IMG/VR virus record: IMGVR_UViG_3300049002_000011
Span: 6,995 to 70,994 of that record
Length of the DNA: 64,000 nucleotides
DNA from: a virus
Reading direction: 5' to 3' (one strand)
In this document: positions 1 to 64,000 of the stretch, one piece after another
Numbering within the stretch: the first letter of the stretch is position 1
Layout: each line of letters opens with the position of its first letter
Translations under genes and position numbers: made by a program
Notes under the pieces: model-generated
The model's database searches: none
What the model was told of the DNA's origin: nothing
Seen by the model: only the letters and a program-made list of their open reading frames with translations

Positions 1-1
1 C

Positions 2-331
2 GTTACCGCTGAAGTCCGTGAAGCCGCCCGGCGTCGTCGGGTACGTGTTGCCCGCGCTCGATTCTTCTGCTTTGCCGTAAAACAGTGGCCGCTTGCCGCT
101 GATCGCCGAGTCGTAATCCGCGGCCGCGGGCGGCGCGCTGCGCCCGACGTCGGGATTTGCACCGAGCAGGATCGGAATCATTGCGCCGTACGAGGAATCC
201 TGAATTTGGACCTCGCCCTGCAAACGGCCCTTCTCGACCGGCTTTGGTTTCGGAGCGGTTAACGCGGTGATGGTGTAGGTTGCTCCCGCGATCGCGGCGC
301 CGATGAGAGCGGCAATAGCTATCTCAGCCAT
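2..331 (-). CDS. tail tip/host-specificity protein, N-terminal part (runs off the window)
   Basis: ATG at 331 reads MAEIAIAALIGAAIAGATYTITALTAPKPKP...QIQDSSYGAMIPILLG; position after the NlpC/P60 gene and the QxSSYGxxIP motif match GTA-like central tail-tip proteins. Confidence 0.7.
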   Translation of the reverse strand, partial: MAEIAIAALIGAAIAGATYTITALTAPKPKPVEKGRLQGEVQIQDSSYGAMIPILLGANPDVGRSAPPAAADYDSAISGKRPLFYGKAEESSAGNTYPTTPGGFTDFSGN

Positions 332-795
332 TGTGTTACTCCCCTCAGGCGAAAGGCGGCGTGGTTGCGTTCGTCGTGCGCGATGCGTTGCTCAACACAA
401 CGCGGATGACTCTTGTTATTACTCGCGTGAATGCCCCAGCGATAGATCCCGCGCTGTGCAGAAATGATGATGATGTGCGACGCCGGCAGCCGCAGGTGAA
501 ATTTTTGCAGTAACACGTCGCCGGGCTGCGCCTCTTCCCAGTGGTCCAGCCGATCCATTTCCTTGCTCAACTCTTCTTCGAGTTGGTAGGCAGACGTGTC
601 CTCGGTGTATTCGCGGTAATCGAAATCTTCCGGGATCTGTTTGGTGGCTTTCGCGACTGCGAGTAGCAGGCCGAGACAATCGCGGCCGAGATTCGTGCGG
701 CCGAGGTGTCGATACGGCTCACCCACGTGGCTGCGTGCTTCAGCCACGATCGTGTCCGGAGAGACGGCCGGAATTGTGTTGGCGATCGTCAACAT
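319..795 (-). CDS. NlpC/P60 family tail-associated peptidase
   Basis: EARSHVGEPYRHLGR...DCLGL catalytic Cys motif, later QPGD and H residues; position in tail tip module. Confidence 0.85.
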   Translation of the reverse strand: MLTIANTIPAVSPDTIVAEARSHVGEPYRHLGRTNLGRDCLGLLLAVAKATKQIPEDFDYREYTEDTSAYQLEEELSKEMDRLDHWEEAQPGDVLLQKFHLRLPASHIIIISAQRGIYRWGIHASNNKSHPRCVEQRIAHDERNHAAFRLRGVTQWLR

Positions 796-1625
796 TATTC
801 CGGGAACCTCCGCAGCAGCTTGTAAACGCCGGGGATGTTTGGCTCGCCTCGGAAGCGTTCGACCTGGCCGCGCGCGATGCAGGTTTCAAATTCACGATTG
901 CAGCCACGCACGATCGAGATGGTGTCGCCCAGCTCGATGATGAACGGGAAGTCTTGAACGATCGTGACGTCGGTGTGAGTGCCGGCATTGTCGACGCTGG
1001 TTTTTACCTCGAGCTCAAGATCGACGTTATCGCCAGAGGTAAACAGCAGCGTCCCATACTGGAAATAGTTCTCTTCCGCGCCAGGCGTCGCGACGTCGAT
1101 GCGAAACGCGCGCTGATTCGTGATGCTGGTGACGGCGCCGGTGAACGTCTCAGAGGTGATGTCTTTGCCGCATTCGGTGTCGCCGTAACGTTTCACGCGG
1201 CAGAGTGGCGAATAGAGTTGCCCGATCGGCTGCGTGAACAAGTGGCTGATAGAAAGAAATTCCGAACGTGCAAGCTGACCGTTCACCACATCGGAGCGCG
1301 AAAGGATCCCCTGCCACTTCCGTTTGGGCGCAAGCGCGAGATTTGATCGATCGATGACTTGAATGATCAGACGCGCGCGATCCCACGTGCCCGCAGTCAA
1401 AGCGGATTCCGTTATGCCAGTAGCAGTCAGATCGATGCTGAGCTCGAGCTGGTTCGGCGATAACTCAAGCTGCTCTTCGAAACGCGTGGGCTGCATTGCC
1501 GCCGGCGTATAGAGATTGCCGTCAAATGTGTAGTTGATCGGCTGGTCCCAAGTCGTTTTACGCACGACGTTAGCGCCGCGTATGAGCGTCCAAAGCTGAG
1601 TCAGATTTGTTTGCGTGAACGGCAT
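795..1625 (-). CDS. baseplate hub protein (DUF2163/BR0599-like)
   Basis: C-terminal Cys cluster CRVKRYGDTEC...GCNREFETC...RFRGEP; lies between distal tail and NlpC genes. Confidence 0.8.
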   Translation of the reverse strand: MPFTQTNLTQLWTLIRGANVVRKTTWDQPINYTFDGNLYTPAAMQPTRFEEQLELSPNQLELSIDLTATGITESALTAGTWDRARLIIQVIDRSNLALAPKRKWQGILSRSDVVNGQLARSEFLSISHLFTQPIGQLYSPLCRVKRYGDTECGKDITSETFTGAVTSITNQRAFRIDVATPGAEENYFQYGTLLFTSGDNVDLELEVKTSVDNAGTHTDVTIVQDFPFIIELGDTISIVRGCNREFETCIARGQVERFRGEPNIPGVYKLLRRFPE

Positions 1626-1709
1626 GTGGGAAGGCGATGCGGGCGGGAACGTATGTCAAAAAGTTGCAGATTTTGAGGTAGGTTTGTTTGTAGATTTCTT
1701 TGTTGATTT

Positions 1710-2342
1710 CTACAAAATTTCAATCAAAGGAATGTCCGGCACGTCGACGATGCCCGAGCCATTCGAGTACTTAAGCAGGTCCATCGGCAACGTCTTCTGC
1801 AGGAAGCGACAGGGCACAAAGAATTCGAGACTGTGTGTGATTGCAGTGGGCGAACCGGAGACGACTGTGAGTAAGCCCGTGGTCGTGTCATAGGTGTAAT
1901 TCGTAGTGACGGTGGCCAGCGAGCCGTCGAAATAGATCGCGCCGCCAGCTTTCGGTCGCGTAAGCGTGCGGAGATGATCGGTAGCTCCTACGGTGTACTT
2001 CTTTTGCAGTTGCCAGACGGCGCCGCCCACGTTCGTCGCGACGCCTTGCGACGTGATGCCGGTAGCGTGAGTCGTCGCGAGACGCGTTGTCTGGAAGTCG
2101 ATCCAGTCCTTAACGAGAAAGCCGGTTGTTGGTCCACCCATCGCGTGCCAGAAGGTAAGGAGCGTGAAGACATCGTTGAGTGACTTCACCCCCATGGCTG
2201 CGTTGTAAGTACGCCGCATTTGCGAGCGGTTGGGATTCACGGTCTCGACACCGGTGAATGACGTGAGGATCGACACAGCCGCCTCGATCGATGGACCGAG
2301 ACGCTTCGCGTTAAGCGGAAATTCAACAGCTACAATTGCCAT
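1710..2342 (-). CDS. distal tail protein (DUF2460-like)
   Basis: GFLVKDWIDF, WQLQKKY...RTLTRP and FFVPCRF motifs; directly after tape measure. Confidence 0.8.
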   Translation of the reverse strand: MAIVAVEFPLNAKRLGPSIEAAVSILTSFTGVETVNPNRSQMRRTYNAAMGVKSLNDVFTLLTFWHAMGGPTTGFLVKDWIDFQTTRLATTHATGITSQGVATNVGGAVWQLQKKYTVGATDHLRTLTRPKAGGAIYFDGSLATVTTNYTYDTTTGLLTVVSGSPTAITHSLEFFVPCRFLQKTLPMDLLKYSNGSGIVDVPDIPLIEIL

Positions 2343-2362
2343 AGGTGGAATGTGAAGAGTGA

Positions 2363-5300
2363 TTAAGCAAGTCGAAAGGCGACTTGGCGCAGACTGTCGT
2401 GCATCTTGCGTTTGATCTGCCCTTCGCTTCGTTTCACGTCGGCAGCATCGCGCGCATAGATCGGCATGCTAAAGTGAAAATGATTCTCGACTGGACCGCC
2501 TGAAGGTGAGAAAGAAGATCGTGACGCCGGGGCGGCAAAGGAGGGGCTGTCGATAATGCCGCCGTTCGCCCGGGCAAATAGGTTACTAACTGGGAAGAGC
2601 CATGACAAGCCCTTATTCCCACGCTGGCCACCAAAGCCAAGCATCGACGCGGCGGGGCTCACAATCGCGCGGACCTTCTCACTCTTCACGGCTGCATAAA
2701 CCGGTGAAAGCGCCTTAAAGAATCCGCCCCAACTGAATCCCGGCAGCTCGCCCGTTGCGTTGATGTATTCCAACGCCGATCGCTGCTTTGCCGTGGCGCG
2801 CGCGTTGACGATAAATTCGCCGCGAGACACGCGTGCGGTTGGTACGCCGTTCGGATCTACGCCCAGAATAGAGTCCGAGGTGGTCGTGCCTGGTCCGGAG
2901 ATCATGCCTCCGTTTGCTAGACCACTGAGAGCCTTCCCTGCAGCACTACCAATGCCACCCTGCGAACCACTGCCACCACCAGTTAGACCGCCGATAGCAC
3001 CGTTCAACGCGCCGATCGCCATTGACGCAAACAGGCCTTTCCACGTAAACCCTCCGGTCGCGCCGAAGTTGGCCATGATGGAAAGCATTTGCGTCATCAC
3101 ACCAACCATGCCCTGGCCAGCGGTGATGATCGCGGATGACGTCGACTTGCCGGTCCGATCGACAGCTCCGGCGTTCGACTCTCCGGCGGCATCGATCGCG
3201 TGAACAGCTTCGTGACCAGCTTCCGTAATCGCGAACGGACTGTTGTTTGTGAATGTACCGAGCAAGCTGCTCACGAGGTTCTGTGTGCCGCCGCCTGAGC
3301 CCGTTGCGTGATTGGAGAGAGCGCCGGCTTGACGCACGGCGGTAACGATTTGCGTCGTCGATCGATCGACGGCAGAAACGATCGGAGTCGATGTCTTGGT
3401 GGCTTGATCGTCGACGCCGCCAAAACGTCCGAGTCCGAAAGCGCTCAGTATCGAATTAAAAATACCTTTGCCACTATTGCCAGCGTCGCTCGGCTGACTG
3501 CCCGAGGCTCCGGCGCCGCTTGCTTGCGGGATTTTGAACACGGTCTGCAACAACGACAGCACGCGTGACTTCACCAGGTCCAGGGCCATTTGTTCGAGCG
3601 TGTCGCGGAACGAATCGCCTAGCGACTTGAAGAAGCCCTTCCAACCTTCTTCCTTGTATTTGTCGAGCGCGTTTTTGAAGGTGCTTACGATCTTATCTGC
3701 CGCCTCGCGCAATCGTTCGCGCTGCTTCTCGTAGTAATCAGCGATGATGTCTTGGCGGCGTTGTGCTGAGCGGGTCTCTTCGGCCTCGATCTGATCGTTG
3801 ATGCCCGCGATAATTTCGGCGCGTCGTTGTTCGTTCTTTTCAAACTTTTCAACATACTCGCGTTGGCGGCGCAAATCGTCGGTGCGACGTTGCGTAGCCA
3901 TTCGCTCGATCGCGATCTCCAATTCGGCCTGTTTCTTCCAGACGACCTCCTTGCGGACACCCATCTGTTCGAGAAGGCGCAGGCGATCGCGCTCTGTCTC
4001 GGCCGTCATGTCGGCAATCGAATCGTAGATACCGCGCAACCGATCGCGGTGTTGCTGGAGGCGTTCGTATTCGCGTTTGTTCGCTTCGTCTGCGTCGGCG
4101 CCCGACTGGCGCAGCAGGTTCGCCATACGTTGACGAATCTCCTGTAGTTGGGCCAACACGTCATTAAACTGCTTGGTGTCCGGAGTGAGACGTGACTGCT
4201 CGCCGACAAGCGCTTGTTCCTGCATTTGCAGGATCTCGAGCTGCATTTGTGCGATGCGTTTCTGCGCGGCTCCAAAACTAACGACGCCCTGCTCCGCGAG
4301 ACGGTTCCAGATAGCTTCGGTACCCGAAGCCGCTTCTTGCGCCAACGTTACGGTGGCTTGCTGGAATGAACGTTGAATCGACAATCGCTCGGAGGATTGG
4401 AAGCGCTCGATTTCCGTGACCGCGACTGAGTGTTTTTGCCAGGTGGCTTTTACTTTCTCTGAGAGCTGCGCTTCCGCAAGATCTCGCTGCCGGCCGCGCA
4501 GACCGGAGGCGGCCAGTGCAAACGCTTCCTGGTTGTTACGTTCATTCTCAGCCTTAAACAAATCGTCGCTGGCCTTACGCTTCGCCGTGACGTATTGCTC
4601 GAGTTGCTGAATGCCTTCGGAGTAGTAGTAGTCCGCGTCAGCGAGCAGCTTCTGATTGAGACGCTCAATGGTCTGGACCGCGACTTCCGCGATCTGCATT
4701 TCCACTTTGAACTTCTGTGCGGCCGCATTCTGTCCGGATTTCTTTGACCCTTCGCCAAAACCGGCGGGCAGTGAGGTTCTTGTGCTATTGGTCGCCGTTG
4801 CTTTCTCACTTTGATCGCTGTAGCCAGGCGCGCCCGAAACGTATTCGCCTTCGTCGTTGTAACGTTGCGGGTTCTGATTCGTCTGTTGAATATTTTGATT
4901 TGCTTCATACGCCTGATTGCGCGCGCGCGCCTGCGCCACCCCAGCCGCGGCGTAAGCGGCGAGCACACTGGGAGACATCAACATAATTGCGATGCCGACA
5001 GCCGCCGCGACCGCCTCGATCGCACCGCCCTTAATTCCGGTCACCAGGCCCACAATCAGCTTCGCGCCCCAGATCAAACCGGCGCGCTGAAACTCGATGG
5101 CCTTAGCGACTAGAAAAGCGATAAGAGTAGTGAGGGCCTGTTGTGCTTTCAGCAGGATGGTGACAAAGCCGGCGAGAAAAGCGTCGACAATTCTGATCGC
5201 CATGTCCCAAACCGTTTGCCAGTCACCATTGATCATGGCGAGCACGGCCGTAATCACGCTGGAGATGACCCGGAGCGCCGTGCGAATCACCGTGGTGATG

Positions 5301-7216
5301 ATTTCCCACGCCCCTTTCACCGCGATGACCACCGCTTTGCCGTGTGAATTCCAGAGCGCTTCGATCAATCCCAACACGTTCGCAGTTAAAGTTTTTAACT
5401 GCGGCATGATGAGCCCGTAAGCGTCGCGTAGTTCATTCCACACTTGCAGCAGGAATCTCTTGATCGCATTCCACGCGGAGAGCGTCAGATCACGCACGCC
5501 GAGCCAGTTCGTTTTCCATATGGTGTAAACGGCGGTCGCGGTCGCGGTCGCCACAGCCGCAAGCTCGACGATGTAAATCGTGATCGCCGCTATCACGGCG
5601 CCGACAGGAATGAGAATCTCGGATAATGCTACAAAGCCACCCACCGCACCGGCCGCGGTCACCAGCGAAGCAATCGATCCGGCGAGTCCTAAAATTGCCG
5701 AGGCGACGGTGCCAACGATCACGAGCACCGGACCGAGCGAGGCGACAAAGCCCAGCAATGCAACGATCCCGGCTTTCACCCCGCCGGGCATTTGTTTCCA
5801 CGCATTTGTTGCCGTCTGAATCGCCGACACCAGGAACTCCGATAACGCTTTCACAACGGGCACGAGTATCGGCAGCAATTCCGCTCCGAGAGTTTCAAGA
5901 GCGTGACGCGCAGTGTTTTTGAAGATCTCGAATTGAAAGTTGAAAGTTTTGTTGACCGTCTCGAACGCTCGATCGGCGGCTCCGGATACACCCGGGTCTT
6001 CTTTCGCTGACTGCACGGTAGGAAGTTGCCGTAACAGCGTAGCGAAACCTTTCTGCGATCGAATGTCTGGAAATAGCCCCTGGACCAGCTTCGACTTGTC
6101 TACTTCCGAGAGCGTGTCATATTTCTTTTTAACTTCATCGAGTATCTGAATGAAGGGCAGAAATTCGCCGCGCGCGTTGTGCGTCTCGATGCCCAGCTCT
6201 TTCAAACCCTTCTGAGCTTCTTTGCCCGTGAACTGATTGAGGACCTGAGAGAGCTGCGTCATGTTCTCCGCGGCTGGTCCGGCTTCTTTGGTAGCGCCGA
6301 CGACGAGCGCCATTAACGTGTCGAAGTCAACGCCCGCGTTCTGGGCCGCCTTCGAAACTCCAGCGAGCTCGCGCGAGAGCTCGCCACCAGTGATGATGCC
6401 GCGGTTAACAGTCTGGAAGAACCGATCTTGAATGTGATCGACTTCGGTGGCTTTCATCCCGTAGGCGTTCATCACGCCGAGGATTGCTGTACCGAACTCT
6501 AATGCTTCGACGCGCGCGGCCGTCGCGCCCTTACCGAACTTCTCAGTGAGATTCAGCGTCGCCGCCTGGCCGATATCGTCGAGCGAAGAAACGATGTTGT
6601 AGGACGCCTCCCCGAGTTGTTCGCTCGTCTGCGGGATGCGTGTTTGCAGCAGTGAGAGTTTGTCGAAGACCTGTGACGCGTCGAAATCCGGTCGTATGGT
6701 CCGGATGAGCGAAACCTTCGACTCCAGATCACCGGCGAATTTGGCTGCGGCCGCTGAAGCGCCCGCGAGCGGCAAGGTCACACCTGCTGTAATCGCGGCA
6801 CCGGCGCGCTGCGCATCACGCGCCATGCCTTCGAGACTACCGCGTAAGTTATCAACCGCGGCTCGATGTCGTTGCAGCGCACTGGCGGCTTGCGTCTGCG
6901 CGTTTCGGTTCGCGTTAACAGCCTGCGTGTTTTGGTTGGTGGCGCGAGTGCCCTGGGTGACCGCGTTGCTGTTTTGATTGACGGCGTTGGTGGTCTGCCG
7001 GGTGTTATTACCCAGCAGGCTCATAGTTGTCGCCGCCTGATTATTGGCGTTGGCCCATGCTAAAAGCTTCTGTGTGTAAGACGCAACCTGGCCTTGACCG
7101 CTTTTGAGACCAGCAACGGTTTTCTCGTGCTTCTCATTTAAGCGGTCAAGGCCTTTTTCTGCGTCAGCGCCTTCGTAACCGGCACTAACTACCAGCGATG
7201 CTATTTCAGTTGCCAT
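2363..7216 (-). CDS. tail tape measure protein
   Basis: 1617 aa, Ala/Gly-rich helical, TP901-type core (GVTLPLAG...), central hydrophobic repeats, C-terminal GGMISGPGT...SRGEFIVNA motif. Confidence 0.95.
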   Translation of the reverse strand: MATEIASLVVSAGYEGADAEKGLDRLNEKHEKTVAGLKSGQGQVASYTQKLLAWANANNQAATTMSLLGNNTRQTTNAVNQNSNAVTQGTRATNQNTQAVNANRNAQTQAASALQRHRAAVDNLRGSLEGMARDAQRAGAAITAGVTLPLAGASAAAAKFAGDLESKVSLIRTIRPDFDASQVFDKLSLLQTRIPQTSEQLGEASYNIVSSLDDIGQAATLNLTEKFGKGATAARVEALEFGTAILGVMNAYGMKATEVDHIQDRFFQTVNRGIITGGELSRELAGVSKAAQNAGVDFDTLMALVVGATKEAGPAAENMTQLSQVLNQFTGKEAQKGLKELGIETHNARGEFLPFIQILDEVKKKYDTLSEVDKSKLVQGLFPDIRSQKGFATLLRQLPTVQSAKEDPGVSGAADRAFETVNKTFNFQFEIFKNTARHALETLGAELLPILVPVVKALSEFLVSAIQTATNAWKQMPGGVKAGIVALLGFVASLGPVLVIVGTVASAILGLAGSIASLVTAAGAVGGFVALSEILIPVGAVIAAITIYIVELAAVATATATAVYTIWKTNWLGVRDLTLSAWNAIKRFLLQVWNELRDAYGLIMPQLKTLTANVLGLIEALWNSHGKAVVIAVKGAWEIITTVIRTALRVISSVITAVLAMINGDWQTVWDMAIRIVDAFLAGFVTILLKAQQALTTLIAFLVAKAIEFQRAGLIWGAKLIVGLVTGIKGGAIEAVAAAVGIAIMLMSPSVLAAYAAAGVAQARARNQAYEANQNIQQTNQNPQRYNDEGEYVSGAPGYSDQSEKATATNSTRTSLPAGFGEGSKKSGQNAAAQKFKVEMQIAEVAVQTIERLNQKLLADADYYYSEGIQQLEQYVTAKRKASDDLFKAENERNNQEAFALAASGLRGRQRDLAEAQLSEKVKATWQKHSVAVTEIERFQSSERLSIQRSFQQATVTLAQEAASGTEAIWNRLAEQGVVSFGAAQKRIAQMQLEILQMQEQALVGEQSRLTPDTKQFNDVLAQLQEIRQRMANLLRQSGADADEANKREYERLQQHRDRLRGIYDSIADMTAETERDRLRLLEQMGVRKEVVWKKQAELEIAIERMATQRRTDDLRRQREYVEKFEKNEQRRAEIIAGINDQIEAEETRSAQRRQDIIADYYEKQRERLREAADKIVSTFKNALDKYKEEGWKGFFKSLGDSFRDTLEQMALDLVKSRVLSLLQTVFKIPQASGAGASGSQPSDAGNSGKGIFNSILSAFGLGRFGGVDDQATKTSTPIVSAVDRSTTQIVTAVRQAGALSNHATGSGGGTQNLVSSLLGTFTNNSPFAITEAGHEAVHAIDAAGESNAGAVDRTGKSTSSAIITAGQGMVGVMTQMLSIMANFGATGGFTWKGLFASMAIGALNGAIGGLTGGGSGSQGGIGSAAGKALSGLANGGMISGPGTTTSDSILGVDPNGVPTARVSRGEFIVNARATAKQRSALEYINATGELPGFSWGGFFKALSPVYAAVKSEKVRAIVSPAASMLGFGGQRGNKGLSWLFPVSNLFARANGGIIDSPSFAAPASRSSFSPSGGPVENHFHFSMPIYARDAADVKRSEGQIKRKMHDSLRQVAFRLA

Positions 7217-7819
7217 TGCCTCTCAGTTCGCGACGCTGAGCAGCAAGGTCAGCGGCGATTTGCTCTGCATCGCTCTCGGCTGCTTCAGCGCAGAGAGCCC
7301 ATTGCGTAATGCAAGTGGGAAGGTTGGCCAGATCCTTAATCGTGTAGGCGCCGCGGTAATACCGGACGGCGCGCACAATCGGATACCAGCTCGGGACAGA
7401 GCCCGCCTCGCCCCCGCTTCCTAAGAATTGGGCGAGGCTGGCTCGCTCGGAGGGTTTGCCATGTCACGCAGGTGCTCGGTGATTTGCTTGATGAAGGAAG
7501 CCATCATGCCATACGAGAGATTGAGCCAGTTCTCGTATGTCGGGTCGAAACGCTCGCCTTTGAGCACAATCGGTTCGCCCTTCTCATCGACCCACGATTG
7601 GATCAAATCCGAAAGCATTCTGGCGTTGTCGTCTTTGACTTCATCGGGAACGTCTGTTTCGTTCTCGCCGATGAGCTCCTCATTCGAGGTAGCCAGTGCG
7701 ATCAGTTTCGCCTTGTAAGTCGGCGTCAACTTCTCAGTGAAAACGTTGCAGTTGAATTGGTAGTTTTTGTACTTCACCTCACACGATGAAGTCTCATTCA
7801 AAAGATCACTTAGTTCCAT
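7206..7819 (-). CDS. tail assembly chaperone, long (-1 frameshift, gpGT-like) form
   Basis: After slippery A-AAC-CCT the -1 frame stays open (PSERASLAQFLGSGG...RRELRGNGN) to a TGA at 7208-7206 overlapping the tape-measure start. Confidence 0.8.
7421..7819 (-). CDS. tail assembly chaperone, short (gpG-like) form
   Basis: 132 aa acidic ORF between tail tube and tape measure. Confidence 0.8.
   Translation of the reverse strand: MELSDLLNETSSCEVKYKNYQFNCNVFTEKLTPTYKAKLIALATSNEELIGENETDVPDEVKDDNARMLSDLIQSWVDEKGEPIVLKGERFDPTYENWLNLSYGMMASFIKQITEHLRDMANPPSEPASPNS
7451..7457 (-). promoter_or_regulatory. -1 programmed frameshift slippery heptamer A AAC CCT
   Basis: X XXY YYZ heptamer in frame near the chaperone 3' end with an open -1 frame downstream. 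Confidence 0.75.
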
Positions 7820-7981
7820 GGTTCGTTAACAAGCTCCTTGGGCATGTCATTGAGTGGTTTTGGAAATGGGTGAGAGGAAAGGGCTACGACGCGACGCGTG
7901 ACCCGGCAAGCGTGGTATGCGCTCGGGAGATCTCGCCTGCGATCCGTTTGTCGTTACCACGGACCACGCGTCGCGAAGACT

Positions 7982-8416
7982 TTACGCGAACGTCGAGCGC
8001 GTCGCGTCGCCGGTGATCTGCAATTCAGCGGTAAAGCTGGCGGCGCCGTTGACTGGAGATGTGCGGCTGAACTTCACGAGGTAGCACTTGCCGGTGTACT
8101 TCGTTTTCCCGGTAGACGTTCCTTCCGGACCATACTCGAAATCAAAACCTTCGTTGGTGGTCTGTGCGGTCGGTTCGCCCACGCCGAGAATCGCCGCCAG
8201 GTGCGCGTCGACGGTGGCGTCCCAGCGACCTTGCAGCGAAATTTTGTTGTCTTTGAAACCGACGATGAATTGCTTCGCCGATGCCTGAAAAGTGGTGACG
8301 TCCAACAACTCAGCTTCTTGTGGAAAGTCGACGTTGTTGAGCTTCGTGCTGATATCAGTGAGCGTGTTCGCAAGATTGTCGATCTTGAACGACGTAACGC
8401 GGCCGTGTAGTGCCAT
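7982..8416 (-). CDS. major tail tube protein
   Basis: 144 aa, LDVTTF...KISLQGRWD...YTGKCYL...FTAELQITG pattern; position upstream of chaperone. Confidence 0.8.
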   Translation of the reverse strand: MALHGRVTSFKIDNLANTLTDISTKLNNVDFPQEAELLDVTTFQASAKQFIVGFKDNKISLQGRWDATVDAHLAAILGVGEPTAQTTNEGFDFEYGPEGTSTGKTKYTGKCYLVKFSRTSPVNGAASFTAELQITGDATRSTFA

Positions 8417-8531
8417 GAGTGATTAGGTCTCCTTCGAGAAGTGAAGTTGCTGAATTGAGTAAGTTTGCTGGGGTGAGATCGGGTGTGGGGTGAGTCGCGA
8501 TCGTCTTCACGCAGACGAACGATCGCGCGTG

Positions 8532-9284
8532 TTAAGAGTTGTTGCGTGCGAGCGCAACGACGAAAGTGAAAGAAGGACCTGTGCCCGCAATGGTCCAACT
8601 GACACGCACGTAGCGCCGGATTGTGCCGGCGATCGAGATGCGCTGGTGCCCGACGGCCGTCAACTGTGTGAAGGTGCCGATCGTTGCCCAGCTCACATTG
8701 TCCGCGGAGTCTTCTACGATGACGTCGAGCGTATCGCCGGCGCTGGCTTCCGTGCAGTGAATCTGCACTTTCGCTCCAAACGCGGTCGCGGCGGCGCCGT
8801 CGTAGGCGGTGCCGGTGCCGGTCGCAGTGCGCGCGACCTGGTGTGCCAGCAAAATAGCTTGCTGGATCGGGCCGTCCGATTTGACTTCGGCCATCGCGCT
8901 CACGAGCCCGTTGAAAGGCGACTGGACCGAATACTTGGTTTCCTTGCCCGCCAGGATCTGAGTATTCAAACCGAAAGTGCCCAAACCCTCCTGGCCGATG
9001 AGGAAGTACTGATCGCTATCGACGCCGAGAATGGGTTGCAGCACGTCGTCGACGCGATTATCTAATCCGGCGGGATTGTTGGTCGCTTCAAATTGATCGG
9101 CGGACCATACTCCGGAAAGCGAGACGCCGCCCTCGACAAAGTCGGGTATGAAAGTCTTTGCGGCTGCCGTAAACGTAGTGGCGTCCAGAACGGCCGCCTC
9201 GCCGTTGAGTTCCGCGTTTTTGAAATAGATCGAGAGGTCGTATTGATTGACGAGGACCTGAGTGCGTCTGCCGTGAATTGCCAT
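8532..9284 (-). CDS. tail-tube-like protein with extra C-terminal beta-sandwich domain
   Basis: N-terminal half aligns with the 7982-8416 protein (MAIHGR/MALHGR, LDATTF/LDVTTF, SLSGVW/SLQGRW); C-terminal VEDSADNVSW...RRYVRVSW domain. Confidence 0.7.
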   Translation of the reverse strand: MAIHGRRTQVLVNQYDLSIYFKNAELNGEAAVLDATTFTAAAKTFIPDFVEGGVSLSGVWSADQFEATNNPAGLDNRVDDVLQPILGVDSDQYFLIGQEGLGTFGLNTQILAGKETKYSVQSPFNGLVSAMAEVKSDGPIQQAILLAHQVARTATGTGTAYDGAAATAFGAKVQIHCTEASAGDTLDVIVEDSADNVSWATIGTFTQLTAVGHQRISIAGTIRRYVRVSWTIAGTGPSFTFVVALARNNS

Positions 9285-9307
9285 TTGTGAGTCTCCGAAT
9301 AGAGTGG

Positions 9308-9751
9308 TTAAGCGGAAGCGTGGACGTCGAAGTAAAAACCCGCCATGCCGGTATCGATGCTGCGTTGCGCGGAGTCCGGATCATCCTGCGTCGGGATGTC
9401 GTTGGTTGGTACGCAGGCAAGGGTGACGGCGCCGGTGATGACGAGCTGCGCGTTCAGCAATAAAGTCTTGCAGAGGTCGACGATCTGCGCGCATAGCTCG
9501 CGAGCAGTTTTTGTATCGGTTCTCTCTGCATGAGCGGTGAGCATGTAAATGTGTTTCTCGCTACTGACAGTTAGACCAAACGTGTAATCCGGTACTGACG
9601 CAACGTGCGTGAACTTGACGAACGGCAGCGGCGTCCCGTCTTCGGGCTGGCCATCGTGAGCATCACCAGGCGCCAGCGTCAGCAACGTTGCGCTGCCGTG
9701 CAGGGCCTGGTAAATGGCGGCGTTGGTCGCGTCGATGGAAACGAAGGGCAA
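9308..9751 (-). CDS. tail terminator/completion protein (DUF3168-like)
   Basis: AAIYQAL...PLPFV motif, size and synteny. Confidence 0.7.
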   Translation of the reverse strand: MPFVSIDATNAAIYQALHGSATLLTLAPGDAHDGQPEDGTPLPFVKFTHVASVPDYTFGLTVSSEKHIYMLTAHAERTDTKTARELCAQIVDLCKTLLLNAQLVITGAVTLACVPTNDIPTQDDPDSAQRSIDTGMAGFYFDVHASA

Positions 9752-9760
9752 GGGGTAGGA

Positions 9761-9946
9761 CTACACTTTCTCGACTTGCCGAGTGTTCAGCGTGAGACCC
9801 GATCTGTAATCGCCGGGAAACATGGGTTCGACTGTTTCCAGCCCGACGTTGCAATACTCTTCGCCAGCGTCGACGCGATTGACGACTGCACGAATAAGCA
9901 CTTCATCACCAACACTCAGCGTATTTCCGTTTTTATCATGTGGCAT
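9761..9946 (-). CDS. small hypothetical protein (DKNG..L.VGDEV, SH3/KOW-like)
   Basis: 61 aa ORF with AGGAG RBS inserted in the neck module. Confidence 0.55.
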   Translation of the reverse strand: MPHDKNGNTLSVGDEVLIRAVVNRVDAGEEYCNVGLETVEPMFPGDYRSGLTLNTRQVEKV

Positions 9947-9961
9947 TTCCGAGAATCTCCT

Positions 9962-10318
9962 TTAGCGTTTTGCGATGCGCTCGAACGCGCGCACCACGTT
10001 GGGTTTGACTGATTCGAAGGCGGGCATGAGAAACGGTTGCGCCGGGCTGTTTACGGTGCCGAACTCAACGTACGGCGCGTAAAACATCCCGACGACAACG
10101 CTTTTCGCTACTCCAAAACCCGGTCGGTGTCCGGAGTAGGTTTCGATCGCAATCGAGTCCCGCAAATTGCCGGTTTCACCAACCGGACAAAGCTGGCGAG
10201 CCAATGAGGCTATCTGCGTGGCTGCGTCGTCGAGGATTTTCTCGGCGCGCGGGCGCAGACTTCGACGCAGCTCGGGAATGCGGTTTCGCTTGGTGATTTT
10301 TACTCCAAGTGCAAACAT
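9962..10318 (-). CDS. HK97 gp10-like neck protein
   Basis: PVGETGNLRDSI...YAPYVEFGT...AQPFLMPAF signature. Confidence 0.9.
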   Translation of the reverse strand: MFALGVKITKRNRIPELRRSLRPRAEKILDDAATQIASLARQLCPVGETGNLRDSIAIETYSGHRPGFGVAKSVVVGMFYAPYVEFGTVNSPAQPFLMPAFESVKPNVVRAFERIAKR

Positions 10319-10722
10319 TAAAGCGGCGTCTCTTCGAAGGCGATCACTTCGCGTGTGAGCCCGACCATGTCAGTCACGCGAATAATTTCCATATCAGTTT
10401 GGGCCAATCCGCGGGTAGCGACTCTGCGTAAGCGATCGCTGGCCAATACGTCGACGTCAGCGGCGAAAGTAAAGCGATGAAACACTCCCGGCTTCCGTTG
10501 CGAAGCGCGCATTTGCTCGCGTTCGACCTGGCCTTCTGATACGGGTGAAGAAAAACAGGAATAGGGCTGTTGAGTAGTAGCTGCGTAACTTCCAACTTTG
10601 CCACCCTTGCTGTTGGAAGTTCTGGAAGCACGCATAACAAAAGCGGAGTCGGAAGCCATGCCTTCGACAATCCGTTTCGTGGTGACTTTTAAGTTTGCGA
10701 GTAGACCAGCGAAGGTTCCCAT
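10318..10722 (-). CDS. head closure/head-tail adaptor protein
   Basis: size, synteny and DVLASDRL motif typical of SPP1 gp16-like stoppers. Confidence 0.65.
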   Translation of the reverse strand: MGTFAGLLANLKVTTKRIVEGMASDSAFVMRASRTSNSKGGKVGSYAATTQQPYSCFSSPVSEGQVEREQMRASQRKPGVFHRFTFAADVDVLASDRLRRVATRGLAQTDMEIIRVTDMVGLTREVIAFEETPL

Positions 10723-11250
10723 TTATGCCCGGTAGACGCGCACGCTACCGCTCCCGGCAATGATTAACCAGCGACTGATGAGGTCCCACACCTGTTCAGG
10801 GATGTCCTGCTCTGACGGTACGCCTTCACGCATCTCGAGCTCGATCGCGCCCGCAATCTTCAGACGCTTGAATTGCAGTAATGATTCATCGACCAGTACT
10901 GCCGGGTTGCGCGGCAAGCGGTAAAGCGCGAGACGGACCGTAGCCTCTTTCAGCTCGAGCGGATTCGTGTTCGGATCCACAAAGTTTCCGTCACGATCTT
11001 CAAGGTTCACGCGTGGAAACTGGAGCGCTTGCACGTTCCAGTCGGTGCGCTGTCCCTCCCATTCGAGTCGATTGAGTTCACGCGTCGCCGTCACGAGCGC
11101 CTTTTGTTTGGTTAACAGGTCCGCGCCTGCGTCAGTGGCGGGCCAGTCAGAAGCGTAGAGCTCGCCGGCGAGTAAATCGTTGGCGAATTCGACAGTGCAA
11201 AAACTATTCGCGGTTGCACCGCCTTCGGTTGCGTCGAGAACAAAGGCCAT
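10723..11250 (-). CDS. head-tail connector protein
   Basis: ANSFCTVEFA...KQKALVTAT...QALQFPR motif typical of DnaT-like annotated adaptor proteins. Confidence 0.75.
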   Translation of the reverse strand: MAFVLDATEGGATANSFCTVEFANDLLAGELYASDWPATDAGADLLTKQKALVTATRELNRLEWEGQRTDWNVQALQFPRVNLEDRDGNFVDPNTNPLELKEATVRLALYRLPRNPAVLVDESLLQFKRLKIAGAIELEMREGVPSEQDIPEQVWDLISRWLIIAGSGSVRVYRA

Positions 11251-11256
11251 AAGCTT

Positions 11257-11460
11257 TTAGGAGCGTTTGCGTCGTGAACGTTTCTTGCCTTTGCGCTGGA
11301 ACCAGGCATCGGCCGCGGTCAACAGTGCTTCCACCCGTCCGGCGTCAGCCGCCGAGACGTGTAACTCACCGTTGATGAAGTCGAAACCGGCTATGCGCGC
11401 GTCCTGGCCAGTGAGTGGTCCAGTCAGTTCAAGAATGACGTGCGATGTAGTTTCAGTCAT
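11257..11460 (-). CDS. hypothetical protein
   Basis: 67 aa co-oriented ORF with basic C-terminus. Confidence 0.5.
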   Translation of the reverse strand: MTETTSHVILELTGPLTGQDARIAGFDFINGELHVSAADAGRVEALLTAADAWFQRKGKKRSRRKRS

Positions 11461-11608
11461 GGATTTTTAGGTTGTTGCGAAGGGAGGCGCCCAAGGAGTG
11501 GCGGGCCAAACGAACGCGCTCCCCTTCGCCGTCATGCGGCACGGATGTTGGTCGCTGCGTTTCCGCCCGGAAACCGTCGACCACCGTCCCGCAATTTCAA
11601 AAAGACAG

Positions 11609-11968
11609 TTAGTTGCTCGGAGTGGCGTCCGGAGCGGTGCTCGGAGCTGGACTCGGAGGAGCTGCGGTCGGAGCGGCCGCTGGAGCTGGTCGCGGTGCGC
11701 GTGATTGGTTACGTGGCGCGGCGGCGCTTTCTTTTGGACTCATACCTTCTCCGGTAGCACCTTTGTCGGTAGCACCTTTGTCGGTAATACCCGCCTGCGC
11801 GAGTAAAGCATTTCTGTCAACACTCCAGCCGGCGAGAGCGTATTCGCCCACTTCGTTCGGGTGAACATCCGCCGAGGTTGGCCCATTCTCCCCTGGTTTG
11901 TTGGTGCGAATCATCCGGATCAAGGAAACCTCTTCCGCCGGAGCTGCAGGAGTTAATTGGTCTGACAT
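11609..11968 (-). CDS. hypothetical virion-associated protein, Pro/Ala-rich C-terminus
   Basis: 119 aa immediately after major capsid; contains a 15-bp tandem duplication (DKGAT x2). Confidence 0.6.
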   Translation of the reverse strand: MSDQLTPAAPAEEVSLIRMIRTNKPGENGPTSADVHPNEVGEYALAGWSVDRNALLAQAGITDKGATDKGATGEGMSPKESAAAPRNQSRAPRPAPAAAPTAAPPSPAPSTAPDATPSN

Positions 11969-12091
11969 TGTTTTAGGAATCCGCCTTTCAACTTGTGGGT
12001 TAAATTTGATCCGGTGCGCGCCGCAACTTGTGTATGGTCACGCACCGGACTGAGGGATCGACCTATCGAGGTGTCGATCGGGAGAGAGCCG

Positions 12092-13240
12092 TTAGCCGAG
12101 GATGTGCGCGATGTTCTCGCTCTTGATCGCCTTCACGCCCCAGGCGAGGCGCACGTGGTAGACCACCTGCAAGTACTGACGATAGACCGCGATCTCGAAT
12201 GACAATCCGGAGACCGGATCTGTCACGGTGATCGTGTCGTCAGCAGTGTCGCCGCCTTTGGGCATCGCTGGCATACGCGCAACGAGCTGGATAGCGGAAC
12301 GGTGGAACGCGAGATTAGCGCGGAAGTTGTTGCCCACGGTCAGCGCCACGTTATCCGCCAGCGTTGCTCGCAGACCAGGTTTCGCGATCGTCACCACGCC
12401 ACCACTCAAGGCCGTCGCGACGGCGTACTTGTTCGTATCGCCCGCAAACGTGATCACGTCGCCAGCCAGGATGGTGCCCGTGCCGGTATCGAGCGCGATT
12501 GCCGTATCGCCAACCACGTAACCCGCGACGTTGTTCACCAGATAACCGGTGCCAGTACCTTTGGTGACCTGCGCGGCTTGTCCGGTGTTGCCGATCAAGA
12601 ATCCTTCGAGCTCACCGATGGTGCCGCGTCGCAGCAAATCTGCGGTGCCTGCCTCGTTGACTTTGAACAACGAAGCCTGCTTACCACGAATGTTCGCCAT
12701 TGCGCCCGAACCCAAGACGAGGTGCAGATCGGACTGAGGCGAGCCGTTGTCGTCGAGAATCTGACGCACGCCGGCGACATCCGACAAATCAGCCGCCGTC
12801 GCGAACGGAGTCGTGCCGGCCGTACCAAACGCGCGCGAAGCGCCCTTGTAAGCCTCGACATAGATATCCGATTCGATCTGGTTGGCGAGTGCTCGGAAAG
12901 CCTGCTCGAACTGCGATTGCAACGTGGTGTCGTACATGCCCGAGGACTCCATGCCACGAGTCTCTTCACCGTTCCAACGAATCGGAATGTGTTTCGACTT
13001 CGTGATTTTGATCTCGGTGTTGCCGACCGTCTGATCGCCAGTGTCCGGAGCGTTCACGCCAGGCGTGTTGTCCGCCATGGTGCCGGGTGTGGTGATGGGT
13101 ACCAGAATGGATTGATTGAGCGCTGCACGCTCAAGCGACATATTGCGCGTGACAGCAGGAATGAGTCCGACCAACTCGCGGGACACTTGGTCGAGCGCCG
13201 CGTATAGAGTCGGAATCAGTGAAGTGAGAGTGTTAGCCAA
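12092..13240 (-). CDS. major capsid protein (P22 coat/gp5-like)
   Basis: MANTLTSLIP start, ALANQIESD spine helix, insertion domain with GDVITFAG, NLAFHRSAIQLVAR and WGVKAIK C-terminus; TTG start with AAGGAG RBS. Confidence 0.9.
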   Translation of the reverse strand: MANTLTSLIPTLYAALDQVSRELVGLIPAVTRNMSLERAALNQSILVPITTPGTMADNTPGVNAPDTGDQTVGNTEIKITKSKHIPIRWNGEETRGMESSGMYDTTLQSQFEQAFRALANQIESDIYVEAYKGASRAFGTAGTTPFATAADLSDVAGVRQILDDNGSPQSDLHLVLGSGAMANIRGKQASLFKVNEAGTADLLRRGTIGELEGFLIGNTGQAAQVTKGTGTGYLVNNVAGYVVGDTAIALDTGTGTILAGDVITFAGDTNKYAVATALSGGVVTIAKPGLRATLADNVALTVGNNFRANLAFHRSAIQLVARMPAMPKGGDTADDTITVTDPVSGLSFEIAVYRQYLQVVYHVRLAWGVKAIKSENIAHILG

Positions 13241-13380
13241 GAGAGTGTCTCCTTAAAAGAGGTGTGAAAATTGGTCCAAGGTAGGAATCCGACTCGCGCC
13301 ACAGGCGCTTGTGGGTGCGATCACAGACCGCGTAGTGCAGAGTTTTTGGAGCTCCGAGACTTCGGAGCTCCGAAAGGGAA

Positions 13381-14199
13381 TTAGTCGACGATCTTGCCGC
13401 CGCCGATCACGTGTGCTCTCTGTGCTTCCGGAGACAGGCCGTCAAAGGTCGAACGTTTCATCGTTACGCCCTTGCCCTGCGCCCCAGCCGTTTTCGATTG
13501 CTGTCCGGCGCCGCCACCGCCAACACCTTCGGCGGCAAAGAGACCACCAAAACCTTCTGTGTTCTTCAACTGCTCGACGAACTGCTCCACGTTCATCAGG
13601 TCGCTGCCAACGTAGAGCGGTGTGCGATTGTTTTTCACGTCGATCATCCGCGTCACAAACTGTCGCGCGTCGCCTTCGCCATCCTCAATCATCTCCATCG
13701 CTTCGATGACGTGCGGCAGCAACGCTTTCGCGCCGCCTTTGATGGGATTGGCTTTCTCTATCGCGATTTCTGCCGCGGTCGTCACCATGGATTTACGCAG
13801 TTGCGACATCAGGAACTCTTCGCGCTGCTTTGAAGTGTTTTTGACCGTGTCCAGCTCGCGCGTGTGTGATCCCTTCAACGTCTCGATCTCGCGCGTGCGT
13901 TTTTGCTCTTCCGTGAGTTTTGCGTCCTCGGCGGCTTGCTTCGCCTGCTGGAGTTCCGCGATCTGTTCAGCGGAAAGCCCGAGGTCCTGGAAAGCTTTGA
14001 GAGCGTTGGCCGCGGTCTGCTTTTCGGTTTTTAGCGCGTTGTTGTTTTGCGTGAGCGCTGCGCGTTCAGCTTTGAATAGCGGGTGCAGGTCGTAAGTTTC
14101 GGGCTGGCCGTTCTCGCCGCCCGTCTTCATGTAGATCTGGCGATCGTTCTCGCCTAATCCGTTGTACTCATCGAGAGTGAGTGTGTCTTTAACTGGCAT
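13381..14199 (-). CDS. capsid scaffolding protein
   Basis: Coiled-coil, GGGGAG linker, directly upstream of capsid; ATG at 14199 chosen after GGAG. Confidence 0.8.
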   Translation of the reverse strand: MPVKDTLTLDEYNGLGENDRQIYMKTGGENGQPETYDLHPLFKAERAALTQNNNALKTEKQTAANALKAFQDLGLSAEQIAELQQAKQAAEDAKLTEEQKRTREIETLKGSHTRELDTVKNTSKQREEFLMSQLRKSMVTTAAEIAIEKANPIKGGAKALLPHVIEAMEMIEDGEGDARQFVTRMIDVKNNRTPLYVGSDLMNVEQFVEQLKNTEGFGGLFAAEGVGGGGAGQQSKTAGAQGKGVTMKRSTFDGLSPEAQRAHVIGGGKIVD

Positions 14200-14299
14200 G
14201 GTGGTTGGTTGGTCTCCTTGCGTCACAGACGCGGCAGGGTGTGGCCACTGGCCACGGGTGGGTGCGCGTGTGAGAACTGCACAGCAGTTGAGAACGCGC

Positions 14300-14365
14300 A
14301 AAAAGAAAAATCGCCCGCCACTCCTCCGGGTATCCTCACAGAGAATCCGGATTGAATGACGGGCG
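14300..14365 (-). terminator. intrinsic terminator-like hairpin upstream of scaffold gene
   Basis: CGCCCGUCA...UGGCGGGCG stem (G-U favours minus strand) followed by UUUUUCUUUUU. Confidence 0.5.
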
Positions 14366-14410
14366 GAACGTTCAGGCGAGTTAACGTGCGGCGTTAGAAA
14401 ACGCGGGACG

Positions 14411-14620
14411 TTACCCTTCGCTGGCTCGTGAAGCCCTTTGGTTTGTCAGAGCGCGCTCGAATCTTTCGAGTGCAGCTACTTCGCTAAGTTTTGCTCGGCG
14501 ACTGGCGCGGAGGTATTCGAGAAGCGCCGATCGCAAGATAGCACAATCACCCGGCTGCTTTGCAAGCATTTCTTCGAACCGCGCTGCGTTCAACGATTCT
14601 TCGTTGCTGATTTTGCTCAT
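14411..14620 (-). CDS. hypothetical protein
   Basis: 69 aa ORF coupled by ATGA overlap to the upstream gene. Confidence 0.5.
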   Translation of the reverse strand: MSKISNEESLNAARFEEMLAKQPGDCAILRSALLEYLRASRRAKLSEVAALERFERALTNQRASRASEG

Positions 14621-15654
14621 AGCGTAATGAATCGAGAGTAGACATAGATTGGCCCACGCTTGACCCGAACCAACTCGCGCCGGCGCGTAAGACGATTAGC
14701 GATGGTGGCCTCGTATGGCGTGAGGTCCTGCAGCCGGACTGGTCGCGTGGCGTTGGAGATCCTTTGAAAGACGCGCAGCTCCGGCGCCGACATTTGTGCG
14801 GTTGGAGTCACCAAAGCCAATTGGTTCTGAACAGCGACGCCAACATCATTCGCGAAATAGACGAACCTCCCGTCGACTTTCTCTTTGCGCAGGCTGCCAC
14901 GCCCACTCAGGCGGTTGGCGACTTCGCGCTCACGGTTCGTCATTTCGTTCGCCAGCAGGGGAGTCTCACGCGTAGCGGTCTCGGCGCGCGCGGTGAAGGA
15001 TTGAACCTGGTGCGCGCTTAGTTGTGGCGCGCGCGTCAAGCGATAAATGATCGAGCACTGACAAAACCAGCGACATTCGAAGCTGCCGATCGCAGGCAAT
15101 TTCGAGAGCAGAGTCCATGTGCCGGCGGCGCTCTTACAACCTGCACAATGCTCCGTTTCAACCGGACCAGTTTTGCGAGAAGCTTCGACGATCATGCCCG
15201 ACTCTTCCATGCGAGTGTTGAGCGTCTCCCAATACTCGAGACGAGCGTTAGACGTGTAAGAGCGAGCGCGAGCGCGAATGCGTGCGGAGTCTCGCGGCAA
15301 GCCGCGCGTGCCGATCTCTGCGCCAAACTGGTTTAGAAACGAATACTCACGGCGCAAGTGGGCCCCCACTTTGCCCCAGCGCGCCTGAGTCATTTGTGCG
15401 AGGCCTCCGTTACCCGCGATCGACGTCGCGACGTGCAGCGCCTTTACCTCAGCGCGCATCGAGTCTCTGAACTGCGCGATCGTAATTTCTTTGGCGCGCA
15501 CCTGATCCGCGAGTTTCAACATGCGACGTTCGGAAACATCGATCACGCGGTTGACCTGGCGGAACACGCGATCGGGAGGGACGAACTGTCCACTCTGCGC
15601 GTTGCGGAATTGCAGACGACTCAAATCCCAGGTGTATTTGCTTTGTGTGGGCAT
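14617..15654 (-). CDS. head morphogenesis/minor capsid protein (Mu gpF-like)
   Basis: EHCAGC...PAIGSFECRWFCQC Cys motif; position downstream of portal; two C-terminal repeats (ANRL...VY). Confidence 0.65.
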   Translation of the reverse strand: MPTQSKYTWDLSRLQFRNAQSGQFVPPDRVFRQVNRVIDVSERRMLKLADQVRAKEITIAQFRDSMRAEVKALHVATSIAGNGGLAQMTQARWGKVGAHLRREYSFLNQFGAEIGTRGLPRDSARIRARARSYTSNARLEYWETLNTRMEESGMIVEASRKTGPVETEHCAGCKSAAGTWTLLSKLPAIGSFECRWFCQCSIIYRLTRAPQLSAHQVQSFTARAETATRETPLLANEMTNREREVANRLSGRGSLRKEKVDGRFVYFANDVGVAVQNQLALVTPTAQMSAPELRVFQRISNATRPVRLQDLTPYEATIANRLTRRRELVRVKRGPIYVYSRFITL

Positions 15655-15756
15655 GACGTGAAATTGCGTCCAGCAACGCGAGGAATTGCGCTGGCGACGT
15701 GGGAAACGGGTCAGACGAGTGTTTGCATGTCTGGAAGCTAAAACGCGTCCTACGCG

Positions 15757-16356
15757 TTAGGAGAGCGTGAGCGGCGCTATTTCAGCGGGTTGCCCGGGAA
15801 CTGTCCAGCCCCAGAAAAACGGAGGACCACAGCACTTGTCATAATACGATGCGGCTCGCAAGGCGCGCTTCATCGTGGTCATGGCAGACTCGTTCATGTC
15901 CTGAGTCGCGTGGAGTGCTCCCAACGCCAACCGCGCGCCCGTACCGATCGACAGTAATCCATTGTCCGGTCGCGTGACCGTAAGGTCTGAATCGAATTCA
16001 AAAACGTAGCCGCGGACCGCTAAGAGGAATTCTGAGTCAGCTAGACCTTTTTGCATGTCAAACAAACCAGGAAACTTCCTGAGACAGATAAGCAGCTCCG
16101 GTACAAAGTCAGTGATCAGAAACGAATGTAAAAGCTCACCGCTGGTTTCGTACTTTTCAGGAATCGCGGGCGGCTTGAATGTCGAACGCAACGCCTGTTC
16201 ATAGCGAACAGCGCCGGCTGCGCCAAAGAGGTATTCACCGATCGTGAATAGCTTTCGGCCGGATTGCACCGTGTAATGATGCTCACCATAAGACACGCGC
16301 GCGTCGGCGCCGATGTAGGCGACGCCGCGATCCGTGAAACCAACTATGCAAGTCAT
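15757..16356 (-). CDS. Ntn-hydrolase (HslV/proteasome-beta-like) peptidase
   Basis: Starts MTCIVG...IGADARVS (N-terminal Thr nucleophile), SIGTGARLALGAL; GGAGG RBS before ATG 16356. Confidence 0.85.
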   Translation of the reverse strand: MTCIVGFTDRGVAYIGADARVSYGEHHYTVQSGRKLFTIGEYLFGAAGAVRYEQALRSTFKPPAIPEKYETSGELLHSFLITDFVPELLICLRKFPGLFDMQKGLADSEFLLAVRGYVFEFDSDLTVTRPDNGLLSIGTGARLALGALHATQDMNESAMTTMKRALRAASYYDKCCGPPFFWGWTVPGQPAEIAPLTLS

Positions 16357-16499
16357 TCGCTTTCCTCCGCGAGAACCATGTCCGCCAATTCCGGCGAAGC
16401 TTCTCGGAGCAGGTCGAGAGCTCGCCAGATATCGGAGGCTGTGATTTCGGCCGCGTCTTGAATTTCCTGACGCGTCCACCGTGGTGTGATTTCTGCCAT
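16353..16499 (-). CDS. 48-aa hypothetical protein
   Basis: MAEITPRWTRQEIQDAAEITASDI...; start overlaps portal stop and stop overlaps the peptidase start. Confidence 0.6.
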   Translation of the reverse strand: MAEITPRWTRQEIQDAAEITASDIWRALDLLREASPELADMVLAEESE

Positions 16500-17986
16500 T
16501 ACTGTTTGGGCGGGAGGTTGGTGTTCGGAGGTTCCTGTCGTGAGGGGTCATTTTCTGCTTCGCGCACGACGTCGGGCTTGTCGCAGTCGGGACCGAAGAT
16601 GCGCACCATCTCTGCATCGATGTCGAAGTCCGGACCAAGCTTGCCAGCTGTCTTCAACAACATGAGCAGCGTGTACGTGGACAGATGATGATCGTTGGCG
16701 AGGTTACGCAGCGTGTCGATATCCTGCGAGTCGAGGTGCAGCCGATCATATTGCACATTCAGCTCGATCGTGCCGAGCTCGTCTTTGCCGCGGTAATCAC
16801 CGTGGGCGATCAGGGCCAGCTTTAACGCGTTCGTCAGAGACTTCACCGCCAGCGACAATTCGGAATCGCTCTCAACGGTGTCTTTAATTTCTCCGGTGGC
16901 AGTGCGTGGACCACTGGTTTGTGGCACTAACAGTTTGAACCCGGCGACCGCCATGCGCTGCTCGAGCTGTTTGATTTCGTCCTGCGCCTTGCCGATCGCG
17001 TGCCCCTGGTGCTCGGCGTAACCGAGCTCCGAGTGCTCGCCTTTCAAATCGATAAGCACACTCGGGCCAACTGATTCGAATTTCTTTTTCTGATCGCGAT
17101 CGCGGGCCCAAAGGATCGGGACGTTCGCGACGTGAAGGATGCCGTGTAAGTCGCTGGTCATTTGCAAGTGCTGAACGACCATGAGTGCGAGGTCCAAGAG
17201 GGCTGGTTCAGAAACAAACGGATCCAGTTCTTCGCCGCCGTAAATCGGGAAGAGCGGTATGTACGGCAGACTCGAATTTGAACGTCCCTCGAGCTCGCAC
17301 GTGCCATCGGCTTTCTCGCGCCACATGGTGATCATGCCGGGCGTCAACACTCGATACCTGACTACGGTCTTTTCACCGAAATCACCATCTTCCTCCTGTT
17401 GGCACTCACGCAGCGAAACGCGTTTGAGGACCTGGTGGCCATAGACGTTCTCAAACTTCCAGTTAACGACCTGCGCTTTTTGGTAGAGAACCCAGTACGG
17501 CCGCAACTTCTGTTCATCCAGATAGGTTGGTTCGCTGGCATTCGTCTCTTCCGATTGAGTGAGGGTTTCTGTCACCGACTTCGGCATGTCGACGTAGATG
17601 AATGAATGTCCGTCTCGCAATGCGGTTTTGAGTGCTTCGCGAGCAAACAGACCAACCGACTTCCCTGCCAGATCGATGTTCTTTAGCTCTTGCTCGATCT
17701 GCTTATCGACGTCCTTCACTGTCGGGTCTTTATCAAACACGAGACCCAGGGCCAGCGTGATAGCGCGCTTCACGGCGGGCAGGGCCACCGACTTCTGCAC
17801 GCGCAGCTCATACTCGTCTTTCGGTTCCTGCGGGTTCTTCGGTAAGTACTCAACCTCGCAGTGGCGAAAACGCAACGTGCCGGCGTAAGCGTCCTGACAT
17901 ATCTTCATTGCCGGGAGCTGATCGATGTACGCCTTGATCCGGAAGTTTGGGAATTTTTTGTTTTGTTCTTTCGCGACGGTCGCCAT
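16499..17986 (-). CDS. portal protein (DUF4055-like)
   Basis: YLPKNPQEPKDEYELR, IDLAGKS...DGHSFIYVD, RPYW..Y....VVNW, RTAT motifs; follows terminase. Confidence 0.9.
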   Translation of the reverse strand: MATVAKEQNKKFPNFRIKAYIDQLPAMKICQDAYAGTLRFRHCEVEYLPKNPQEPKDEYELRVQKSVALPAVKRAITLALGLVFDKDPTVKDVDKQIEQELKNIDLAGKSVGLFAREALKTALRDGHSFIYVDMPKSVTETLTQSEETNASEPTYLDEQKLRPYWVLYQKAQVVNWKFENVYGHQVLKRVSLRECQQEEDGDFGEKTVVRYRVLTPGMITMWREKADGTCELEGRSNSSLPYIPLFPIYGGEELDPFVSEPALLDLALMVVQHLQMTSDLHGILHVANVPILWARDRDQKKKFESVGPSVLIDLKGEHSELGYAEHQGHAIGKAQDEIKQLEQRMAVAGFKLLVPQTSGPRTATGEIKDTVESDSELSLAVKSLTNALKLALIAHGDYRGKDELGTIELNVQYDRLHLDSQDIDTLRNLANDHHLSTYTLLMLLKTAGKLGPDFDIDAEMVRIFGPDCDKPDVVREAENDPSRQEPPNTNLPPKQ

Positions 17987-18036
17987 GGTTGAGGTTTTCC
18001 TTTGCGTAGTAAGAGAGGTGTGTGGCAGGTGAGAAT

Positions 18037-19449
18037 TTAGCGGCGGAGGATGACACGGGCGTAATCGTATTCGGGCGCCAGATCTACACTGGCCACGCGG
18101 TAACGCATCGCATCGCAACCGTGATCGTTTTCTTTAACGGGCTTGCCGTCTTTACCGTAAACGTAGCCCCAGATTTCCTGGTGCGTGGACGTGGGCTTTT
18201 TCTTTTTTTCCATCTCCTCATCAACTTTCACCGTCGCATCACGGCGAATGAACAAGCGCGGACGTCCATCGAGTTGCAGTTTCAAACGAGCGCGAACCAT
18301 GTCGCAGCCGGCATCACGTTCTTTAGTCGCTGCCTGCGTTTGCAGATTCTGAAAGCGCCAGTTCTTGCCGAGGTGTCTTTCGAGGGTGGCGCGATCCTCT
18401 GCATCGTGGTCGACGTAAACCTCGTCGAAGCCGGGCTCGTCGAACTCTTCGCATAAGCGAATAATTTCGGCGGCGTGATCTTCAACAATCACGCCCGACA
18501 TGTAGATCTCGCGATACATGTAAAGGCGTCCGTCTTCGTCTGCGGCCCAGAACTGACAGACGAACGGGTTTGAGTGTCCGAAGTCGACCGACAGGGATCG
18601 CGCCCAGCTTTTCGGCGGCTCGGTCTTGTACTCTTCGACTCGCGACCGATACGAGCTCGAGTCGTCTTTGTGCAGTGAACCGTCATCATTCCAGCCGTAA
18701 AAGAAATGAATGTCTTCACGGAACCCGTCGAACACGAGACCATCGGCCGAACACCAAATGCCGTCACGCAGCCGTAATCGCTTTGTGCCGGTGAGGCTTT
18801 CCAGTGCGCCGAGTACATACTCAACACCGGCGGGCGTCCATTCCTGCTTTTCCTGATCGAATAGCTTTGGATTGTCCGTGTGTTGGGCAAAGATCATTTT
18901 CAACAGCTTTGCGTCGGCTCGCTTCTTCAAAAAATGAATCGGCGCGTCCGGATTGCACGCGAGCAGTAACTGATGAAAAGTGGTTTTGCCGTTACGAAGG
19001 CGAGTGATGAGGTCCTGGAAATCGTCTTCGGTGATTTCTGTCCCTTCGTCGACTACGATCAAGTCATATTCGGCTGACATGACCTTCGCCGATTTATCGA
19101 GTCCACCAATCACGCACACCGACCCATTCGGGTAGCGGTATTCCATGTCAGTGTTGTGGAAGTAGACGAACTGCCGCGACGGTTTCTCGGCGAACCTGCC
19201 GGCAAGTACCTGGCGTTCAAAGATCACAATCGAGGACTGAGTGAGAGATGAGCGCGTTTTACGTAGCAGCAACGTGCGCGCGCTGGGGAAGTAGCGATTA
19301 ACCGCGTCGAGCTTCTCCAGACACCCGCGCGTTTTTCCCGTTCCCGCTGGGCCAGAAAACACAAGGGCCAGATCGCGGTTGTCCATCATCTCGCGCACCT
19401 TGCCGTACGCGGTGTAATCAGCCTGCTTCTGGGTTGTCTTCCTGGACAC
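18037..19449 (-). CDS. terminase large subunit (PBSX-type)
   Basis: Walker A GPAGTGKT, Walker B IVVDEG, coupling motif ACNP, nuclease DFGHSNP and DHGCDAMRY. Confidence 0.95.
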   Translation of the reverse strand: MSRKTTQKQADYTAYGKVREMMDNRDLALVFSGPAGTGKTRGCLEKLDAVNRYFPSARTLLLRKTRSSLTQSSIVIFERQVLAGRFAEKPSRQFVYFHNTDMEYRYPNGSVCVIGGLDKSAKVMSAEYDLIVVDEGTEITEDDFQDLITRLRNGKTTFHQLLLACNPDAPIHFLKKRADAKLLKMIFAQHTDNPKLFDQEKQEWTPAGVEYVLGALESLTGTKRLRLRDGIWCSADGLVFDGFREDIHFFYGWNDDGSLHKDDSSSYRSRVEEYKTEPPKSWARSLSVDFGHSNPFVCQFWAADEDGRLYMYREIYMSGVIVEDHAAEIIRLCEEFDEPGFDEVYVDHDAEDRATLERHLGKNWRFQNLQTQAATKERDAGCDMVRARLKLQLDGRPRLFIRRDATVKVDEEMEKKKKPTSTHQEIWGYVYGKDGKPVKENDHGCDAMRYRVASVDLAPEYDYARVILRR

Positions 19450-20134
19450 TGTCGGCGGCGGTTGGTTCGGGGGTGGGCTTGTCCCAATCGGCGGGATTAA
19501 AACCTGCGACGAGTTTGACGTCGGTGGGAGCCAGGTTGAGGTTCACTTCCTTGTCGACCACGCCGGTCACTTCGGCGAGGTCCCGTAAGGTTTCGCCAAT
19601 GACTTTGAGGAAACGAGGATCGCCGTAACCTTGTGCGCGTTTTTTCTTTTGTTGGATCTTCCGCGCGGGCACGACAATTCGACGCGTGAGTTCAGGGTTA
19701 TCGGCGTCGAATTCCTCTGTGGTCCGTAGAGCAATGTTGGTTTCCGTTTCCTGCGTTTCATCGAGTGGGCGCTTTGACTTTTCGTAATCGATCCACGCCG
19801 TCCGAAACAGTTCTTCCCAATGATGAATTAGATAACCCTTCATCGTGTCGTACTTTTCGGTTGCGCGCCGGCGAAAGTCGCGCTCGAGTACTTTGACGTC
19901 GTAATCGATCATCTGCCGCGTGAGGGTGTACGGCAGTGGCACATTCGGGATTGGATCGTTTGGTCCAAGCCCGTCGAGAACGCTTCGCAATGCATTCTCG
20001 TATTCCTCGACGCGTCGCCGGTTCAAAATGTCGGCGATGCGCTGGTGTGACATGCGGCGATTTCGAGCGAGTAACGCGGCGATTTCTTCGCGGTCGCGCT
20101 CGATCTCGTATTGCGAGCGTTTGGTCTCGGCCAT
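19418..20134 (-). CDS. probable terminase small subunit
   Basis: N-terminal HTH-like SHQRIADIL, GDPRFL motif, overlaps the large subunit start. Confidence 0.65.
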   Translation of the reverse strand: MAETKRSQYEIERDREEIAALLARNRRMSHQRIADILNRRRVEEYENALRSVLDGLGPNDPIPNVPLPYTLTRQMIDYDVKVLERDFRRRATEKYDTMKGYLIHHWEELFRTAWIDYEKSKRPLDETQETETNIALRTTEEFDADNPELTRRIVVPARKIQQKKKRAQGYGDPRFLKVIGETLRDLAEVTGVVDKEVNLNLAPTDVKLVAGFNPADWDKPTPEPTAADSVQEDNPEAG

Positions 20135-20173
20135 GGTGGGTCGTGAGGTTTGAGGATCCGGAGCGGGACAACA

Positions 20174-20749
20174 TTAGATGTTCGCGGTCGCCAGGACCGG
20201 GCGAACGTAAGGACGTCGAGCATTGGGATCACGCAGGCGTTTCGTGTGAGCTGCGCAAAACTCTTTCAACGTGAGACTGCCACGCCGCGGAGTCGCTCGA
20301 CGCTGCATCTTTGTGCCGCGTTTCTTCCACGTCTTTTGGCGCATGGCGCGATTTGCCTTCACCTGCTGCAACACGGTGTCAGCGTTCTGTAAACGAGATT
20401 CACCGATCTCCGTGACTACGCGGCCGTCGAGAATGAATTCCTCATTGTCGCCAACCTGCTTCGCCAGTTTCTCGACCGATAGCGCGGCCTCGAGCTGGTG
20501 GGCGCCCACGCCGATCGGCAAGCCGCGCGAGTTGCGGCGATAAGAAACGATCAGGTTGTGCCGCATCTGTTTCGCGAATGAAGCCGCCATCGATGTCTGG
20601 TAGCTATCACCGCGAGCCTCGATCGACTGTGTTGACCGTTTCTCGCCAGCCTTCGTAACACGCGTGCGGCCGAAAATGGTGGTTACGAATTCGCGCAGGC
20701 GATCAGGAATGATGTTGAATTTGCGGGTGTTGTTCGAGTCGTTGGTCAC
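20174..20749 (-). CDS. basic hypothetical protein
   Basis: 191 aa co-oriented ORF. Confidence 0.5.
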   Translation of the reverse strand: MTNDSNNTRKFNIIPDRLREFVTTIFGRTRVTKAGEKRSTQSIEARGDSYQTSMAASFAKQMRHNLIVSYRRNSRGLPIGVGAHQLEAALSVEKLAKQVGDNEEFILDGRVVTEIGESRLQNADTVLQQVKANRAMRQKTWKKRGTKMQRRATPRRGSLTLKEFCAAHTKRLRDPNARRPYVRPVLATANI

Positions 20750-20756
20750 TTAGTCC

Positions 20757-21491
20757 TCACTTCTTAATGCAGACGCAGCCCGGCTTACACTTCTTTCCGT
20801 TGCCGATCAGCGTTGTGCATGGTCCAGGCGTTGGAGTTGGCGTCGCCGTTGGGGTCGGTGTTGGCGTTGGAGTTGAAACTGGGGTTGGAGTCGGAGTCGG
20901 AGTCGCTGTGGCGATCGGCGTAGGCGTTGGTGTCGGCGTGCTCGGCGTGGGAGTCGCGGTCGCTTCCGGAGTTGGAGATGGACTCGGATTCGTGCTCGGG
21001 TGAAAGTAGATTCGAATGGGCTCGGACGTGACACTGTTGCCCTCGGTGTCCGTCGCCGTTGTCGAGATGGGAACATAACACGGCGCGTTCGTGATGGGCC
21101 GCGGCAGTATGCAGAGTGGCGGAAACCAGCTATTCGGTCCAGCGTAGGTCAACAAACCTGAAACTGGTCCAGTGATTTCAGTCAACTTTATTTCAGGTGG
21201 CGCGTAACCATAGCCGTCTTGTGCGCCACGCACCAAGTAAGTCTCACCAGTCAGCCCAGGAAAGAGGAATCCGCCCTCATCATCGAGTTGTAGCGTGTAG
21301 AGGAGATTTTCCTGCGCGTCGAAAACGTTAACCAGTGACCACGCGAAAGGAAGGCCGTCATAGATACGAACCTGCCCGCGTACCTCGTAGTACATCGGCA
21401 TCTGGACAGAAACCGGCGGCACATAAGCAGAAGGCTCGAAGATTGAAAAGGAAAAGAGCGTGAGTAGCGCTAACAAAAGTAAGGTTCGCAT
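20757..21491 (-). CDS. secreted protein with beta-sandwich domain and Pro/Thr linker
   Basis: Signal peptide [20 protein letters not shown]...[11 protein letters not shown] carboxypeptidase-regulatory-like fold, (PT)n tract, Cys-rich end. Confidence 0.7.
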
Positions 21492-21588
21492 TGGGAGTGG
21501 TCCTTTTCTTAGATGGTGGTTCTGAGTGCGAAGATGATCCACCAAAGGAGTCGATAACTAAAATAGAGAAGGCGATGCATGGTGCGTG

Positions 21589-21846
21589 TCACAAAACGAT
21601 CATCGCGATGATGAGCGCAACACCCAGTTTGAAAATGATCGAGCACTGGATCTTTGAAATAGGAAGTTTTTCCAGTAGTGCTTTGTGCTTCTCCAGGTTT
21701 GCGGCGTCAATCGCCAGATTTCGTTTTTGAGCTCCCTTTATGAGCCACGTCGTGAGACGTAGACAGACTTTTGCCAGCACGAGCATGAACAGCTCGAGCC
21801 CGGCGAACGCGAGCAAAACGATGATGACTGCGATAGCGAGTGTCAT
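21589..21846 (-). CDS. small membrane protein
   Basis: Two hydrophobic segments. Confidence 0.5.
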   Translation of the reverse strand: MTLAIAVIIVLLAFAGLELFMLVLAKVCLRLTTWLIKGAQKRNLAIDAANLEKHKALLEKLPISKIQCSIIFKLGVALIIAMIVL

Positions 21847-21877
21847 TGGGATGGTCCTTTCAGGAGTTGGTAAGAGT

Positions 21878-22108
21878 TCAGTTGACGGTAGGCGGTCGCG
21901 CTGGACCGTTTCGACGGTAGATGATTACGCCAGTGTAGCAACCAGTATTGCGGAACCGTTTAGTCCCGTCCTCAGGCTCGACTTCTTCGATGTGTGCGTC
22001 CTGAGAGAAACATTCCACCACTATCTCCCCCGCCTCGGCTTTTTCGATCAGGCGTCGCAGGCTCTGTATGATTCTTTCACTGTCGGCTGGGTAATGGATG
22101 ATGTTCAT
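21878..22108 (-). CDS. hypothetical protein
   Basis: 76 aa co-oriented ORF. Confidence 0.45.
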   Translation of the reverse strand: MNIIHYPADSERIIQSLRRLIEKAEAGEIVVECFSQDAHIEEVEPEDGTKRFRNTGCYTGVIIYRRNGPARPPTVN

Positions 22109-22133
22109 TGGTCCATCCTGTTCAAGTTGTCGT

Positions 22134-22940
22134 TTAGTTGCCGGCGAGATAGTCGGCGCAAATCAGCTCGAGACAGCGACCCTCTGTGAGTGATTGATCG
22201 GCGCAAACGTAACGGACTTTCTCGAATGCCTGGTTAATGATCTCGCGCATGTTGGGCGTGATGCCGTTTATGGCGAGGTCATTCCGCGCGCGGTCAGCGG
22301 CATCCGGAGGCGGCGGCTTTACTTCACGCGGTTTCTTCTCTTGTGCAGGCGGTGAGTTTGCATCGACGGTCGTGAGGGCTTCGTGCTCCTGGCCAGCAAG
22401 ATCTTCAGTGCTGTCGTCGAGGTGCGCAAAGATGCTGGTCGGTTCCGATTCGGCGAACACCCCGAAGTCTTCGTCGCTGAAAGGCGCAACGTTCTCATCA
22501 TCGGGCACCCACGATCGCAAATCGCGAAGATGCGCCGGCAATCGATTTTCATCCCACTGGCTGGTTAAGCCGGTTTGATTGTCACTGATGCCATAGGCGC
22601 GCAGCTCCATTCCGGTCATACCGGTGGTAACAACCCAAATGTATTCCCAGCCTTCGAGCTCTGCGGCTTCGTGCGTGCCGTTGCCTTTTGCGATTACGCC
22701 GTCGCGGTCGACGACGATCGGCGTGACCTGGCCACGGTCTGGACGACGCAGCGAAGCGCGCAGCCCGGTAATGTTTCGATCCGGGTGCAGGCGTGCGTTC
22801 TCCGGGTCGCGCCTAACCGCGTCGAGTCGAACGATCAACTTGCTCGGATCGTCGCTAGTTGCAGTGCCGTGGTATGGCGCAAAGATCGGCAGTGACAGCG
22901 CCGCGATGAATTCTTGCTTGGTGGGTTTTTCTTTCTTCAT
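22134..22940 (-). CDS. ParB/Srx-like N-terminal domain protein
   Basis: DPENARLH...GQVTPIVVD...IAKGNGTHEAA...AYGISDNQT. Confidence 0.8.
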   Translation of the reverse strand: MKKEKPTKQEFIAALSLPIFAPYHGTATSDDPSKLIVRLDAVRRDPENARLHPDRNITGLRASLRRPDRGQVTPIVVDRDGVIAKGNGTHEAAELEGWEYIWVVTTGMTGMELRAYGISDNQTGLTSQWDENRLPAHLRDLRSWVPDDENVAPFSDEDFGVFAESEPTSIFAHLDDSTEDLAGQEHEALTTVDANSPPAQEKKPREVKPPPPDAADRARNDLAINGITPNMREIINQAFEKVRYVCADQSLTEGRCLELICADYLAGN

Positions 22941-23061
22941 GCGCGTGGCGTCATATCTCCAAACAAAAAACCACCCTCGGCGCAGTGCTCTTCCAGCATT
23001 GCGACGAATTCGCGGTTTCGTTCGTCGACGCGTTTCTGTTGTTCGATCGGATCGTGGTCCA

Positions 23062-24216
23062 TTAGATAGCAGCGTTGATAACGCGATGCGCGAGCGCGCG
23101 ATCGGCGGCAGGTCCGGCGAATTGAAAGACAGCGCATGGTCGCTCGCCAAAACCGGCCATGCTCAGTTCTGACTTGTTGATCTCACCACGCGCGGCCGCA
23201 AGCTTCCGCTGAATGCCGGTGAAGTTTGTTTTCGGTAAGCCGGGTTTAGCTTCCAGTGACCAGGCCGCGGATTTGTCGAACGATCGGATCAATGCGGGGT
23301 GCGCCGGGTAAGTTCTCATGCGTTTCCCGAGCGCCTTATACATCGAGCCAAGCTTGTCAACGAGCACCATTGCCAGTCCCAGACCTTGCCAGTCCGGCAA
23401 CGTTACGAGACGCGAGCATTTAATGATGTCCTTCACGATTGGGTGTGGGAAATGCAACATGCCGGCGAATGCGGCGAGACGATCATCGACGAACAAACCG
23501 AAGCATTGCGCTGCGCGGTGCAGCTCTCCGGTCAAATAGTGAAACGGAGCGAATTGCTTCCACGTGGACCACGGGACGCGCTCGATGGTGATGTTGAGAG
23601 TTGGGCGGCGCCGAAGTGACCTCCTTGTGAACGACATGGTCACAGGCTCGAAGATCCAGTCGGGCTGTAACCACTCGATCACGTCGTAGTGGCAAGTGGC
23701 CGCTACGAATTGTCGGTTATCTTTGCGCACCCGCTTTTGAATTGCGTGCGCGCCTATCTGCGCTACTTGTCGATCGACGACTGAGGTGAATTCGTCGACG
23801 ACGATAATTCCCTGAGTCTCCAACACTCGCCGTGCCATCTCCACCCGGAAACGTTCACCGTTCGAGAGCACATGGTAAGGACGTAGCCAGGCGGGAATGG
23901 TGTTAAAGCCGACAGCCTGGCAGACGTCGGCGATCTGGTCCATTTTGAAACGCTGATCGAAATCATCAACGACTGATTTGCCCTGCCAGTCGAATTGCTT
24001 TTCATCACCGAACACCTTGCGAAGAATGGTCGACTTACCCGCGCCTGAAGGTCCGACAATCAAACCAACGTTCCATTGCAGGCCCTCGATCGGGAAATCA
24101 CCTTGCCATGACAGCGAAGTCTTTTCTTTCGCCGGCACGTCAAACATCGCTTCGAGCTGGCGAGCTCGAGGGGAACGCGAAACGTCGCTTTCAACTTGAA
24201 TTGAAACTTTAGGCAT
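23062..24216 (-). CDS. ABC-type ATPase fused to GNAT-like acetyltransferase
   Basis: GPSGAGKST, LSNGE signature, VVDEF, H-loop ATCH; C-terminal RLVTLPDWQGLGLA acetyl-CoA motif. Confidence 0.85.
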   Translation of the reverse strand: MPKVSIQVESDVSRSPRARQLEAMFDVPAKEKTSLSWQGDFPIEGLQWNVGLIVGPSGAGKSTILRKVFGDEKQFDWQGKSVVDDFDQRFKMDQIADVCQAVGFNTIPAWLRPYHVLSNGERFRVEMARRVLETQGIIVVDEFTSVVDRQVAQIGAHAIQKRVRKDNRQFVAATCHYDVIEWLQPDWIFEPVTMSFTRRSLRRRPTLNITIERVPWSTWKQFAPFHYLTGELHRAAQCFGLFVDDRLAAFAGMLHFPHPIVKDIIKCSRLVTLPDWQGLGLAMVLVDKLGSMYKALGKRMRTYPAHPALIRSFDKSAAWSLEAKPGLPKTNFTGIQRKLAAARGEINKSELSMAGFGERPCAVFQFAGPAADRALAHRVINAAI

Positions 24217-24402
24217 ACTTCTTTAGCAGTCGCTCGCGGGTTTCAGTGTTTCGCCGGTACAGCGCGAGACACCTTTTGCAAGTAGTTGTTTCAATGCTCG
24301 CCGTCGTGACGATCGATCCTCTTCGACCGCAGTAAGCACCGTCACGTAACAAAACGAGATGCACTGAGAGTTTCACGTCACGAGCAGCGTTCCTTAACAG
24401 CT

Positions 24403-25053
24403 TTAAGAAATCAGCGGTCGGCACGTGATCCCCTCCAGTTCGAATGCGGCAAGTAGTTCCGCCTGGTGGGCTTCGTCGCGACAATCGACGATGACGCGAT
24501 AGGTGAGTGCGCCTAACTGTGACGACGTGTCATTTTCTGCCCCGGTTGTTGTAGTTCCGGATGCGCTCGTCAAAGCTTCGGCGCTATTCCCGTCAAGCGC
24601 GGGATTGCTCATGTAATCGTCACTGGCTTGTGCGTACAACGCATCGAACTCGGTTTGGTCCAGGAACCCAGCGTCGAGTAAATCGGAACCTATGTCGGCA
24701 ACGACATCCGGATCCGGGTTGTAACCAGCGTGCGAGGTTAGATTATCGACGTGTGCAAGCATCTGTGTGCGGCGATCGTCGCTGTCCAGATCGGTGCGCT
24801 GCACAACTACCAGTTTCTTTCCATCGGACTTCACCACGATGATGTCGTCGGGATTCGCGACGTCGCGCCACGCGTCAGTGGTCGTGTGGCCACCGATCAA
24901 CTCACCGTTACGATCGACGACGACGCTGCGTCCGGCTTTCAGCACTCGCAGCGATGCCTTTGTCAGTTCGCGGCCGCGATCCGTTCCGCGGTTAGGATTT
25001 CGCTCACGTGCGCGAATGTCGTCGAGCGACTTGATGTCTTTCGTTTCGCTCAT
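24403..25053 (-). CDS. ParB/Srx-like domain protein
   Basis: RNPNRG...SVVVDRNGELIGGH...LAHVDN; C-terminal VIVDCRDEAHQAELL. Confidence 0.75.
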   Translation of the reverse strand: MSETKDIKSLDDIRARERNPNRGTDRGRELTKASLRVLKAGRSVVVDRNGELIGGHTTTDAWRDVANPDDIIVVKSDGKKLVVVQRTDLDSDDRRTQMLAHVDNLTSHAGYNPDPDVVADIGSDLLDAGFLDQTEFDALYAQASDDYMSNPALDGNSAEALTSASGTTTTGAENDTSSQLGALTYRVIVDCRDEAHQAELLAAFELEGITCRPLIS

Positions 25054-25310
25054 TGCGTATTCGATACTTGTTGCAGGCCAAAAGCCTCCAACGAACGTTT
25101 CAAGTGCTCTAAGCAGCTTCCGGCTTCATCAACTGGACCAGCGCAGACCACGCCGCGCATCGAGAGTAAGAACCCAAACGGAGCGCATCTGACTTCCAGC
25201 GCGCAGTCGTTGCAGACGTCTTTGGAACAATGCACACACCGGCGCACGTTGCCTTCTTTCGCGCAGGCATCACACACATGCACCTCAATAGTTTTTTGTC
25301 TGACGGCCAT
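25050..25310 (-). CDS. small zinc-finger protein
   Basis: CDAC...CVHC...CNDC. Confidence 0.55.
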   Translation of the reverse strand: MAVRQKTIEVHVCDACAKEGNVRRCVHCSKDVCNDCALEVRCAPFGFLLSMRGVVCAGPVDEAGSCLEHLKRSLEAFGLQQVSNTQ

Positions 25311-25314
25311 TTGC

Positions 25315-25779
25315 TTACTTGAGTTCCTCCGTGGCAGGTTCCTCGGGCTCGGTCGTGAAGCTAATGAGGCGCTTGCTCTTGTCACCGAAGGCAGTCACAT
25401 CGGTAATCGGATTCTGCTGCAAACAGTCCGGACACTTGCGCAGCACCGCAATGGCTTCGGGTAGCGCAGAGACATCACAGGTCGCTACTACTTCGAGCCA
25501 CGCCGTATTTACCTTCCCTACGCCGATGTCAATGACAATGTGTTTCACGAGATGGGAGATCTCGTTGCCTTTGTCGTCGAAGACTTGCGTGCTTTTACCG
25601 TGCTGAACTCCGGGCGCCGTGACAATACGCATCGATTTACCGAATTTGAGTGGCAGCGGTGCATGCCGAATGCGCGTCCGTACAATTTCGATAATGCGCA
25701 GGCCTTCAGGACCGTCGAGCTCACAACCCTGCAACATGTCGACGATACGATCGGCGTTACTCTTGTTTGTTTGGTCCAT
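25315..25779 (-). CDS. hypothetical protein
   Basis: 154 aa co-oriented ORF. Confidence 0.5.
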   Translation of the reverse strand: MDQTNKSNADRIVDMLQGCELDGPEGLRIIEIVRTRIRHAPLPLKFGKSMRIVTAPGVQHGKSTQVFDDKGNEISHLVKHIVIDIGVGKVNTAWLEVVATCDVSALPEAIAVLRKCPDCLQQNPITDVTAFGDKSKRLISFTTEPEEPATEELK

Positions 25780-25976
25780 CGTAGGTTATTCCTGCAGCAG
25801 CTTCGTAAGCGTCCAGCTCGCGTTCAAATATGTGAAGACATTGGGCTGAGAGTGTGCGGAACTCTTTTTTGGCGAGACGTTGCAAGCGTCGTTTTGTTTC
25901 CGCCGGCACGTACATAACCAATGCTGCGGCCGCGGCGGTCCCATTTAATCGGATTCTCACTGCGCGGTTTGGCCAT
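25757..25976 (-). CDS. Arc-like ribbon-helix-helix DNA-binding protein (apparent +1 frameshift near 25945)
   Basis: VMYVPAETKRRLQRLAKKEFRTLSAQC is RHH-like; the coupled ATG at 25976 (MAKPRSENP) is one base out of frame. Confidence 0.55.
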
Positions 25977-26185
25977 TAGCGTTTCTCGTATTCGTTACAG
26001 ACCTGGCAGCGATCAATTCCGAACACACCACACTGCTCATAATGGAAACGCAGACAAGCGGGCTGAGTCGCTTTCAGCCGGACGGCCGCAATCCAGATCG
26101 TGGCGGCCGTGAGACACACCAAAATCCAGACGAAGAGGATCCACGCCATGTGCTTCACCATGTTCCGTAGTTCCTTGTCTTTCAC
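25976..26185 (-). CDS. small membrane protein
   Basis: One TM segment then Cys-rich tail. Confidence 0.5.
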   Translation of the reverse strand: MKDKELRNMVKHMAWILFVWILVCLTAATIWIAAVRLKATQPACLRFHYEQCGVFGIDRCQVCNEYEKR

Positions 26186-26520
26186 TTCTGCGTTCCCTCG
26201 ATTAGAGAAGCCTCGATCAGTTCATTGGGCGCGATTCGGATTGGCATGTGAGCGCAGCCGGCATCGCGCCGTCTGAGGTAACGGTGTCGACCGTCGAGAA
26301 GTCTCATGTTTTGATCCGCGATACCCGGAATACCAGGATCGCAAAGCGCGTAGCGGAGCCCTGAGAAACCAGTGCTGGGCTTATTACTCACACCACTGAT
26401 GCGCTCAAGAGGCACATTTTCAACGGGCAACGCTGCAACGGCACTTTGTAGCTGTAGGACGTCAACCTTCCGCCCATCGGGAAGCGTGGTCGTGTGACGC
26501 TTTGCGCGGTTTGTCGTCAC
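26182..26520 (-). CDS. minimal ParB/Srx-like domain protein
   Basis: RLLDGRHR motif. Confidence 0.55.
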   Translation of the reverse strand: MTTNRAKRHTTTLPDGRKVDVLQLQSAVAALPVENVPLERISGVSNKPSTGFSGLRYALCDPGIPGIADQNMRLLDGRHRYLRRRDAGCAHMPIRIAPNELIEASLIEGTQK

Positions 26521-26810
26521 TTCTGCCTCGCTATCTCACGCAGCAGCTCGGGCAACATCTCCGTTTGACCCTTTCGAATCTCACGGACGTCATCACGAAT
26601 TTCATCCAGGCGTTTGTTGATGCGCTGCTCTGACTTTTCGATCGCGACCGGCGTTTCGTCCTGCTTCTTTTCGACCGTCGTGAGCCGTGACTCCTGATTC
26701 GCCTGCGCGCGCGTGACGGCCACGTAAGCGCTGACAGAAGACACCAACACGGCCAGCACTCCGGGGAGTATGGCCAGCGTCAATCTAAAAAGTTGCGGTC
26801 TGCGAATCAC
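26517..26810 (-). CDS. holin-like single-TM coiled-coil protein
   Basis: N-terminal TM then SRLTTVEK...RLDEIRDDVREIR; near lysis genes. Confidence 0.5.
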   Translation of the reverse strand: MIRRPQLFRLTLAILPGVLAVLVSSVSAYVAVTRAQANQESRLTTVEKKQDETPVAIEKSEQRINKRLDEIRDDVREIRKGQTEMLPELLREIARQK

Positions 26811-27009
26811 GGTTTTCCTAGGTATTTGAGGCGGTGAGAAAAAATGATGAAACGTTTTGGGGTTTTAAATCACTATAATATTTACCCTTTTGTAAAGTGC
26901 GGGGAGCCGCGGACGACCTTTGCCCCAGTGGTCGCTTTGAACGGCTCCCCTAAACGCGCCTGTCAGTTCCGCCATCCTCACCAGTGACGGAACCAACCAC
27001 GTAAGCGCG

Positions 27010-27480
27010 TCATCTCAAGAATTTCAACAGAGTTAACCCGGCATTGATGAGGCGCTCGATGAGTAGTTGCTTTTGAAGCGTTTTGATCTCGCCGTCTTTC
27101 TTTGCCATGGCCTCTTTCAACACCCGAATCTCTTCGTTTTTGTCGATGAGGGCTCGCTCGGTGCTTCTAACCTTCTCGCGCAGCTCGCCGATTTCGATAA
27201 GCGCCAGGCGGTAACTCTCGGTGAGTTTTTGGTCCGTCGCCTCCATGTCTTTGATCTGCTTATCCAAAGCAGTGACACGGTCCTTATAGGCGTTGAGCAA
27301 TTCCTGTTTTTGCTCAACTTCTTTCACCAGCCGATTGAGGACAGCATTGCGATCGACGGGAGTTTGCGGCGCGACGCTGTTAGCGGCAGGGAACTGGCGG
27401 GTCGAGTTTTGCGAGTCTTGCGCAAAGGTCGTCGTCGCTGATAGTGCGAGTATCAGGACCAGCACTCCGAGTCTTTTCAT
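27010..27480 (-). CDS. exported coiled-coil protein, spanin-like
   Basis: Signal peptide MKRLGVLVLILALSATTTFA, long coiled coil; overlaps upstream TM gene. Confidence 0.5.
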   Translation of the reverse strand: MKRLGVLVLILALSATTTFAQDSQNSTRQFPAANSVAPQTPVDRNAVLNRLVKEVEQKQELLNAYKDRVTALDKQIKDMEATDQKLTESYRLALIEIGELREKVRSTERALIDKNEEIRVLKEAMAKKDGEIKTLQKQLLIERLINAGLTLLKFLR

Positions 27481-27880
27481 TTTGTCCCTCGATCTGTCGA
27501 ATTTTCTGTGCCGTTTGCTCCGAGACGCGTTTGTCTTCACTCACCTGCTGCCGACTTTGCTGGACACCGGCATCGTTGACGTCGCGACGAACGGCCGCGT
27601 CGTTTGCATTGTCGCCATGCCGCGCCGCGTCCTGCAGGTTCTTGTTCGCGTTGCTCTCGATCTGGTTTACGGTCTGGGTAGTGTTGGCTGTGGCTCGATT
27701 CGTGCGCCACCGCTGTACGAAGTAGATCGACACGACAAGCGCGACGAATAGGACCACAGCCAACAAGATTTTGCCGCGTCGGTTGAGATGACACAGGCCG
27801 TCCCAGATCACTTGGAAAACTGTGCGTTGGTTGTTTATGTCTGGTGGCAGCAAAACTAAACCTCTCGGGCCTTGGTCCAT
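27380..27880 (-). CDS. inner-membrane spanin-like protein
   Basis: Single TM (ILLAVVLFVALVVSIYFV) followed by periplasmic coiled coil; directly after endolysin. Confidence 0.55.
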   Translation of the reverse strand: MDQGPRGLVLLPPDINNQRTVFQVIWDGLCHLNRRGKILLAVVLFVALVVSIYFVQRWRTNRATANTTQTVNQIESNANKNLQDAARHGDNANDAAVRRDVNDAGVQQSRQQVSEDKRVSEQTAQKIRQIEGQNEKTRSAGPDTRTISDDDLCARLAKLDPPVPCR

Positions 27881-28995
27881 TAGTCGGTAAGGAAATCGAC
27901 GGCGTGACGCGCAGCCCACTTTATCCAGTCGAGGATTTGCTTGTGATAAAGCACGACGGCAACAACCAGCACGAGCACTCCCAGAATTGTTCCAGAGATC
28001 GCGAGCGCGCTGCCGCCCTTTAATGCGGTGATGAGCAGAAGGATGGGACGCCATAACGCGGCAGCACCCCTTACACTCGCCACCTTTGCGGATTGTTTGA
28101 CGGACTCTTTTCGCAGCAATTTCTTGAAGTCGATGTCCGAACCCGCTCCTGGATCTGTGGTCGCCGGCGTTTGCGCTGGTTGCGCGTCGACCGACGTGGA
28201 CGTCGTGACACCCGCGGATATGGGACTCGACGCGTCCTGAACGGAATCCTGCGCGGGAATCGATGTTTTAGTGCGATTGTCAACAGGTTCGTCTACCGAT
28301 TTGTTGACAGGTTTGACGACCTCAACGGAGCCACGTGACGGAATTGCGCGGAGCGTGTTTTCGTAACGTGTCACACGATCGTCGAGTCCATTCAAACCAC
28401 CGTTGACGCCTTTGGTGAGCGCCTTCAAAACTTCAAACTCACGCGAATCTGATACGCCTCGTAGCTTATCCGCCACAGGATTCAATTGCTTTTCGTAAGT
28501 CCAGAACCACGCGGCCGCGCGGAATCCGTTCTCAGGCAGTTCGAGCAGCTCCGGATGTTCCTCGAGGGGAAGATTCAGCGCTAAACCCACTTTGCGATAC
28601 ATGTCTCGGCCGGTGATGCCGATCGGGCCTCGCGCAATGAACTTCCAACCGTCGCCAGGCATGAAGTTGCCGAGGTCTGAACGGTTGCCGTAGACGTGGT
28701 TTGCTAACGCGACGGGGTTGTGAGCGAGCTGGTTGGCGAGAGCGTCCGTCGGCACACGTTTCTTGAAGACCTTGCGAATTTGCTTCGCCGAGTAGTTCAT
28801 GTTCTCGCGCCAGTGAGTCAGGTCCATCGACTCGTGGCCGAGATGTGGGAGGTAAGCGCAAACGCGGATGCGCGTGTTAATGAAAGACTCGTCGAGCGAC
28901 GCTTGAATGAGGTCCAGCCAGGCGCGCGCTTTCGCGTCTGACAGACCTGGCATTGCGTTGCGCAACTGCGCGAGGGTGAGCTTAAAGGATTTCAT
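27880..28995 (-). CDS. endolysin, glycoside hydrolase family 19, with C-terminal hydrophobic helices
   Basis: HLGHES...RENMNYS, GDGWKFIARGPIGITGR..Y, AAAWFW, VNGGLNGLDDR. Confidence 0.9.
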   Translation of the reverse strand: MKSFKLTLAQLRNAMPGLSDAKARAWLDLIQASLDESFINTRIRVCAYLPHLGHESMDLTHWRENMNYSAKQIRKVFKKRVPTDALANQLAHNPVALANHVYGNRSDLGNFMPGDGWKFIARGPIGITGRDMYRKVGLALNLPLEEHPELLELPENGFRAAAWFWTYEKQLNPVADKLRGVSDSREFEVLKALTKGVNGGLNGLDDRVTRYENTLRAIPSRGSVEVVKPVNKSVDEPVDNRTKTSIPAQDSVQDASSPISAGVTTSTSVDAQPAQTPATTDPGAGSDIDFKKLLRKESVKQSAKVASVRGAAALWRPILLLITALKGGSALAISGTILGVLVLVVAVVLYHKQILDWIKWAARHAVDFLTD

Positions 28996-29186
28996 GCGGT
29001 GCTTCCCGGCAGGAGATCGATCGCTATCGGCGAGCACCAGCACCACTCATTTGAGTGGGGGCGCGTATCGGACGCTGTGACCTTGTGAATCACTTTCACC
29101 TTTTGAAACCATGCAAACGTCCGGCGACCGCCAGTCAATCGATTGATCAACGTGCGGTCGCGCAGACGATTAAGAAATTGAATCAT
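28992..29186 (-). CDS. small hypothetical protein
   Basis: 64 aa, H...CWCSP motif, stop overlaps endolysin start. Confidence 0.5.
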   Translation of the reverse strand: MIQFLNRLRDRTLINRLTGGRRTFAWFQKVKVIHKVTASDTRPHSNEWCWCSPIAIDLLPGSTA

Positions 29187-29509
29187 GGTGAATGAAAATG
29201 AATGAAAGTGAATAAGAAGCCGGTCACGCGCACAGCTCGAGTTCGACTGTTTGGTTGGCGTCGAGAGTGCCCCTGGACGGAGCGGCGGGAACCTCGTTCA
29301 CAGACTTTCGCCTGCTACAAAGTGTTTGGTGGTAAACGAGTGTGCGCGTGAATCTCAAAATCGAAAAGTTAATTGGAGAGCAAAAGAAAAAGCGCTGACT
29401 CCGGAAAGCGAATGATCCGGAATTTGCGCCTCGGTAGGTTCGGCCGCAACGTTTACGGCCCTACACGGCAAACATACCAACAAACAGCGTTGACACGCAA
29501 GAGATATCA

Positions 29510-29560
29510 CAAAACAAAGAGAACGGGCTCGGTCCGCTGTCCAAAGCAACCGAGCCCGTT
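29510..29560 (-). terminator. intrinsic terminator in late leader
   Basis: 12-bp perfect stem AACGGGCTCGGT/ACCGAGCCCGTT followed on minus strand by CUCUUUGUUUU. Confidence 0.7.
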
Positions 29561-29669
29561 TCTCAGACACCCCCAAGTTTTTCGCCCTGAGATATCTGTT
29601 GAGCATGTCCTCACCCCACGCACAACACTCAGAAACTTGGGAGGTTTTTTACTCCCACATGTGCGGCGC

Positions 29670-29697
29670 AGTATAGCACAATCGTTGCGCGGTGCAA
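29670..29697 (-). promoter_or_regulatory. putative sigma70-type late promoter
   Basis: TTGCAC-N16-TATACT with TG extended -10, upstream of lysis and virion genes. Confidence 0.6.
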
Positions 29698-29703
29698 GGG
29701 TTT

Positions 29704-30015
29704 CTACATCGTCAATTCTTCATCGCGCGAGTTTTCGAAAAACTCTTCGTCTTCGGTCGCTGTTTGCTCATCGAGCACTTTCGCAATCGCGGCCAAGCTA
29801 GCTGGGCGTGCAGCGTTCGACGCTTTGGTGAAAAGCTGGTGAATCACGCTCATCGGCTGTGCTAACAGCTCGGCTGGCAAAATCTCCGTCGTTGACCGTG
29901 ATGCGATAAATCCGAGCATCGAAGTAAGACCGGAGAGTCCCGGCTCACTGACCGTCAGAAAGAGTGAGTACTCGATCCCAGTCATTTCATCGCTGCGAAA
30001 CTCTACTTCGTTCAT
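29704..30015 (-). CDS. hypothetical protein
   Basis: 103 aa co-oriented ORF. Confidence 0.5.
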   Translation of the reverse strand: MNEVEFRSDEMTGIEYSLFLTVSEPGLSGLTSMLGFIASRSTTEILPAELLAQPMSVIHQLFTKASNAARPASLAAIAKVLDEQTATEDEEFFENSRDEELTM

Positions 30016-30263
30016 GGCTCACTCGCTTTCTCCGTTAGGGCTTTGCTCTTAATCCTGGCAAGCAGGAAGCACAACAATCGCGTGTGTTGGCGAATGCAGA
30101 CGTGTAGCTGCGCGACAGTATCGTGATTACGGCGCCACGGTTCTCTCTTGTAAGCGGCGTTCAATCGCGACATTTGCCAACGTCGTCGACGACAGTTTGC
30201 TTTCATCGCATCAACCTCCGTTCGCGATAGTGACAGTCGTGCTGACACAGCTTTGCGGAGCAA
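30012..30263 (-). CDS. basic hypothetical protein
   Basis: 83 aa co-oriented ORF, ATGA overlap with downstream gene. Confidence 0.4.
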   Translation of the reverse strand: MLRKAVSARLSLSRTEVDAMKANCRRRRWQMSRLNAAYKREPWRRNHDTVAQLHVCIRQHTRLLCFLLARIKSKALTEKASEP

Positions 30264-30342
30264 CTCTCACAGCGTTTGTTCTTACAGCTTGCGCTCAGCG
30301 TGGTGGACGGCCGTGCGCCAGATGTGTTGCGTGGTTCGCGTT

Positions 30343-32121
30343 TCATGGTTCCTTTCTCTGAAGACGAATACGGCGCCGTTTCTTTGGGCCATCGTCTGGT
30401 GCTGGAGTGATAGGCGTGGAGGAAGTCTGGGGCGGGCTGTCGAGACGGGCGGCGCTGACGAGGGCATCAAGTCGCGCTATCTCGAGCTGGACTTTTGCTG
30501 CGCGTGCGAAATTCTCTGAGCTCATGCTACCGAGGGCGGCGCCGCGTGACAGTTCAATGAACTCTGCGCGTAATCTCGCGAGCTGCTCGATGTTCGATTC
30601 TTGCGGCGTTGGCGGCGCGAGTATTTGCCGTTCGATATCACGAGCCATTTTGTCGAAAGTCGCTTTCGACGCCTTAACGATCAGATCATCGAGTACGCCT
30701 TTCTTTAGAGTGGCGGCGCGTGAGTTGATTCGTATTTCACTCTCGGGCAAGTTGTCGACGATTTTGTTTCCCGTCGTGGCAAACTTCATTCGGTCAGCGA
30801 GGCTCAACGCGTCAAACTCTGCGCGCGTGATCGTCACGGACTCATAGCCACGTTTTCCATTTTCGATGGTAATGGCCCGTTCGATCTTTTGAAGCATCGA
30901 CGCCATGTCTTGTTCCATGGTTATTCGTTGCCGGCATTCAAAATCGTTCGTCTGCGGGCGACACGAGGCGAGCATTCCCTCGGGAGTCTCGGTAAGAACC
31001 AGCGACCAATCCGCGTGGCGTTTCCGGAACGCTGCGATTGCGAGGCGCGAAACGGATGGCAGTGTTTGTTCGAACGCGCGATCGAGGATTTCAGCAGTTT
31101 TGCCACCTCCTGAACCGCCGCCACGAAGCAGGCCCTTCACATAATCGATCGCGTTGTCTCTCAAACTGCTTTTTACATCAGGTTGGAGCATCGATTGTGG
31201 CGGGGTCGCGGGCGTCCCGAATTCCGTGAAGGTGGCATAATCAGCTTTGCCATACACCTTCGGATTCAGCGGAGGTGTGAGCTTCGGAGATGCCCCGGTC
31301 AAACGCCTGCTTATTTCCTTCTTCAACACTTCCTCCAGTTGGTCCAGCAATAGTGGCAAGGCTTGAGGCGTTTCGAAACTGCCGCTGGCACAATAGCGAC
31401 CGAGGTCTGCGCCATTCTCATTGACGATCGACACCGTGACTTCAACTTTTGTGAGGTTGTATTGCTGGAAAAATGACACCTTCCAATCAGGATGTTTCTC
31501 CATGAACGCTTCGATAACAGCAGTCACGCCGGTGGCTTCCGTTGACTCGACACTTTTCCGGTAGTAATCGATCGTCATGCGATACTCTTTGCTTACGAGG
31601 ATGCGCTCAACCTCGCTGCTGCCGAAGGTTGTCATATCTCGATATTCGGCATTCACCTTCCATTGATCAGCGCGCAGTTTTCCATCGTCCAGGGCAGCCC
31701 TCAGTCTCGCTTCAATGTCGAGTAGAAGCGTTTCCGTTTGGCTCTCAGGCGCTCGCCCCTCGACGATGAATGTCCCGCGCTTATTCCCAGCTCGCACCTC
31801 AACGCTGACGGTATTCTCGCGACGACCTGTGGCTGACAATTCGCAGTTGCACACCCACTCCGGATGTCGGTCGATGAACTGACTGAAAGCGTCGTTTGCG
31901 CTCACGACTGATTTGAAGTTTAGGGATTGCGGCATTTCGTTGTCTCCGGTTTCGCGTTTTAGGAATTGGACCTCGCCGAAGTGAAATTTGTGTCTGAGCA
32001 CAAATGGCGGGGGCGCGAATCCGTCTTTCAGTGGCGGACTGTATTCGTTACATGATGAACACCACGCAAAGAATTCAACCCTTAGTGGTTTTTGCGGTCT
32101 GCTGTCATTTGCTCCGTCCAT
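30343..32121 (-). CDS. mosaic hypothetical protein with three internal repeats and morphogenesis-protein-like segments
   Basis: Repeats FIDRHPEW/FMEKHPDW/FRKRHADW; segment VTITRAEFDALSLADRMKFATTGNKIVD resembles the scaffold C-terminus. Confidence 0.7.
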   Translation of the reverse strand: MDGANDSRPQKPLRVEFFAWCSSCNEYSPPLKDGFAPPPFVLRHKFHFGEVQFLKRETGDNEMPQSLNFKSVVSANDAFSQFIDRHPEWVCNCELSATGRRENTVSVEVRAGNKRGTFIVEGRAPESQTETLLLDIEARLRAALDDGKLRADQWKVNAEYRDMTTFGSSEVERILVSKEYRMTIDYYRKSVESTEATGVTAVIEAFMEKHPDWKVSFFQQYNLTKVEVTVSIVNENGADLGRYCASGSFETPQALPLLLDQLEEVLKKEISRRLTGASPKLTPPLNPKVYGKADYATFTEFGTPATPPQSMLQPDVKSSLRDNAIDYVKGLLRGGGSGGGKTAEILDRAFEQTLPSVSRLAIAAFRKRHADWSLVLTETPEGMLASCRPQTNDFECRQRITMEQDMASMLQKIERAITIENGKRGYESVTITRAEFDALSLADRMKFATTGNKIVDNLPESEIRINSRAATLKKGVLDDLIVKASKATFDKMARDIERQILAPPTPQESNIEQLARLRAEFIELSRGAALGSMSSENFARAAKVQLEIARLDALVSAARLDSPPQTSSTPITPAPDDGPKKRRRIRLQRKEP

Positions 32122-32693
32122 GCTGGATCCGCCTTACTCATGTGGACGATACCACTCGACATCAATTTACCGTCCACTTGTGCCAGGCAAGTAAAACATG
32201 TGCGCCAGTTCTGTGCTTCGAAGGGATCGTCGGTGACATGGAGTGGCACGATACAAAGCCCATTGCAGGCAGGACAGATGCGACCGACAGCACTCAGCGT
32301 GAGGATCCGAGTGCCTACCTTGCGCACCACGCGCGCGGAGATCTCGGCGTGATGGTTCACGACGGCGACTTGGACCGTCAAATTAAACTCTTTGTTCTGG
32401 AAGACTGGCCATTCCAGCGTGACAAAATCTTCCACTTCCTCTTCACACAGAAGGTCAGAGTCAATCAGTACACGCGCGACGCCTTCGATCGCTTCGTACA
32501 TCGCGGGGATGAGTGGCGTTAGCGAGGGGCGCTTTGGCTTGTTGGTCGCTTCAACTGACGGCTGCATGTGGTCCTCGTAGAATGAGCGCGCAATATGATC
32601 GAGCATTTGCTGGTCCGCGTAAGATCGGCACGCGACGAGCGCTTTGAGTTGCGTTTCAATTATAGGCAGCCAGTCGATCAGCATCGTCTTCAC
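32082..32693 (-). CDS. hypothetical zinc-ribbon protein
   Basis: CPACNG...CFTC. Confidence 0.55.
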   Translation of the reverse strand: MKTMLIDWLPIIETQLKALVACRSYADQQMLDHIARSFYEDHMQPSVEATNKPKRPSLTPLIPAMYEAIEGVARVLIDSDLLCEEEVEDFVTLEWPVFQNKEFNLTVQVAVVNHHAEISARVVRKVGTRILTLSAVGRICPACNGLCIVPLHVTDDPFEAQNWRTCFTCLAQVDGKLMSSGIVHMSKADPAWTEQMTADRKNH

Positions 32694-33796
32694 CCGTGCA
32701 GTGTTGTCGCGACAAACCCGGGCCTATGAACTTGCGGAACGTCGCCACCGTCTTTCATGGCGAACAACTCCGCGAGCGTAGATTGCTTCGTGTTGGAGTT
32801 CGGATACAACAGCGCTTGCGATCGGGCGTCGTGCTCGTCAAGCCATTTGTAAGCTTCATCGCGTCCGAATTTTGAGAACTCGATTTGCGAGAAGCAACGA
32901 CCAGGACGTGAGACTGCTTCGTGAAGTGCACCAACATCTTCGTTGGTTGTAATTAACACTAACACACGCAAGCCCTGTCCGAGCAAGCCCGATGTAAGAT
33001 TGAGAAAGCGCGAAAGACGTCCGCCCGTTTGCAGACGCGCATCCTTCGCGAGCAGCTCGCCGGAATCCTCGAGCACGACCAGTCGATACCTCTTTTTTTG
33101 CTCACCGGTAGTTGGTCCACCATCATCACCGAGAATCACGCGCAGCAAATAATCGCCGTGGTCGAAGAAGTTGTCAGCGTCGATCACAATATGCAGACGA
33201 CACCACGGGCCCCACACGTCGCCGAGCGCACGCAGCGCGTATGTTTTGCCAGTGCCCGGCTCGCCACGCCACAGCATCAACTTGCCGCTGTCTTCGGTTG
33301 GCCTCATTCCGTGCAACCTCACCAGTTGATCACGCGTGGCCGCCGGATAGTTGGCCGCGATTTGTTCCCACGTCGGCACTTGCAGTTGTCGATCGAGAGT
33401 GCGTACACCGTGCTCTGTGTAGTGCCAGTAAGTGACGTCGAGCAATCCCGATTTCCGCTCTGACCATGGCAACGCCTTTCGAAAGACGTCCAAAACATCA
33501 GTTGCGCTTTGCATACTCGAGTTGTAGACGGTGCACGTAAATTCACGATTTTCTCGGATGAGTGAAACGATCGCGCGGCCCTGCTGAAGCACAAGCGAGT
33601 GCGAATCAGCGCGCGGGTAAAATTCTTCGCATAATAGCTTTGTGCCGTCGATCTTCAGCGCGGTTTGTATGGTTTCGTCGGACACCCACGCGTCACGGAC
33701 CGAAGAGACGGCGCCGCGCTCGTGGGCTTCGTTCAGCGCGGTAAAAGTAACGCGATCGTGAATGTTCAGGTTGGCAACGGATCGAATGCTGGTCAT
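32690..33796 (-). CDS. AAA ATPase (DUF5925-like N-terminus)
   Basis: PTWEQIAANY, GEPGTGKT, VVLEDSGE, LSRFLNLTSGLLGQG, ITTN, SRPGRC. Confidence 0.85.
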   Translation of the reverse strand: MTSIRSVANLNIHDRVTFTALNEAHERGAVSSVRDAWVSDETIQTALKIDGTKLLCEEFYPRADSHSLVLQQGRAIVSLIRENREFTCTVYNSSMQSATDVLDVFRKALPWSERKSGLLDVTYWHYTEHGVRTLDRQLQVPTWEQIAANYPAATRDQLVRLHGMRPTEDSGKLMLWRGEPGTGKTYALRALGDVWGPWCRLHIVIDADNFFDHGDYLLRVILGDDGGPTTGEQKKRYRLVVLEDSGELLAKDARLQTGGRLSRFLNLTSGLLGQGLRVLVLITTNEDVGALHEAVSRPGRCFSQIEFSKFGRDEAYKWLDEHDARSQALLYPNSNTKQSTLAELFAMKDGGDVPQVHRPGFVATTLHG

Positions 33797-34071
33797 TGGT
33801 GAATCGTTTCCTCCCTTGGTGGAATGAAGCCCCGATCGCGCTGCACGCTGCGCACGCGAGCGAGGCGTGACAAATTACGTTTGCGAGACACGGCCGTACC
33901 ACGCATATCGAGATTACGTGACCATAGCTCGAACGTGTTCGCCAGTTCTTTGAGCTCAGTCTTACTCAAACGCTTAAGCAAGACGCGTGAGACGCGAGCG
34001 GGAATGATTCCCTCGCGCCGGTATAGTTCAACTGCTTCGTTTGTTTTCTTGGCTCTGCTGGCTCGCCTCAA
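33793..34071 (-). CDS. basic hypothetical protein
   Basis: TTG start preceded by GGAGCAAACG. Confidence 0.5.
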   Translation of the reverse strand: MRRASRAKKTNEAVELYRREGIIPARVSRVLLKRLSKTELKELANTFELWSRNLDMRGTAVSRKRNLSRLARVRSVQRDRGFIPPREETIHQ

Positions 34072-34246
34072 CGTCGTTTGCTCCGTGAAAGATTTTTAGT
34101 TGCTCGCCGACGCGTCGAATTAGTTTCTCTCCGCTGGGGCACAGGTTGAACGGTTGACTCGCGCACCGGAAACAAATCTCCAGGTGCAGAAGAAACAGGC
34201 GCGTCATCTGGTCCAGCATCGCGCTTGTTGCGTTTCGATCGCGCAC
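34028..34246 (-). CDS. small hypothetical protein (H...CxxC...C)
   Basis: GTG start preceded by GGAGCAAACG. Confidence 0.45.
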   Translation of the reverse strand: MRDRNATSAMLDQMTRLFLLHLEICFRCASQPFNLCPSGEKLIRRVGEQLKIFHGANDVEASQQSQENKRSS

Positions 34247-34330
34247 CTGTCGTTTGCTCCTCGTCTTCGAACCAGTTCACGCCGATGAGCGCCGGATCCA
34301 GCCCGAAGCAATAACAATCGCCGTCCTGGC

Positions 34331-34654
34331 TCATGGTCCGTCCCTGAGTGCGAGGTACGCTTCAAGAACCGGCGGTAACGATTCTTTCCGCTCGTGCGGA
34401 ACGAAATCAGGCACGATCGGATCGCGTGGTTCATCAAACCAAACTGACCACCAGCGACGGTGCGCCATTATCGGCCGTTGTTCTTTACTTGACCAGCCGA
34501 CCTCTACTACACCTTCCGCAATACCACGATGTGGGAAGAGCGTTGGCATATGACCGTGTTCGCCCGCGTAAATCTGACATGGACCAACGTTCGTGTAACG
34601 CGGATGCATGGCGCCGCAAATTTGTGGTGGACCTTCTGTTTCGTTCATAATCAA
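34331..34654 (-). CDS. hypothetical protein
   Basis: C...C...H.H metal-binding-like N-terminus. Confidence 0.45.
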   Translation of the reverse strand: MIMNETEGPPQICGAMHPRYTNVGPCQIYAGEHGHMPTLFPHRGIAEGVVEVGWSSKEQRPIMAHRRWWSVWFDEPRDPIVPDFVPHERKESLPPVLEAYLALRDGP

Positions 34655-34798
34655 CTCAACGCGTCTTCAGTAACCGAGACGAAGGGTAAAATTGCTCCGG
34701 CGTTCGCGGGCTAATCGTCTAAACGTCTAAGAACGCGCCAACTGTGTTTGCACACAGAGGTTCGCTGCGTAGCGGCAGATGCTGACGACGCGCTTTTT

Positions 34799-35011
34799 TT
34801 AGCTCGCTCTTTCGGCATCACGAATTTTCTCTACCTCTTTGGTTAATTGTTGTAACTCTCTCCATTCTGCATCCGTAAATCGAACCGTTGCGCCGGGTGG
34901 CTGGCCGAACTCAATGAAGTCGATGCCTTCACAGTCCTGCACGTGCTCGATGTACTTCCGGAGTAAGTTGCGATAGTCGAGCATCAAGTCGGACATATCA
35001 CTGCCACACAT
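34799..35011 (-). CDS. hypothetical protein
   Basis: YRNLLRKYIEHV..CEGIDF; tandem small ORF. Confidence 0.55.
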   Translation of the reverse strand: MCGSDMSDLMLDYRNLLRKYIEHVQDCEGIDFIEFGQPPGATVRFTDAEWRELQQLTKEVEKIRDAERAS

Positions 35012-35410
35012 TTAGCTGCCTGAATCGATGTCGCAGTCGATACAAACCCGCAACCCGTATTTGTGATCGCAAAACGAAGTGACGGTGCCGCAGACGATAC
35101 ACGGCTGCAAATCGTTCGGGTGATAACTAAAACGTTCAACCATCACGCCAGTCTCAAAATCTGTGACGAGCTCGAGCAGTCCATCGTAATGTGGGTGATC
35201 GATCAAGATCGAGGAATGCTCTGAACCAATCATTGCGGTAACTTGGGTCGTGACTGTCGGCGCTGTCTCGATGCGCCGGCCGTACGGTCGCACCTTCAAC
35301 GGACGCTCCTCGATCGCTGCCGTTGTTTGTATGCGGAGATCGTCCAGCTTGCCCCGCTCGGGCTTAGCTTTACGTCTCAACAGATGTTTGAGCAACGCAT
35401 TGCCACTCAC
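35012..35410 (-). CDS. hypothetical zinc-finger protein
   Basis: PCIVCG...VCIDC. Confidence 0.5.
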   Translation of the reverse strand: MSGNALLKHLLRRKAKPERGKLDDLRIQTTAAIEERPLKVRPYGRRIETAPTVTTQVTAMIGSEHSSILIDHPHYDGLLELVTDFETGVMVERFSYHPNDLQPCIVCGTVTSFCDHKYGLRVCIDCDIDSGS

Positions 35411-35634
35411 CGCGGGACCTCTACATCCAATTCGACGTGCTCGAGCTGGTCGCGACGAACGCCTGCAGCTCTTGAACGATGAAAAGTCACTCCGGTAACT
35501 GTAACCGCGTGATCGATTTCGAACTGCTGGATGACTCCCAAAATAAAAGTCTCCAGCACGCCGCGTTGTTGTTGAATTAAAGCGACAGCGCCGGCCGTCG
35601 TCGCTTCTTCGTCATCAACTATTTCCAGCTTCAT
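35407..35634 (-). CDS. hypothetical protein
   Basis: 75 aa coupled ORF. Confidence 0.5.
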   Translation of the reverse strand: MKLEIVDDEEATTAGAVALIQQQRGVLETFILGVIQQFEIDHAVTVTGVTFHRSRAAGVRRDQLEHVELDVEVPR

Positions 35635-37397
35635 TCGAGTCCCTCCGGATCTATCTTTTCGATCTGCTCTTTGATCGCCTGCATGATCGTGAGTCGGTCT
35701 TTTTGTTCCTGCCCTCGCTTGGCGTAACTCTTCTGCGTGTCGATGCGGCCTTGGATCACGTTCGCGGCTGCATTGCGCATCGCGAGAACCCTGTCAGAGC
35801 TGCCTTGTGACACTGTTGGTTGTGCGTCCATCGTTGTGAGCGCATACATATCGGCGAACTCAGTCAAAAGCACCGCCTCGATTAACGAGTGCGCGTTGAG
35901 GGTAGGCAACAGGTGACCCACACGATCCATTGTGCGTTCCACGCGTCGTGCGTAATCACGCTCCTGGACGCTTAGGACTGCCTTAATAAACTCGGCCATG
36001 AACCTGCCCGCTTCTGCCTGCGTGCAACCAGACGTCGGCAGCCATTCAGCAAAAGCAATTAAGTGGTACGACAGACTCTTCGAACCGTCGAGCGCGAATT
36101 GGTACGCGAACCCGTTTGCAAGACGGAAAGAGATGTCGGCGCGCGGTGCTGGCTTCGCGAGTTGAAACGTTGCTTGGCCGGAGAAGACGCTACCGGCTGG
36201 TCCACCCGGCACGACTGCCATGCTGACTCTGTCGGGATCTACTCTGCATCTTGCATCGTCATACATGGAACGATCCTTTCCATCGAAAAGCGTGGCTTCA
36301 TCTTTCATTTGGCCCCACGCTTCAAACGTAAAGATTCCAGGCATCTCGCGCACTTCACCAGCCGGCGGTGGAATTAACTTCTCGCACTTGCCAAACACTT
36401 GTGCCTTCTCGCAGCCATCACGTCTCACAAGAGAGAACGCGGTGTCATAGATCGGCTGGTCTTTCACCTTCGAGAAATAGATGAAGTGTCCGAGGGCCCA
36501 ACGCGTCGAGGGCACAATCTCACTGTAACCAGGTGCAATGCACCACTCACCGTTGACCTCGTACACTTCGAAATCGGAATCGCTGGGTTGCTCGTTGATA
36601 CGACCGCGCCATTGATTCCGGAAGTTGCGACTTCTATACGCGATTGTGGCGCTGACCATGACTTCAGCCACACCATCGTCGTCGGGGCGCCACTCTTCCA
36701 CGAGCTGCAAAGGTAACTTGGCCTGAATACGAAGAGACGACGCGGCCGAATCGAGCTCGATGATGTTATCTTCCTCGACAATCGGGAAGTCAGGTTTGGT
36801 GGCGTGAACGGCGTGAAAGTTCAGTAGGGTTTCAAGCGATTGAGCTGCCTCGACTTCAAAAAGCGCCGAACGCTCATGGACATAGCTGAACCAATCTCGG
36901 GCATTCAGTTCACTCAGCTCACGCAATGGTGCTTCAGCGTCCCAAAAACCGTTGAGCAGAGCAGATCGGCGAACAAGAGTTGGTTTGTATGGATCATCCG
37001 CTTGCGTCTCACCGGTGACAGGTTCAACGCGCACCGCTACAAAGATTTCCCCCTTCTCGGGTTCGACTTTCCAGTGAACGCACTCAACTACTTTCCAAGG
37101 TGTGCGCGTGCCGTCCGCATGGTGAAAGACTCGTAGATATCCAAGCTCTTTCCCGATGCCTCGCGATACATCGCCCAGATAAGGCATCGCAAGAGTGAAA
37201 GTTGCGGACTTTTGTTCATTGATGAGCCCAACCCATGAGTTACCGTCGGGCAATAGTCTCAGCGTGAGCGTTGCGGTCGCAAAGCCACCCTTATGATCTG
37301 TCGGACTCCAAGCCGCGTCCTCCGGCAGCGTCTTTTTAGCTTCATCCTGGAACCATTCTGATTTCATAACTACGATCCTCCCTTCACATGCCGCCAT
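35631..37397 (-). CDS. large hypothetical protein
   Basis: 588 aa open frame; internal repeat WVGLINEQ/WRGRINEQ. Confidence 0.7.
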   Translation of the reverse strand: MAACEGRIVVMKSEWFQDEAKKTLPEDAAWSPTDHKGGFATATLTLRLLPDGNSWVGLINEQKSATFTLAMPYLGDVSRGIGKELGYLRVFHHADGTRTPWKVVECVHWKVEPEKGEIFVAVRVEPVTGETQADDPYKPTLVRRSALLNGFWDAEAPLRELSELNARDWFSYVHERSALFEVEAAQSLETLLNFHAVHATKPDFPIVEEDNIIELDSAASSLRIQAKLPLQLVEEWRPDDDGVAEVMVSATIAYRSRNFRNQWRGRINEQPSDSDFEVYEVNGEWCIAPGYSEIVPSTRWALGHFIYFSKVKDQPIYDTAFSLVRRDGCEKAQVFGKCEKLIPPPAGEVREMPGIFTFEAWGQMKDEATLFDGKDRSMYDDARCRVDPDRVSMAVVPGGPAGSVFSGQATFQLAKPAPRADISFRLANGFAYQFALDGSKSLSYHLIAFAEWLPTSGCTQAEAGRFMAEFIKAVLSVQERDYARRVERTMDRVGHLLPTLNAHSLIEAVLLTEFADMYALTTMDAQPTVSQGSSDRVLAMRNAAANVIQGRIDTQKSYAKRGQEQKDRLTIMQAIKEQIEKIDPEGLE

Positions 37398-37620
37398 TGG
37401 CGATCGCTGAATTAAACTGCATCTGCGCAGAATGCAACGCGCGAACGGCTACCGTCTTGCCAGGTCCATCCGGAACGTGTTGCCAGATATTCTTTAGCAG
37501 TTGATCAAAGTTGAGATTGACGTGGTCCACCGCCACGCGCGCCGGTTCATCGAGTCCCAAATTCTTCGGCGCGAGAAAAGCGCGCGCGCCGTCGAGTGTT
37601 CGCAAATCAGGTTGTTGCAC
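37384..37620 (-). CDS. Acb2/Tad1-like helical hairpin protein (candidate immune-signal sponge)
   Basis: VPDGPGKTVAVRALHSAQMQFNSAIA matches the PxxRExSLAxxxLExAxMWANxAIA pattern of this family; GGAGG RBS. Confidence 0.6.
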   Translation of the reverse strand: MQQPDLRTLDGARAFLAPKNLGLDEPARVAVDHVNLNFDQLLKNIWQHVPDGPGKTVAVRALHSAQMQFNSAIANGGM

Positions 37621-37717
37621 GATTGACCTCCCTTACCTGCATAACAAAAGTTTAAGAAGCATAAGAATCGCAACGACGAGTAGCGCAATCGGCACGACGA
37701 ACCTTAAAAATAACCAA

Positions 37718-38407
37718 TCAAACAATCGCACGCCGCAATTCTCCTTCGAGATTGACGTCACAACCGCATCGACGATCGTGACCGCCAAGTTTTTCAGCCA
37801 ACCAGACGTCGAGCTTCCCGATCGACATCCAGACATTTCGTTCCTGCACCTGAAAATACCACGCGTGCAGTGCGGCGGCTTCAGCCCATGACCACACGAC
37901 ATGCGCGGATTTGTCTTGCGATCGCAGCCAAGCGAGTTCACGCACCTGATCCCACTCGGCCGAGGCGTCGTCGATCAGTTCGTTGTGCCGAACTTTGAGC
38001 TCGATGAAGAGACCGGAAAAGGTTTGTTTGTAATCTGCGCCCTCCCACGGCTCCCCCATTTCAACGTGCGTGACTTGCGCGTGGTTTGCGACGTCAAGAA
38101 TGCCAGGCTTCACGCCTTCGGCCTTGCGTTTCGCTCCCGCCGGCGAATAGGTAACACGTCCACGAGTTGTGTCACGCGTTACTGTCTCCGAGATCAATTC
38201 ATTCGCCGGATGATAGGAGCGCGCAAACTCAGGGACGTGTTTGGACCACAAGCCCAACCACCGAAACAACGTTTGCTGGTGTGTCGATTCATCAGTCTTC
38301 TGTTTCAGCGTTAAGGCTCGCAGTGACGTCGAGAGAGTGCGCGCTCTCGTTTGTCGACCGCCTACAGTCGGGAACAGACTCCCGACTAAATCCAAGTTCT
38401 TCGCCAT
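37718..38407 (-). CDS. VRR-NUC domain nuclease
   Basis: ESTHQ...YHPANE...KAEGVKPGILD...LFIELK. Confidence 0.8.
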   Translation of the reverse strand: MAKNLDLVGSLFPTVGGRQTRARTLSTSLRALTLKQKTDESTHQQTLFRWLGLWSKHVPEFARSYHPANELISETVTRDTTRGRVTYSPAGAKRKAEGVKPGILDVANHAQVTHVEMGEPWEGADYKQTFSGLFIELKVRHNELIDDASAEWDQVRELAWLRSQDKSAHVVWSWAEAAALHAWYFQVQERNVWMSIGKLDVWLAEKLGGHDRRCGCDVNLEGELRRAIV

Positions 38408-38696
38408 GATAGTGCCAAGGCCGGACCGTTGCAGGGCAAAACAAACGCGCGGCGTGTGAAAGAGTTACGTGCGGAGGTGATTGCAGCCGCCCGCGGCATG
38501 AATCAACCGCGAACGCCACTCAGTATACACGCTGCGAAACTGTTCCGGATCATCTCCGGGGAACAACGGCGGCGCACTTAGCGCTATCTGCTGGAGCTGC
38601 TCGGGCGGTGATGGGCAGGCAAAACAAACCCCTTCGACCTCGATACACATTTTAGGAAACCGACATCGTTTTCGCGGTGTGTCTGCCACAAGGTTC

Positions 38697-39503
38697 TCAA
38701 GACGCCAGGCCTGCGGCTGGCTGTGCTTTTCGGCCCGCTCCATCAATACTCCCAGGAGGATCAACGCCAAAGTCTTTGGCGCTATAAACGCGTTCGGCGC
38801 GAATCTGCGCTTCGAAGCAAGGTAAGTTTTTGATGAACAAACCAACGAGAAACGGATCGTAGTGGGAGCCCGAGCCATCGAGCACGAGGTCGATCGCCGC
38901 CTGGCGGGTCATGCCTTTTCGATACGGTCGATCTTCACGTACCGCGTCGAAGCAATCGACGATCGAAAGCACGCGCGCGGTTAGTGGAATTGCAGCGCCG
39001 CTCAGCCCGTCCGGATAACCAGCTCCGTCCCAACGTTCGTGATGGTGACGCACGCACGAAACGATCGGAAACTCAAAATCGATGTGTTCCAGGATCTGAG
39101 CGCCGACGATGGGGTGCAACTTCATCCGATCGAATTCATCGGCAGTTAACTTGCCGGCTTTGCCGAGAATATTATCCGGCACGCCGATCTTCCCAACGTC
39201 GTGCAGCAACGCGCCTTCTTCAAGCGCGCGTATCTCGAGCTCGCTGCAACCTGCCAGTCGACCAAGGCCCATCGCGTAGATCTGGACGCGCCGAACGTGG
39301 TCAAAAGTCAGTCTGTCCTTTGCGTTGATCGCAGTGGCGAGAGCTTCAATCGTACGTCTCTGCATCTGCGAAGACATTGTCCTTACAACGCTCGGTACCC
39401 ACCGATGCATACGCAGCAGCAGATAACCAATCAAAATTGTGATGAAAATACGCCAGAAAAATGCTACATCAAGGGCCAAACCGGGAAAGATAAAGGCATC
39501 CAT
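38697..39503 (-). CDS. membrane-anchored HD-GYP cyclic dinucleotide phosphodiesterase
   Basis: N-terminal TM; DHVRRV, LHDVGKIG, HHERWDGAGYPDGL, VDCFDA, RPYR. Confidence 0.9.
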   Translation of the reverse strand: MDAFIFPGLALDVAFFWRIFITILIGYLLLRMHRWVPSVVRTMSSQMQRRTIEALATAINAKDRLTFDHVRRVQIYAMGLGRLAGCSELEIRALEEGALLHDVGKIGVPDNILGKAGKLTADEFDRMKLHPIVGAQILEHIDFEFPIVSCVRHHHERWDGAGYPDGLSGAAIPLTARVLSIVDCFDAVREDRPYRKGMTRQAAIDLVLDGSGSHYDPFLVGLFIKNLPCFEAQIRAERVYSAKDFGVDPPGSIDGAGRKAQPAAGLAS

Positions 39504-39562
39504 ACACGAAGTTCCTCAGAAAGCAGGGGGGGCCGAAACGCAGGGTTGTTGGTTGACTCTGA

Positions 39563-40135
39563 TGCAGGGAGATGCGGCTTTAGTTTCACGTGAAACATGA
39601 TCCACCGCGCTGCCTCGCAAAGATGCGACAACACACCGCTTTACGTCAATAGCAACGGATGAAGCAATGGTTTCACGCGCCGTGAAACACGACGAGGGAC
39701 GCCCTCCCAAGCGTCCCTCGCTCGCTCCCGCCGGGAGCGAATCGGTCTCAAGCTGAGCCCAGGTGCTGACCTCCTCCGCTTGAGCACTTGCCTTTAAGTG
39801 CCGCGGATTCTCGCACACGCGCAAATCTTGTAAACTGGTTTTTGAGCGTTCGTTGCGTGGCATCGGTTAGCTGGGAGTGCGTGGGCGCACAGGCCTCGCC
39901 TGATAAGCACGTGGATCGGCCTCGAGGTTTGCCGTTCAGAGCGGCGCCGGAAGCGAGCCATGAAAAATCTCTCTTTCCGCTCATCGAGTAAGGCGGACGG
40001 CGAACGCTCCCCGTTCGTAGCTTATTAAACGACAACACGCACACGACCTCGCAATGCAAACTTGAGAGCAAACCGAGCGACGTAGCGCCGGGTCAACCTC
40101 AGACGTGCTCCGCACGCGGAGATACCCTCCCTGCA
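39563..40135 (-). ncRNA. candidate ~570-nt structured non-coding RNA (strand inferred from flanking genes)
   Basis: Ends pair (TGCAGGGAG/CTCCCTGCA); about ten internal hairpins of 5-10 bp; no credible ORF. Confidence 0.5.
39582..39597. promoter_or_regulatory. parS centromere-like site
   Basis: AGTTTCACGTGAAACA matches 15/16 of the canonical TGTTTCACGTGAAACA parS. Confidence 0.65.
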
Positions 40136-40177
40136 CGATAGCTATCCTTAACAGCACCTAGAAGCGTTTGCGATTGG

Positions 40178-40489
40178 TTATGCGCTGGCGTTGTCGGAGA
40201 CGAGTTTCTGTGAAATCGGAAGATTGACTGCTGTCATCTGTGAGAATAGCGTCTGTTTGCGCAACATTAGACGCTGCTCGCGTTTGGTCCGTGCCTGCAT
40301 CGTTCTCTCCATGATGTAACCGCACTCAACGCAACTGAGCGAAATGCCGGACATTTCAGCGCCCCATTCTACTTCCAACACTGTGCCTCTGAGTTCGAGC
40401 CGACATAGTTCGCAGAGCGTCACGACGCGAATCGCTTTCAGCGGACCGCGCGGTTTCCAGTGATAACGATTTACCTCGATACGTGGCAT
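40178..40489 (-). CDS. zinc-ribbon hypothetical protein
   Basis: CELC...CVECG. Confidence 0.5.
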   Translation of the reverse strand: MPRIEVNRYHWKPRGPLKAIRVVTLCELCRLELRGTVLEVEWGAEMSGISLSCVECGYIMERTMQARTKREQRLMLRKQTLFSQMTAVNLPISQKLVSDNASA

Positions 40490-40737
40490 TCCTTCACTGC
40501 ACCCAGCAATTGCATCACATGATTGAGCGATACCTGCGAGAACTCCACCGTGACCGCAGTCTCTTCCGGTTCGTCTGTCTGTGCGAGGACCTCGTGAACG
40601 CGCACGCTGATCACGCGGTCGCCCACGCGGAACACCTGCAATTCATCGCACCCATTGATTGAGTCGAACCGGCTGAGCAGCTCCACGAGCGGACGCGAAT
40701 CGTCTGCACCATTGTTTTTCTGAGTTTGAGTTGCCAT
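40471..40737 (-). CDS. hypothetical protein
   Basis: 88 aa, GGAGG RBS. Confidence 0.55.
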   Translation of the reverse strand: MATQTQKNNGADDSRPLVELLSRFDSINGCDELQVFRVGDRVISVRVHEVLAQTDEPEETAVTVEFSQVSLNHVMQLLGAVKECHVSR

Positions 40738-40762
40738 TTGTATTCAGGAACCTCCAGAACTT

Positions 40763-40801
40763 AAAAACACGAACGGGAGGCGATTCGGCGCGCCTCCCGT
40801 T
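40763..40801 (-). terminator. intrinsic terminator (possibly bidirectional)
   Basis: 11-bp stem AACGGGAGGCG/CGCCTCCCGTT with T-rich tails. Confidence 0.6.
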
Positions 40802-40826
40802 TTCCGTGCATTGAGGGAAAGAAATC

Positions 40827-41342
40827 TCATTTCGCGAAGAACACGACCGTGTCGTCTCGCTTTTCCATCTTGACCGCGCCCACGCTGGCGGCGATCTTCG
40901 CGAGACGCAGTTCGTATTTGGCATCGAGCGCGGTGGCGCGCAGAGGTTTCGCTGACGTGTGTTTGTTAATCTTCGCGACTAATTCCTGCGTCGATTCACG
41001 CGCCATTACTCTCTCTTTCCACGTAGCGCCATCTTTCGAGGCGCGTGCCGCGCGAGCCTTTGTGCCTTTGGCGGTGGACGGTTTTGATTGTGGGACCTTC
41101 GCCTCCGGAACGCGCACGGCGAAGATCGGCGGATCGAATTTTGTGCTGCCGATCGCGTAGACGGATTTCACTACCGCGCCTTCAGGAACGCTGGTGGGTC
41201 GCTCTGCGTAGTAGGTCTTTCCGTGCATCGTAGGGTTATCGAGGTTGTTTATTCTCTGTCCAAAGGTGATGCCGAGCTTTTTGGCTTTCGCGGCGTTGTC
41301 ATTGCCAGTCGCTTTGCTTTTTTTGGTCGTCTTTTTAGCCAT
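40827..41342 (-). CDS. Lys-rich hypothetical protein
   Basis: 171 aa; RBS GGAGAACAAAACG; flanked by a promoter-like site and a terminator. Confidence 0.65.
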   Translation of the reverse strand: MAKKTTKKSKATGNDNAAKAKKLGITFGQRINNLDNPTMHGKTYYAERPTSVPEGAVVKSVYAIGSTKFDPPIFAVRVPEAKVPQSKPSTAKGTKARAARASKDGATWKERVMARESTQELVAKINKHTSAKPLRATALDAKYELRLAKIAASVGAVKMEKRDDTVVFFAK

Positions 41343-41944
41343 CGTTTTGTTCTCCGTCGATAATTGGAATTTGTTAAAGCAGGCATACTATTGCACCGCG
41401 CAACGGAAAAGCCAACTCCTTTTTTAGCATTTTCTGCCACGCGGTTTAACTGTCTTTTGCTGAGTGACGCGCGATTGCGCGTGCTCTGCGTTCCTCCGCG
41501 TTTTGGTCGCAGTCCGCGTAAATCCATGCCCGGATCGATCTGGTGCGTTCCTACGTCTATTCCTAATCGCCGCGCGTGTGTTTCAAGACGTGCGACGACC
41601 TCACGCAGCTCGACATCTGAGAATTTCCGATGACCGCGCCACCTCAGTTCCAGTTGGTGGTAAGCAAAGTCGCCCCACTTCGTTTTGAACCATTCACGAT
41701 AGGGCTTTTTGTTGTACGTGTGGCGCTCATTACAGGGCCAGCATTGGCGGTAACAATTGCCGCCACGCTGCACGTCCCATCGTGTTGAATGGTTCGTTCG
41801 ACCGAATAGGTGTCCACACGTTGGTTGCGCGACTGAGCCACACGTCACGCACGCGTGGTCCAGTACGATGACGATCGTGGACGTCAACTCATCCGCTCGA
41901 ATCACAAGCAGATCGCGTTCCGTTCGACGTGCTTGGTGTCTCAT
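41249..41944 (-). CDS. NinG/Rap-like HNH endonuclease
   Basis: CVTCG...CGHLFGR...STRWD...NCYRQCWPCN. Confidence 0.8.
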   Translation of the reverse strand: MRHQARRTERDLLVIRADELTSTIVIVLDHACVTCGSVAQPTCGHLFGRTNHSTRWDVQRGGNCYRQCWPCNERHTYNKKPYREWFKTKWGDFAYHQLELRWRGHRKFSDVELREVVARLETHARRLGIDVGTHQIDPGMDLRGLRPKRGGTQSTRNRASLSKRQLNRVAENAKKGVGFSVARCNSMPALTNSNYRRRTKRWLKRRPKKAKRLAMTTPRKPKSSASPLDRE

Positions 41945-42172
41945 CTAAGTGCCGACTTTTACTCTCGGTACACGGTGGCCAGCGTCAACGTAACGGTGAA
42001 TGAGCGTGGAGTGCGTTGAGTGCGTTGAGTCAGGTAAGTGGTCCGAAACCTCCTTTAGTGCCTTGACATCCGTGCGCGATGCCGGGTGACAGATTGCACT
42101 CTGACCACAATTGCATGACCCACACTTGTTGGGTTCGTGAGTATTATGGTTACAGTCTGGACAGCGTTTCAT
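41945..42172 (-). CDS. small Cys/His-rich protein
   Basis: MKRCPDCNH..H...C..CNC; GGAGCAAACG RBS. Confidence 0.55.
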   Translation of the reverse strand: MKRCPDCNHNTHEPNKCGSCNCGQSAICHPASRTDVKALKEVSDHLPDSTHSTHSTLIHRYVDAGHRVPRVKVGT

Positions 42173-42217
42173 TTGTCGTTTGCTCCTTTCTAACATAATG
42201 AATTGTGCCGTGAATCA

Positions 42218-42661
42218 TTACGCTGGTTCTACCTCATCAGGCTCGGTGTTGCCGTCGTGAACGTACAGCGTTTGAGCAAGTTGCCGACCGATGCGAGCAA
42301 CGCAAATGCGGGCTGTTACTGGCGCGCACCAACCGCGCGGTGAGTAGTCAACGCATACATGCATTTCGTGTCCAGCTTTGCGTCCTCGCTTACTCATCAA
42401 CTGCTGTGCGCCCTCCAGATCCTTGTAAGCGCCGACGCATTCACCTTTGCGGCTATACACTTGAAACACTACTCCCCGCGGAAAGTATTCGACCCGTCTC
42501 CTTCCGTCCGTGAACGGCTCTGGCGGCAACCAGACGTAGTAGCCGCAGATCCTCAGCCTCTTACAGTCCGGTCCACCTTTCTTAGCACAGCGTTTTCCAC
42601 GCCGCTTGAAATCAGCGGCTTCTTGCGGCGTGAAACGGAACTCCGGAAGCATGTATGTCAT
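42218..42661 (-). CDS. hypothetical protein
   Basis: 147 aa co-oriented ORF. Confidence 0.5.
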   Translation of the reverse strand: MTYMLPEFRFTPQEAADFKRRGKRCAKKGGPDCKRLRICGYYVWLPPEPFTDGRRRVEYFPRGVVFQVYSRKGECVGAYKDLEGAQQLMSKRGRKAGHEMHVCVDYSPRGWCAPVTARICVARIGRQLAQTLYVHDGNTEPDEVEPA

Positions 42662-42927
42662 TTTTTACCTCGGCTTCGTGATCAACGTCTTCACGCAGTC
42701 GCCCGTGTCGCCATCGTAAATGTAGAGCCATACCGTTTCACCATCTGCGAGAGCTGCTCGGGCCTCGTCGCCCTGCATCTCTGCGATAGCACTCACGAAG
42801 GACGGAATACTTGCGCCGTGCTCACTCAAGAGACGTCGAAGAGTACATTGGCGGAACCATAGCCCACCCGGTTGTTTGTTGGGCGCGATGCGCTCGAGGT
42901 GAATGCCCGCACCTGGAATTTTGTACT

Positions 42928-43284
42928 TCATCGCGGACCTCGTTTCGTCCACTGTTGCGGCGTCATGACTACGTTTCGGATCGGACACCAGACCGTGACG
43001 CAATTGACCTTGACTATCCGAGAATCATTGCGAGCCTGGGGAAGTTGTCTGCACCAGGGGCAAACATCATTCGATAAGTCGATCACGCGCAGCAGAATCT
43101 GGTCAGCCTCAAAGCGGTAGGTCGTCTCTACGTTCCCCTCGTGCTCGAATCGCACACACACATCGACGTCGTCCTTCACGTCGATGTAACGGATGGACCT
43201 GGTTTCGATGTCTCCGAAAATCACAGAGTCGTCTTGGACCAACTCTGCCGCAGTGATTTGTTCAAAAAACATGCGTTGGCTCAT
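42928..43284 (-). CDS. hypothetical protein with C-terminal zinc ribbon
   Basis: CPWC...C...C; GGAGCAAACG RBS. Confidence 0.55.
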   Translation of the reverse strand: MSQRMFFEQITAAELVQDDSVIFGDIETRSIRYIDVKDDVDVCVRFEHEGNVETTYRFEADQILLRVIDLSNDVCPWCRQLPQARNDSRIVKVNCVTVWCPIRNVVMTPQQWTKRGPR

Positions 43285-43517
43285 CGTTTGCTCCCTTTCC
43301 CTGTTGTCTTTCTTTTCCGATCAACGTTGATGCGGCGCTGCGCCTCAATAATTCCTTTACGCAACTCTTCGCTTAGTTGAATTGCATCATGCACAGGCAG
43401 ATCGAAGAAAACGCTAACCACTTCATTCGTTAGTTGAATCTCGACCTCGCCGACCGCCTGCACGTTTGCATGTACCGACAGGTACAGCCTCTTGTGTTTT
43501 GTCTTTACTTCAATCAC
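43281..43517 (-). CDS. hypothetical protein
   Basis: GTG start overlapping upstream TGA with GGAG RBS. Confidence 0.5.
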   Translation of the reverse strand: MIEVKTKHKRLYLSVHANVQAVGEVEIQLTNEVVSVFFDLPVHDAIQLSEELRKGIIEAQRRINVDRKRKTTGKGSKR

Positions 43518-44134
43518 GCCGGCAACTCTCCTTTCATTTTTCCGGTGGTTAAAATCGTCAGCAGCCGCAGAGCTAGCATTCGTTCCTGCATCGTCTTGCC
43601 TTTGGTCGACGCCTGCATTGCCTGTTGTGTCAGCGTGGTGCGACGTTTGGGCCACAGATCAGGCCCGCGGTGCCCGAGCTGCCACAGATGCAGCCATGTC
43701 TGCCAGTACATGCCGTTCTCTTCGCGGTCCTGAACGATCGTGTGCATCACGAGACCTGAACGGCGGTTGGCTTCGCGCTCGCCCATGTGTTCATCGACGA
43801 AGGCGCAACCAAAAGGCGACACGGAATGAACCGCGCAGCGGCCGTCAACAAAGTGAATGCACGCTCCTGTTTCACTTGCGCGGGGAATGATCGTGGGGAT
43901 TCTGAGTAGCCCTTCTTTGTTGGCGACGACCGCGCCGGGAGAAGCCGTCAAAAACTTCTCAGCGTAAGCGAGCCGATCGGTGTAGCCGGCTGCGAGGGGC
44001 ATTTGAATGAGATCGAGCGGTGAAAGGTAACCCGGCATATACGAGCAAAACTTCGCGCAGTCGTGACACATGCACGTGGTCCGCTCAAACCCGTATTCGT
44101 TTCGTGGTCCGTTTGTTAGTGTCGTTGGCATCAT
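43514..44134 (-). CDS. YkgJ-like Cys-cluster (Zn/Fe-S) protein
   Basis: CMCHDCAKFC...GACIHF..GRCAVH...PFGC. Confidence 0.65.
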   Translation of the reverse strand: MMPTTLTNGPRNEYGFERTTCMCHDCAKFCSYMPGYLSPLDLIQMPLAAGYTDRLAYAEKFLTASPGAVVANKEGLLRIPTIIPRASETGACIHFVDGRCAVHSVSPFGCAFVDEHMGEREANRRSGLVMHTIVQDREENGMYWQTWLHLWQLGHRGPDLWPKRRTTLTQQAMQASTKGKTMQERMLALRLLTILTTGKMKGELPA

Positions 44135-44260
44135 TAGCCTCGCGTGTTGGGTGTGTTGAGACAGCATCGAGTCGTGCACCGCAGCGGGGGCAAGTCTTAC
44201 GACCGCCCCGCAACGGCAACCACTCGCGACCATACGAGCATTGCACTTCGCGTTTGCCGC

Positions 44261-45286
44261 TCATGCACGCTTCGCCAGTGAGAACTTGCGGCGCCGTACG
44301 ACGACTGCTTTGTCGAGCTCGCCTTTGATGCGTTCGAACTCTTTCAGCACGGCGGTGCGCGTATCCACGTTGTCACGCAAACGTTCGGCCGTGACGCCAG
44401 TCACTGCCTGGCGCGCGCGTTTCGCGAGTCGATTCAGCTCTTCGACGTTCGTGATATTGCGTGCTTCGAACGACGCCAGGAATTCATTGATGCGCTGGAC
44501 CATCGAATCACGGAACACGTTTGGTTTGCCCTCTTCGTCAGTGCCAAGACGGCTAACAGCGTGCGCGATGATCTCCTGATATCCGACGGCGAGTGCTCGC
44601 GGAATATCCGCGGCCGCGTCCTGCCACTGGGCTTCGACTTTGCGTTGCTGCCGCTCCCAGATTTCACGATTCACCTTTTCGAGCTGCGTTGGCAGACTGA
44701 GCGACGGTCGCCAGTTCGCGTCGACTACAAAAGCCTTACGTAGTTCCTTCGGCGTGGGATAATCACGCTGGTCGAAGTGCTCGGCGAGACGTCTGCGCGC
44801 TTCTGACACCAGCTCGTCATAGCGCTCGATCAATCCATCGAGCAGCTCGTCTCGTTTCTCGATGAACGCGGCAACTTCGTCATCAACTTTGTCCACCAGG
44901 CCAAGAGGGATCACGTACATCCCGCCTCGCAGCATCCGCTCGGGCAACGGCACTTCCTGTAACCACAGCCAACGCGTTAGAGCGCCCTTTGACTTGCTCA
45001 ACTCACAGAGCGCGTCCTTGTCGATCAGATCCTTCGAGACATGCACCATGCTTGGATCTACGCCCGCCTCGTCGGTGTCTCGGTCGCCGTTTTTGATTAT
45101 GTCCTCACTGTTGATCTTCTTGCGGAATGAGGGTGCATGAACGCGCAGGTCCAGCACCACGCTGTTCTCAATCACTGCCTGAGTGTCGGCGTCCAGAATG
45201 CGCGGTTGAATGACACGCAGCTTGCTACGGCGCAACGCGTCGGGCGTGCCGCTCTTCTTTGTCTTTTTTAATGTCGATGCTTTCAT
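44261..45286 (-). CDS. DUF3150-like protein
   Basis: VSKDLID, GMYVIP, EARRRL..HF...DYP, KPNVFRDS motifs. Confidence 0.6.
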   Translation of the reverse strand: MKASTLKKTKKSGTPDALRRSKLRVIQPRILDADTQAVIENSVVLDLRVHAPSFRKKINSEDIIKNGDRDTDEAGVDPSMVHVSKDLIDKDALCELSKSKGALTRWLWLQEVPLPERMLRGGMYVIPLGLVDKVDDEVAAFIEKRDELLDGLIERYDELVSEARRRLAEHFDQRDYPTPKELRKAFVVDANWRPSLSLPTQLEKVNREIWERQQRKVEAQWQDAAADIPRALAVGYQEIIAHAVSRLGTDEEGKPNVFRDSMVQRINEFLASFEARNITNVEELNRLAKRARQAVTGVTAERLRDNVDTRTAVLKEFERIKGELDKAVVVRRRKFSLAKRA

Positions 45287-45316
45287 GTCGTTTGCTCCTT
45301 TGTTTGTGGTCTAAGT

Positions 45317-45598
45317 TCACTCTAATGGCAGCGATTTAGATCGCGCGTCTTTCAGCACGATCGGAAACGCGGCGATTAAAGCGTCAGCTTGCTTTTTGTC
45401 GCGAAAGAAAAAGGCGCGGTTCCAGTTCGAGGATCCGAAATAAGGAACCCCGGACAGGTAACGGCCGTCTGCCAGTACGATGTGAGTCCGAGTGCCATCG
45501 CCCGGCTCTTTCGCCTCGTCGATCTTTGTGAGCATGTCTCGAACTCCGTCCTGTTCTCGAACCAAATCGGGCAGTTGAGATTGCTTTGCTTGCTTCAT
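45317..45598 (-). CDS. hypothetical protein
   Basis: 93 aa co-oriented ORF. Confidence 0.5.
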   Translation of the reverse strand: MKQAKQSQLPDLVREQDGVRDMLTKIDEAKEPGDGTRTHIVLADGRYLSGVPYFGSSNWNRAFFFRDKKQADALIAAFPIVLKDARSKSLPLE

Positions 45599-45613
45599 GT
45601 AGTTCCCCCGCTT

Positions 45614-45829
45614 TCAATGAGTGTGTTTGTGGCCCTCTTCGGCCTCGTGGAAATGATGGTGATGGGCGTGCCCGATTTTCTGTTCGCGCACTTCGCCGCC
45701 GGCCAGGCGCGCGATGTTCTCAAGGAACTGATCCGCCGCCTGGTGCGCTGGTCCAGCCATGTCGCCAGTCTCAGTTTTGATTGTGCCGTCGTCGAGAATT
45801 GTGATTCTCATCTCTCCTTTACCCAACAT
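45614..45829 (-). CDS. DUF2997-like protein with His-rich tail
   Basis: MRITILDDGTIKTET..M.G.AH...FLE..A..AGG. Confidence 0.6.
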   Translation of the reverse strand: MLGKGEMRITILDDGTIKTETGDMAGPAHQAADQFLENIARLAGGEVREQKIGHAHHHHFHEAEEGHKHTH

Positions 45830-45833
45830 GGCG

Positions 45834-46169
45834 TTAAAACCTCCTCTTTGCTGTCATTACGTTGGCGTCATTTGTAGCCGTGAGTTTCCAGCCGAAACGA
45901 GAAGCGGACTGCTTCACCACTTCGAATGAATAGGCCCGTTTGATTTCGTTGACGATAGAAGCGTCGCTCTCGCGCACGACCATCGTGCCATTCGTCAAAT
46001 TGATCTCCGCGCGCCGGGAGTCTTTGCTGACGCTAATCACTCCATCTTTGGTTGCGTTGGCGCTGAAGCCTTCTTTGACCAACCCGCTTACCAGGATTTC
46101 CGCATTCTCGGCTTTAAACGCCACTGTCTGTTTTACGTCGACTGCTCTTTCGGTATAACAAGGCATCAA
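45834..46169 (-). CDS. DUF1257/Ycf35-like protein
   Basis: IKRAYSFEVVKQSASRFGW; lies between AAA ATPase and DUF2997-like gene. Confidence 0.6.
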   Translation of the reverse strand: MMPCYTERAVDVKQTVAFKAENAEILVSGLVKEGFSANATKDGVISVSKDSRRAEINLTNGTMVVRESDASIVNEIKRAYSFEVVKQSASRFGWKLTATNDANVMTAKRRF

Positions 46170-46186
46170 TCGATCCTCCTTTTTTG

Positions 46187-47776
46187 CTAGTTGAGTTTTG
46201 CGTTACGCGGTCCACCGATCGAGAGACGTCGACCGCCCTTTTGTCCGTTGCTCTCGCTTTCATCGCCGGACGTTGTCTGGAACACCTTACCCGTTGCGGC
46301 ATCGAGTAACTTGCCATGCGCTTCACGCCGTCGGCGTGCGATATCATCGGAAGCGGATTGCGCCACCGGAATGATGTATTGAGCAACCTGGTCCGGCGTT
46401 GTTCTGAGTTTCTTGGCGAGGTCCACGCACCGTTGAATTTCTGATCCGGTCCAGTCTTTGTCTGGTATCGTCGTCGCGTATTGTTCATCAAAGCCGTAAG
46501 CTTTCAGATACATGCGCCACGCCTCGCGACGCGCCTCCTTGTTCATCAGATCAAAGAAGAAAGTCGGCAACCCAAAGCGGCGTTTGAGTTCTGGCTTGAT
46601 GGGAGAGAATTCGTTGCACGTGGCAATGAACAAGACTCGTTGACCGCCCACCGCCTGAACGACCTTGAAAGCTTCGCGCGTGTAACGACCTGATTCGCCC
46701 ACCAACTTGTCCTGCATTTCGCCCATGTCGAAATAGATGGTCGGACAGCCAGCCTCGTTACCGATGGTTTTGGCCAGCAGTGTTTTCCCGGTACCCGGAT
46801 GCCCGTAAAGAATCGATCCGGTCCAATTGTTATCCTGCATTTGCGTAAGAATCACCCCGAGCTGATCGTTCGCTGTTCCGGACGTATCACCGAGGCCTCC
46901 GACAATGCCGGTCTTATCGAGCTCGTCAATGAATACAACCAACGCCGGCGGCTCATCACCAGCGATGTACGCACGAAAGAAATCTACAGCGCCGTCGATC
47001 CCGCGCGTATCCTTAAAGGTCTGTCCTTCACGCCAAACAGTCAGACCGCGGTTCTGCTCGATCATCTGACGCTTGCGCTCCCAAAGAGCCTTCATGTTTA
47101 TAAACGCGCGGTCCTGCTCATCGAGCTCGAGCGCCATCGATATCACTTGTTCAGCGGAGAACGCGGCGAGACCTCGCAACGCGTCAACGATTTTTGGCGT
47201 ACAGGTGAGATTCGCGGCGACCGCATCATCGGAAGAAACGAGCGTGTCGGTCACGATGCCCTCTAACTGCGCGTCATCTGGTCTCGGCTCTTGAAGCAAG
47301 AAAACATCGTTCGCTACTTCCGGCGGCAGGGTAATACTGGAGCCCAGCAGCACCAGCGTGCGACCGTCCTGTTTGAACTGATCGCGCAGGTTTGCTATCG
47401 CCTGCACAAATCCGTTTGGTCCTTCCGTGTTGCCGGTCCAGTAACGAGGCGCGTTGTGAATGAACAAGATGCTGGTTTCTGGTAACTGCGGCGCCAGCAT
47501 GAGAGACTCAACCGGATTCCCGGTAACCGATTTGATGTCCGCTTTCAGCTCGGCGCTTAGCTGGAGCAACACTTTCTCTCCCACTGCATTCACGCTCTGC
47601 CAGCCGTTACATACATCCCAGGCAATCATCGGAGCCGCGTCGCCCGTTTGAACATCATCGACAGGCACGCTCTTGATCGTAGTAATCGTCGCCCACGGAT
47701 CCGGCGTCTCAATTCCCACAAGTGGCGTCGACGTTTGTCGCGCTATCGCGAATTGTTCAAGCATTTTCGTCATCAT
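46187..47776 (-). CDS. Ycf46-like AAA ATPase (degenerate N-terminal ATPase domain plus rearranged AAA core)
   Basis: TPLVGIETPD, LRGL, RKRQMIEQ..GL, VVFIDELDK, GHPGTGKTLLAK, KLVGES, IATCN, PELKRRF, WTGSEI. Confidence 0.75.
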   Translation of the reverse strand: MMTKMLEQFAIARQTSTPLVGIETPDPWATITTIKSVPVDDVQTGDAAPMIAWDVCNGWQSVNAVGEKVLLQLSAELKADIKSVTGNPVESLMLAPQLPETSILFIHNAPRYWTGNTEGPNGFVQAIANLRDQFKQDGRTLVLLGSSITLPPEVANDVFLLQEPRPDDAQLEGIVTDTLVSSDDAVAANLTCTPKIVDALRGLAAFSAEQVISMALELDEQDRAFINMKALWERKRQMIEQNRGLTVWREGQTFKDTRGIDGAVDFFRAYIAGDEPPALVVFIDELDKTGIVGGLGDTSGTANDQLGVILTQMQDNNWTGSILYGHPGTGKTLLAKTIGNEAGCPTIYFDMGEMQDKLVGESGRYTREAFKVVQAVGGQRVLFIATCNEFSPIKPELKRRFGLPTFFFDLMNKEARREAWRMYLKAYGFDEQYATTIPDKDWTGSEIQRCVDLAKKLRTTPDQVAQYIIPVAQSASDDIARRRREAHGKLLDAATGKVFQTTSGDESESNGQKGGRRLSIGGPRNAKLN

Positions 47777-47812
47777 TTAAGTTTTCTCCTTTTGGTTTGG
47801 ATTTGTTGGAAA

Positions 47813-48256
47813 TCAGGCTCGACATTGAAGTTCGGCTTTGTGCGCTTCGTCACGCGGCTCGACGTGATACGACCCGCATGGTTCGCACCACGGCATATCG
47901 CGCGGACCGTAAGCTCTCGCGGCGGCGCGCTCGTCGATCAATTTCACCATCCGATCATCCGTCAGCTTCGTCATTTGCGCGTCGAAGAGCTGAGCCACGA
48001 GATCGTGATCGTCAAGGTGCCCGATCAGTTCGACGCGCATGTCGTTGCTCGGATAGTAGACGTCTCGGCCCCAGAGATTGCCACTGGCGGCAATCAGCAA
48101 GTCAAAATCGCCAACGTAAAAAATCCTGGTGGCTTTCAACAGCAGCCGGTAATCGCGCTCGTGTGTGGTCCGGAACAGCGAGCCGACCGGAATACTTTTA
48201 AAAGTCGGACGTGGCAACGCGAGCATTGGTCTGTCACGATTTGCGTCGTTTTTCAT
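47813..48256 (-). CDS. hypothetical protein
   Basis: 147 aa, C-terminal WCEPCGSYH. Confidence 0.5.
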   Translation of the reverse strand: MKNDANRDRPMLALPRPTFKSIPVGSLFRTTHERDYRLLLKATRIFYVGDFDLLIAASGNLWGRDVYYPSNDMRVELIGHLDDHDLVAQLFDAQMTKLTDDRMVKLIDERAAARAYGPRDMPWCEPCGSYHVEPRDEAHKAELQCRA

Positions 48257-48548
48257 TCTTCTCCCTTCGTTTTTGTGCTAAGGCCCTAAATTCATGCGCA
48301 GCGTTTCGCGCAATTTCCGAGGCCGGCAAGTTGAGTCCGAGTCGCCGCGCTTCGACCATCGCGCATTGAATGAAGATTGAGAGCGTCACGCCGCCCGTAT
48401 GGTCGACGAGATGCCAACGGCCGCTGGCGGGAAAACGCCGCGGCTTCTTCAGCCCGGCGAGCTCGCGCTCAGCGATCGCTCTCTCTGCTTCCCAACGTGT
48501 GGAAAAGGTATCAGGGAACGCTTTCACAGCGTCGAACGTTTTGGCCAT
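48234..48548 (-). CDS. hypothetical protein
   Basis: GGAGCAAACG RBS. Confidence 0.55.
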   Translation of the reverse strand: MAKTFDAVKAFPDTFSTRWEAERAIAERELAGLKKPRRFPASGRWHLVDHTGGVTLSIFIQCAMVEARRLGLNLPASEIARNAAHEFRALAQKRREKNEKRRKS

Positions 48549-48575
48549 GTCGTTTGCTCCGCATCCTCTTTTCTC

Positions 48576-48713
48576 TTACCGCGTTGCTTTCGCCGCAGTC
48601 GCGAACGTTCGCTCGACGCTTGAATAGATCGAGACTCCCAGGCGCTGCATGGTCCAGACAACCAGCACCAGCACCAGCACCACGGATACGATATAAGTCA
48701 ACAAGTCTTTCAC
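48576..48713 (-). CDS. 45-aa single-TM peptide, Flp-pilin-like
   Basis: MKDLLTYIVSVVLVLVLVVWTMQRLGVSIYSSVERTFATAAKATR; AAGGAG RBS; not in the ORF track. Confidence 0.55.
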   Translation of the reverse strand: MKDLLTYIVSVVLVLVLVVWTMQRLGVSIYSSVERTFATAAKATR

Positions 48714-48880
48714 TGCTCTATCTCCTTTTCATCGTCTTGCTTTGGGGCGCGTGTTACGAGGTATTGCTCTACGTCTGCTCGCGTGTATCCACCGCGCTTG
48801 TCGAAGGTCGCGACCACGGCGAGCTCGCCTTCACCGTCAACCACTTGCCAGCCGTTTTCTGTTTCAGTGATTTTACTCAT
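48710..48880 (-). CDS. 56-aa hypothetical protein
   Basis: MSKITETENGWQVVDGEG...; coupled to neighbours. Confidence 0.5.
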   Translation of the reverse strand: MSKITETENGWQVVDGEGELAVVATFDKRGGYTRADVEQYLVTRAPKQDDEKEIEQ

Positions 48881-49076
48881 GTTCTTTTGGACCTCCCTTC
48901 TGGCGACGACGGTGATTTAAGCCGATATCAAGACGAGGATGCCCGTAGTATGTGAGCGACGGGAACATTCTGTAGATGTCAACGGGCGGCTCATAGTCGT
49001 CGAGCGATTCGTCGTCGTCTGCGTCTGGAACTTCCGGCAAGCCGGTTAGTTGTTTCTCAGTTACTGTCTTTGTCAT
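48873..49076 (-). CDS. hypothetical protein
   Basis: GGAGCAAACG RBS. Confidence 0.5.
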   Translation of the reverse strand: MTKTVTEKQLTGLPEVPDADDDESLDDYEPPVDIYRMFPSLTYYGHPRLDIGLNHRRRQKGGPKEHE

Positions 49077-49261
49077 TTGTCGTTTGCTCCTTGATACAGA
49101 TTGAAGAGACGCGCGTGTTCAGACGTTCGATTTCGATAGCGGATGATCGGGCGGTTGGCCGTGCGTGGCGATTGCGGCGGTTTGTTGCGGGAAATAGGTG
49201 AAGAGGATCGGACATCTTTTGACGTTTCGCGTCTGCGTTTCGTCGTTTTTTGGACGCGTAA

Positions 49262-49291
49262 ATCATTGCACGACGCAACGACTTGTGTCAA
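49262..49291 (-). promoter_or_regulatory. putative sigma70 promoter with operator in the spacer
   Basis: TTGACA-N18-AATGAT (TG extended); TTGC-N5-GCAA palindrome overlaps spacer. Confidence 0.5.
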
Positions 49292-49405
49292 CTAATACAA
49301 TTGCACCACGCGATTCTTCCTTATTTCCTCGCAAAAGACGCAGAAACGACGCGAGATCCTCGTGGGTCGCGCGTCGTTCCGGTGTCAGAGAATTAGGGTT
49401 TTAGA

Positions 49406-49699
49406 TTAGACGGACAATGTCTCTTGTGCCGGGTCATTCCAGCGCTCTAAAACCAGACCGAGGTAGTGCTCGTTGCAGTCGAGTTGCTCGACCCCTCCGG
49501 TCGTAACCATTGTGCCCGCCGGATTCGTCTCTGCCACCTCAAAGCGGCCGGCGTTGAACGATTTGACGATGTAGTTCTTATCGCCGTCTGTGATCCGAAT
49601 CGGATTGTCTTTCAGACGCTTGTTAAGCGTGGTTTCCAGCGTCTGCGCGATTTGTTGTTGATTTGGGCCAGCACTTGTGGCCGCTGCTGATTGCGTCAT
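49406..49699 (-). CDS. hypothetical protein
   Basis: 97 aa, AAGGAG RBS. Confidence 0.55.
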   Translation of the reverse strand: MTQSAAATSAGPNQQQIAQTLETTLNKRLKDNPIRITDGDKNYIVKSFNAGRFEVAETNPAGTMVTTGGVEQLDCNEHYLGLVLERWNDPAQETLSV

Positions 49700-49807
49700 A
49701 GACGTTTCGCACTCCTTCTAAATCGAAAGGGTTATAAGGGAACCGCGGGTTGGGACCACGATTCTGTTGAACGTTGCGCGGCGAAGGATAGCACGGCGCG
49801 GCCGACT

Positions 49808-50041
49808 TTACGATGAGGAAGTTTCGCTGCCGTTGAAAGCGAGTACAGAGTCGAAGGCGAGAATCATTTCGGCTTCTGATCCGGATTGAAGTGTGCGCCA
49901 CAGTTCAGGGAGATCTCCCGAGTCGGTCACTACCAGGTCCGCATCGGTTTTATTGTCATGGTAGAAAACTGCCAGCGTGCGGCCGTCTGCGAGACGCCGG
50001 CGAGTCACTACGAGATCAGGGTCAGGACCACACTGAAACAT
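49808..50041 (-). CDS. hypothetical protein
   Basis: 77 aa coupled ORF. Confidence 0.45.
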   Translation of the reverse strand: MFQCGPDPDLVVTRRRLADGRTLAVFYHDNKTDADLVVTDSGDLPELWRTLQSGSEAEMILAFDSVLAFNGSETSSS

Positions 50042-50341
50042 TTAACGCACTCCAGCAGCTCGTTTTGCAGCGCCGCCATAGCGCAGCCGTCTGGGAATTT
50101 TGACGCCGAGCTCGTCAACGATCTGGACCAATGCACGGCGCATCATTAGCGGGTGCTTAATGTTGCTGCCCTTTTGTTCCATGCGCCACACACTCGAAGG
50201 ATCCAACCCTAACGCGTTGGCGAGCCGAGTGCGCCCTTGAACAGCGCGGCCAGGTCCTCGGCGAGTGGTCTCACTGTCGGCGTTATCCGGAAAGATGAGC
50301 TCGCGGAATTCGGCCAGCTCCTCCGGCGTGACTGGCGCCAT
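50042..50341 (-). CDS. XRE-type helix-turn-helix protein
   Basis: TPEELAEFR...RTRLANALGLDPSSVWRMEQ. Confidence 0.65.
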   Translation of the reverse strand: MAPVTPEELAEFRELIFPDNADSETTRRGPGRAVQGRTRLANALGLDPSSVWRMEQKGSNIKHPLMMRRALVQIVDELGVKIPRRLRYGGAAKRAAGVR

Positions 50342-50358
50342 TAGCAAAAGGTTCGTGC

Positions 50359-50634
50359 TCAAAACGGGATCTCCTTTTCTTCCTTCACAAATTGTCCGGC
50401 GCGGACTTTGATTTGAACGAAACGACGATTGCCGAGCTCCGGGAAGAGATGCCGATCGGCGGGCGTAATCAGTAAGTGCAGACCGTGATCGCCTTCGTCG
50501 GGAACGATGTTGTCCTGGACTGCCTGTTGCCACAGGTAAGGAATGTAAATGCTTTGACCGTACCATTCGCTCTCGAGCGTGATACGTCCATCCTCATCCG
50601 GGAAATACTTATCATCCCACTCAGACCTCAACAT
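50359..50634 (-). CDS. hypothetical protein
   Basis: 91 aa acidic ORF. Confidence 0.5.
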   Translation of the reverse strand: MLRSEWDDKYFPDEDGRITLESEWYGQSIYIPYLWQQAVQDNIVPDEGDHGLHLLITPADRHLFPELGNRRFVQIKVRAGQFVKEEKEIPF

Positions 50635-50799
50635 TGCTGTCTACCTTACCAGATTCGTCAATGGGCTGTATCGCCAACACGTAAGGGCAATCGCCCGAAT
50701 GCTGGTCCAGCTTGTAATTGCCCGGAGACGGCTGTGGGCCGCCGCAATTACAGTTGGCAGCCCACAGGTCGGTAGTTGCTCTTATCGCTGACGTGTCGA

Positions 50800-52596
50800 T
50801 CATTTCCTTAATCGTTTGGCCTTCTTCGAAGCGGCCTTAGAGACGCCACGCACCGCGCGTTTAGCTGGCTTCTTGCTCTTGGTCGCCTTCTTAACTGGCA
50901 GCGTTGGCTTTGCTTCGTCGATGTAAATTGACGGCACCGCCGGACGCTTACCTTCTCGCACCTGTTCGAGATACGTTTGATGGATCGCCCGAGCCTTGCG
51001 CGCGCAGAGCTCGACGCGTGTTTCCGCGTCACGCAGCAGATAATCAATTCTCAACTCTTTGCTGATCGAAACGAATTCCGATTGATCCACGGTGCGAGCC
51101 ATGTACTCATTCCAACCAACCGGCACGAGTGTCAGCAACATGAGCAGTTGAGCCACCTCGTCGTCTCGCATCTTCCCGATCATCTTCAGAGCCTCGGACG
51201 TGTCGCGTTGGTAGCCAGTGAAGCTGTCGGGCAGTTCCTTGTCGTCACCGCGTCCTAACACTTCGTTGACGATCGACACGAGCTTTGTTGGCGTCCGGCC
51301 GAGCAGCTCAACTGCCACGGCGTTAAGCCAACGACGGTTCAAAGGCCATTTCACTTTCGCCAAAGCTTCTTTGAGAATTCGCTGGCGCGTTGTCTCTGCG
51401 ACTCTGAGGTTGAAAAGCTCCTGTCGTCGTTCACGAAACTCTGCGGTGCTTTTGTTTTTCTTTGAGGGCGAGCTCGACGATGACGAAACAGAAACGGCGC
51501 CCATGTGGTCTTTGCACTTCTTCGACGCACAAACCATGATTGAGCGGCCAAACTTCTCGCCGTCTGTCGCGATCGCGGTCTTCGCGTGTTCGCATTTATG
51601 CTTACCCTCGACGATACGATAATCGCCGGTTGTCAGCGTTCCCGGAGGATGTTCTTTGGGGTCGCTTAGGTATTGGAGCGTCGACACGAACAGGACCTCG
51701 CTGCCCGTTTTTGTTCGCGCCTCGTCTGCCTGGCGCGTAATGTATTGTCGCTGCTTCTGCATGAAGCCAACGCGATTCGTGCAAAGGTTCTCGTCTTTCA
51801 CGTCCGGAAACAGGGATGGAGTTGTGCCGGTGCGATATTGGCACGTCATGCACGCGCCTAAACCCAGCGTCTCGTCTTTCAGATCCCACGGCACTTTACT
51901 GAGGTCCATGACACTGAATCGATCGATCCATTCCTCGAGCTGACGCACGGAGCGCGGTCTGGTTTTATCGGGCTTGCTGCCCTCGGGCGTCCATCTCGAC
52001 TCAAAACAGCCCTTGTTCAACGCTTCCAATTGCGTTTCAGGTCCAATGCGCGCGATAGCCAGCGCGTGCCCTAATGTTATGTCGCCGGCGAGAAAAGCTT
52101 CTTTGACCGGGTTGACTAAGTTGTTCAGAGACATACACCGCGTTACATAGTCGTGACTCTTGCCCACCCGCCGCGCGATTTCTGCGTCGGATAAGCGCGG
52201 ATCAACCTGGACCATGCGGCCGTAATAGTCACCCTCGTCGATCGGGTGAAGATTCTCGCGTTGCACGTTCTCGGTTATTTGCGCCAGGCTCGCTTCGACG
52301 TCATCCAGCTTCTTGATCATCGCCGGAATTTCTTTGCGACCAGCTTCCTGCGACGCGAGCCAACGTCGTTCACCGAAGACGAGCTCATACATGCCTTTGT
52401 ACTTGGCTTCGTTCTCGATCGGGCGCACCAGGATCGGTTCGAGTACTCCGCGTTCTCTTACGCTCGCAACCAGTCCATCGAGTGGCCCACGATTCTTTTT
52501 GGAGCGCGCCTGTCGAAAGCGCGCGGGGATGATCGATTTTACGGGCAGTTGGACTATGTCCGTGTTACCCGACACTACGGGCTTTACCGTTGCCAT
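50800..52596 (-). CDS. parB: ParB/Spo0J family partition protein with long C-terminal extension
   Basis: SVRERGVLEPILVRP, YELVFGERRWLAS (CTP-binding Arg patch), ENVQRENLHPIDE, HTH AEIARRVGKS. Confidence 0.9.
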   Translation of the reverse strand: MATVKPVVSGNTDIVQLPVKSIIPARFRQARSKKNRGPLDGLVASVRERGVLEPILVRPIENEAKYKGMYELVFGERRWLASQEAGRKEIPAMIKKLDDVEASLAQITENVQRENLHPIDEGDYYGRMVQVDPRLSDAEIARRVGKSHDYVTRCMSLNNLVNPVKEAFLAGDITLGHALAIARIGPETQLEALNKGCFESRWTPEGSKPDKTRPRSVRQLEEWIDRFSVMDLSKVPWDLKDETLGLGACMTCQYRTGTTPSLFPDVKDENLCTNRVGFMQKQRQYITRQADEARTKTGSEVLFVSTLQYLSDPKEHPPGTLTTGDYRIVEGKHKCEHAKTAIATDGEKFGRSIMVCASKKCKDHMGAVSVSSSSSSPSKKNKSTAEFRERRQELFNLRVAETTRQRILKEALAKVKWPLNRRWLNAVAVELLGRTPTKLVSIVNEVLGRGDDKELPDSFTGYQRDTSEALKMIGKMRDDEVAQLLMLLTLVPVGWNEYMARTVDQSEFVSISKELRIDYLLRDAETRVELCARKARAIHQTYLEQVREGKRPAVPSIYIDEAKPTLPVKKATKSKKPAKRAVRGVSKAASKKAKRLRK

Positions 52597-52662
52597 GATT
52601 TGTCGTTTGCTCCTTTTTGATTTTGATTAAGACACTCACCGCGTACTGATCGCGTTTCGTCT

Positions 52663-53190
52663 CTATGCGGCCGTCACGGTCGATTTCGACGTCGATGAAG
52701 GCGTACTTCTTTTGCGCGTCGACCGCGACGACTTTGCCTCGGTAATTGCAGTAACGGACTTGGACGTCGTCGCCGGCTTTGATTTCGTCGTCTTCGTTCT
52801 GGTCCGTTCCTTCGTAGGGTTTGCGGGCTTCTCCGGAGTCGGCAGACGCTTCGCAAAACCTTCTTCTTTCGCGACCTGGTGAAACACGCTTTGAATTGCG
52901 TCTGATACTGATTGCCCGTTGGCGACCAGACTACAAAGTTTGGCGCGCAATCGTGAACGTTTTGCGGCCGCGCTGTGATGCTGTTCAGCCCACGAACCTT
53001 TCGGGATAGCGGCTTTATCACTCTCTTTGGCGCGTTCTTCGAGCCAGTGTGCATGACTCGAGTAAGCGTCGGCTGCCGCCAGGCCTTTGTATTGAGGCAG
53101 ATTCGGAACCGATTTCAGAAACACAAAAACATCGTCGAGCGTGTTCTTTGATTCTTCGTCTGTACCGTTTTTCTGATTTTTGGTTGTCAT
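52663..53190 (-). CDS. hypothetical protein, Ser/Thr/Lys-rich tail
   Basis: GGAGCAAACG RBS. Confidence 0.6.
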   Translation of the reverse strand: MTTKNQKNGTDEESKNTLDDVFVFLKSVPNLPQYKGLAAADAYSSHAHWLEERAKESDKAAIPKGSWAEQHHSAAAKRSRLRAKLCSLVANGQSVSDAIQSVFHQVAKEEGFAKRLPTPEKPANPTKERTRTKTTKSKPATTSKSVTAITEAKSSRSTRKRSTPSSTSKSTVTAA

Positions 53191-53229
53191 TGTCGTCGTT
53201 TGCTCCTTCTAGCTTTTTGCCGGATGGTC

Positions 53230-53994
53230 CTATCCGGATTTTTTGGTTGCTTGTTTCAGCATCTCCCGGACCTCGTCTGCCGAAGCCCGATCTGATTCTG
53301 CGGGCGCCTTTAATTCTTGGCGTTGTTGGAAACGCGCTTGTTCAGAGCGCATCTTGGCGGCAAAGTACTCACGAATGTCTTCGTCCCAATCTCCGTTTTT
53401 GGATTTGAAGATCCACCCCTTGCCGAGTTTGGGAGTTTGAGCACTTGCGTATTCAACTCTTTGCTCCCTGGAAAACTCGGAGAGACACACACGCTCTGTT
53501 GTTTGTATGTGTGTGTGTGTGTTTTTAAAACTAATATTAGGACTCGCGCTTCCGGAGTTAAATTTCTTAACTGCGGCATGGTTTAAATTTTTTACTTCGA
53601 GTGCAGTTAAATTCTTTGACTCCGAATCGTGCAGGTCCTGAACGTTGAGCGGCAATGCGCGCTGTTTTTCGGGCTCTGTTTTGGAGGGAAGGACTCTGAG
53701 GTTCTGAGTCTTCAGTAAGCGGTAGCGGTAGGCCTCACGTGACGCGCCGCGGCGTCTCCCGATACACCCGCGACCCACCAAATTATCGAGCGCGGTTATC
53801 ACTGTCGGACGCGTCATGCCGGTCAGTTCCATCCACTCCTCGATTTTCAATTGGACTTCTTCACGCTGCCAGCCAGCGGTTTGATCAATCAGTGCAACTA
53901 CGCATTTGGTTTCGGCTCCACCTAGGACGGGAAGCCAAGTACGGGCAAAGACATCGGGCATCTTTGAAAACCCGTTGTCTCTCATGCACGACAC
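53230..53994 (-). CDS. replication initiator (lambda O-like winged HTH)
   Basis: GFSKMPD...QTAGWQ...MELTGMTRPTVITALDNLVGRG; internal AT-rich iterons. Confidence 0.75.
   Translation of the reverse strand: MSCMRDNGFSKMPDVFARTWLPVLGGAETKCVVALIDQTAGWQREEVQLKIEEWMELTGMTRPTVITALDNLVGRGCIGRRRGASREAYRYRLLKTQNLRVLPSKTEPEKQRALPLNVQDLHDSESKNLTALEVKNLNHAAVKKFNSGSASPNISFKNTHTHIQTTERVCLSEFSREQRVEYASAQTPKLGKGWIFKSKNGDWDEDIREYFAAKMRSEQARFQQRQELKAPAESDRASADEVREMLKQATKKSG
53505..53621. repeat. putative replication origin: three iterons plus AT-rich tract inside the initiator gene
   Basis: GTTAAATTTCTTAACT, GTTTAAATTTTTTACT, GTTAAATTCTTTGACT at ~24-25 bp spacing next to TTTTTAAAACTAATATTAG. Confidence 0.6.
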
Positions 53995-54052
53995 CTCGAA
54001 GGAGATGATCGGGGAAACTTAGTGGTCGCTGTCGTTTGCTCCGTCCGGATTG

Positions 54053-54295
54053 TCATGCGGCCTTTGGTTCCTCTCGCAAATCTCTAAGAGCTAGAACTTG
54101 CGAACGAAGAACCATTGGAGGGCCACCGCCAACGCGGTAAAAGTCAAGCCGTTTCCGGCGAATAAGCTGAGAAACTGCCGAACGCGTGGTCTTACGTAGC
54201 CGCGCAGCTTCCGCCTGTGTGATCAAGTCGTTGATGTTGATTTCGCGAATCCCGCTAGTCGATTTACTATCGGATTCGCGTTTACCTTTTTTCAT
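54053..54295 (-). CDS. small HTH DNA-binding protein (Cro/excisionase-like)
   Basis: DLITQAEAARLRKTTRSAVSQLIRRKRL; first gene of the leftward operon. Confidence 0.75.
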   Translation of the reverse strand: MKKGKRESDSKSTSGIREININDLITQAEAARLRKTTRSAVSQLIRRKRLDFYRVGGGPPMVLRSQVLALRDLREEPKAA

Positions 54296-54420
54296 CGGAA
54301 AATCACGTCTCCTAAAGATTTTCGTTGCGCGAAGCAACGATGCAATGTCAGAATGCATTGCGGATATTAACATGATTAAGATTTCCCGTTTCGGAAAAAC
54401 AAACGCTGGAGAGAGAAGTC
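54296..54420. promoter_or_regulatory. divergent control region
   Basis: Strand switch; AT-rich; palindromes CGTTGC-N5-GCAACG and GCAATG-N8-CATTGC. Confidence 0.7.
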
Positions 54421-54777
54421 ATGTACAAACTGGATGCCAATGAATTGATCCGCGCGCGCGCGCGATCTGATCAATTACTGCAAAGAAGTGGACGCGGGCC
54501 GATTACGGTTCCGTTGGGACGCGATTCGGATGACCTGTTCAATTACCTCGTGGTGACGGTCAAACCGAATCAAACTCATTCGGAACACGTGGCCAAGTTT
54601 GGCGTTGCGGGCGGTGATGAAAAATATGAAATCGCTGGTTGCACCTGCAATGCCGGCGAACACGATAATCACTGCCGACACGTCGCAGACGCCTACCCGG
54701 TCCACCGTACCTTTATCCTCATTGAGAACATCGATGACGTGTACCGAATGGTTCTCGGTGAAAGGAGCAAACGTTGA
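54421..54777 (+). CDS. SWIM zinc-finger protein
   Basis: CTC...CRHV (CxC-Xn-CxH). Confidence 0.65.
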   Translation: MYKLDANELIRARARSDQLLQRSGRGPITVPLGRDSDDLFNYLVVTVKPNQTHSEHVAKFGVAGGDEKYEIAGCTCNAGEHDNHCRHVADAYPVHRTFILIENIDDVYRMVLGERSKR

Positions 54778-55259
54778 CTACACCAAACCAACAATCGCAA
54801 GAAGGTCTGGAAGTTATATTTGCACGCGCATTCGCTGAACAGGCCGCCATTCCGCTACTACGGGCAGTGACGCAATTCATTGCCAACAGTCCCGTGAGTT
54901 TCGAGGGCGAAGGCCCTGATAACGATGTCCGTGAGAGATTTGTAGAAGGTCTCGGTCTGATTCAATCCGCAATCGAGAGCGCTCTTGGACAACCCCGACC
55001 GGAGGCTTCTCTTCGGTTTCTCTTGGCGGACGAAAACGACGAAAAGAACGTGATCGAACTGCGCGTTGCCGGTGAAAAGACCTGGCTGACGGAAGTGTTG
55101 CCGGCTTCGCTCATAATGTTGCGTCATGCCGCAAACATGGGCATCACCAACGCAAAATCAGCTTACGAAGAACTCATGGCCGCACAGGTCTCTGTGATTA
55201 AAGGTGAGTCGTACTTGGGAGAGACGGTGAGACTCCTTCGAAGGGAGCCCAGCGCATGA
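54774..55259 (+). CDS. hypothetical protein
   Basis: TTG start after GGAGCAAACG. Confidence 0.6.
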   Translation: MTTPNQQSQEGLEVIFARAFAEQAAIPLLRAVTQFIANSPVSFEGEGPDNDVRERFVEGLGLIQSAIESALGQPRPEASLRFLLADENDEKNVIELRVAGEKTWLTEVLPASLIMLRHAANMGITNAKSAYEELMAAQVSVIKGESYLGETVRLLRREPSA

Positions 55260-55606
55260 CTCGCTTAAAGCTTACGGCAAGGGAACAACGCGTACTTGAA
55301 TTCATCCGCGGCTACATTTCGTCGAACAACGAATCGCCAACCATCGCGGAGATCGGGCGCCACTTTCAGTTGAGATCGTCGGCGAGTGTTCACCAGATCA
55401 TCATCGCGCTGGAGAAAAAGGGCGCGATCAACAAAAAGCCAAACGTGAGTCGGGGGATCACGATCGTCACAGATAGCGACGTGACGGAAGAGATAGTCAA
55501 AGTTGGACCGGAAACGGTTTCGCTTGATCATCTGACCCCGCGACAAAAGGAACAGGCCGCGCGAGCATTTGCACGTCTCGACAGACACAGGAACTCATCT
55601 ATGTGA
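55256..55606 (+). CDS. LexA-type N-terminal DNA-binding domain protein (no peptidase domain)
   Basis: LTAREQRVLEFI...SPTIAEIGRHFQLRSSASVHQIIIALEKKG...SRGI. Confidence 0.85.
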   Translation: MTRLKLTAREQRVLEFIRGYISSNNESPTIAEIGRHFQLRSSASVHQIIIALEKKGAINKKPNVSRGITIVTDSDVTEEIVKVGPETVSLDHLTPRQKEQAARAFARLDRHRNSSM

Positions 55607-55642
55607 TCGATCTTTAAACCTTGGAAGGAGCAAACGACGACA

Positions 55643-55963
55643 ATGACAACAAGAGACTCAGCCTTGCCTTTGATGAACCACACTGACCTTTCTAACACAA
55701 TTCACGACGTCATCACGCGCGGACCGTCACGCGTAATCGTGGACACAGATGCCGGTCGCGCCAGTCCCGCGCGAGCTCTTGGCATGGGCATTTTGTCGGA
55801 CGTGATTTTTATACGTGACGACGGCTGGAGTCTTGGAGCTCCAACCGACCTGATCCAAGTTGCACATGACCTGTGGCCCGAACAGTGGGCCGCCGTCGTC
55901 AATGTGCAAACGAGGAACTGGCGCGTGTATGACCGAAACTGGCAAGAGGTAGTTGTTAATTGA
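55643..55963 (+). CDS. hypothetical protein
   Basis: GGAGCAAACG RBS; FIRDDGWSLGAP. Confidence 0.6.
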   Translation: MTTRDSALPLMNHTDLSNTIHDVITRGPSRVIVDTDAGRASPARALGMGILSDVIFIRDDGWSLGAPTDLIQVAHDLWPEQWAAVVNVQTRNWRVYDRNWQEVVVN

Positions 55964-56338
55964 GCAGCCACGACGACAACGCCCAATATGTTTGCACGAC
56001 GCAGCCACTCTGTCTTTGCATTGGTGAGAGCACGGACGCTCTCGCTGAATACGAATGTAGCTGCACGGGCAACATGCCGGGTTGTTCGAGAAAACGCTGC
56101 GAGAACTGCGACGCTCAGCTCAGATTAACACGAGACGAGTAAGCCCTTTAAAAGAGGATGAGCGCGCCGTTCGACTTACGGCGCGCTCGGAGCAAACGAC
56201 AGTTGACCACAACAAAAGGGAGGGCCAGCTTTAGGCGGGCACCGCTCTCAAAGCGGCTACTGTCATTCGTGCGAAGAATAGCACGGTTGCTCCGAGCGCG
56301 CATCGACAAAACAAACGCGACCGCGAGGAGCGAAACGA

Positions 56339-56674
56339 ATGCCACGGAAAACACGGAACATGAAGCTCTGCCAGTATTGTCAGAAACGCCCACCTGTGCC
56401 GGGAATGAAAGGCTGTCCTGAATGCGCCAGAGGCAACAAACAGGCCATGCGCAAGAAGCGGCAGGCAATCCTCGACGGCGGGATGTGCCAGTATTGCAGT
56501 AAAGAACCGCACGCTTTTGAAAAGAAGGGCTGTGCCGGTTGTTTGCGAGTGGCTAAAGTCAAGAGTCAAGTTCAACGGGAGAAACGTCATGCAAGTACCA
56601 ATAATCACGATGGACGCGGGGGAAGCGCAGCGGCAGGTCAATTTGTATCGAGAGTCGTTGAAGCAACGAACTGA
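56339..56674 (+). CDS. Cys-rich zinc-finger repeat protein
   Basis: Two CQYC...CxxC repeats. Confidence 0.5.
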   Translation: MPRKTRNMKLCQYCQKRPPVPGMKGCPECARGNKQAMRKKRQAILDGGMCQYCSKEPHAFEKKGCAGCLRVAKVKSQVQREKRHASTNNHDGRGGSAAAGQFVSRVVEATN

Positions 56675-57209
56675 CACCGTCGATCGAATGCTCTTGCGCG
56701 GTTACAGGAAACTGGCCGCGGGGCAGCGGCTCGTTGATGTCATCGAGGTCTTTCGTTCGCTGGACCGGTCACAGTACGACGACCAATGCCGGCCGCGTCT
56801 TGCGTTTGCACGCGCGACCGCAACTTACTGTCAATTTCAAAGAATCTCCGGAAACGGTTCGGCGCGGTTTACGGATTTGCCGGGTAAACCAAGCAAACGA
56901 AAACGACACGAATTTCCGGGCGGTACTTTCCTTCACTGGGACGCAATTGGACACTCGCACATGCCGGTTAATTACTGGAGCCGACACGAGGCGCGCGTGC
57001 CTTTGATCCCAACCTGCCTGCGCCCGCGCAAGGCGATCGACAGCTACTTTATTTTGTTCGAAGCGGAATGGAAGCCGATCCCGCCGAAGGATCCACTTTT
57101 ACTCAGACAACTGCACGAGGACATTTATGTGATCGTTGCAGAGTGGAACTTAACCGAATTAGAGCGCGCCGTGCTGCAGGGCATGATGCGCAAGGAGCAA
57201 ACGACATGA
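56589..57209 (+). CDS. conserved hypothetical phage protein
   Basis: VPLIP..LRP...YFILFEAEW...DPLLL...VAEWNLTELE. Confidence 0.65.
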   Translation: MQVPIITMDAGEAQRQVNLYRESLKQRTDTVDRMLLRGYRKLAAGQRLVDVIEVFRSLDRSQYDDQCRPRLAFARATATYCQFQRISGNGSARFTDLPGKPSKRKRHEFPGGTFLHWDAIGHSHMPVNYWSRHEARVPLIPTCLRPRKAIDSYFILFEAEWKPIPPKDPLLLRQLHEDIYVIVAEWNLTELERAVLQGMMRKEQTT

Positions 57210-58561
57210 GTGCTGAAGAATCGACAGCAACGCCAGTTCAAAACGTGAAACCTCCGGCTGATATGAAAGCACTCGATCAGCTTCGGTGGTATCTCGAGGA
57301 CGAAAAGAGCGGGTATCGCAGACGTCTCGAAATGATGGTGGGCCAGCGGCTACCGCAATTCACCGCTTCTTTGCTGAGCCTGTCCAGTTCGTCTTCAAAG
57401 TTCAAGCAGGTCGAACCAACTTCGATCATAGCGTCTGCGGTGATTGCGGCATCGCTGGATCTTCCGATCAATCAAAACATGGGCTACGCGTGGATTATTC
57501 CCTACGGGAAGCTCGCTCAATTCCAGGTCGGGTACAAGGGCTGGATTCAGCTCGCGCAACGCACCGGAAAGTACGCCGGCATGAATGCGTCGATCGTTAC
57601 GGCGGATATGTGGCAGGGCTGGGACCTCATTGGTGATCCAATGATTGACTGGTCCAAGTTCGACGCTTCCCAAGATGCGGTTGGTTACTGCTTTGCGTGG
57701 AAACTGATCACCGGCTTTACCAAGATTGTCTACTGGGACAGAGCCACCGTGCAGGCCCACGCGGAGCGTTATTCGAAAGCGTATCGCTACGGTCTGACGC
57801 ACCCGACCGAACGTAACGCGAAAGACTCGCCCTGGTTCACGCATTTTGATCAGATGGGTCTAAAGACTGTCATCAGTAATTCTCTGCGTAAGTGGGGAAT
57901 TATGAGCGTCGAGTATCAGCAGATGCAGGTCGCGTTTGAACGTGATCAATCAGCCGCGATCGACATCGATGCAGTGCCCATCTATCCCGATGCGGATGGC
58001 TTGAGCGTAGACGACGACAGCGATGACGCGGCTGAGGACACGATACGCAGACCCGAGCCGATACAAACGGCGGTGAAATCTTTGCCTGAACCGCAAGTTG
58101 CAGCAAGCTTCACCGTGCAGGATGTCAAAGCGGCTGGTCTGCCCACGCGCGAAGCCGAGCTGGTCGGCGGCGCTGAGCCCAAAGATCGAAGTGAAAGGAT
58201 CATGGTGGGCGAGATTAAGGGGCGCACCAAAGCAGAAAAGAAATTGCGTGAAGACTTCCTCGATCGCCAGCAGCAGACAACGAAGAAGACTCTACCAGCC
58301 GCGACCAGCCAGGTAACGCTCAACCTAACGCCGCCGACAAATGGTAGCGACGACACGGCGGCCTCGCCGGGTGCAATCGCCACGATCAAAATAAAAATGC
58401 AGCGTGACATTGTATCGCTGAACGATCTGCAAAAAATCCCGGAGTTTAAGGATTTGGCGAGCATCGACGACCTGAAACAGAGACAGGTTAATACTGTTCT
58501 CAAGTGGCTGAGAGACCCGCGCCACTTCGAGGAGCATCCGGAGGAACTCTATGCCAACTGA
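57206..58561 (+). CDS. recT: RecT family single-strand annealing protein
   Basis: AASLDLPINQNMGYAWIIPY..AQFQVGYKGWIQLAQRTG, SPWFTHFDQMGLKTV; ATG 57206 after GGAGCAAACG. Confidence 0.9.
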   Translation: MSAEESTATPVQNVKPPADMKALDQLRWYLEDEKSGYRRRLEMMVGQRLPQFTASLLSLSSSSSKFKQVEPTSIIASAVIAASLDLPINQNMGYAWIIPYGKLAQFQVGYKGWIQLAQRTGKYAGMNASIVTADMWQGWDLIGDPMIDWSKFDASQDAVGYCFAWKLITGFTKIVYWDRATVQAHAERYSKAYRYGLTHPTERNAKDSPWFTHFDQMGLKTVISNSLRKWGIMSVEYQQMQVAFERDQSAAIDIDAVPIYPDADGLSVDDDSDDAAEDTIRRPEPIQTAVKSLPEPQVAASFTVQDVKAAGLPTREAELVGGAEPKDRSERIMVGEIKGRTKAEKKLREDFLDRQQQTTKKTLPAATSQVTLNLTPPTNGSDDTAASPGAIATIKIKMQRDIVSLNDLQKIPEFKDLASIDDLKQRQVNTVLKWLRDPRHFEEHPEELYAN

Positions 58562-59210
58562 GATTCTCCGCAACGATAAGCACGTGTATACCGTTGACGG
58601 TCAGATCGTCACCGGAGTCACTGACTGTCTGCACGATTTAAAGAACCTGGAACGCGTGCCGGATGAAAACTTAAAACGCGCTCGCGAGCGAGGACTATAC
58701 GCCGACGAAGCGATCATGCTTTACGTCGACGACAACTTGAAAGAAGACACCCTCGATCCGGTGCTGGTGCCCTTTCTGGTGGGCTGGAAAAAGGCGGTGG
58801 CTCATTACGGCATCAAGGTCATCGCTTATCAACTTCGTGTGTTTCACCGCACGTACCGATACGCCGGGACGCTGGACATTCTGGCGGACATGACGAAAAG
58901 ACCCTCGCACATTCGCGGCAATGGTCTGATTGTTATCGATCTGAAATGCACCTATCAGATCGGCGACGAAGTGGCCTTGCAGTTGTCGGCATACGAGAAC
59001 GCCTACAACGACGAGCTCGCCGCCGGGCGTGCAGCGACAATGCTCGAGCCGCGCGCTCAGCATCGTCTCGCCTTACAACTTATCGACGATAACGGCGGCG
59101 ACTTCGTGCCGCATTGGTTCAACGAGCCAACCGACTTTATGGTTTTTGTTGGTTGCCTCTATCGACATAACTGGAGGATTAAGCATGGGCACACAATTGA
59201 ACACCGCTGA
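58551..59210 (+). CDS. PD-(D/E)XK exonuclease
   Basis: HVYTVDG..VTGVT, YAGTLD...IDLK...LQLSAY; adjacent to RecT. Confidence 0.8.
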   Translation: MPTEILRNDKHVYTVDGQIVTGVTDCLHDLKNLERVPDENLKRARERGLYADEAIMLYVDDNLKEDTLDPVLVPFLVGWKKAVAHYGIKVIAYQLRVFHRTYRYAGTLDILADMTKRPSHIRGNGLIVIDLKCTYQIGDEVALQLSAYENAYNDELAAGRAATMLEPRAQHRLALQLIDDNGGDFVPHWFNEPTDFMVFVGCLYRHNWRIKHGHTIEHR

Positions 59211-60120
59211 CAACAACAGAAGCGCGACGCCGACGCCGATCGACGTCGTACAACGCAGTATTTTTCAAATCGTAATTTACGATCGCGATTTTCCGCCGAC
59301 GATCGTTCTGGACGTCTCACTCCTGCCGGCTGACATCCAGGCGTTGCTCAAACAGGCAAAAGAAACGTTGCAGGACGCGGAGGATGTCATCGTTGACTCT
59401 GAGCCGATGTACGAATACGCCGCGCGTTTAAGACGACAAGCTCGCGACGACTTCCGTGCTCTTGACGAGTTCCGCAAGTCGATCATTACGCGCATCGATG
59501 CGATCTGGGAGTCGGTTATGGTGGTCTTTCGTGGAGAGAAGTCGTCTCAGAACGGACCGTTGCCGTGGCTGGACCAAGGCCGTCTGCTGCTCGACGAGAA
59601 GATCATCACCTGGCAGGACGCTGAAACAAGACGACGCGATCTCCTTCAGAAGCAAGTCAACGACGAGATCGCGCAAAAACGCCAGGAGAAGTTAGAAGAG
59701 GCTGACGAGGTGCAGTTAGAAGCGCAGGCCGTGTTAGTTGGATTGTCGGAGACAGCTCGCCAGGCGGAACAACATCACGACGACGAAACTTTGTCGAACG
59801 TGTTACACGAAGCGCGTGAAGTTTCGGACAACGCCCAACGGCGAACAACTGCGCTCGTCAATGAGGCCGCGCTGTTGTTTCCGTCGCCGATCGCGTTGGC
59901 CCCTATCAGAAAAGCGGCGGGCTTCACGCGCACAGAAAAGAAAGAAGTCGAGGTCTACGATCTCCGCGCTTTCTTTAAGGGCATCGCCGACGGCCAGATT
60001 CCGATGATCATGGGTCTGCCCAACCAAAAGCTGCTCGACAAACATGCGGCTCCTCTTGGTGATGAGTTGAACTATCCGGGTTGCCGAGTCATCACTAAAA
60101 AGCGAGGCGCATCACGATGA
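59185..60120 (+). CDS. coiled-coil recombination-module protein (Gp157/Gam-like)
   Basis: Long helices and C-terminal EVYD...PN...L...YPGCRV pattern. Confidence 0.55.
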   Translation: MGTQLNTADNNRSATPTPIDVVQRSIFQIVIYDRDFPPTIVLDVSLLPADIQALLKQAKETLQDAEDVIVDSEPMYEYAARLRRQARDDFRALDEFRKSIITRIDAIWESVMVVFRGEKSSQNGPLPWLDQGRLLLDEKIITWQDAETRRRDLLQKQVNDEIAQKRQEKLEEADEVQLEAQAVLVGLSETARQAEQHHDDETLSNVLHEAREVSDNAQRRTTALVNEAALLFPSPIALAPIRKAAGFTRTEKKEVEVYDLRAFFKGIADGQIPMIMGLPNQKLLDKHAAPLGDELNYPGCRVITKKRGASR

Positions 60121-60320
60121 TGGTTGCTCAGATCGAGATTGAGGTAATGAATCAGACGGAGGCAGAGGCAATTCAACGCGCACTCGAACAACCCGACGTG
60201 TTGGCATACGTGAAGATTGTCGGTTTGCTGCTTCCCATGGGCCAACGTGCTCGCGAGCGTATTCTCAGATACGCCGTGGACGTCGTCGGCGAACAACAAC
60301 AGGAGGCTAGCAACACGTGA
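60117..60320 (+). CDS. hypothetical protein
   Basis: Coupled small ORF. Confidence 0.5.
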   Translation: MMVAQIEIEVMNQTEAEAIQRALEQPDVLAYVKIVGLLLPMGQRARERILRYAVDVVGEQQQEASNT

Positions 60321-60541
60321 TAGATACAGTGGAGAACCCCCCTATGGACATTCCCCTAATGATGCAAGCTCTGAGTCGTTGCGCTCAGCCGCAGCGCGAC
60401 GTCGCGATGTTTTTGATTATCGCAACGTGTGACGAAGAGAGCGAAGTACGCCAAGCCTTCGCCTCGCTAACTCCAGACGCCAAACGCGTGTTGTGGAACA
60501 CGTGTAAACGCGTCGACCAGCAACTGAAAGGAAAACGATGA
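60317..60541 (+). CDS. hypothetical protein
   Basis: Coupled small ORF, GGAGG RBS. Confidence 0.5.
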   Translation: MIDTVENPPMDIPLMMQALSRCAQPQRDVAMFLIIATCDEESEVRQAFASLTPDAKRVLWNTCKRVDQQLKGKR

Positions 60542-60834
60542 GCCAACCATTTGTTTCATGTCGAAATTGTTTTATGCAGCTCGATGCGCGCCTGGCCCCG
60601 CAGTTTGGGTACACCTGTCAGGGTTGCGGCGAGCGCGTGTGTTTTCGTTGCGGATGCACCGAACGCTTTGCGTGTATCACCGTCAGTGAAAACAAAACCA
60701 AGACCTCGAAGACGACCACCACATGCTCGTGGAGCGCCATTCCGGACTTGTGCAGCACCTGTTACTCACAGGTAGCTGCTGAAGCTTACGCAGATGCGAC
60801 CGAAGATGAGGAAAGCAGTTTGCTTATCCTATGA
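60538..60834 (+). CDS. Cys-rich zinc-finger protein
   Basis: CRNC...CQGC...CFRCGCT...CSW...LCSTC. Confidence 0.6.
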   Translation: MSQPFVSCRNCFMQLDARLAPQFGYTCQGCGERVCFRCGCTERFACITVSENKTKTSKTTTTCSWSAIPDLCSTCYSQVAAEAYADATEDEESSLLIL

Positions 60835-60919
60835 CGGCGCGCGTCCTCGATCAGATCGCGCCTGCATTTCGACGAATGATGCAAGACGCGGAGAAACAAC
60901 TTAAACGGAGCAAACGACA

Positions 60920-61162
60920 ATGGAAACCAAAAATCAAAAGACAGTTCGAGTTAACTTCGCCAAACGCGCGCGCCTGCGTGCTGGTCAACCTATAAATCAA
61001 TTCATTCGCGAGATGGGCGGTATGCCCGCGCTGAGTGATGAAGACTGTGGCCGTCTCTCGTGTTGGGCTCGCTCGAATCGAGTGCGCGGTAACCTGAACC
61101 ATAAACGCTTTTGGTCCTATGACTGGAAAACCTATCGACTCAACCGGGAAGGAAGTACTTGA
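60920..61162 (+). CDS. hypothetical protein
   Basis: GGAGCAAACG RBS. Confidence 0.5.
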   Translation: METKNQKTVRVNFAKRARLRAGQPINQFIREMGGMPALSDEDCGRLSCWARSNRVRGNLNHKRFWSYDWKTYRLNREGST

Positions 61163-61718
61163 AGTGAAACATCGACGGATCCCTTTAATCTGCAACGCGG
61201 ATTCAATGCGACGGATTCAAGCCGGAACCAAAACGCAGACGCGGCGCGTAGTCACGCCACAACCCGGCCCGCGAGTCACCTCGGTGCAGCGCGGCGCTTT
61301 TCCCGATAGCTGGATCGCCTACATCGGCGATTACGGAGTGCAACAGTTGGCGTGCTCGCTCGGTGGCATCGGTGACATCTACTGGTTGCGGGAGCCGATC
61401 CGAAACGTCAACGGGTTTGTGCAGTACGTCTCCGATGAAGTGATCTCCAAACATCGCTGGCCAGGGGGGCGCAATTACCGCCTGGCCAGGTGGATGCCCG
61501 AGAAGGTTTGCCGCTTCGAAGCTCGAGCTGTGGACATTCGCGTTGAACGTCTTCAATCAATCTCGATCGAAGACGCGCGCGCCGAAGGTTTCGTTGAAGC
61601 GGAAGCGTTCTTTCGCGCGTGGGACGCAACGACGATGAAAGATGCCGAAAAGGTTACTGCCAACCCGTGGGTATGGGCCAGTGCTTTCATCATTACGAAA
61701 GGAAAGGAGCGAAAGTGA
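61119..61718 (+). CDS. ASCH/PUA-like domain protein
   Basis: AGTKTQTRR...WLRE...RVERLQSISIEDARAEG...NPWVW. Confidence 0.8.
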   Translation: MTGKPIDSTGKEVLEVKHRRIPLICNADSMRRIQAGTKTQTRRVVTPQPGPRVTSVQRGAFPDSWIAYIGDYGVQQLACSLGGIGDIYWLREPIRNVNGFVQYVSDEVISKHRWPGGRNYRLARWMPEKVCRFEARAVDIRVERLQSISIEDARAEGFVEAEAFFRAWDATTMKDAEKVTANPWVWASAFIITKGKERK

Positions 61719-61957
61719 CGAAAGAACAACGCAAGGTGAAACGACTATTGAAGAAGATGGACGACCTGCGAGATCAGTACAACGCCGCGTGTATAGCAGC
61801 GTTTCCCGTTGGCACTAAGGTTTCTTACGCACATGGTGATCTGCTGCGTTGTGGTCGTGTCGTGGATACCGGCCACGGACACCGATTGAAGGTCGAACAT
61901 CCGAGCGGCGCTGCTCCGTGGATTGAGACGGCGCGCATCATTGACGAGATGGAATAA
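61715..61957 (+). CDS. hypothetical protein
   Basis: GTG start after AAGGAG; FPVGTKV SH3-like segment. Confidence 0.5.
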   Translation: MTKEQRKVKRLLKKMDDLRDQYNAACIAAFPVGTKVSYAHGDLLRCGRVVDTGHGHRLKVEHPSGAAPWIETARIIDEME

Positions 61958-61968
61958 GGAGTACGAGC

Positions 61969-62172
61969 GTGATTACTTACTCGCAAGTCGACTCGATCGC
62001 CGGCGACCTGGAGTTCGCGGCCATATTGTTCAAAGGCGAGGCAGTGCCTTTGACGGCCGAGCTCGTGCAGATGATGTCCGAACTGCACAATTCGATCACG
62101 GTCGCCGCGGAAATTTTGCGGGCTTTACCGATCGAAGTCGTCGAGGCTCTCCCGAGCCATATAACGAAGTGA
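61969..62172 (+). CDS. hypothetical protein
   Basis: AAGGAG RBS. Confidence 0.5.
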   Translation: MITYSQVDSIAGDLEFAAILFKGEAVPLTAELVQMMSELHNSITVAAEILRALPIEVVEALPSHITK

Positions 62173-62205
62173 CAGAGGGGTTGACGCAGATGTGGAGCAA
62201 ACGAC

Positions 62206-62433
62206 GTGAACGACAAACAACGCAAGCGACAACCAGAATCGATAACGGATGGAAGTATTGACGCTGGTCTAATACTGCTGGCTGAGATCTCGCCGCCCGG
62301 CAAGCAATGGTCACAAGCGGAAATAGCGGAAGCGTGTGGCTGTTCACGCGGACAGATATGGTCTATCGAATCGCGCGCGCTCGCTAAACTGCGCAAACGG
62401 CTGGAGCGACTGCGCCATGAGGGACGGATATGA
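62206..62433 (+). CDS. stand-alone sigma70 region-4 HTH protein
   Basis: WSQAEIAEACGCSRGQIWSIESRALAKLRK. Confidence 0.75.
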   Translation: MNDKQRKRQPESITDGSIDAGLILLAEISPPGKQWSQAEIAEACGCSRGQIWSIESRALAKLRKRLERLRHEGRI

Positions 62434-62660
62434 GAGAGAATCCAACCGACTCGGTCCACCCGCGATTCACTGTTTGGTGCGTGTACGGCGACTGTGGCGC
62501 CTGTCAGCGCAGTAAGGCGCTAAACGATGATGTTGATGATTGCGACTGTCCGTGTCATGGGAACTGGCAACCAGCCACCTCGACCAGCAGGGCGCAAACC
62601 ATCAACCAACAACCCTTCACAAGACGGAGACTGATTCGACTGCAAAGGAGTAAACGATGA
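62430..62660 (+). CDS. small Cys-rich protein
   Basis: C...DCGAC...CDCPCH. Confidence 0.5.
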   Translation: MRENPTDSVHPRFTVWCVYGDCGACQRSKALNDDVDDCDCPCHGNWQPATSTSRAQTINQQPFTRRRLIRLQRSKR

Positions 62661-62896
62661 CCAAACGAAAACATCAGGACGGTGAGCGCGTCTACATTGT
62701 TTTTGATGAGCGCGCAGCATCCGGAGACACAGACGACGCGGGAGTGCTGGAGTCCCTCGCCGCCACCAACAATGAATCAGCCAGGCGCGAAGCGTTAGCA
62801 GACTGGCGAGGCACGCCGTTCGTTTTGTACGGGTACACGTTCAAAGACGGCGAGGCAGTCCAGGACGACGCGCCGGTAATGAAGCACCGGTGTTGA
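62657..62896 (+). CDS. hypothetical protein
   Basis: GGAGTAAACG RBS variant. Confidence 0.55.
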   Translation: MTKRKHQDGERVYIVFDERAASGDTDDAGVLESLAATNNESARREALADWRGTPFVLYGYTFKDGEAVQDDAPVMKHRC

Positions 62897-62906
62897 AGGG
62901 ATCGCC

Positions 62907-63524
62907 ATGAGATTTTGCAACAAAGTGAAGATCGGAAACTCGGTCGGGTTTGTCTGCGGCCATGAAGCCCCGCGGCGCAAGTGTCAATTCTGCCGACAAC
63001 GTCCGGGAGAAAATCAGTGTGACTTCCTGACGGGCGGCAAATGTCGCAAGTGCAAAGGACACGGCGAGCGCTCGATGGATAAGACCGAACAACAGTTCCA
63101 CACTAACTTTGCGGAGCTGCTCAGCCTCGAAGGCGACGACGAAAAATCGATGTTGACGCGTGAACAAGCAGCGGCCGGAATGGAAGCGTTGACGGCGAGT
63201 CTGGTTTGTTACTGGTGCGCGGGCAAGGGCAAGGCGATGTGCAATCGCTACTTCTGCGGTGTTGATTGCGGCATTCGCATCTCCGACAAAGAAGGTTACT
63301 GCCCAGACCATTGCGCCGCGGCCGGCCACCCGAAGAAGCTTACCCGCGAGCAGTGCCACTGGATTCTCGACACCGCGCTACAACCGGCCGGTAAGTGTTT
63401 GCGACAGAAGTGCCGCCGGATGGTCCAGGTTGATGAGCGGCGACTCTTGTTTCCCAAACGCGGGCGCGTAATGTGCGCGCCTTGTGGTGAAGAGTACTTA
63501 CGACTGACGGAGCAAACTACATGA
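62907..63524 (+). CDS. multi-zinc-finger protein
   Basis: Numerous CxxC pairs including DnaJ-like CxxCxGxG. Confidence 0.6.
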   Translation: MRFCNKVKIGNSVGFVCGHEAPRRKCQFCRQRPGENQCDFLTGGKCRKCKGHGERSMDKTEQQFHTNFAELLSLEGDDEKSMLTREQAAAGMEALTASLVCYWCAGKGKAMCNRYFCGVDCGIRISDKEGYCPDHCAAAGHPKKLTREQCHWILDTALQPAGKCLRQKCRRMVQVDERRLLFPKRGRVMCAPCGEEYLRLTEQTT

Positions 63525-63664
63525 GAAGAACAACACGCAATCAGATCATCGCGGCTGTCGTTTTCATCGGCCTGTTTCTGGTGTTCTTTCCCGAGGTGAT
63601 CAGCCTGGCTGACTGGCTCGTGAACCTCTTTGAGCAGATAACCGCTCAACTAAATGAGTTATGA
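63521..63664 (+). CDS. 47-aa single-TM peptide
   Basis: MRRTTRNQIIAAVVFIGLFLVFFPEVISLADWLVNLFEQITAQLNEL; GGAGCAAACT RBS. Confidence 0.5.
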   Translation: MRRTTRNQIIAAVVFIGLFLVFFPEVISLADWLVNLFEQITAQLNEL

Positions 63665-63763
63665 TTTTGCAGACACCTCGCACCCCAACAACCTGTAGCA
63701 AAGGAGAATTCTAGGACTTGTAAGTTTCTCTCTTCGCTTCAAACGACAAAAGGAGCAAACGGA

Positions 63764-64000
63764 GTGACAACACCCCTTTCGGTGACGTGTACTCACTGCG
63801 GCGGCAGCGGCCGCCTGCAACTCAGAGGGATTTACCTTGACACCTTCAACGTTCTCAGCCAGCAGAAAGCAGCAGTAACCGCGCGGGCTCTTGCCATCAT
63901 GTGTAACTGCAAAGTGACCGCGATGAAAGCACGGTTGAATTACCTCGAGCGGACCGGACTGGTGAAGCACGAGCGCATTGAGCGCGAACGATATTGGACC
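63764..64000 (+). CDS. zinc-ribbon/winged-HTH protein, partial
   Basis: GTG after GGAGCAAACG; CTHCGGSG...TARALA...RLNYLERTGLV. Confidence 0.55.
   Translation, partial: MTTPLSVTCTHCGGSGRLQLRGIYLDTFNVLSQQKAAVTARALAIMCNCKVTAMKARLNYLERTGLVKHERIERERYWT

Follow-up and report, generated by a model that had tools for sequence, protein, structure and literature searches.

A scaffold-tail module inside a delayed-early accessory protein of an uncultured lambdoid-type phage, and its predicted docking on the coat

In phage lambda (C/Nu3) and phage P2 (gpO), a protease that has the capsid-binding C-terminus of the scaffold is built into the procapsid. Short tags, namely the capsid targeting sequence of T4 and the cargo-loading peptides of encapsulins, load unrelated proteins into shells of the HK97 fold. 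The herpesvirus pair UL26/UL26.5 follows the protease pattern; the protease has the capsid-binding C-terminus of the scaffold and is thereby built into the procapsid (PMC12005531). In phage P22, a scaffold hook binds residues D14, E15 and E18 of the coat N-arm (PMC12005531), and cargo becomes encapsulated in vivo when it is joined to a C-terminal portion of the scaffold (PMC9962691). Lastly, the scaffold tail of phage 80alpha and the SaPI1 protein CpmB share a C-terminal motif that binds the coat N-arm (PMC5644958).

Here we examine a large orphan accessory protein, P0001, from an uncultured phage of the lambdoid type. The window, that is, the whole stretch of DNA that was analysed, is 64 kb long, and all the features given below lie on its minus strand. 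The original prediction had placed a 592-codon reading frame at 30343-32121, and the ORF check recovers it there as a genuine ORF, the longest at this position, with 592 codons plus a stop. The true start is probably M63 (31935), so that the likely coding sequence spans 30343-31935 and the protein has 530 rather than 592 aa. This start is likely because a GGAG lies 7 nt 5′ of the ATG at 31935, because a 530-aa gene call is present in the protein collection, and because the alignment with the homologue P0005 begins at the position equivalent to M63. P0001 is encoded in the delayed-early, nin-like region, outside the head module and 17 kb away from the capsid and head genes, with a putative late promoter and putative terminator (29520-29700) downstream. 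The Rfam and tRNA scans of the window gave no matches. The source record is at least 71 kb long; related complete records measure 43-67 kb.

Homologues of P0001 are few. A phmmer search of 1.84 billion representatives returned P0001 itself and one relative of 397 aa, P0005, which is encoded on a 6.9-kb Logan contig and is 30% identical to P0001 overall. The best-conserved stretch between the two is the scaffold-tail module described below. The P0005 locus was not found in viral, metagenome or genome contigs. No matches to P0001 were obtained by tblastn among 50,697 phage records, a word-based search of 5.8 billion proteins recovered P0001 itself alone, and a search of the ESM Atlas gave nothing usable.

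P0001 consists of three tandem HPDW domains, the scaffold-tail module, a helical region, a disordered linker and a basic tail, in this order. HPDW domain 1 (residues 67-145; 31687-31923), located by AF2 secondary structure, the repeat alignment and BLASTP, has an alpha-beta-beta-beta-alpha arrangement. It is followed by AEYRDMTTFG (residues 158-167; 31621-31650), a motif of the form [DE]Y..[MFY].[TE]FG that appears again after domain 2 and after the domain of P0005. Domain 2 (residues 194-274; 31300-31542), located by BLASTP and an AF2 domain model, is modelled with the topology H-E-E-E-H at a pLDDT of 74.6. Next come a linker with ADYATFTEFG (residues 280-319; 31165-31284) and a Gly-rich linker, LLRGGGSGGGKT (31096-31131), both discussed further below. 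Domain 3 (residues 356-417; 30871-31056), delimited by BLASTP and the repeat alignment, is the most divergent copy and a HADW variant. The scaffold-tail module, TITRAEFDALSLADRMKFATTGNKIVD (residues 430-456; 30754-30834), is internal. The helical region (residues 474-560; 30442-30702) has three long helices predicted by AF2, with pLDDT up to 72, and the stretch of P0005 aligned to it has many charged residues. The protein ends in a disordered Pro/Ser/Thr linker and a conserved basic tail, KKRRRIRLQRKEP (30346-30441, with the tail at 30346-30384), present in P0005 too; the run RRRIRL is identical in both proteins and is the sole such basic-hydrophobic run in the 105 ORFs of the window.

The three F..xHP(D/E)W repeats that had been claimed for this protein are real, except that HADW takes the place of HP(D/E)W in the third. 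By BLASTP, each of them matches the only HPDW domain of P0005 (domain 2, E 9e-6; domain 1, E 1e-3; domain 3, E 0.045), and they are real, previously undescribed alpha-beta-beta-beta-alpha domains. The HPDW domain model has no Foldseek match at E <= 0.001 in the PDB or BFVD, the best TM-scores in the PDB being about 0.5; identification as a dsRBD or an HPF-YfiA-like alpha/beta domain, which was considered, finds no significant structural match. The full-length AF2 model of P0001 is poor (pLDDT 45.8), with domain 3 badly modelled, and its Foldseek matches were excluded as evidence. Pfam searches with the whole protein and with seven pieces of it gave nothing over noise, and the PDB yielded no sequence match to either the family or the repeat alignment.

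The scaffold and the coat of this phage are encoded side by side in the head module. The scaffolding gene (13381-14199; PHROG 206, E 1.3e-23) encodes 272 aa from an ATG at 14199, and its tail module (13384-13479; 34.8 bits) is conserved in P0007 and P0008. In 74 of 80 related loci, the gene immediately preceding the capsid gene keeps this tail as its C-terminus. A pattern scan of viral contigs for relatives of the scaffold itself found none, and the protein collection contained only three. The C-terminal ends of the PaMx74 and PaMx11 scaffolds, which belong to PHROG 206, differ from this tail, and a comparison with the hook of P22 gp8 reveals no sequence likeness (score -3.8). The tail profile does resemble the villin headpiece subdomain HP35 (4cz4_A, E 0.0026; also 3trw_A), with the common pattern mtRsaF.nLp..kQ...k..g, which by analogy suggests a compact subdomain of two helices for the scaffold tail. 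We take HP35 as a fold analogy only, because the E-value is just 0.0026, the Pfam VHP model has no match on the tail fragment and there is no functional link. The major capsid gene (12092-13240) belongs to the P22-coat family (PF11651, E 1.9e-13; PHROG 283, E 1.6e-106), and relatives of this coat are encoded by at least 591 IMG/VR stretches. Codons 1-17 (13190-13240) specify the N-arm, the docking site predicted by the complex model; this arm is close to invariant in 39 relatives.

The original prediction rested on a 29-residue ungapped match, at 30754-30840, to the last 29 residues of the scaffold. The coordinates and the 12 identities are correct. The match had also been called strong, which is not so for the pairwise comparison (24.6 bits, with E 0.34 when the other 104 ORFs in the window are the search set, a score that 62 of 300 shuffles of P0001 reach) and is so when a profile is used. 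An HMM of the tail was built from 54 distinct scaffold C-terminal tails, all from other phages with a P22-type coat, with the consensus KTmtRAaFdaLdPaaqaafvkdGgtivD. This HMM assigns residues 430-456 of P0001 35.4 bits (E 4.2e-11, Z=106), more than it assigns the phage's own scaffold (34.0 bits in full, 30.2 bits for the tail domain); P0005 scores 18.9 bits, and the next-best ORF of the window has an E-value of 0.33. A six-frame search of the genome with the tail profile yields two matches only, P0001 (40.8 bits) and the scaffold (34.8 bits). With a profile of the three nearest scaffold tails, the full-sequence score of P0001 is 13.1 bits, reached by 0 of 200 shuffled proteomes. Against a background of 2,551 real ORFs from related loci, the best internal match is 6.2 bits, and all 77 matches of at least 17 bits are C-terminal, ending no more than 10 residues from the C-terminus. 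Judged by these sequence comparisons, the 27-residue module of P0001 truly belongs to the scaffold-tail family.

The module nevertheless differs from the other members in its setting. In P0001 and P0005 it is internal, with about 130 residues C-terminal of it, unlike the 77 C-terminal scaffold-type matches; among the 54 distinct tails, 13 have 1-3 extra residues past the final D. In P0001 it lacks the Gly-rich linker as well as the extreme C-terminal place, and is preceded by ENGKRGYES. The module did not arise by recent duplication from the scaffold of this phage, as the two tails share 11 of 27 identities and the scaffold's ranks 20 of 57. Its being the best-conserved part of P0001 and P0005, yet no recent copy, speaks for selection over a long time on one and the same target. 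It is a conserved, ancient part of this protein family, kept in P0005, rather than an insert that is swapped in. A second copy of the tail was found in 0 of 15 related phage records, and in the source genome P0001 is the sole copy outside the scaffold; such a copy is therefore not a general need of the P22-type capsid lineage. P0001 was also considered as a head scaffolding protein in its own right and rejected, since it has no match to PHROG 206 and its gene lies 17 kb from the capsid gene.

Of the remaining resemblances that had been proposed for P0001, the capsid and terminase echoes turn out to be chance and a relation to the scaffold N-terminus is not supported; among the three look-alikes, only the scaffold tail holds. 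The echo of the capsid "spine helix" has 6 of 24 identities, goes unreported by BLASTP and is not conserved in P0005, and at least 7 of 24 identities occur somewhere in 200 of 200 shuffles. The "terminase-style P-loop" is a literal GxxxxGKT in the Gly linker, which AF2 places with low pLDDT between a pair of helices; the pattern arises in 751 of 20,000 shuffles of P0001. P-loop NTPase identity was rejected on this helix-Gly linker-helix context, on its absence in P0005 and on the lack of a match to any Pfam ATPase family. The motif said to open the scaffold scores 0.0 bits with the tail profile, and among 74 scaffolds no N-terminal match is better than an i-E of 0.2.

One further borderline look-alike, which the original prediction had overlooked, is a signature of the Neck1/HK97-gp10 type in the linker with ADYATFTEFG. 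The corresponding gene of this phage (9962-10318) carries the signature YAPYVEFGT. The echo in P0001 scores 26.6 bits by BLASTP (E 0.041) and E 0.022 with PHROG 5; an HMM of 7 homologues gives 14.8 bits, matched by 1 of 200 shuffled proteomes. Of the two Neck1 signatures, TG.L..SI and YA.YvEFGT, P0001 matches the second alone. The hhalign probability is 24.7% over 29 columns, and the idea that the HPDW unit as a whole is homologous to Neck1 was rejected.

The complex of the coat with residues 418-470 of P0001 was then modelled, a check that the original prediction had suggested for the capsid protein. Three runs give ipSAE values of 0.69, 0.70 and 0.68, compared with 0.01 for the best of three controls, with a partner pLDDT of at least 71 and at least 97% of the contacts common to the runs. 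The ipSAE mark applied is reached by 58 of 80 solved complexes versus 2 of 110 mismatched pairs; because the partner alignment consists mostly of scaffold tails, passing it supports the module family as much as the P0001 copy. The modelled interface involves residues 4-17 and 340-345 of the coat, and R433, F436, S440-A442, R444, M445, A448, T449 and G451-D456 of P0001, so that the conserved residues of the module (ipSAE 0.69) are placed on the coat N-arm. According to this model, the module of P0001 would dock on the N-arm helix of the coat, the site used by scaffold tails in P22 and 80alpha. That the scaffold tail of this lineage itself binds coat is suggested by analogy with those phages.

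We favor, at slightly better than an even chance, the explanation that P0001 is a delayed-early coat-docking accessory protein, either cargo or an assembly modulator, that is brought to the procapsid by its scaffold-tail module. A genuine copy of a capsid-binding tail would probably draw P0001 onto or into the assembling head, and the idea of a capsid-loading tag, one half of the original inference, is supported both by membership in the tail family and by the complex model with its controls. P0001 would be produced from the delayed-early region, ahead of the late genes; its module would dock on the coat N-arm, beside or in competition with the scaffold; docking would recruit the protein to the inner face of assembling procapsids; and there it may act as internal cargo, which we slightly favor, or as a modulator of assembly. 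Known internal and ejection proteins are generally encoded in late operons, and the early-region position counts against this explanation. A rather unlikely alternative is that P0001 is purely a modulator or competitor, which would occupy coat N-arms in place of the scaffold and could thereby, like an auxiliary scaffold, tune timing, nucleation or head size, or poison the heads of co-infecting relatives. The early operon is consistent with this, as are the near-invariance of the coat N-arm among relatives, the size of the record (at least 71 kb, versus 43-67 kb) and the fact that the P0001 module scores nearer the consensus of the family than the scaffold tail of this phage does (35.4 versus 30.2 domain bits). 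CpmB is an earlier example of a competitor that shares its tail with the scaffold (PMC5644958). A 67-kb relative, however, has no second tail copy, and it is not obvious what the three HPDW domains would do in a protein that only competes.

Less probable still is that the module is an autonomous helical subdomain for a partner other than the coat (portal, protease or host factor), or for folding only, with no role in the capsid shell. Villin headpiece, to which the tail profile is similar (4cz4_A, E 0.0026), is an autonomously folding mini-domain; the module is internal and the gene early; and the P22 scaffold hook touches the portal as well (PMC12005531). Against this, the tail strictly co-occurs with this capsid family, and the controlled complex model sets its conserved residues on the coat N-arm. 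The other half of the original inference, a multi-epitope decoy whose scaffold, capsid and terminase look-alikes titrate away host sensors (Avs or CapRel, for example), is not supported and appears very improbable: the scaffold look-alike is real and the Neck1-type signature is a borderline second, but the capsid and terminase echoes are chance and absent from P0005, PHROGs and Pfam searches point to no defence or anti-defence family, and no link to Avs- or CapRel-type sensing was found. No host sensor that detects scaffold tails is known to us. A last possibility, that P0001 is an orphan protein with no relation to scaffolds and resembles the tail by chance, would explain why the pairwise match falls short of significance when taken alone (E 0.34; 62 of 300 shuffles), yet it is hardly credible given the profile E-value of 4.2e-11, the score of P0005 and a background of real ORFs that peaks at 6.2 bits.

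Returning to the coat-docking accessory protein, one tentative extension, which we would not ourselves expect to hold in full, is that the scaffold tail serves as a portable natural head-loading tag in an early-made effector, which procapsids would take up in advance and pass on, along with the DNA, to the next cell. With the borderline Neck1-type signature, P0001 may be a dedicated mimic of several contact peptides of head assembly. Because the coat N-arm is near-invariant across hundreds of related phages, P0001 could likewise get into the heads of competing relatives, or poison them. Independently of this extension, a conserved tail, taken to bind coat by analogy and by the model, is now defined for the scaffolds of a very large lineage of P22-type capsids, and P0001 is a natural case of a scaffold tail built into an unrelated multi-domain protein that is encoded far from the head genes. 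A literature search for scaffold-tail copies on phage accessory proteins found no description of one. If the docking is real, P0001 would be the equivalent in nature of the scaffold-fusion cargo engineered in P22, and also of satellite CpmB. Its module would then be a tag, easy to test, with which proteins could be loaded into capsids of this family, and P0001 would hint at a class of accessory proteins of the head that has yet to be studied.

Among known systems, the tags of T4 (N-terminal and cleaved) and of encapsulins (C-terminal) differ from the P0001 module in sequence and position and are not derived from the scaffold tail. In UL26/UL26.5, lambda C/Nu3 and P2 gpO, sharing is achieved through nested or fused frames in the head module, whereas P0001 is encoded by a separate gene 17 kb off and has an independently diverged copy. 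The coats of P22 and of this phage belong to one Pfam family (PF11651), and the P22 scaffold tail binds the coat N-arm; its hook, however, is unlike the tail of this phage in sequence. Encapsulation in vivo by way of a fused scaffold tail, as in the P22 fusion cargo, is the mechanism proposed for P0001; that cargo is man-made with the tail at its C-terminus, whereas P0001 is natural with the module internal. SaPI1 CpmB is like P0001 in being a protein otherwise unrelated to the scaffold that has a copy of the scaffold's C-terminal coat-binding element. This element of CpmB meets the coat N-arm inside the procapsid (PMC5644958), while the contact of P0001 is predicted. CpmB is a satellite-encoded dimer of 72 residues that has a helix and hook (RIIK) at its extreme C-terminus and redirects capsid size; P0001 has about 530 aa, is encoded in the phage's own early region and carries an internal module of unrelated sequence. 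We considered P0001 as an alternative scaffold of the CpmB type and rejected this on its 530 aa, its place in the phage's own early operon and its internal module. The best reading is that P0001 follows the CpmB/80alpha principle in a new form.

The target protein, P0001, is encoded at 30343-32121 (-), in a 64-kb window out of a 70,994-base IMG/VR virus record, by an open reading frame (ORF) that does comprise the 592 codons claimed for it. In the protein collection, the gene is called with 530 residues from a start at M63 (31935); an NCBI record has the 592-residue version. The ATG at 31935 has a GGAG 7 nt before it, the 592-residue form would share 40 nt with the gene upstream, and the only homologue found, P0005, starts at the point equivalent to M63. 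On these sequence features, the 530-residue form is the more likely product. Residue numbers used here follow the 592-residue form.

Pfam has no family for P0001, its sole match in PHROGs is PHROG 5 (E = 0.022), a tblastn search of 50,697 phage records gave no match, and a word-based protein search returned only P0001 itself. Using phmmer, one relative was found among 1.84 billion representatives, namely P0005, a 397-residue protein on a 6.9-kb contig (E = 4.5e-4, 30% identity). P0005 consists, in order, of one copy of the domain found three times in P0001 (the HPDW domain), an LEYQTYAEFG linker, a module like the C-terminal tail of the phage scaffold, a charged helical stretch, a Pro/Ser-rich linker and an RRRIRL end. 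Because the family core is defined by the features common to both proteins, the scaffold-like module is a core part, and no insert.

The alignment of P0001 to the end of the phage's own scaffold, put forward in the original prediction, is correct, with 12 identities in 29 positions. By itself this pairwise match is weak: it scores 24.6 bits, with E = 0.34 when set against the remaining 104 ORFs of the window, and 62 of 300 shuffles reach it. The nearest relatives of the scaffold, P0007 (55% identity) and P0008 (52%), keep the tail, and a profile of these three tails scored P0001 at 13.1 bits and P0005 at 11.4 bits, far above all other ORFs; none of 200 shuffled proteomes attained the full-sequence score of either. 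Relatives of the coat protein number at least 591 in IMG/VR, and 80 of their loci were fetched. For 74 of the 80, the ORF immediately upstream of the coat gene finishes with a Gly-rich linker and then KTmtRAaFdaLdPaaqaafvkdGgtivD. Of the other six loci, five have no ORF in this position, and the sixth has one without the motif, which was excluded. A hidden Markov model (HMM) built from 54 distinct tails, none of them from the window, scored residues 430-456 of P0001 at 35.4 bits (E = 4.2e-11, Z = 106), the phage's own scaffold at 34.0 bits (30.2 for the tail domain) and P0005 at 18.9 bits, the next ORF of the window having an E of 0.33. In a background of 2,551 ORFs from the related loci, all 77 hits of at least 17 bits ended within 10 residues of the C-terminus, and the best internal hit scored 6.2 bits. 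Together, the 3-tail profile, the 54-tail HMM and the low background among real ORFs make the scaffold match of P0001 a strong one, as judged by sequence comparison. No description of such a protein or tail motif was found in the literature searched.

Six-frame searches, whose loose first filter could miss a very divergent copy, found exactly two copies of the tail in this genome; each of 15 related records (41-87 kb) gave a single copy, that of the scaffold. The P0001 module shares 11 of 27 residues with the tail of its own scaffold, which ranks only 20th among 57 tails (the best shares 16), so that a recent duplication of that tail is out as its origin. Despite their mutual divergence (11/26 identities), the modules of P0001 and P0005 both retain the family consensus, i.e., R, F, D, L, G, D and the hydrophobic positions. 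A consensus kept amid such drift suggests selection for the same partner.

The scaffold tail does not resemble the P22 gp8 hook in sequence. We regard it as a putative coat-binding element because of its position, the coat family, and the precedent in 80alpha/CpmB and P22. In 80alpha, a helix-and-hook made by the final scaffold residues sits on the N-arm of the coat, and the same motif occurs in SaPI1 CpmB (PMC5644958); in P22, the hook has N-arm residues D14, E15 and E18 as its partners (PMC12005531). The best PDB match to the tail profile is the villin headpiece subdomain HP35 (4cz4_A, E = 0.0026). The villin match fits a compact two-helix unit. AF2 models the tail module as strand, helix, helix, strand. 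The likeness to HP35 is lineage-wide among scaffold tails (loci L004-L083, and 13384-13479 in the window), and no paper linking a scaffold tail with villin headpiece was found in the literature searched.

The complex of the coat with P0001 residues 418-470 was predicted from a 39-row coat alignment and a 45-row module alignment consisting mostly of scaffold tails. The ipSAE was 0.69, 0.70 and 0.68, versus 0.01 in the best of three controls, with a partner pLDDT of at least 71 and a contact agreement between runs of at least 97%. Among 80 solved complexes, 58 reach this mark, as do 2 among 110 mismatched pairs, counts that hold only roughly because our own alignments were supplied. The predicted interface involves coat residues 4, 6-7, 9-10, 12-14, 16-17, 340-342 and 345, and, in the module, the family-conserved positions R433, F436, S440-A442, R444, M445, A448, T449 and G451-D456; across 39 relatives, the N-arm of the coat hardly varies. 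The model supports predicted binding of module to coat, and does so for the module family no less than for the P0001 copy. The capsid call in the protein collection, P0011, has 349 residues (91% coverage), and coat relatives at 60-84% identity align across all 382 residues, N-arm included, from a TTG start; the 349-residue call would lose the predicted scaffold-docking helix.

The HPDW repeats of P0001 are real. The domain is modeled (pLDDT 74.6) as a helix, three strands and a helix, and Foldseek searches of PDB and BFVD with this model found nothing at E <= 0.001, the weak neighbors being ribosome hibernation factors, T7 Gp1.2 and dsRBDs. A [DE]Y..[MFY].[TE]FG motif comes after each of the first two HPDW domains of P0001 and after that of P0005. 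This motif is the core of a resemblance between residues 280-319 (31165-31284, -) and the YA.YvEFGT signature of the Neck1/HK97-gp10-type protein that the phage itself encodes (9962-10318, -). The resemblance scores 26.6 bits in BLASTP (E = 0.041), an E of 0.022 against PHROG 5, 14.8 bits with a 7-sequence HMM (attained by 1 of 200 shuffled proteomes) and 24.7% over 29 columns in hhalign; P0005 reaches only 2.7-4.5 bits, and we consider this sequence likeness borderline. The C-terminal KKRRRIRLQRKEP (30346-30384, -), which comes after a disordered Pro/Ser/Thr linker, has RRRIRL unchanged in P0005 and is the only run of its type among 105 window ORFs; its partner might be DNA, coat or an ATPase.

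Other proposed look-alikes fell away. The echo of the capsid 'spine helix' amounts to 6/24 identities, goes unreported by BLASTP and involves residues not kept in P0005; all 200 shuffles give at least 7/24 somewhere. The supposed P-loop, LLRGGGSGGGKT, fits GxxxxGKT, but joins two predicted helices as a Gly linker, without strand-loop-helix, and is missing in P0005. Patterns of this type occur in 751 of 20,000 shuffles, and the window's ATPase-type P-loops differ from it in look. The profile does not support a relation between the scaffold's N-terminal motif and the tail; close scaffold relatives do conserve the motif. The idea of a multi-epitope decoy has lost its basis.

As annotated, the genome is lambdoid in layout. 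The first named gene of the leftward operon is an O-like replication initiator (53230-53994), followed by a ParB-like gene, NinG/Rap (41249-41944), and an AAA ATPase with N-terminal DUF5925 (32690-33796, -; PF19347, E = 5e-7). Between this ATPase and the target is a 203-residue Cys-rich ORF with CxxC...CxxC motifs and no family (within 32082-33796, -); adjacent genes among the three abut or overlap, and the three may form one functional unit. Two small Arg-rich ORFs (30012-30263 and 29704-30015) follow the target. The non-coding stretch leading from the early region to the lysis genes (29190-29700) then holds an extended -10 promoter-like site (TTGCAC, 16 nt, TGC-TATACT; ~29665-29697, -), which the consensus scanner did not call because its -35 matches only 3 of 6 bases, and, ~100 nt downstream, a strong GC hairpin with a T-run (29522-29566, -). 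In this succession the region resembles the lambda pR'-tR' late control region, and by analogy the Arg-rich ORFs are candidate antiterminators. After the hairpin come the endolysin (27880-29046); a large terminase candidate (18037-19449), assigned only by its GPAGTGKT P-loop and place beside the portal; the adjoining portal; an HslV-family peptidase (15757-16638, -; PHROG 1040, E = 3e-20), which is a candidate prohead protease, though an unusual one; the scaffold (PHROG 206, E = 1.3e-23); the P22-type coat (12092-13240, -; PF11651; PHROG 283, E = 1.6e-106); and the tail genes. The rightward arm carries RecT and an exonuclease. This gene order places the target outside the head module, as the final large gene in the delayed-early, nin-like region.

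In the best-supported reading, P0001 would dock on the coat N-arm via its scaffold-type module, and would thereby be recruited to the inside of assembling heads. This mechanism is physically plausible, since engineered fusions to the C-terminal part of the P22 scaffold are encapsulated in vivo (PMC9962691). A protein so recruited could be either a simple cargo of the heads, against which both the place of its gene in the early operon and the internal position of the module count, or a modulator or competitor of assembly, for which the three extra folded domains speak against pure competition.

The targeting sequences of T4 are a known instance of the same tagging principle. That a scaffold-type tag can be shared is likewise known already from CpmB/80alpha, herpesvirus UL26/UL26.5 and engineered P22 cargo. 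What is new here is the architecture, the gene position, the internal module, and the protein family itself, with two members in 1.84 billion representatives.

Follow-up and report, generated by a model that had tools for sequence, protein, structure and literature searches.

The DNA analysed here, hereafter the window, is a stretch of 64,000 nucleotides belonging to a viral record of 71 kb. Within it, a gene-free gap separates the stop codon of an ORF for a 103-aa orphan protein from the start of a gene for an HD-GYP protein, both carried by the minus strand (Table 1). The HD-GYP protein matches the Pfam model HD_5 with an E-value of 1.5e-36. On the best reading, the gap would belong to a temperate-looking siphophage from soil and would mark the point where its replication/nin-type genes give way to the genes downstream. 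Upstream of it, a 171-aa basic protein has a C-terminus weakly resembling winged-helix models (TM 0.3-0.37, to be taken as leads only), and protein-atlas look-ups with the 103- and 171-aa proteins gave sub-threshold leads only.

Table 1. Features of the gap and of its surroundings, numbered along the window.
Feature	Position	Strand	Description
HD-GYP gene, 268 aa	38697-39503	minus	HD and HHERWDGAGYP motifs; adjoins the gap on its downstream side
Gene-free gap	39504-40177		674 nt; defined from ORF lists and codon scores
parS	39582-39597		AGTTTCACGTGAAACA; 15 of 16 consensus positions
Hairpin 5, parS-like palindrome	39670-39688		GTTTCAC / GTGAAAC arms, 5 extra central bases
Hairpin 4	39693-39720	minus	Perfect 10-bp stem followed by TCGTGTTTC; terminator-like in the gene direction
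Hairpin 3	39722-39740		Perfect 8-bp GC-rich stem, 3-nt loop; -13.4 kcal/mol
Hairpin 2	39747-39784		7-bp outer stem and inner stems; -16.1 and -17.5 kcal/mol; repeat I8
Hairpin 1	39784-39801		6-7 bp stem; -5.6 and -6.3 kcal/mol; kept in centroid folds
Sigma-70-like promoter match (weak)	39807-39834	minus	TTTACA-16-GAGAAT, -10 element preceded by TG
Distal half of the gap	39841-40177		No fold, coding or repeat signal; no role proposed
103-aa orphan	40178-40489	minus	Zinc-ribbon-like, with two CxxC pairs; adjoins the gap on its upstream side
Intrinsic-terminator-like hairpin, strongest in the region	40772-40801	minus	Stem of 11 bp with tail CGTGTTTTTA; immediately follows the 171-aa gene
ParB-family protein, 598 aa	50800-52596	minus	ParB_N and HTH_ParB (Pfam); 11 kb from parS

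The gap does not look like coding DNA. The nine scored ORFs of at least 25 aa that lie inside it or reach into it have codon scores of -0.27 to +0.07, to be compared with a mean of +0.17 for the 30 training genes and with +0.105 for the 103-aa orphan, and none of them displays the GC-by-codon-position pattern of the phage (0.60/0.44/0.64). The three longest had no match in Pfam or PHROG. A 55-aa arginine-rich ORF (39794-39961), considered as an N-like peptide, was set aside with a codon score of -0.15. These data bear out the preliminary description, which had noticed about 670 bp devoid of any credible gene. Its statement that the surrounding region is tightly packed is only partly true, for several other uncalled stretches of 300-700 nt are present; their list is approximate, since the gene caller behind it is crude and misses overlapping genes. 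As a separate observation, structure is more pronounced in the 321 nt preceding the endolysin gene (z of -5.9) than in the gap.

The gap harbors a parS site. Positions 39583-39596 are identical to the 14-bp core of the parS of bacterial chromosomes, and the full palindrome AGTTTCACGTGAAACA shows a single mismatch with the 16-bp palindromic consensus TGTTTCAC-GTGAAACA given in the methods of bioRxiv 10.1101/724823, which qualifies it as a parS of the chromosomal type. By our own arithmetic, such a match is expected about 0.0015 times per 64 kb. The site is the only one of its kind in the 71-kb record and one of just six spacerless palindromes with arms of at least 7 in the window. A second, split copy is found 87 nt away, at 39670-39688, and shares flanking bases with the perfect site (repeats D1 and D3). 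The motif GTTTCAC-N(0-8)-GTGAAAC occurs twice, both times in the gap, versus 0.01 expected, and none of 100 shuffles reached two occurrences. The 5-bp central insert of the split copy would shift its two half-sites relative to each other, out of the register that a single dimer needs. Similar split copies are present in bacterial parS arrays from metagenomes: a scan for a parS and a split parS 60-90 nt apart returned 34 stretches, and the nine whose ORFs were scanned had chromosomal neighbours (TsaD, UPF0102, YebC, or gidB-parA-parB). These loci have nothing in common with the gap except parS, and are unrelated bacterial arrays.

We also looked at the distribution of parS among viruses. The exact 14-mer occurs in at least 132 viral-contig stretches, which by a rough estimate is about the chance level for such a collection, and no ParB-like gene was found within 2 kb of it in the 80 viral loci examined out of these. 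In phages encoding ParBs related to that of our phage, the parS core with up to one mismatch was absent from all 40 whole records; with up to two mismatches, 80 related-ParB loci (1.34 Mb) gave one match versus 0.35 expected.

Next to parS, a 130-nt train of five hairpins extends from 39670 to 39801 and includes the split parS copy as hairpin 5. Three of the 17 perfect stem-loops of at least 8 bp found in the 64 kb (hairpins 3, 4 and 5) are gathered there within 71 nt, the expected number of such triplets being about 0.0025 by our own arithmetic. The 146-nt core of the train (39660-39805) folds with a z-score of -3.46 on the minus strand and -5.46 on the plus strand, and none of 200 shuffles was as good on either strand. 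In a phage-internal fold scan, the 281-nt window starting at 39551 ranks fourth of 911 on the minus strand. Since the stems are perfect palindromes and the plus-strand z-score is equal or better, folding does not favour the minus strand.

Hairpin 4 resembles a terminator. On the minus strand its stem reaches 12 bp with G-U pairs and closes on a GGGA loop, with an energy of -21.8 kcal/mol against -19.4 kcal/mol on the plus strand. Eight of the ten pairs of the perfect stem are GC, and the tail TCGTGTTTC contains five T in nine positions, the U-tract being interrupted. When the 17 perfect hairpins are ranked by how T-rich their minus-strand tails are, 40772-40801 comes first, and hairpin 4 and 56160-56188 share second place. 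The promoter match of Table 1 has its predicted start just upstream of the train. Signals of these kinds are not enriched between 26000 and 45000, where promoter-like matches number 7 versus 8.4 +/- 2.8 in shuffles and terminator-like sites 20 versus 23.5.

The stems, being perfect Watson-Crick palindromes without strand preference, could also be seen as a cluster of operators that bind several dimeric regulators or form cruciforms, and that control a downstream switch with no role as RNA. Candidate DNA-binding proteins are indeed encoded just upstream, namely the zinc-ribbon-like 103-aa orphan and the 171-aa basic protein. However, apart from parS, the hairpin arms are never reused as palindromes elsewhere in the phage, so that RNA hairpins fit better than repeated operators; the arms of hairpin 3, for example, pair only there, one of them having another exact copy at 38131. 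Loops of 3-8 nt and GC-rich arms of 8-10 bp are also more typical of RNA hairpins, and it would be unparsimonious to invoke four different regulators for four adjacent sites. We thus regard an operator cluster as improbable.

The preliminary description had gone further and proposed that 39563-40135 forms a single, undescribed and ornate RNA of about 570 nt closed by its complementary ends. Such a molecule could be likened to GOLLD, ROOL, HEARO and other large phage RNAs, which also correspond to long non-coding phage stretches with several hairpins. Every hairpin listed in that description was recovered at the same position, the region is without coding signal and its proximal part is strongly structured. 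The ends do form a 9-nt inverted pair, and the minimum-energy fold of the minus strand pairs them, but this complementarity is not above chance: a shuffled gap contains a mean of 0.97 inverted pairs of 9 nt separated by 100 nt or more, and one or more such pairs turn up in 50.6% of 1000 shuffles, as against 50.3% of real 674-nt windows from the phage. Over the whole gap, z-scores reach only -1.67 on the minus strand, where 2 of 20 shuffles do as well, and -1.25 on the plus strand, where 1 of 20 does. Only 39560-39840 goes beyond shuffles (z of -3.23 and -3.42). The distal 337 nt (39841-40177) have z-scores of +0.71 on the minus and +0.73 on the plus strand, are equalled or bettered by 76 and 74 of 100 shuffles, respectively, and occupy middle ranks among the 911 windows of the phage-internal scan. 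The four hairpins of this part (39877-39890, 39976-39997, 40001-40017 and 40108-40121) are weak, at -5 to -7 kcal/mol, in a sequence that folds no better than its shuffles.

Known RNA families did not provide any support for a large RNA either. The preliminary description had recognised no core of GOLLD, ROOL, RNase P, tmRNA or introns, in agreement with our Rfam 15 scan, whose families cover GOLLD, ROOL, HEARO, OLE, raiA, RNase P, tmRNA, introns and riboswitches including those for c-di-GMP: no match reached the gathering score in the whole window. With E-values up to 10, the only match in 39350-40350 was flg-Rhizobiales, with 14.5 bits versus a 55-bit threshold (E of 2.8). A search for tRNA and tmRNA found none, and the idea of a c-di-GMP riboswitch preceding the HD-GYP gene was dropped as no Rfam match was obtained. 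The gap sequence is present in a single run, from a DNA soil metagenome that may itself be the source sample, and no run containing it is on record as RNA. Moreover, two of the "hairpins" of the proposed molecule are DNA palindromes of the parS type. Altogether, the gap is probably not a single large RNA, and a ~570-nt molecule of a class comparable to GOLLD or ROOL appears highly improbable. Unlike these RNAs, the gap has no covariance-model match, is unstructured over half of its length and has no homologue in the collections searched. As the claim of one large RNA is unsupported, the locus should not be added to the large phage RNAs as a class of its own.

Searches for relatives of the locus were mostly negative. 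No match was obtained by blastn with 39400-40300 against 50,697 phage records or with the gap against 72,556 plasmids, and an exact 30-mer from the hairpins had no match in viral contigs. Single-protein locus searches in viral contigs with the HD-GYP, 103-aa, NinG and ParB proteins gave no confirmed relative for any of the four. In a clustered protein database the 103- and 171-aa proteins matched only themselves, and exhaustive HMMER searching with a 588-aa protein retrieved only itself and one partial relative of 232 aa. An alignment search with the ParB family confirmed 557 viral loci; across the 80 kept from these, matches to the rest of the window were limited to the genes 43514-44233 and 44261-45286 and to the endolysin, in one or two loci each. 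The closest ParB relative, with 50% identity, is encoded on a 22-kb ENA contig. A bacterial genome encodes a 624-aa ParB relative; nothing else in the 80-kb stretch around it has a counterpart in the window.

Among bacteria, the closest match to the HD-GYP protein is part of an 825-aa ORF, with 56% protein identity, in a genome where two perfect parS cores lie at a distance of about 1 kb from the gene for a 291-aa ParB. One could imagine that the phage acquired its HD-GYP gene as a piece of a bacterial gene and that the gap is a functionless junction scar, whose palindromes, including a parS taken along with host DNA, are neutral passengers in leftover DNA. The neighbours are all orphans, and the number of viral stretches bearing the exact 14-mer makes it common enough for a chance origin or for carriage. 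However, the gap has no DNA similarity to the region upstream of the bacterial gene, and its GC content (0.56-0.60 within and around it) is like that of the neighbouring genes. The combination of a perfect parS, a copy sharing its flanks and three perfect GC-rich hairpins is also far beyond the window background, and we consider a mere scar unlikely. Two other origins were rejected: a MITE or transposon with terminal inverted repeats, with ends at chance level and no target duplication visible by eye, and an attP, no integrase having been found in the record.

The presence of parS raises the question of the protein that could bind it. The phage encodes its own ParB-family protein, which scores 128 bits with TIGR00180 (cut-off 58.45) and matches the structures of Spo0J, Noc and ParB with E-values of 1e-28 to 1e-26 and those of KorB with 3e-14. 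It carries GERRW and ENVQRE motifs. Of the eight residues named as parS-contacting for Caulobacter ParB, four are retained (G170, K171, S172 and G201) and four are changed (Q162S, R173H, N178R and R204L). With contact residues having drifted in this way, the phage ParB may not read parS. By inspection, it has no match to the N-terminal ParA-binding motif as defined in PMC12704722. Nor does the phage have a ParABS cassette in which ParA is encoded with ParB and the site: AAA_31 and CbiA have no match in the 71-kb record, and parB lies 11 kb off. Phage_integrase, Resolvase and ResT-TelK are likewise without a match; this record is estimated to be 87% complete, and the missing integrase and ParA genes are thus no proof of absence. 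The phage does encode a repressor domain of the LexA type, RecT, an exonuclease and an O-like initiator (PHROG E-value of 8e-15, TIGR01610 below its cut-off). Iteron-like repeats, in three copies of about 20 nt, are located within the O-like gene at 53556-53624. Since they sit there, the gap is not the origin, and a lambda-type origin in the gap was dropped.

On this basis, we propose, with a probability of about 0.5, that the gap serves as a control region of composite nature, without genes, in which a loading site for ParB on the DNA is combined with terminator-like leader hairpins preceding the HD-GYP gene. A ParB-CTP clamp would load at the perfect site and slide onto the neighbouring DNA. 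This clamp would most likely be the chromosomal ParB of the host and, less likely, the orphan ParB of the phage. In a phage where integrase, recombinase, ParA and protelomerase were not found, the site could let the prophage ride the partition system of the host as a plasmid. The loaded ParB might, in addition, reduce how much the adjacent HD-GYP gene is transcribed. As for the hairpins between 39693 and 39801, any minus-strand transcript running into the HD-GYP gene would necessarily contain them. They would be terminator or attenuator elements of a leader, possibly started at 39834-39807, and the main stop would be hairpin 4 with its T-rich tail. The preliminary description had offered, as a fallback, a long leader that regulates the HD-GYP gene, which comes close to what the evidence allows, since the gap is non-coding, lies directly upstream of this gene on its coding strand and carries the hairpin cluster in its proximal ~240 nt.

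Several known systems can be compared with such a control region. With the bacterial chromosomal parS and its CTP-dependent ParB, the phage shares the exact 14-bp core, 15 of the 16 positions of the published consensus and a protein with ParB_N and HTH_ParB domains, but its perfect site is single, distant from the ParB gene and accompanied by no detected ParA. The partition sites of plasmid prophages (N15 with IR1-4/SopB, P1 with parS, and mycobacteriophages with parABS) offer a parallel, our phage being a temperate-looking one with no detected integrase and a centromere-type palindrome in a regulatory gap. In N15, two of the sites are located near late-expression controls. This lambdoid-like phage is maintained in plasmid form, and its SopB, once on the IRs, can silence a promoter about 50 bp away, as described in PMC7205306. 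These phages nevertheless possess their own ParA/ParB pair and their own site sequences, whereas the site in our phage is of the host-chromosome type and ParA was not found. Silencing is also illustrated by KorB-OB of plasmid RK2, where, according to PMC11790492, a CTP clamp of the ParB family loads at a palindrome, slides and represses promoters. The phage ParB does match KorB structures, but neither a KorA-like partner nor repeated OB-type sites were identified in the phage, in which silencing would be an extrapolation.

Another hypothesis is that the hairpin train gives rise to a discrete, smaller structured RNA of ~110-250 nt, which would act as an RNA itself. It could, for instance, start at the promoter-like site 39834-39807 and end at hairpin 39720-39693 or at about 39560, and could serve as a primer or antisense pair in the replication of a plasmid prophage, of the ColE1 or RedRock type, as an immunity RNA or as a polymerase-modifying antiterminator RNA. 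Sense/antisense kissing systems require structure on both strands, which the 146-nt core displays, and the promoter-like site is immediately 5' of the train. Moreover, in integrase-less mycobacteriophages such as RedRock, Alma and others, a ~600-bp non-coding region beside the partition cassette expresses an ncRNA needed for prophage replication, as reported in PMC7157519; our phage likewise has a non-coding region adjacent to parS and no integrase match. However, no Rfam family was matched, the promoter match is at chance level and neither strand is favoured. The resemblance with RedRock is also limited: no sequence similarity was seen, parA is absent and parB distant, and, where an origin of this type dispenses with a protein initiator, our phage has an O-like initiator with iteron-like repeats elsewhere. 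We give this smaller RNA a small but real chance.

In a variant of this idea, the proximal ~250 nt would be a compact maintenance module of an integrase-less soil phage, whose host-type parS hijacks the host ParAB and is fused to a multi-hairpin RNA. This RNA could prime or control replication in the plasmid state, or gate expression of the HD-GYP protein, an enzyme of c-di-GMP degradation. We hold both the module and these roles for its RNA to be quite unlikely. If the module does exist, it would represent a partition strategy without a phage ParA, coupled to an undescribed RNA element.

Finally, the leader proposed in our control region resembles the late leader of lambda, which is organized as PR'-qut-6S RNA-tR', and the put RNAs of HK022. 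Like these, it lies downstream of a NinG-type gene and has a promoter-like site followed immediately by stable hairpins, one of them terminator-like. It differs by the genes that follow, which are not lysis or head genes, the endolysin being 10 kb and the terminase 20 kb further on. No Q-type antiterminator is recognisable upstream either: the 171-, 88- and 103-aa proteins encoded there are orphans with no match in Pfam, PHROG or NCBIfam, although a novel regulator might conceivably be among them.

The gap also calls for caution in scans of this kind, as perfect palindromes taken for RNA hairpins may be DNA sites bound by proteins. As to the biology of the phage, the locus provides a clear example of a phage that carries an exact parS of the host-chromosome type and also encodes an orphan ParB with drifted residues for reading DNA. 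A recent survey (PMC12704722) describes numerous orphan ParB genes carried by mobile elements, prophages among them, with roles that are unknown. If the host ParB does bind the site, the phage would obtain, by means of borrowed host machinery, either a cheap plasmid inheritance or the silencing of a cargo gene.

The gap between the HD-GYP gene and the 103-aa orphan gene (39504-40177, 674 nt) lies in a run of minus-strand genes that extends from about 54000 down to 300. We first considered its coding content. As proposed in the preliminary description, it holds no credible gene: the nine scored ORFs (at least 25 aa, in or reaching into the gap) gave per-codon scores of -0.27 to +0.07, compared with a mean of +0.17 for the 30 training genes and +0.10 to +0.24 for the flanking 103-, 88- and 171-aa genes, and none had the phage's pattern of GC by codon position. 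Neither Pfam nor PHROG gave a match for the three longest. DNA similar to the gap was found in none of 50,697 phage records and 72,556 plasmids, a 30-mer from the hairpins had no exact match in viral contigs, and single-protein searches of these contigs with the HD-GYP, 103-aa, NinG and ParB proteins returned no close locus. In the clustered protein database, no relative turned up for the 103-aa and 171-aa proteins, and a search of 1.84 billion representatives gave a single partial one for the 588-aa protein encoded downstream of the gap.

Gene order around the gap
Feature	Position	Strand	Remark
O-like replication initiator	53230-53994	minus	
598-aa ParB-family protein	50800-52596	minus	ParB_N and HTH_ParB domains
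AAA ATPase	46187-47776	minus	
NinG/Rap-type nuclease	41249-41944	minus	
Orphan genes (171, 88, 103 aa)	between NinG/Rap-type nuclease gene and gap	minus	
HD-GYP gene	38697-39503	minus	directly past the gap in gene order
Unknown genes, ~10 kb	between HD-GYP and endolysin genes	minus	
Endolysin	27880-29046	minus	
Terminase, portal, capsid, tail genes	past endolysin, towards 300	minus	
LexA-type repressor domain, RecT, exonuclease	beyond 54400	plus	

The window covers positions 6995-70994 of an IMG/VR record (70,994 nt, classed as 'linear') that is estimated to be 87% complete, and the sole sequencing run containing the window sequence is a soil metagenome, none being on record as RNA. Phage_integrase, Resolvase, AAA_31, CbiA and ResT-TelK had no match in the whole record, absences that are soft because it is incomplete. 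At 22134-25053, upstream of the terminase region, two more ParB-like proteins (PHROG) stand either side of an ABC-type ATPase/GNAT-like protein; neither matches Pfam ParB. Inside the O-like gene, within a structured and AT-rich patch, 53556-53624 carries an iteron-like direct repeat in three copies of about 20 nt, at a spacing of 24-25 nt, every copy having dyad symmetry of its own. We read it as a probable lambda-type origin and, since the repeats lie inside the O-like gene, would place a protein-primed origin there and not in the gap.

The gap had been described as a single ornate RNA of about 570 nt (39563-40135). All the hairpins listed for it are present and form two groups, an exceptional one at 39670-39801 (the hairpin train) and a weak one beyond 39840. 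Of the 17 perfect stem-loops of at least 8 bp in the window, three lie in the train, packed into 71 nt, and the 146-nt core of the train has z-scores of -3.46 (minus) and -5.46 (plus), with none of 200 shuffles as good. As a control within the phage itself, 911 overlapping windows of 281 nt were ranked after correction for GC: the one starting at 39551 came 4th on the minus and 52nd on the plus strand. Once composition is controlled, the fold signal has no strand preference. The 337 nt that contain the four weak hairpins fold no better than shuffles (z +0.71 and +0.73), and the whole gap reaches only -1.67 and -1.25. The 9-nt complement between the ends does exist, but at chance level (0.97 pairs per shuffle; half of the shuffles, and half of the real windows, have one or more). 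Structure beyond shuffles is a property of the proximal part and not of the claimed length, and we regard one RNA of about 570 nt as highly improbable. Its lack of resemblance to known classes was borne out: Rfam 15 gave no match at gathering score across the window and, with E values up to 10 allowed over the gap and its surroundings, a sole match of 14.5 bits for a family threshold of 55 bits, and ARAGORN found no tRNA or tmRNA.

Elsewhere, a gene-free stretch of about 310 nt immediately upstream of the endolysin gene (29040-29360, minus) is more structured than the gap (z -5.90, 0 of 100 shuffles as good), and the best minus-strand ranks of the phage-internal scan fall in it. The most structured plus-strand window, 6931-7350 (residual z -4.0), covers the beginning of the tape-measure gene together with the short gap ahead of the next gene.

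A feature missed previously is the sequence GTTTCACGTGAAAC at 39583-39596, the exact 14-bp core of bacterial chromosomal parS, the partition site bound by ParB. With its flanks, it agrees at 15 of 16 positions with the consensus TGTTTCAC-GTGAAACA from the methods part of bioRxiv 10.1101/724823. No other such site exists in the window or in the rest of the record; for the 64 kb of the window, our own arithmetic predicts about 0.0015 matches at up to one mismatch. It is among only six spacerless palindromes with arms of at least 7 in 64 kb; a shuffle control at up to three mismatches was not discriminating (37 of 100 shuffles with a match). The hairpin at 39670-39688 consists of the same two 7-nt arms with five more bases in the centre. 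The window has two occurrences of GTTTCAC-N(0-8)-GTGAAAC, against 0.01 expected, and both fall in the gap; the two copies also have flanking bases in common (repeats D1 and D3), by our count at 10 of 16 flank positions. The arms of the four other train hairpins are reused as palindromes nowhere else.

The exact 14-mer is present in at least 132 viral-contig stretches, which by a rough estimate is about the chance yield for a collection of this size; among the matches listed, none of the 80 loci examined has a ParB-like gene within 2 kb or genes in common with the window. A metagenome scan for parS followed after 60-90 nt by a split parS returned 34 stretches. Flanking genes were chromosomal in all nine split-parS loci checked, and nothing in the split-parS loci resembled the gap except parS. 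In these stretches (L217-L250, such as L218:2001-2112 and L246), the parS arrays of bacterial chromosomes repeatedly include split copies with perfectly kept arms and a 6-7-bp central insert, a longer palindrome being formed; several sit in TsaD-UPF0102-YebC gene neighbourhoods. They show that real parS clusters include copies split by 6-7-bp inserts. To our knowledge, split parS copies with central inserts have not been described.

Which ParB would read this site? The phage ParB exceeds the TIGR00180 cut-off (128 bits vs 58.45), resembles PRTRC-type long ParBs but below their cut-off, and aligns at E 1e-28 to 1e-26 to structures of Spo0J, Noc and Caulobacter ParB, retaining the GERRW and ENVQRE motifs. 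Among the eight parS-contacting residues of Caulobacter ParB named in 10.1101/724823, four are kept (G170, K171, S172, G201) and four changed (Q162S, R173H, N178R, R204L); the same paper describes R173 as absolutely conserved among ParB orthologues. The changes at 178 and 204 also appear in the family consensus of 14 long relatives. The protein is one of the long orphan ParBs, a family (71 protein-search matches; 557 viral loci confirmed by alignment search) characterised by changed DNA-contact residues (R at 178 and L at 204) and, in the C-terminal extension, by conserved cysteines. None of 40 whole records of phages encoding related ParBs contained the parS 14-mer at up to one mismatch, and 80 related-ParB loci (1.34 Mb) held the 16-mer at up to two mismatches in one place, against 0.35 expected. 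Given the changed contact residues and the lack of parS in related-ParB phages, the site would more likely be read by a host ParB than by that of the phage. In the genome that carries the closest HD-GYP relative, two perfect parS cores separated by 43 bp lie about 1 kb from the gene of a 291-aa ParB, which shows only that such lineages use parS, not that this genome is the host of the phage.

Among bacteria, the nearest HD-GYP relative forms part of an 825-aa ORF (identity 56% for the proteins and 70% for the DNA, the latter over 464 nt), and the DNA upstream of this ORF has no similarity to the gap. The phage protein represents the matching part in a stand-alone form with a hydrophobic N-terminus, and its gene has the appearance of a captured c-di-GMP phosphodiesterase module.

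Read on the minus strand, the stem of hairpin 39720-39693 can be lengthened to 12 pairs around a GGGA loop; TCGTGTTTC follows, a tail resembling CGTGTTTTTA, that of the region's best terminator (40801-40772). A promoter-like TTTACA-16-GAGAAT, which has TG before its -10 element, ends at 39807, immediately ahead of the first hairpin. Both calls are weak: over 26000-45000, neither promoter-like sites (7 vs 8.4 +/- 2.8 in shuffles) nor terminator-like sites (20 vs 23.5 +/- 4.2) are above shuffles. The gap may also encode a discrete RNA of smaller size (110-250 nt), for example a replication or antisense RNA comparable to those reported in PMC7157519 beside partition cassettes in integrase-less mycobacteriophages; we give this reading a low probability. 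As the best-supported reading we propose instead, with a probability of about 0.5, that the gap is a composite control region, in which ParB would load on the DNA at the parS-type site and the train hairpins would serve as terminator or attenuator in the leader of the HD-GYP gene.
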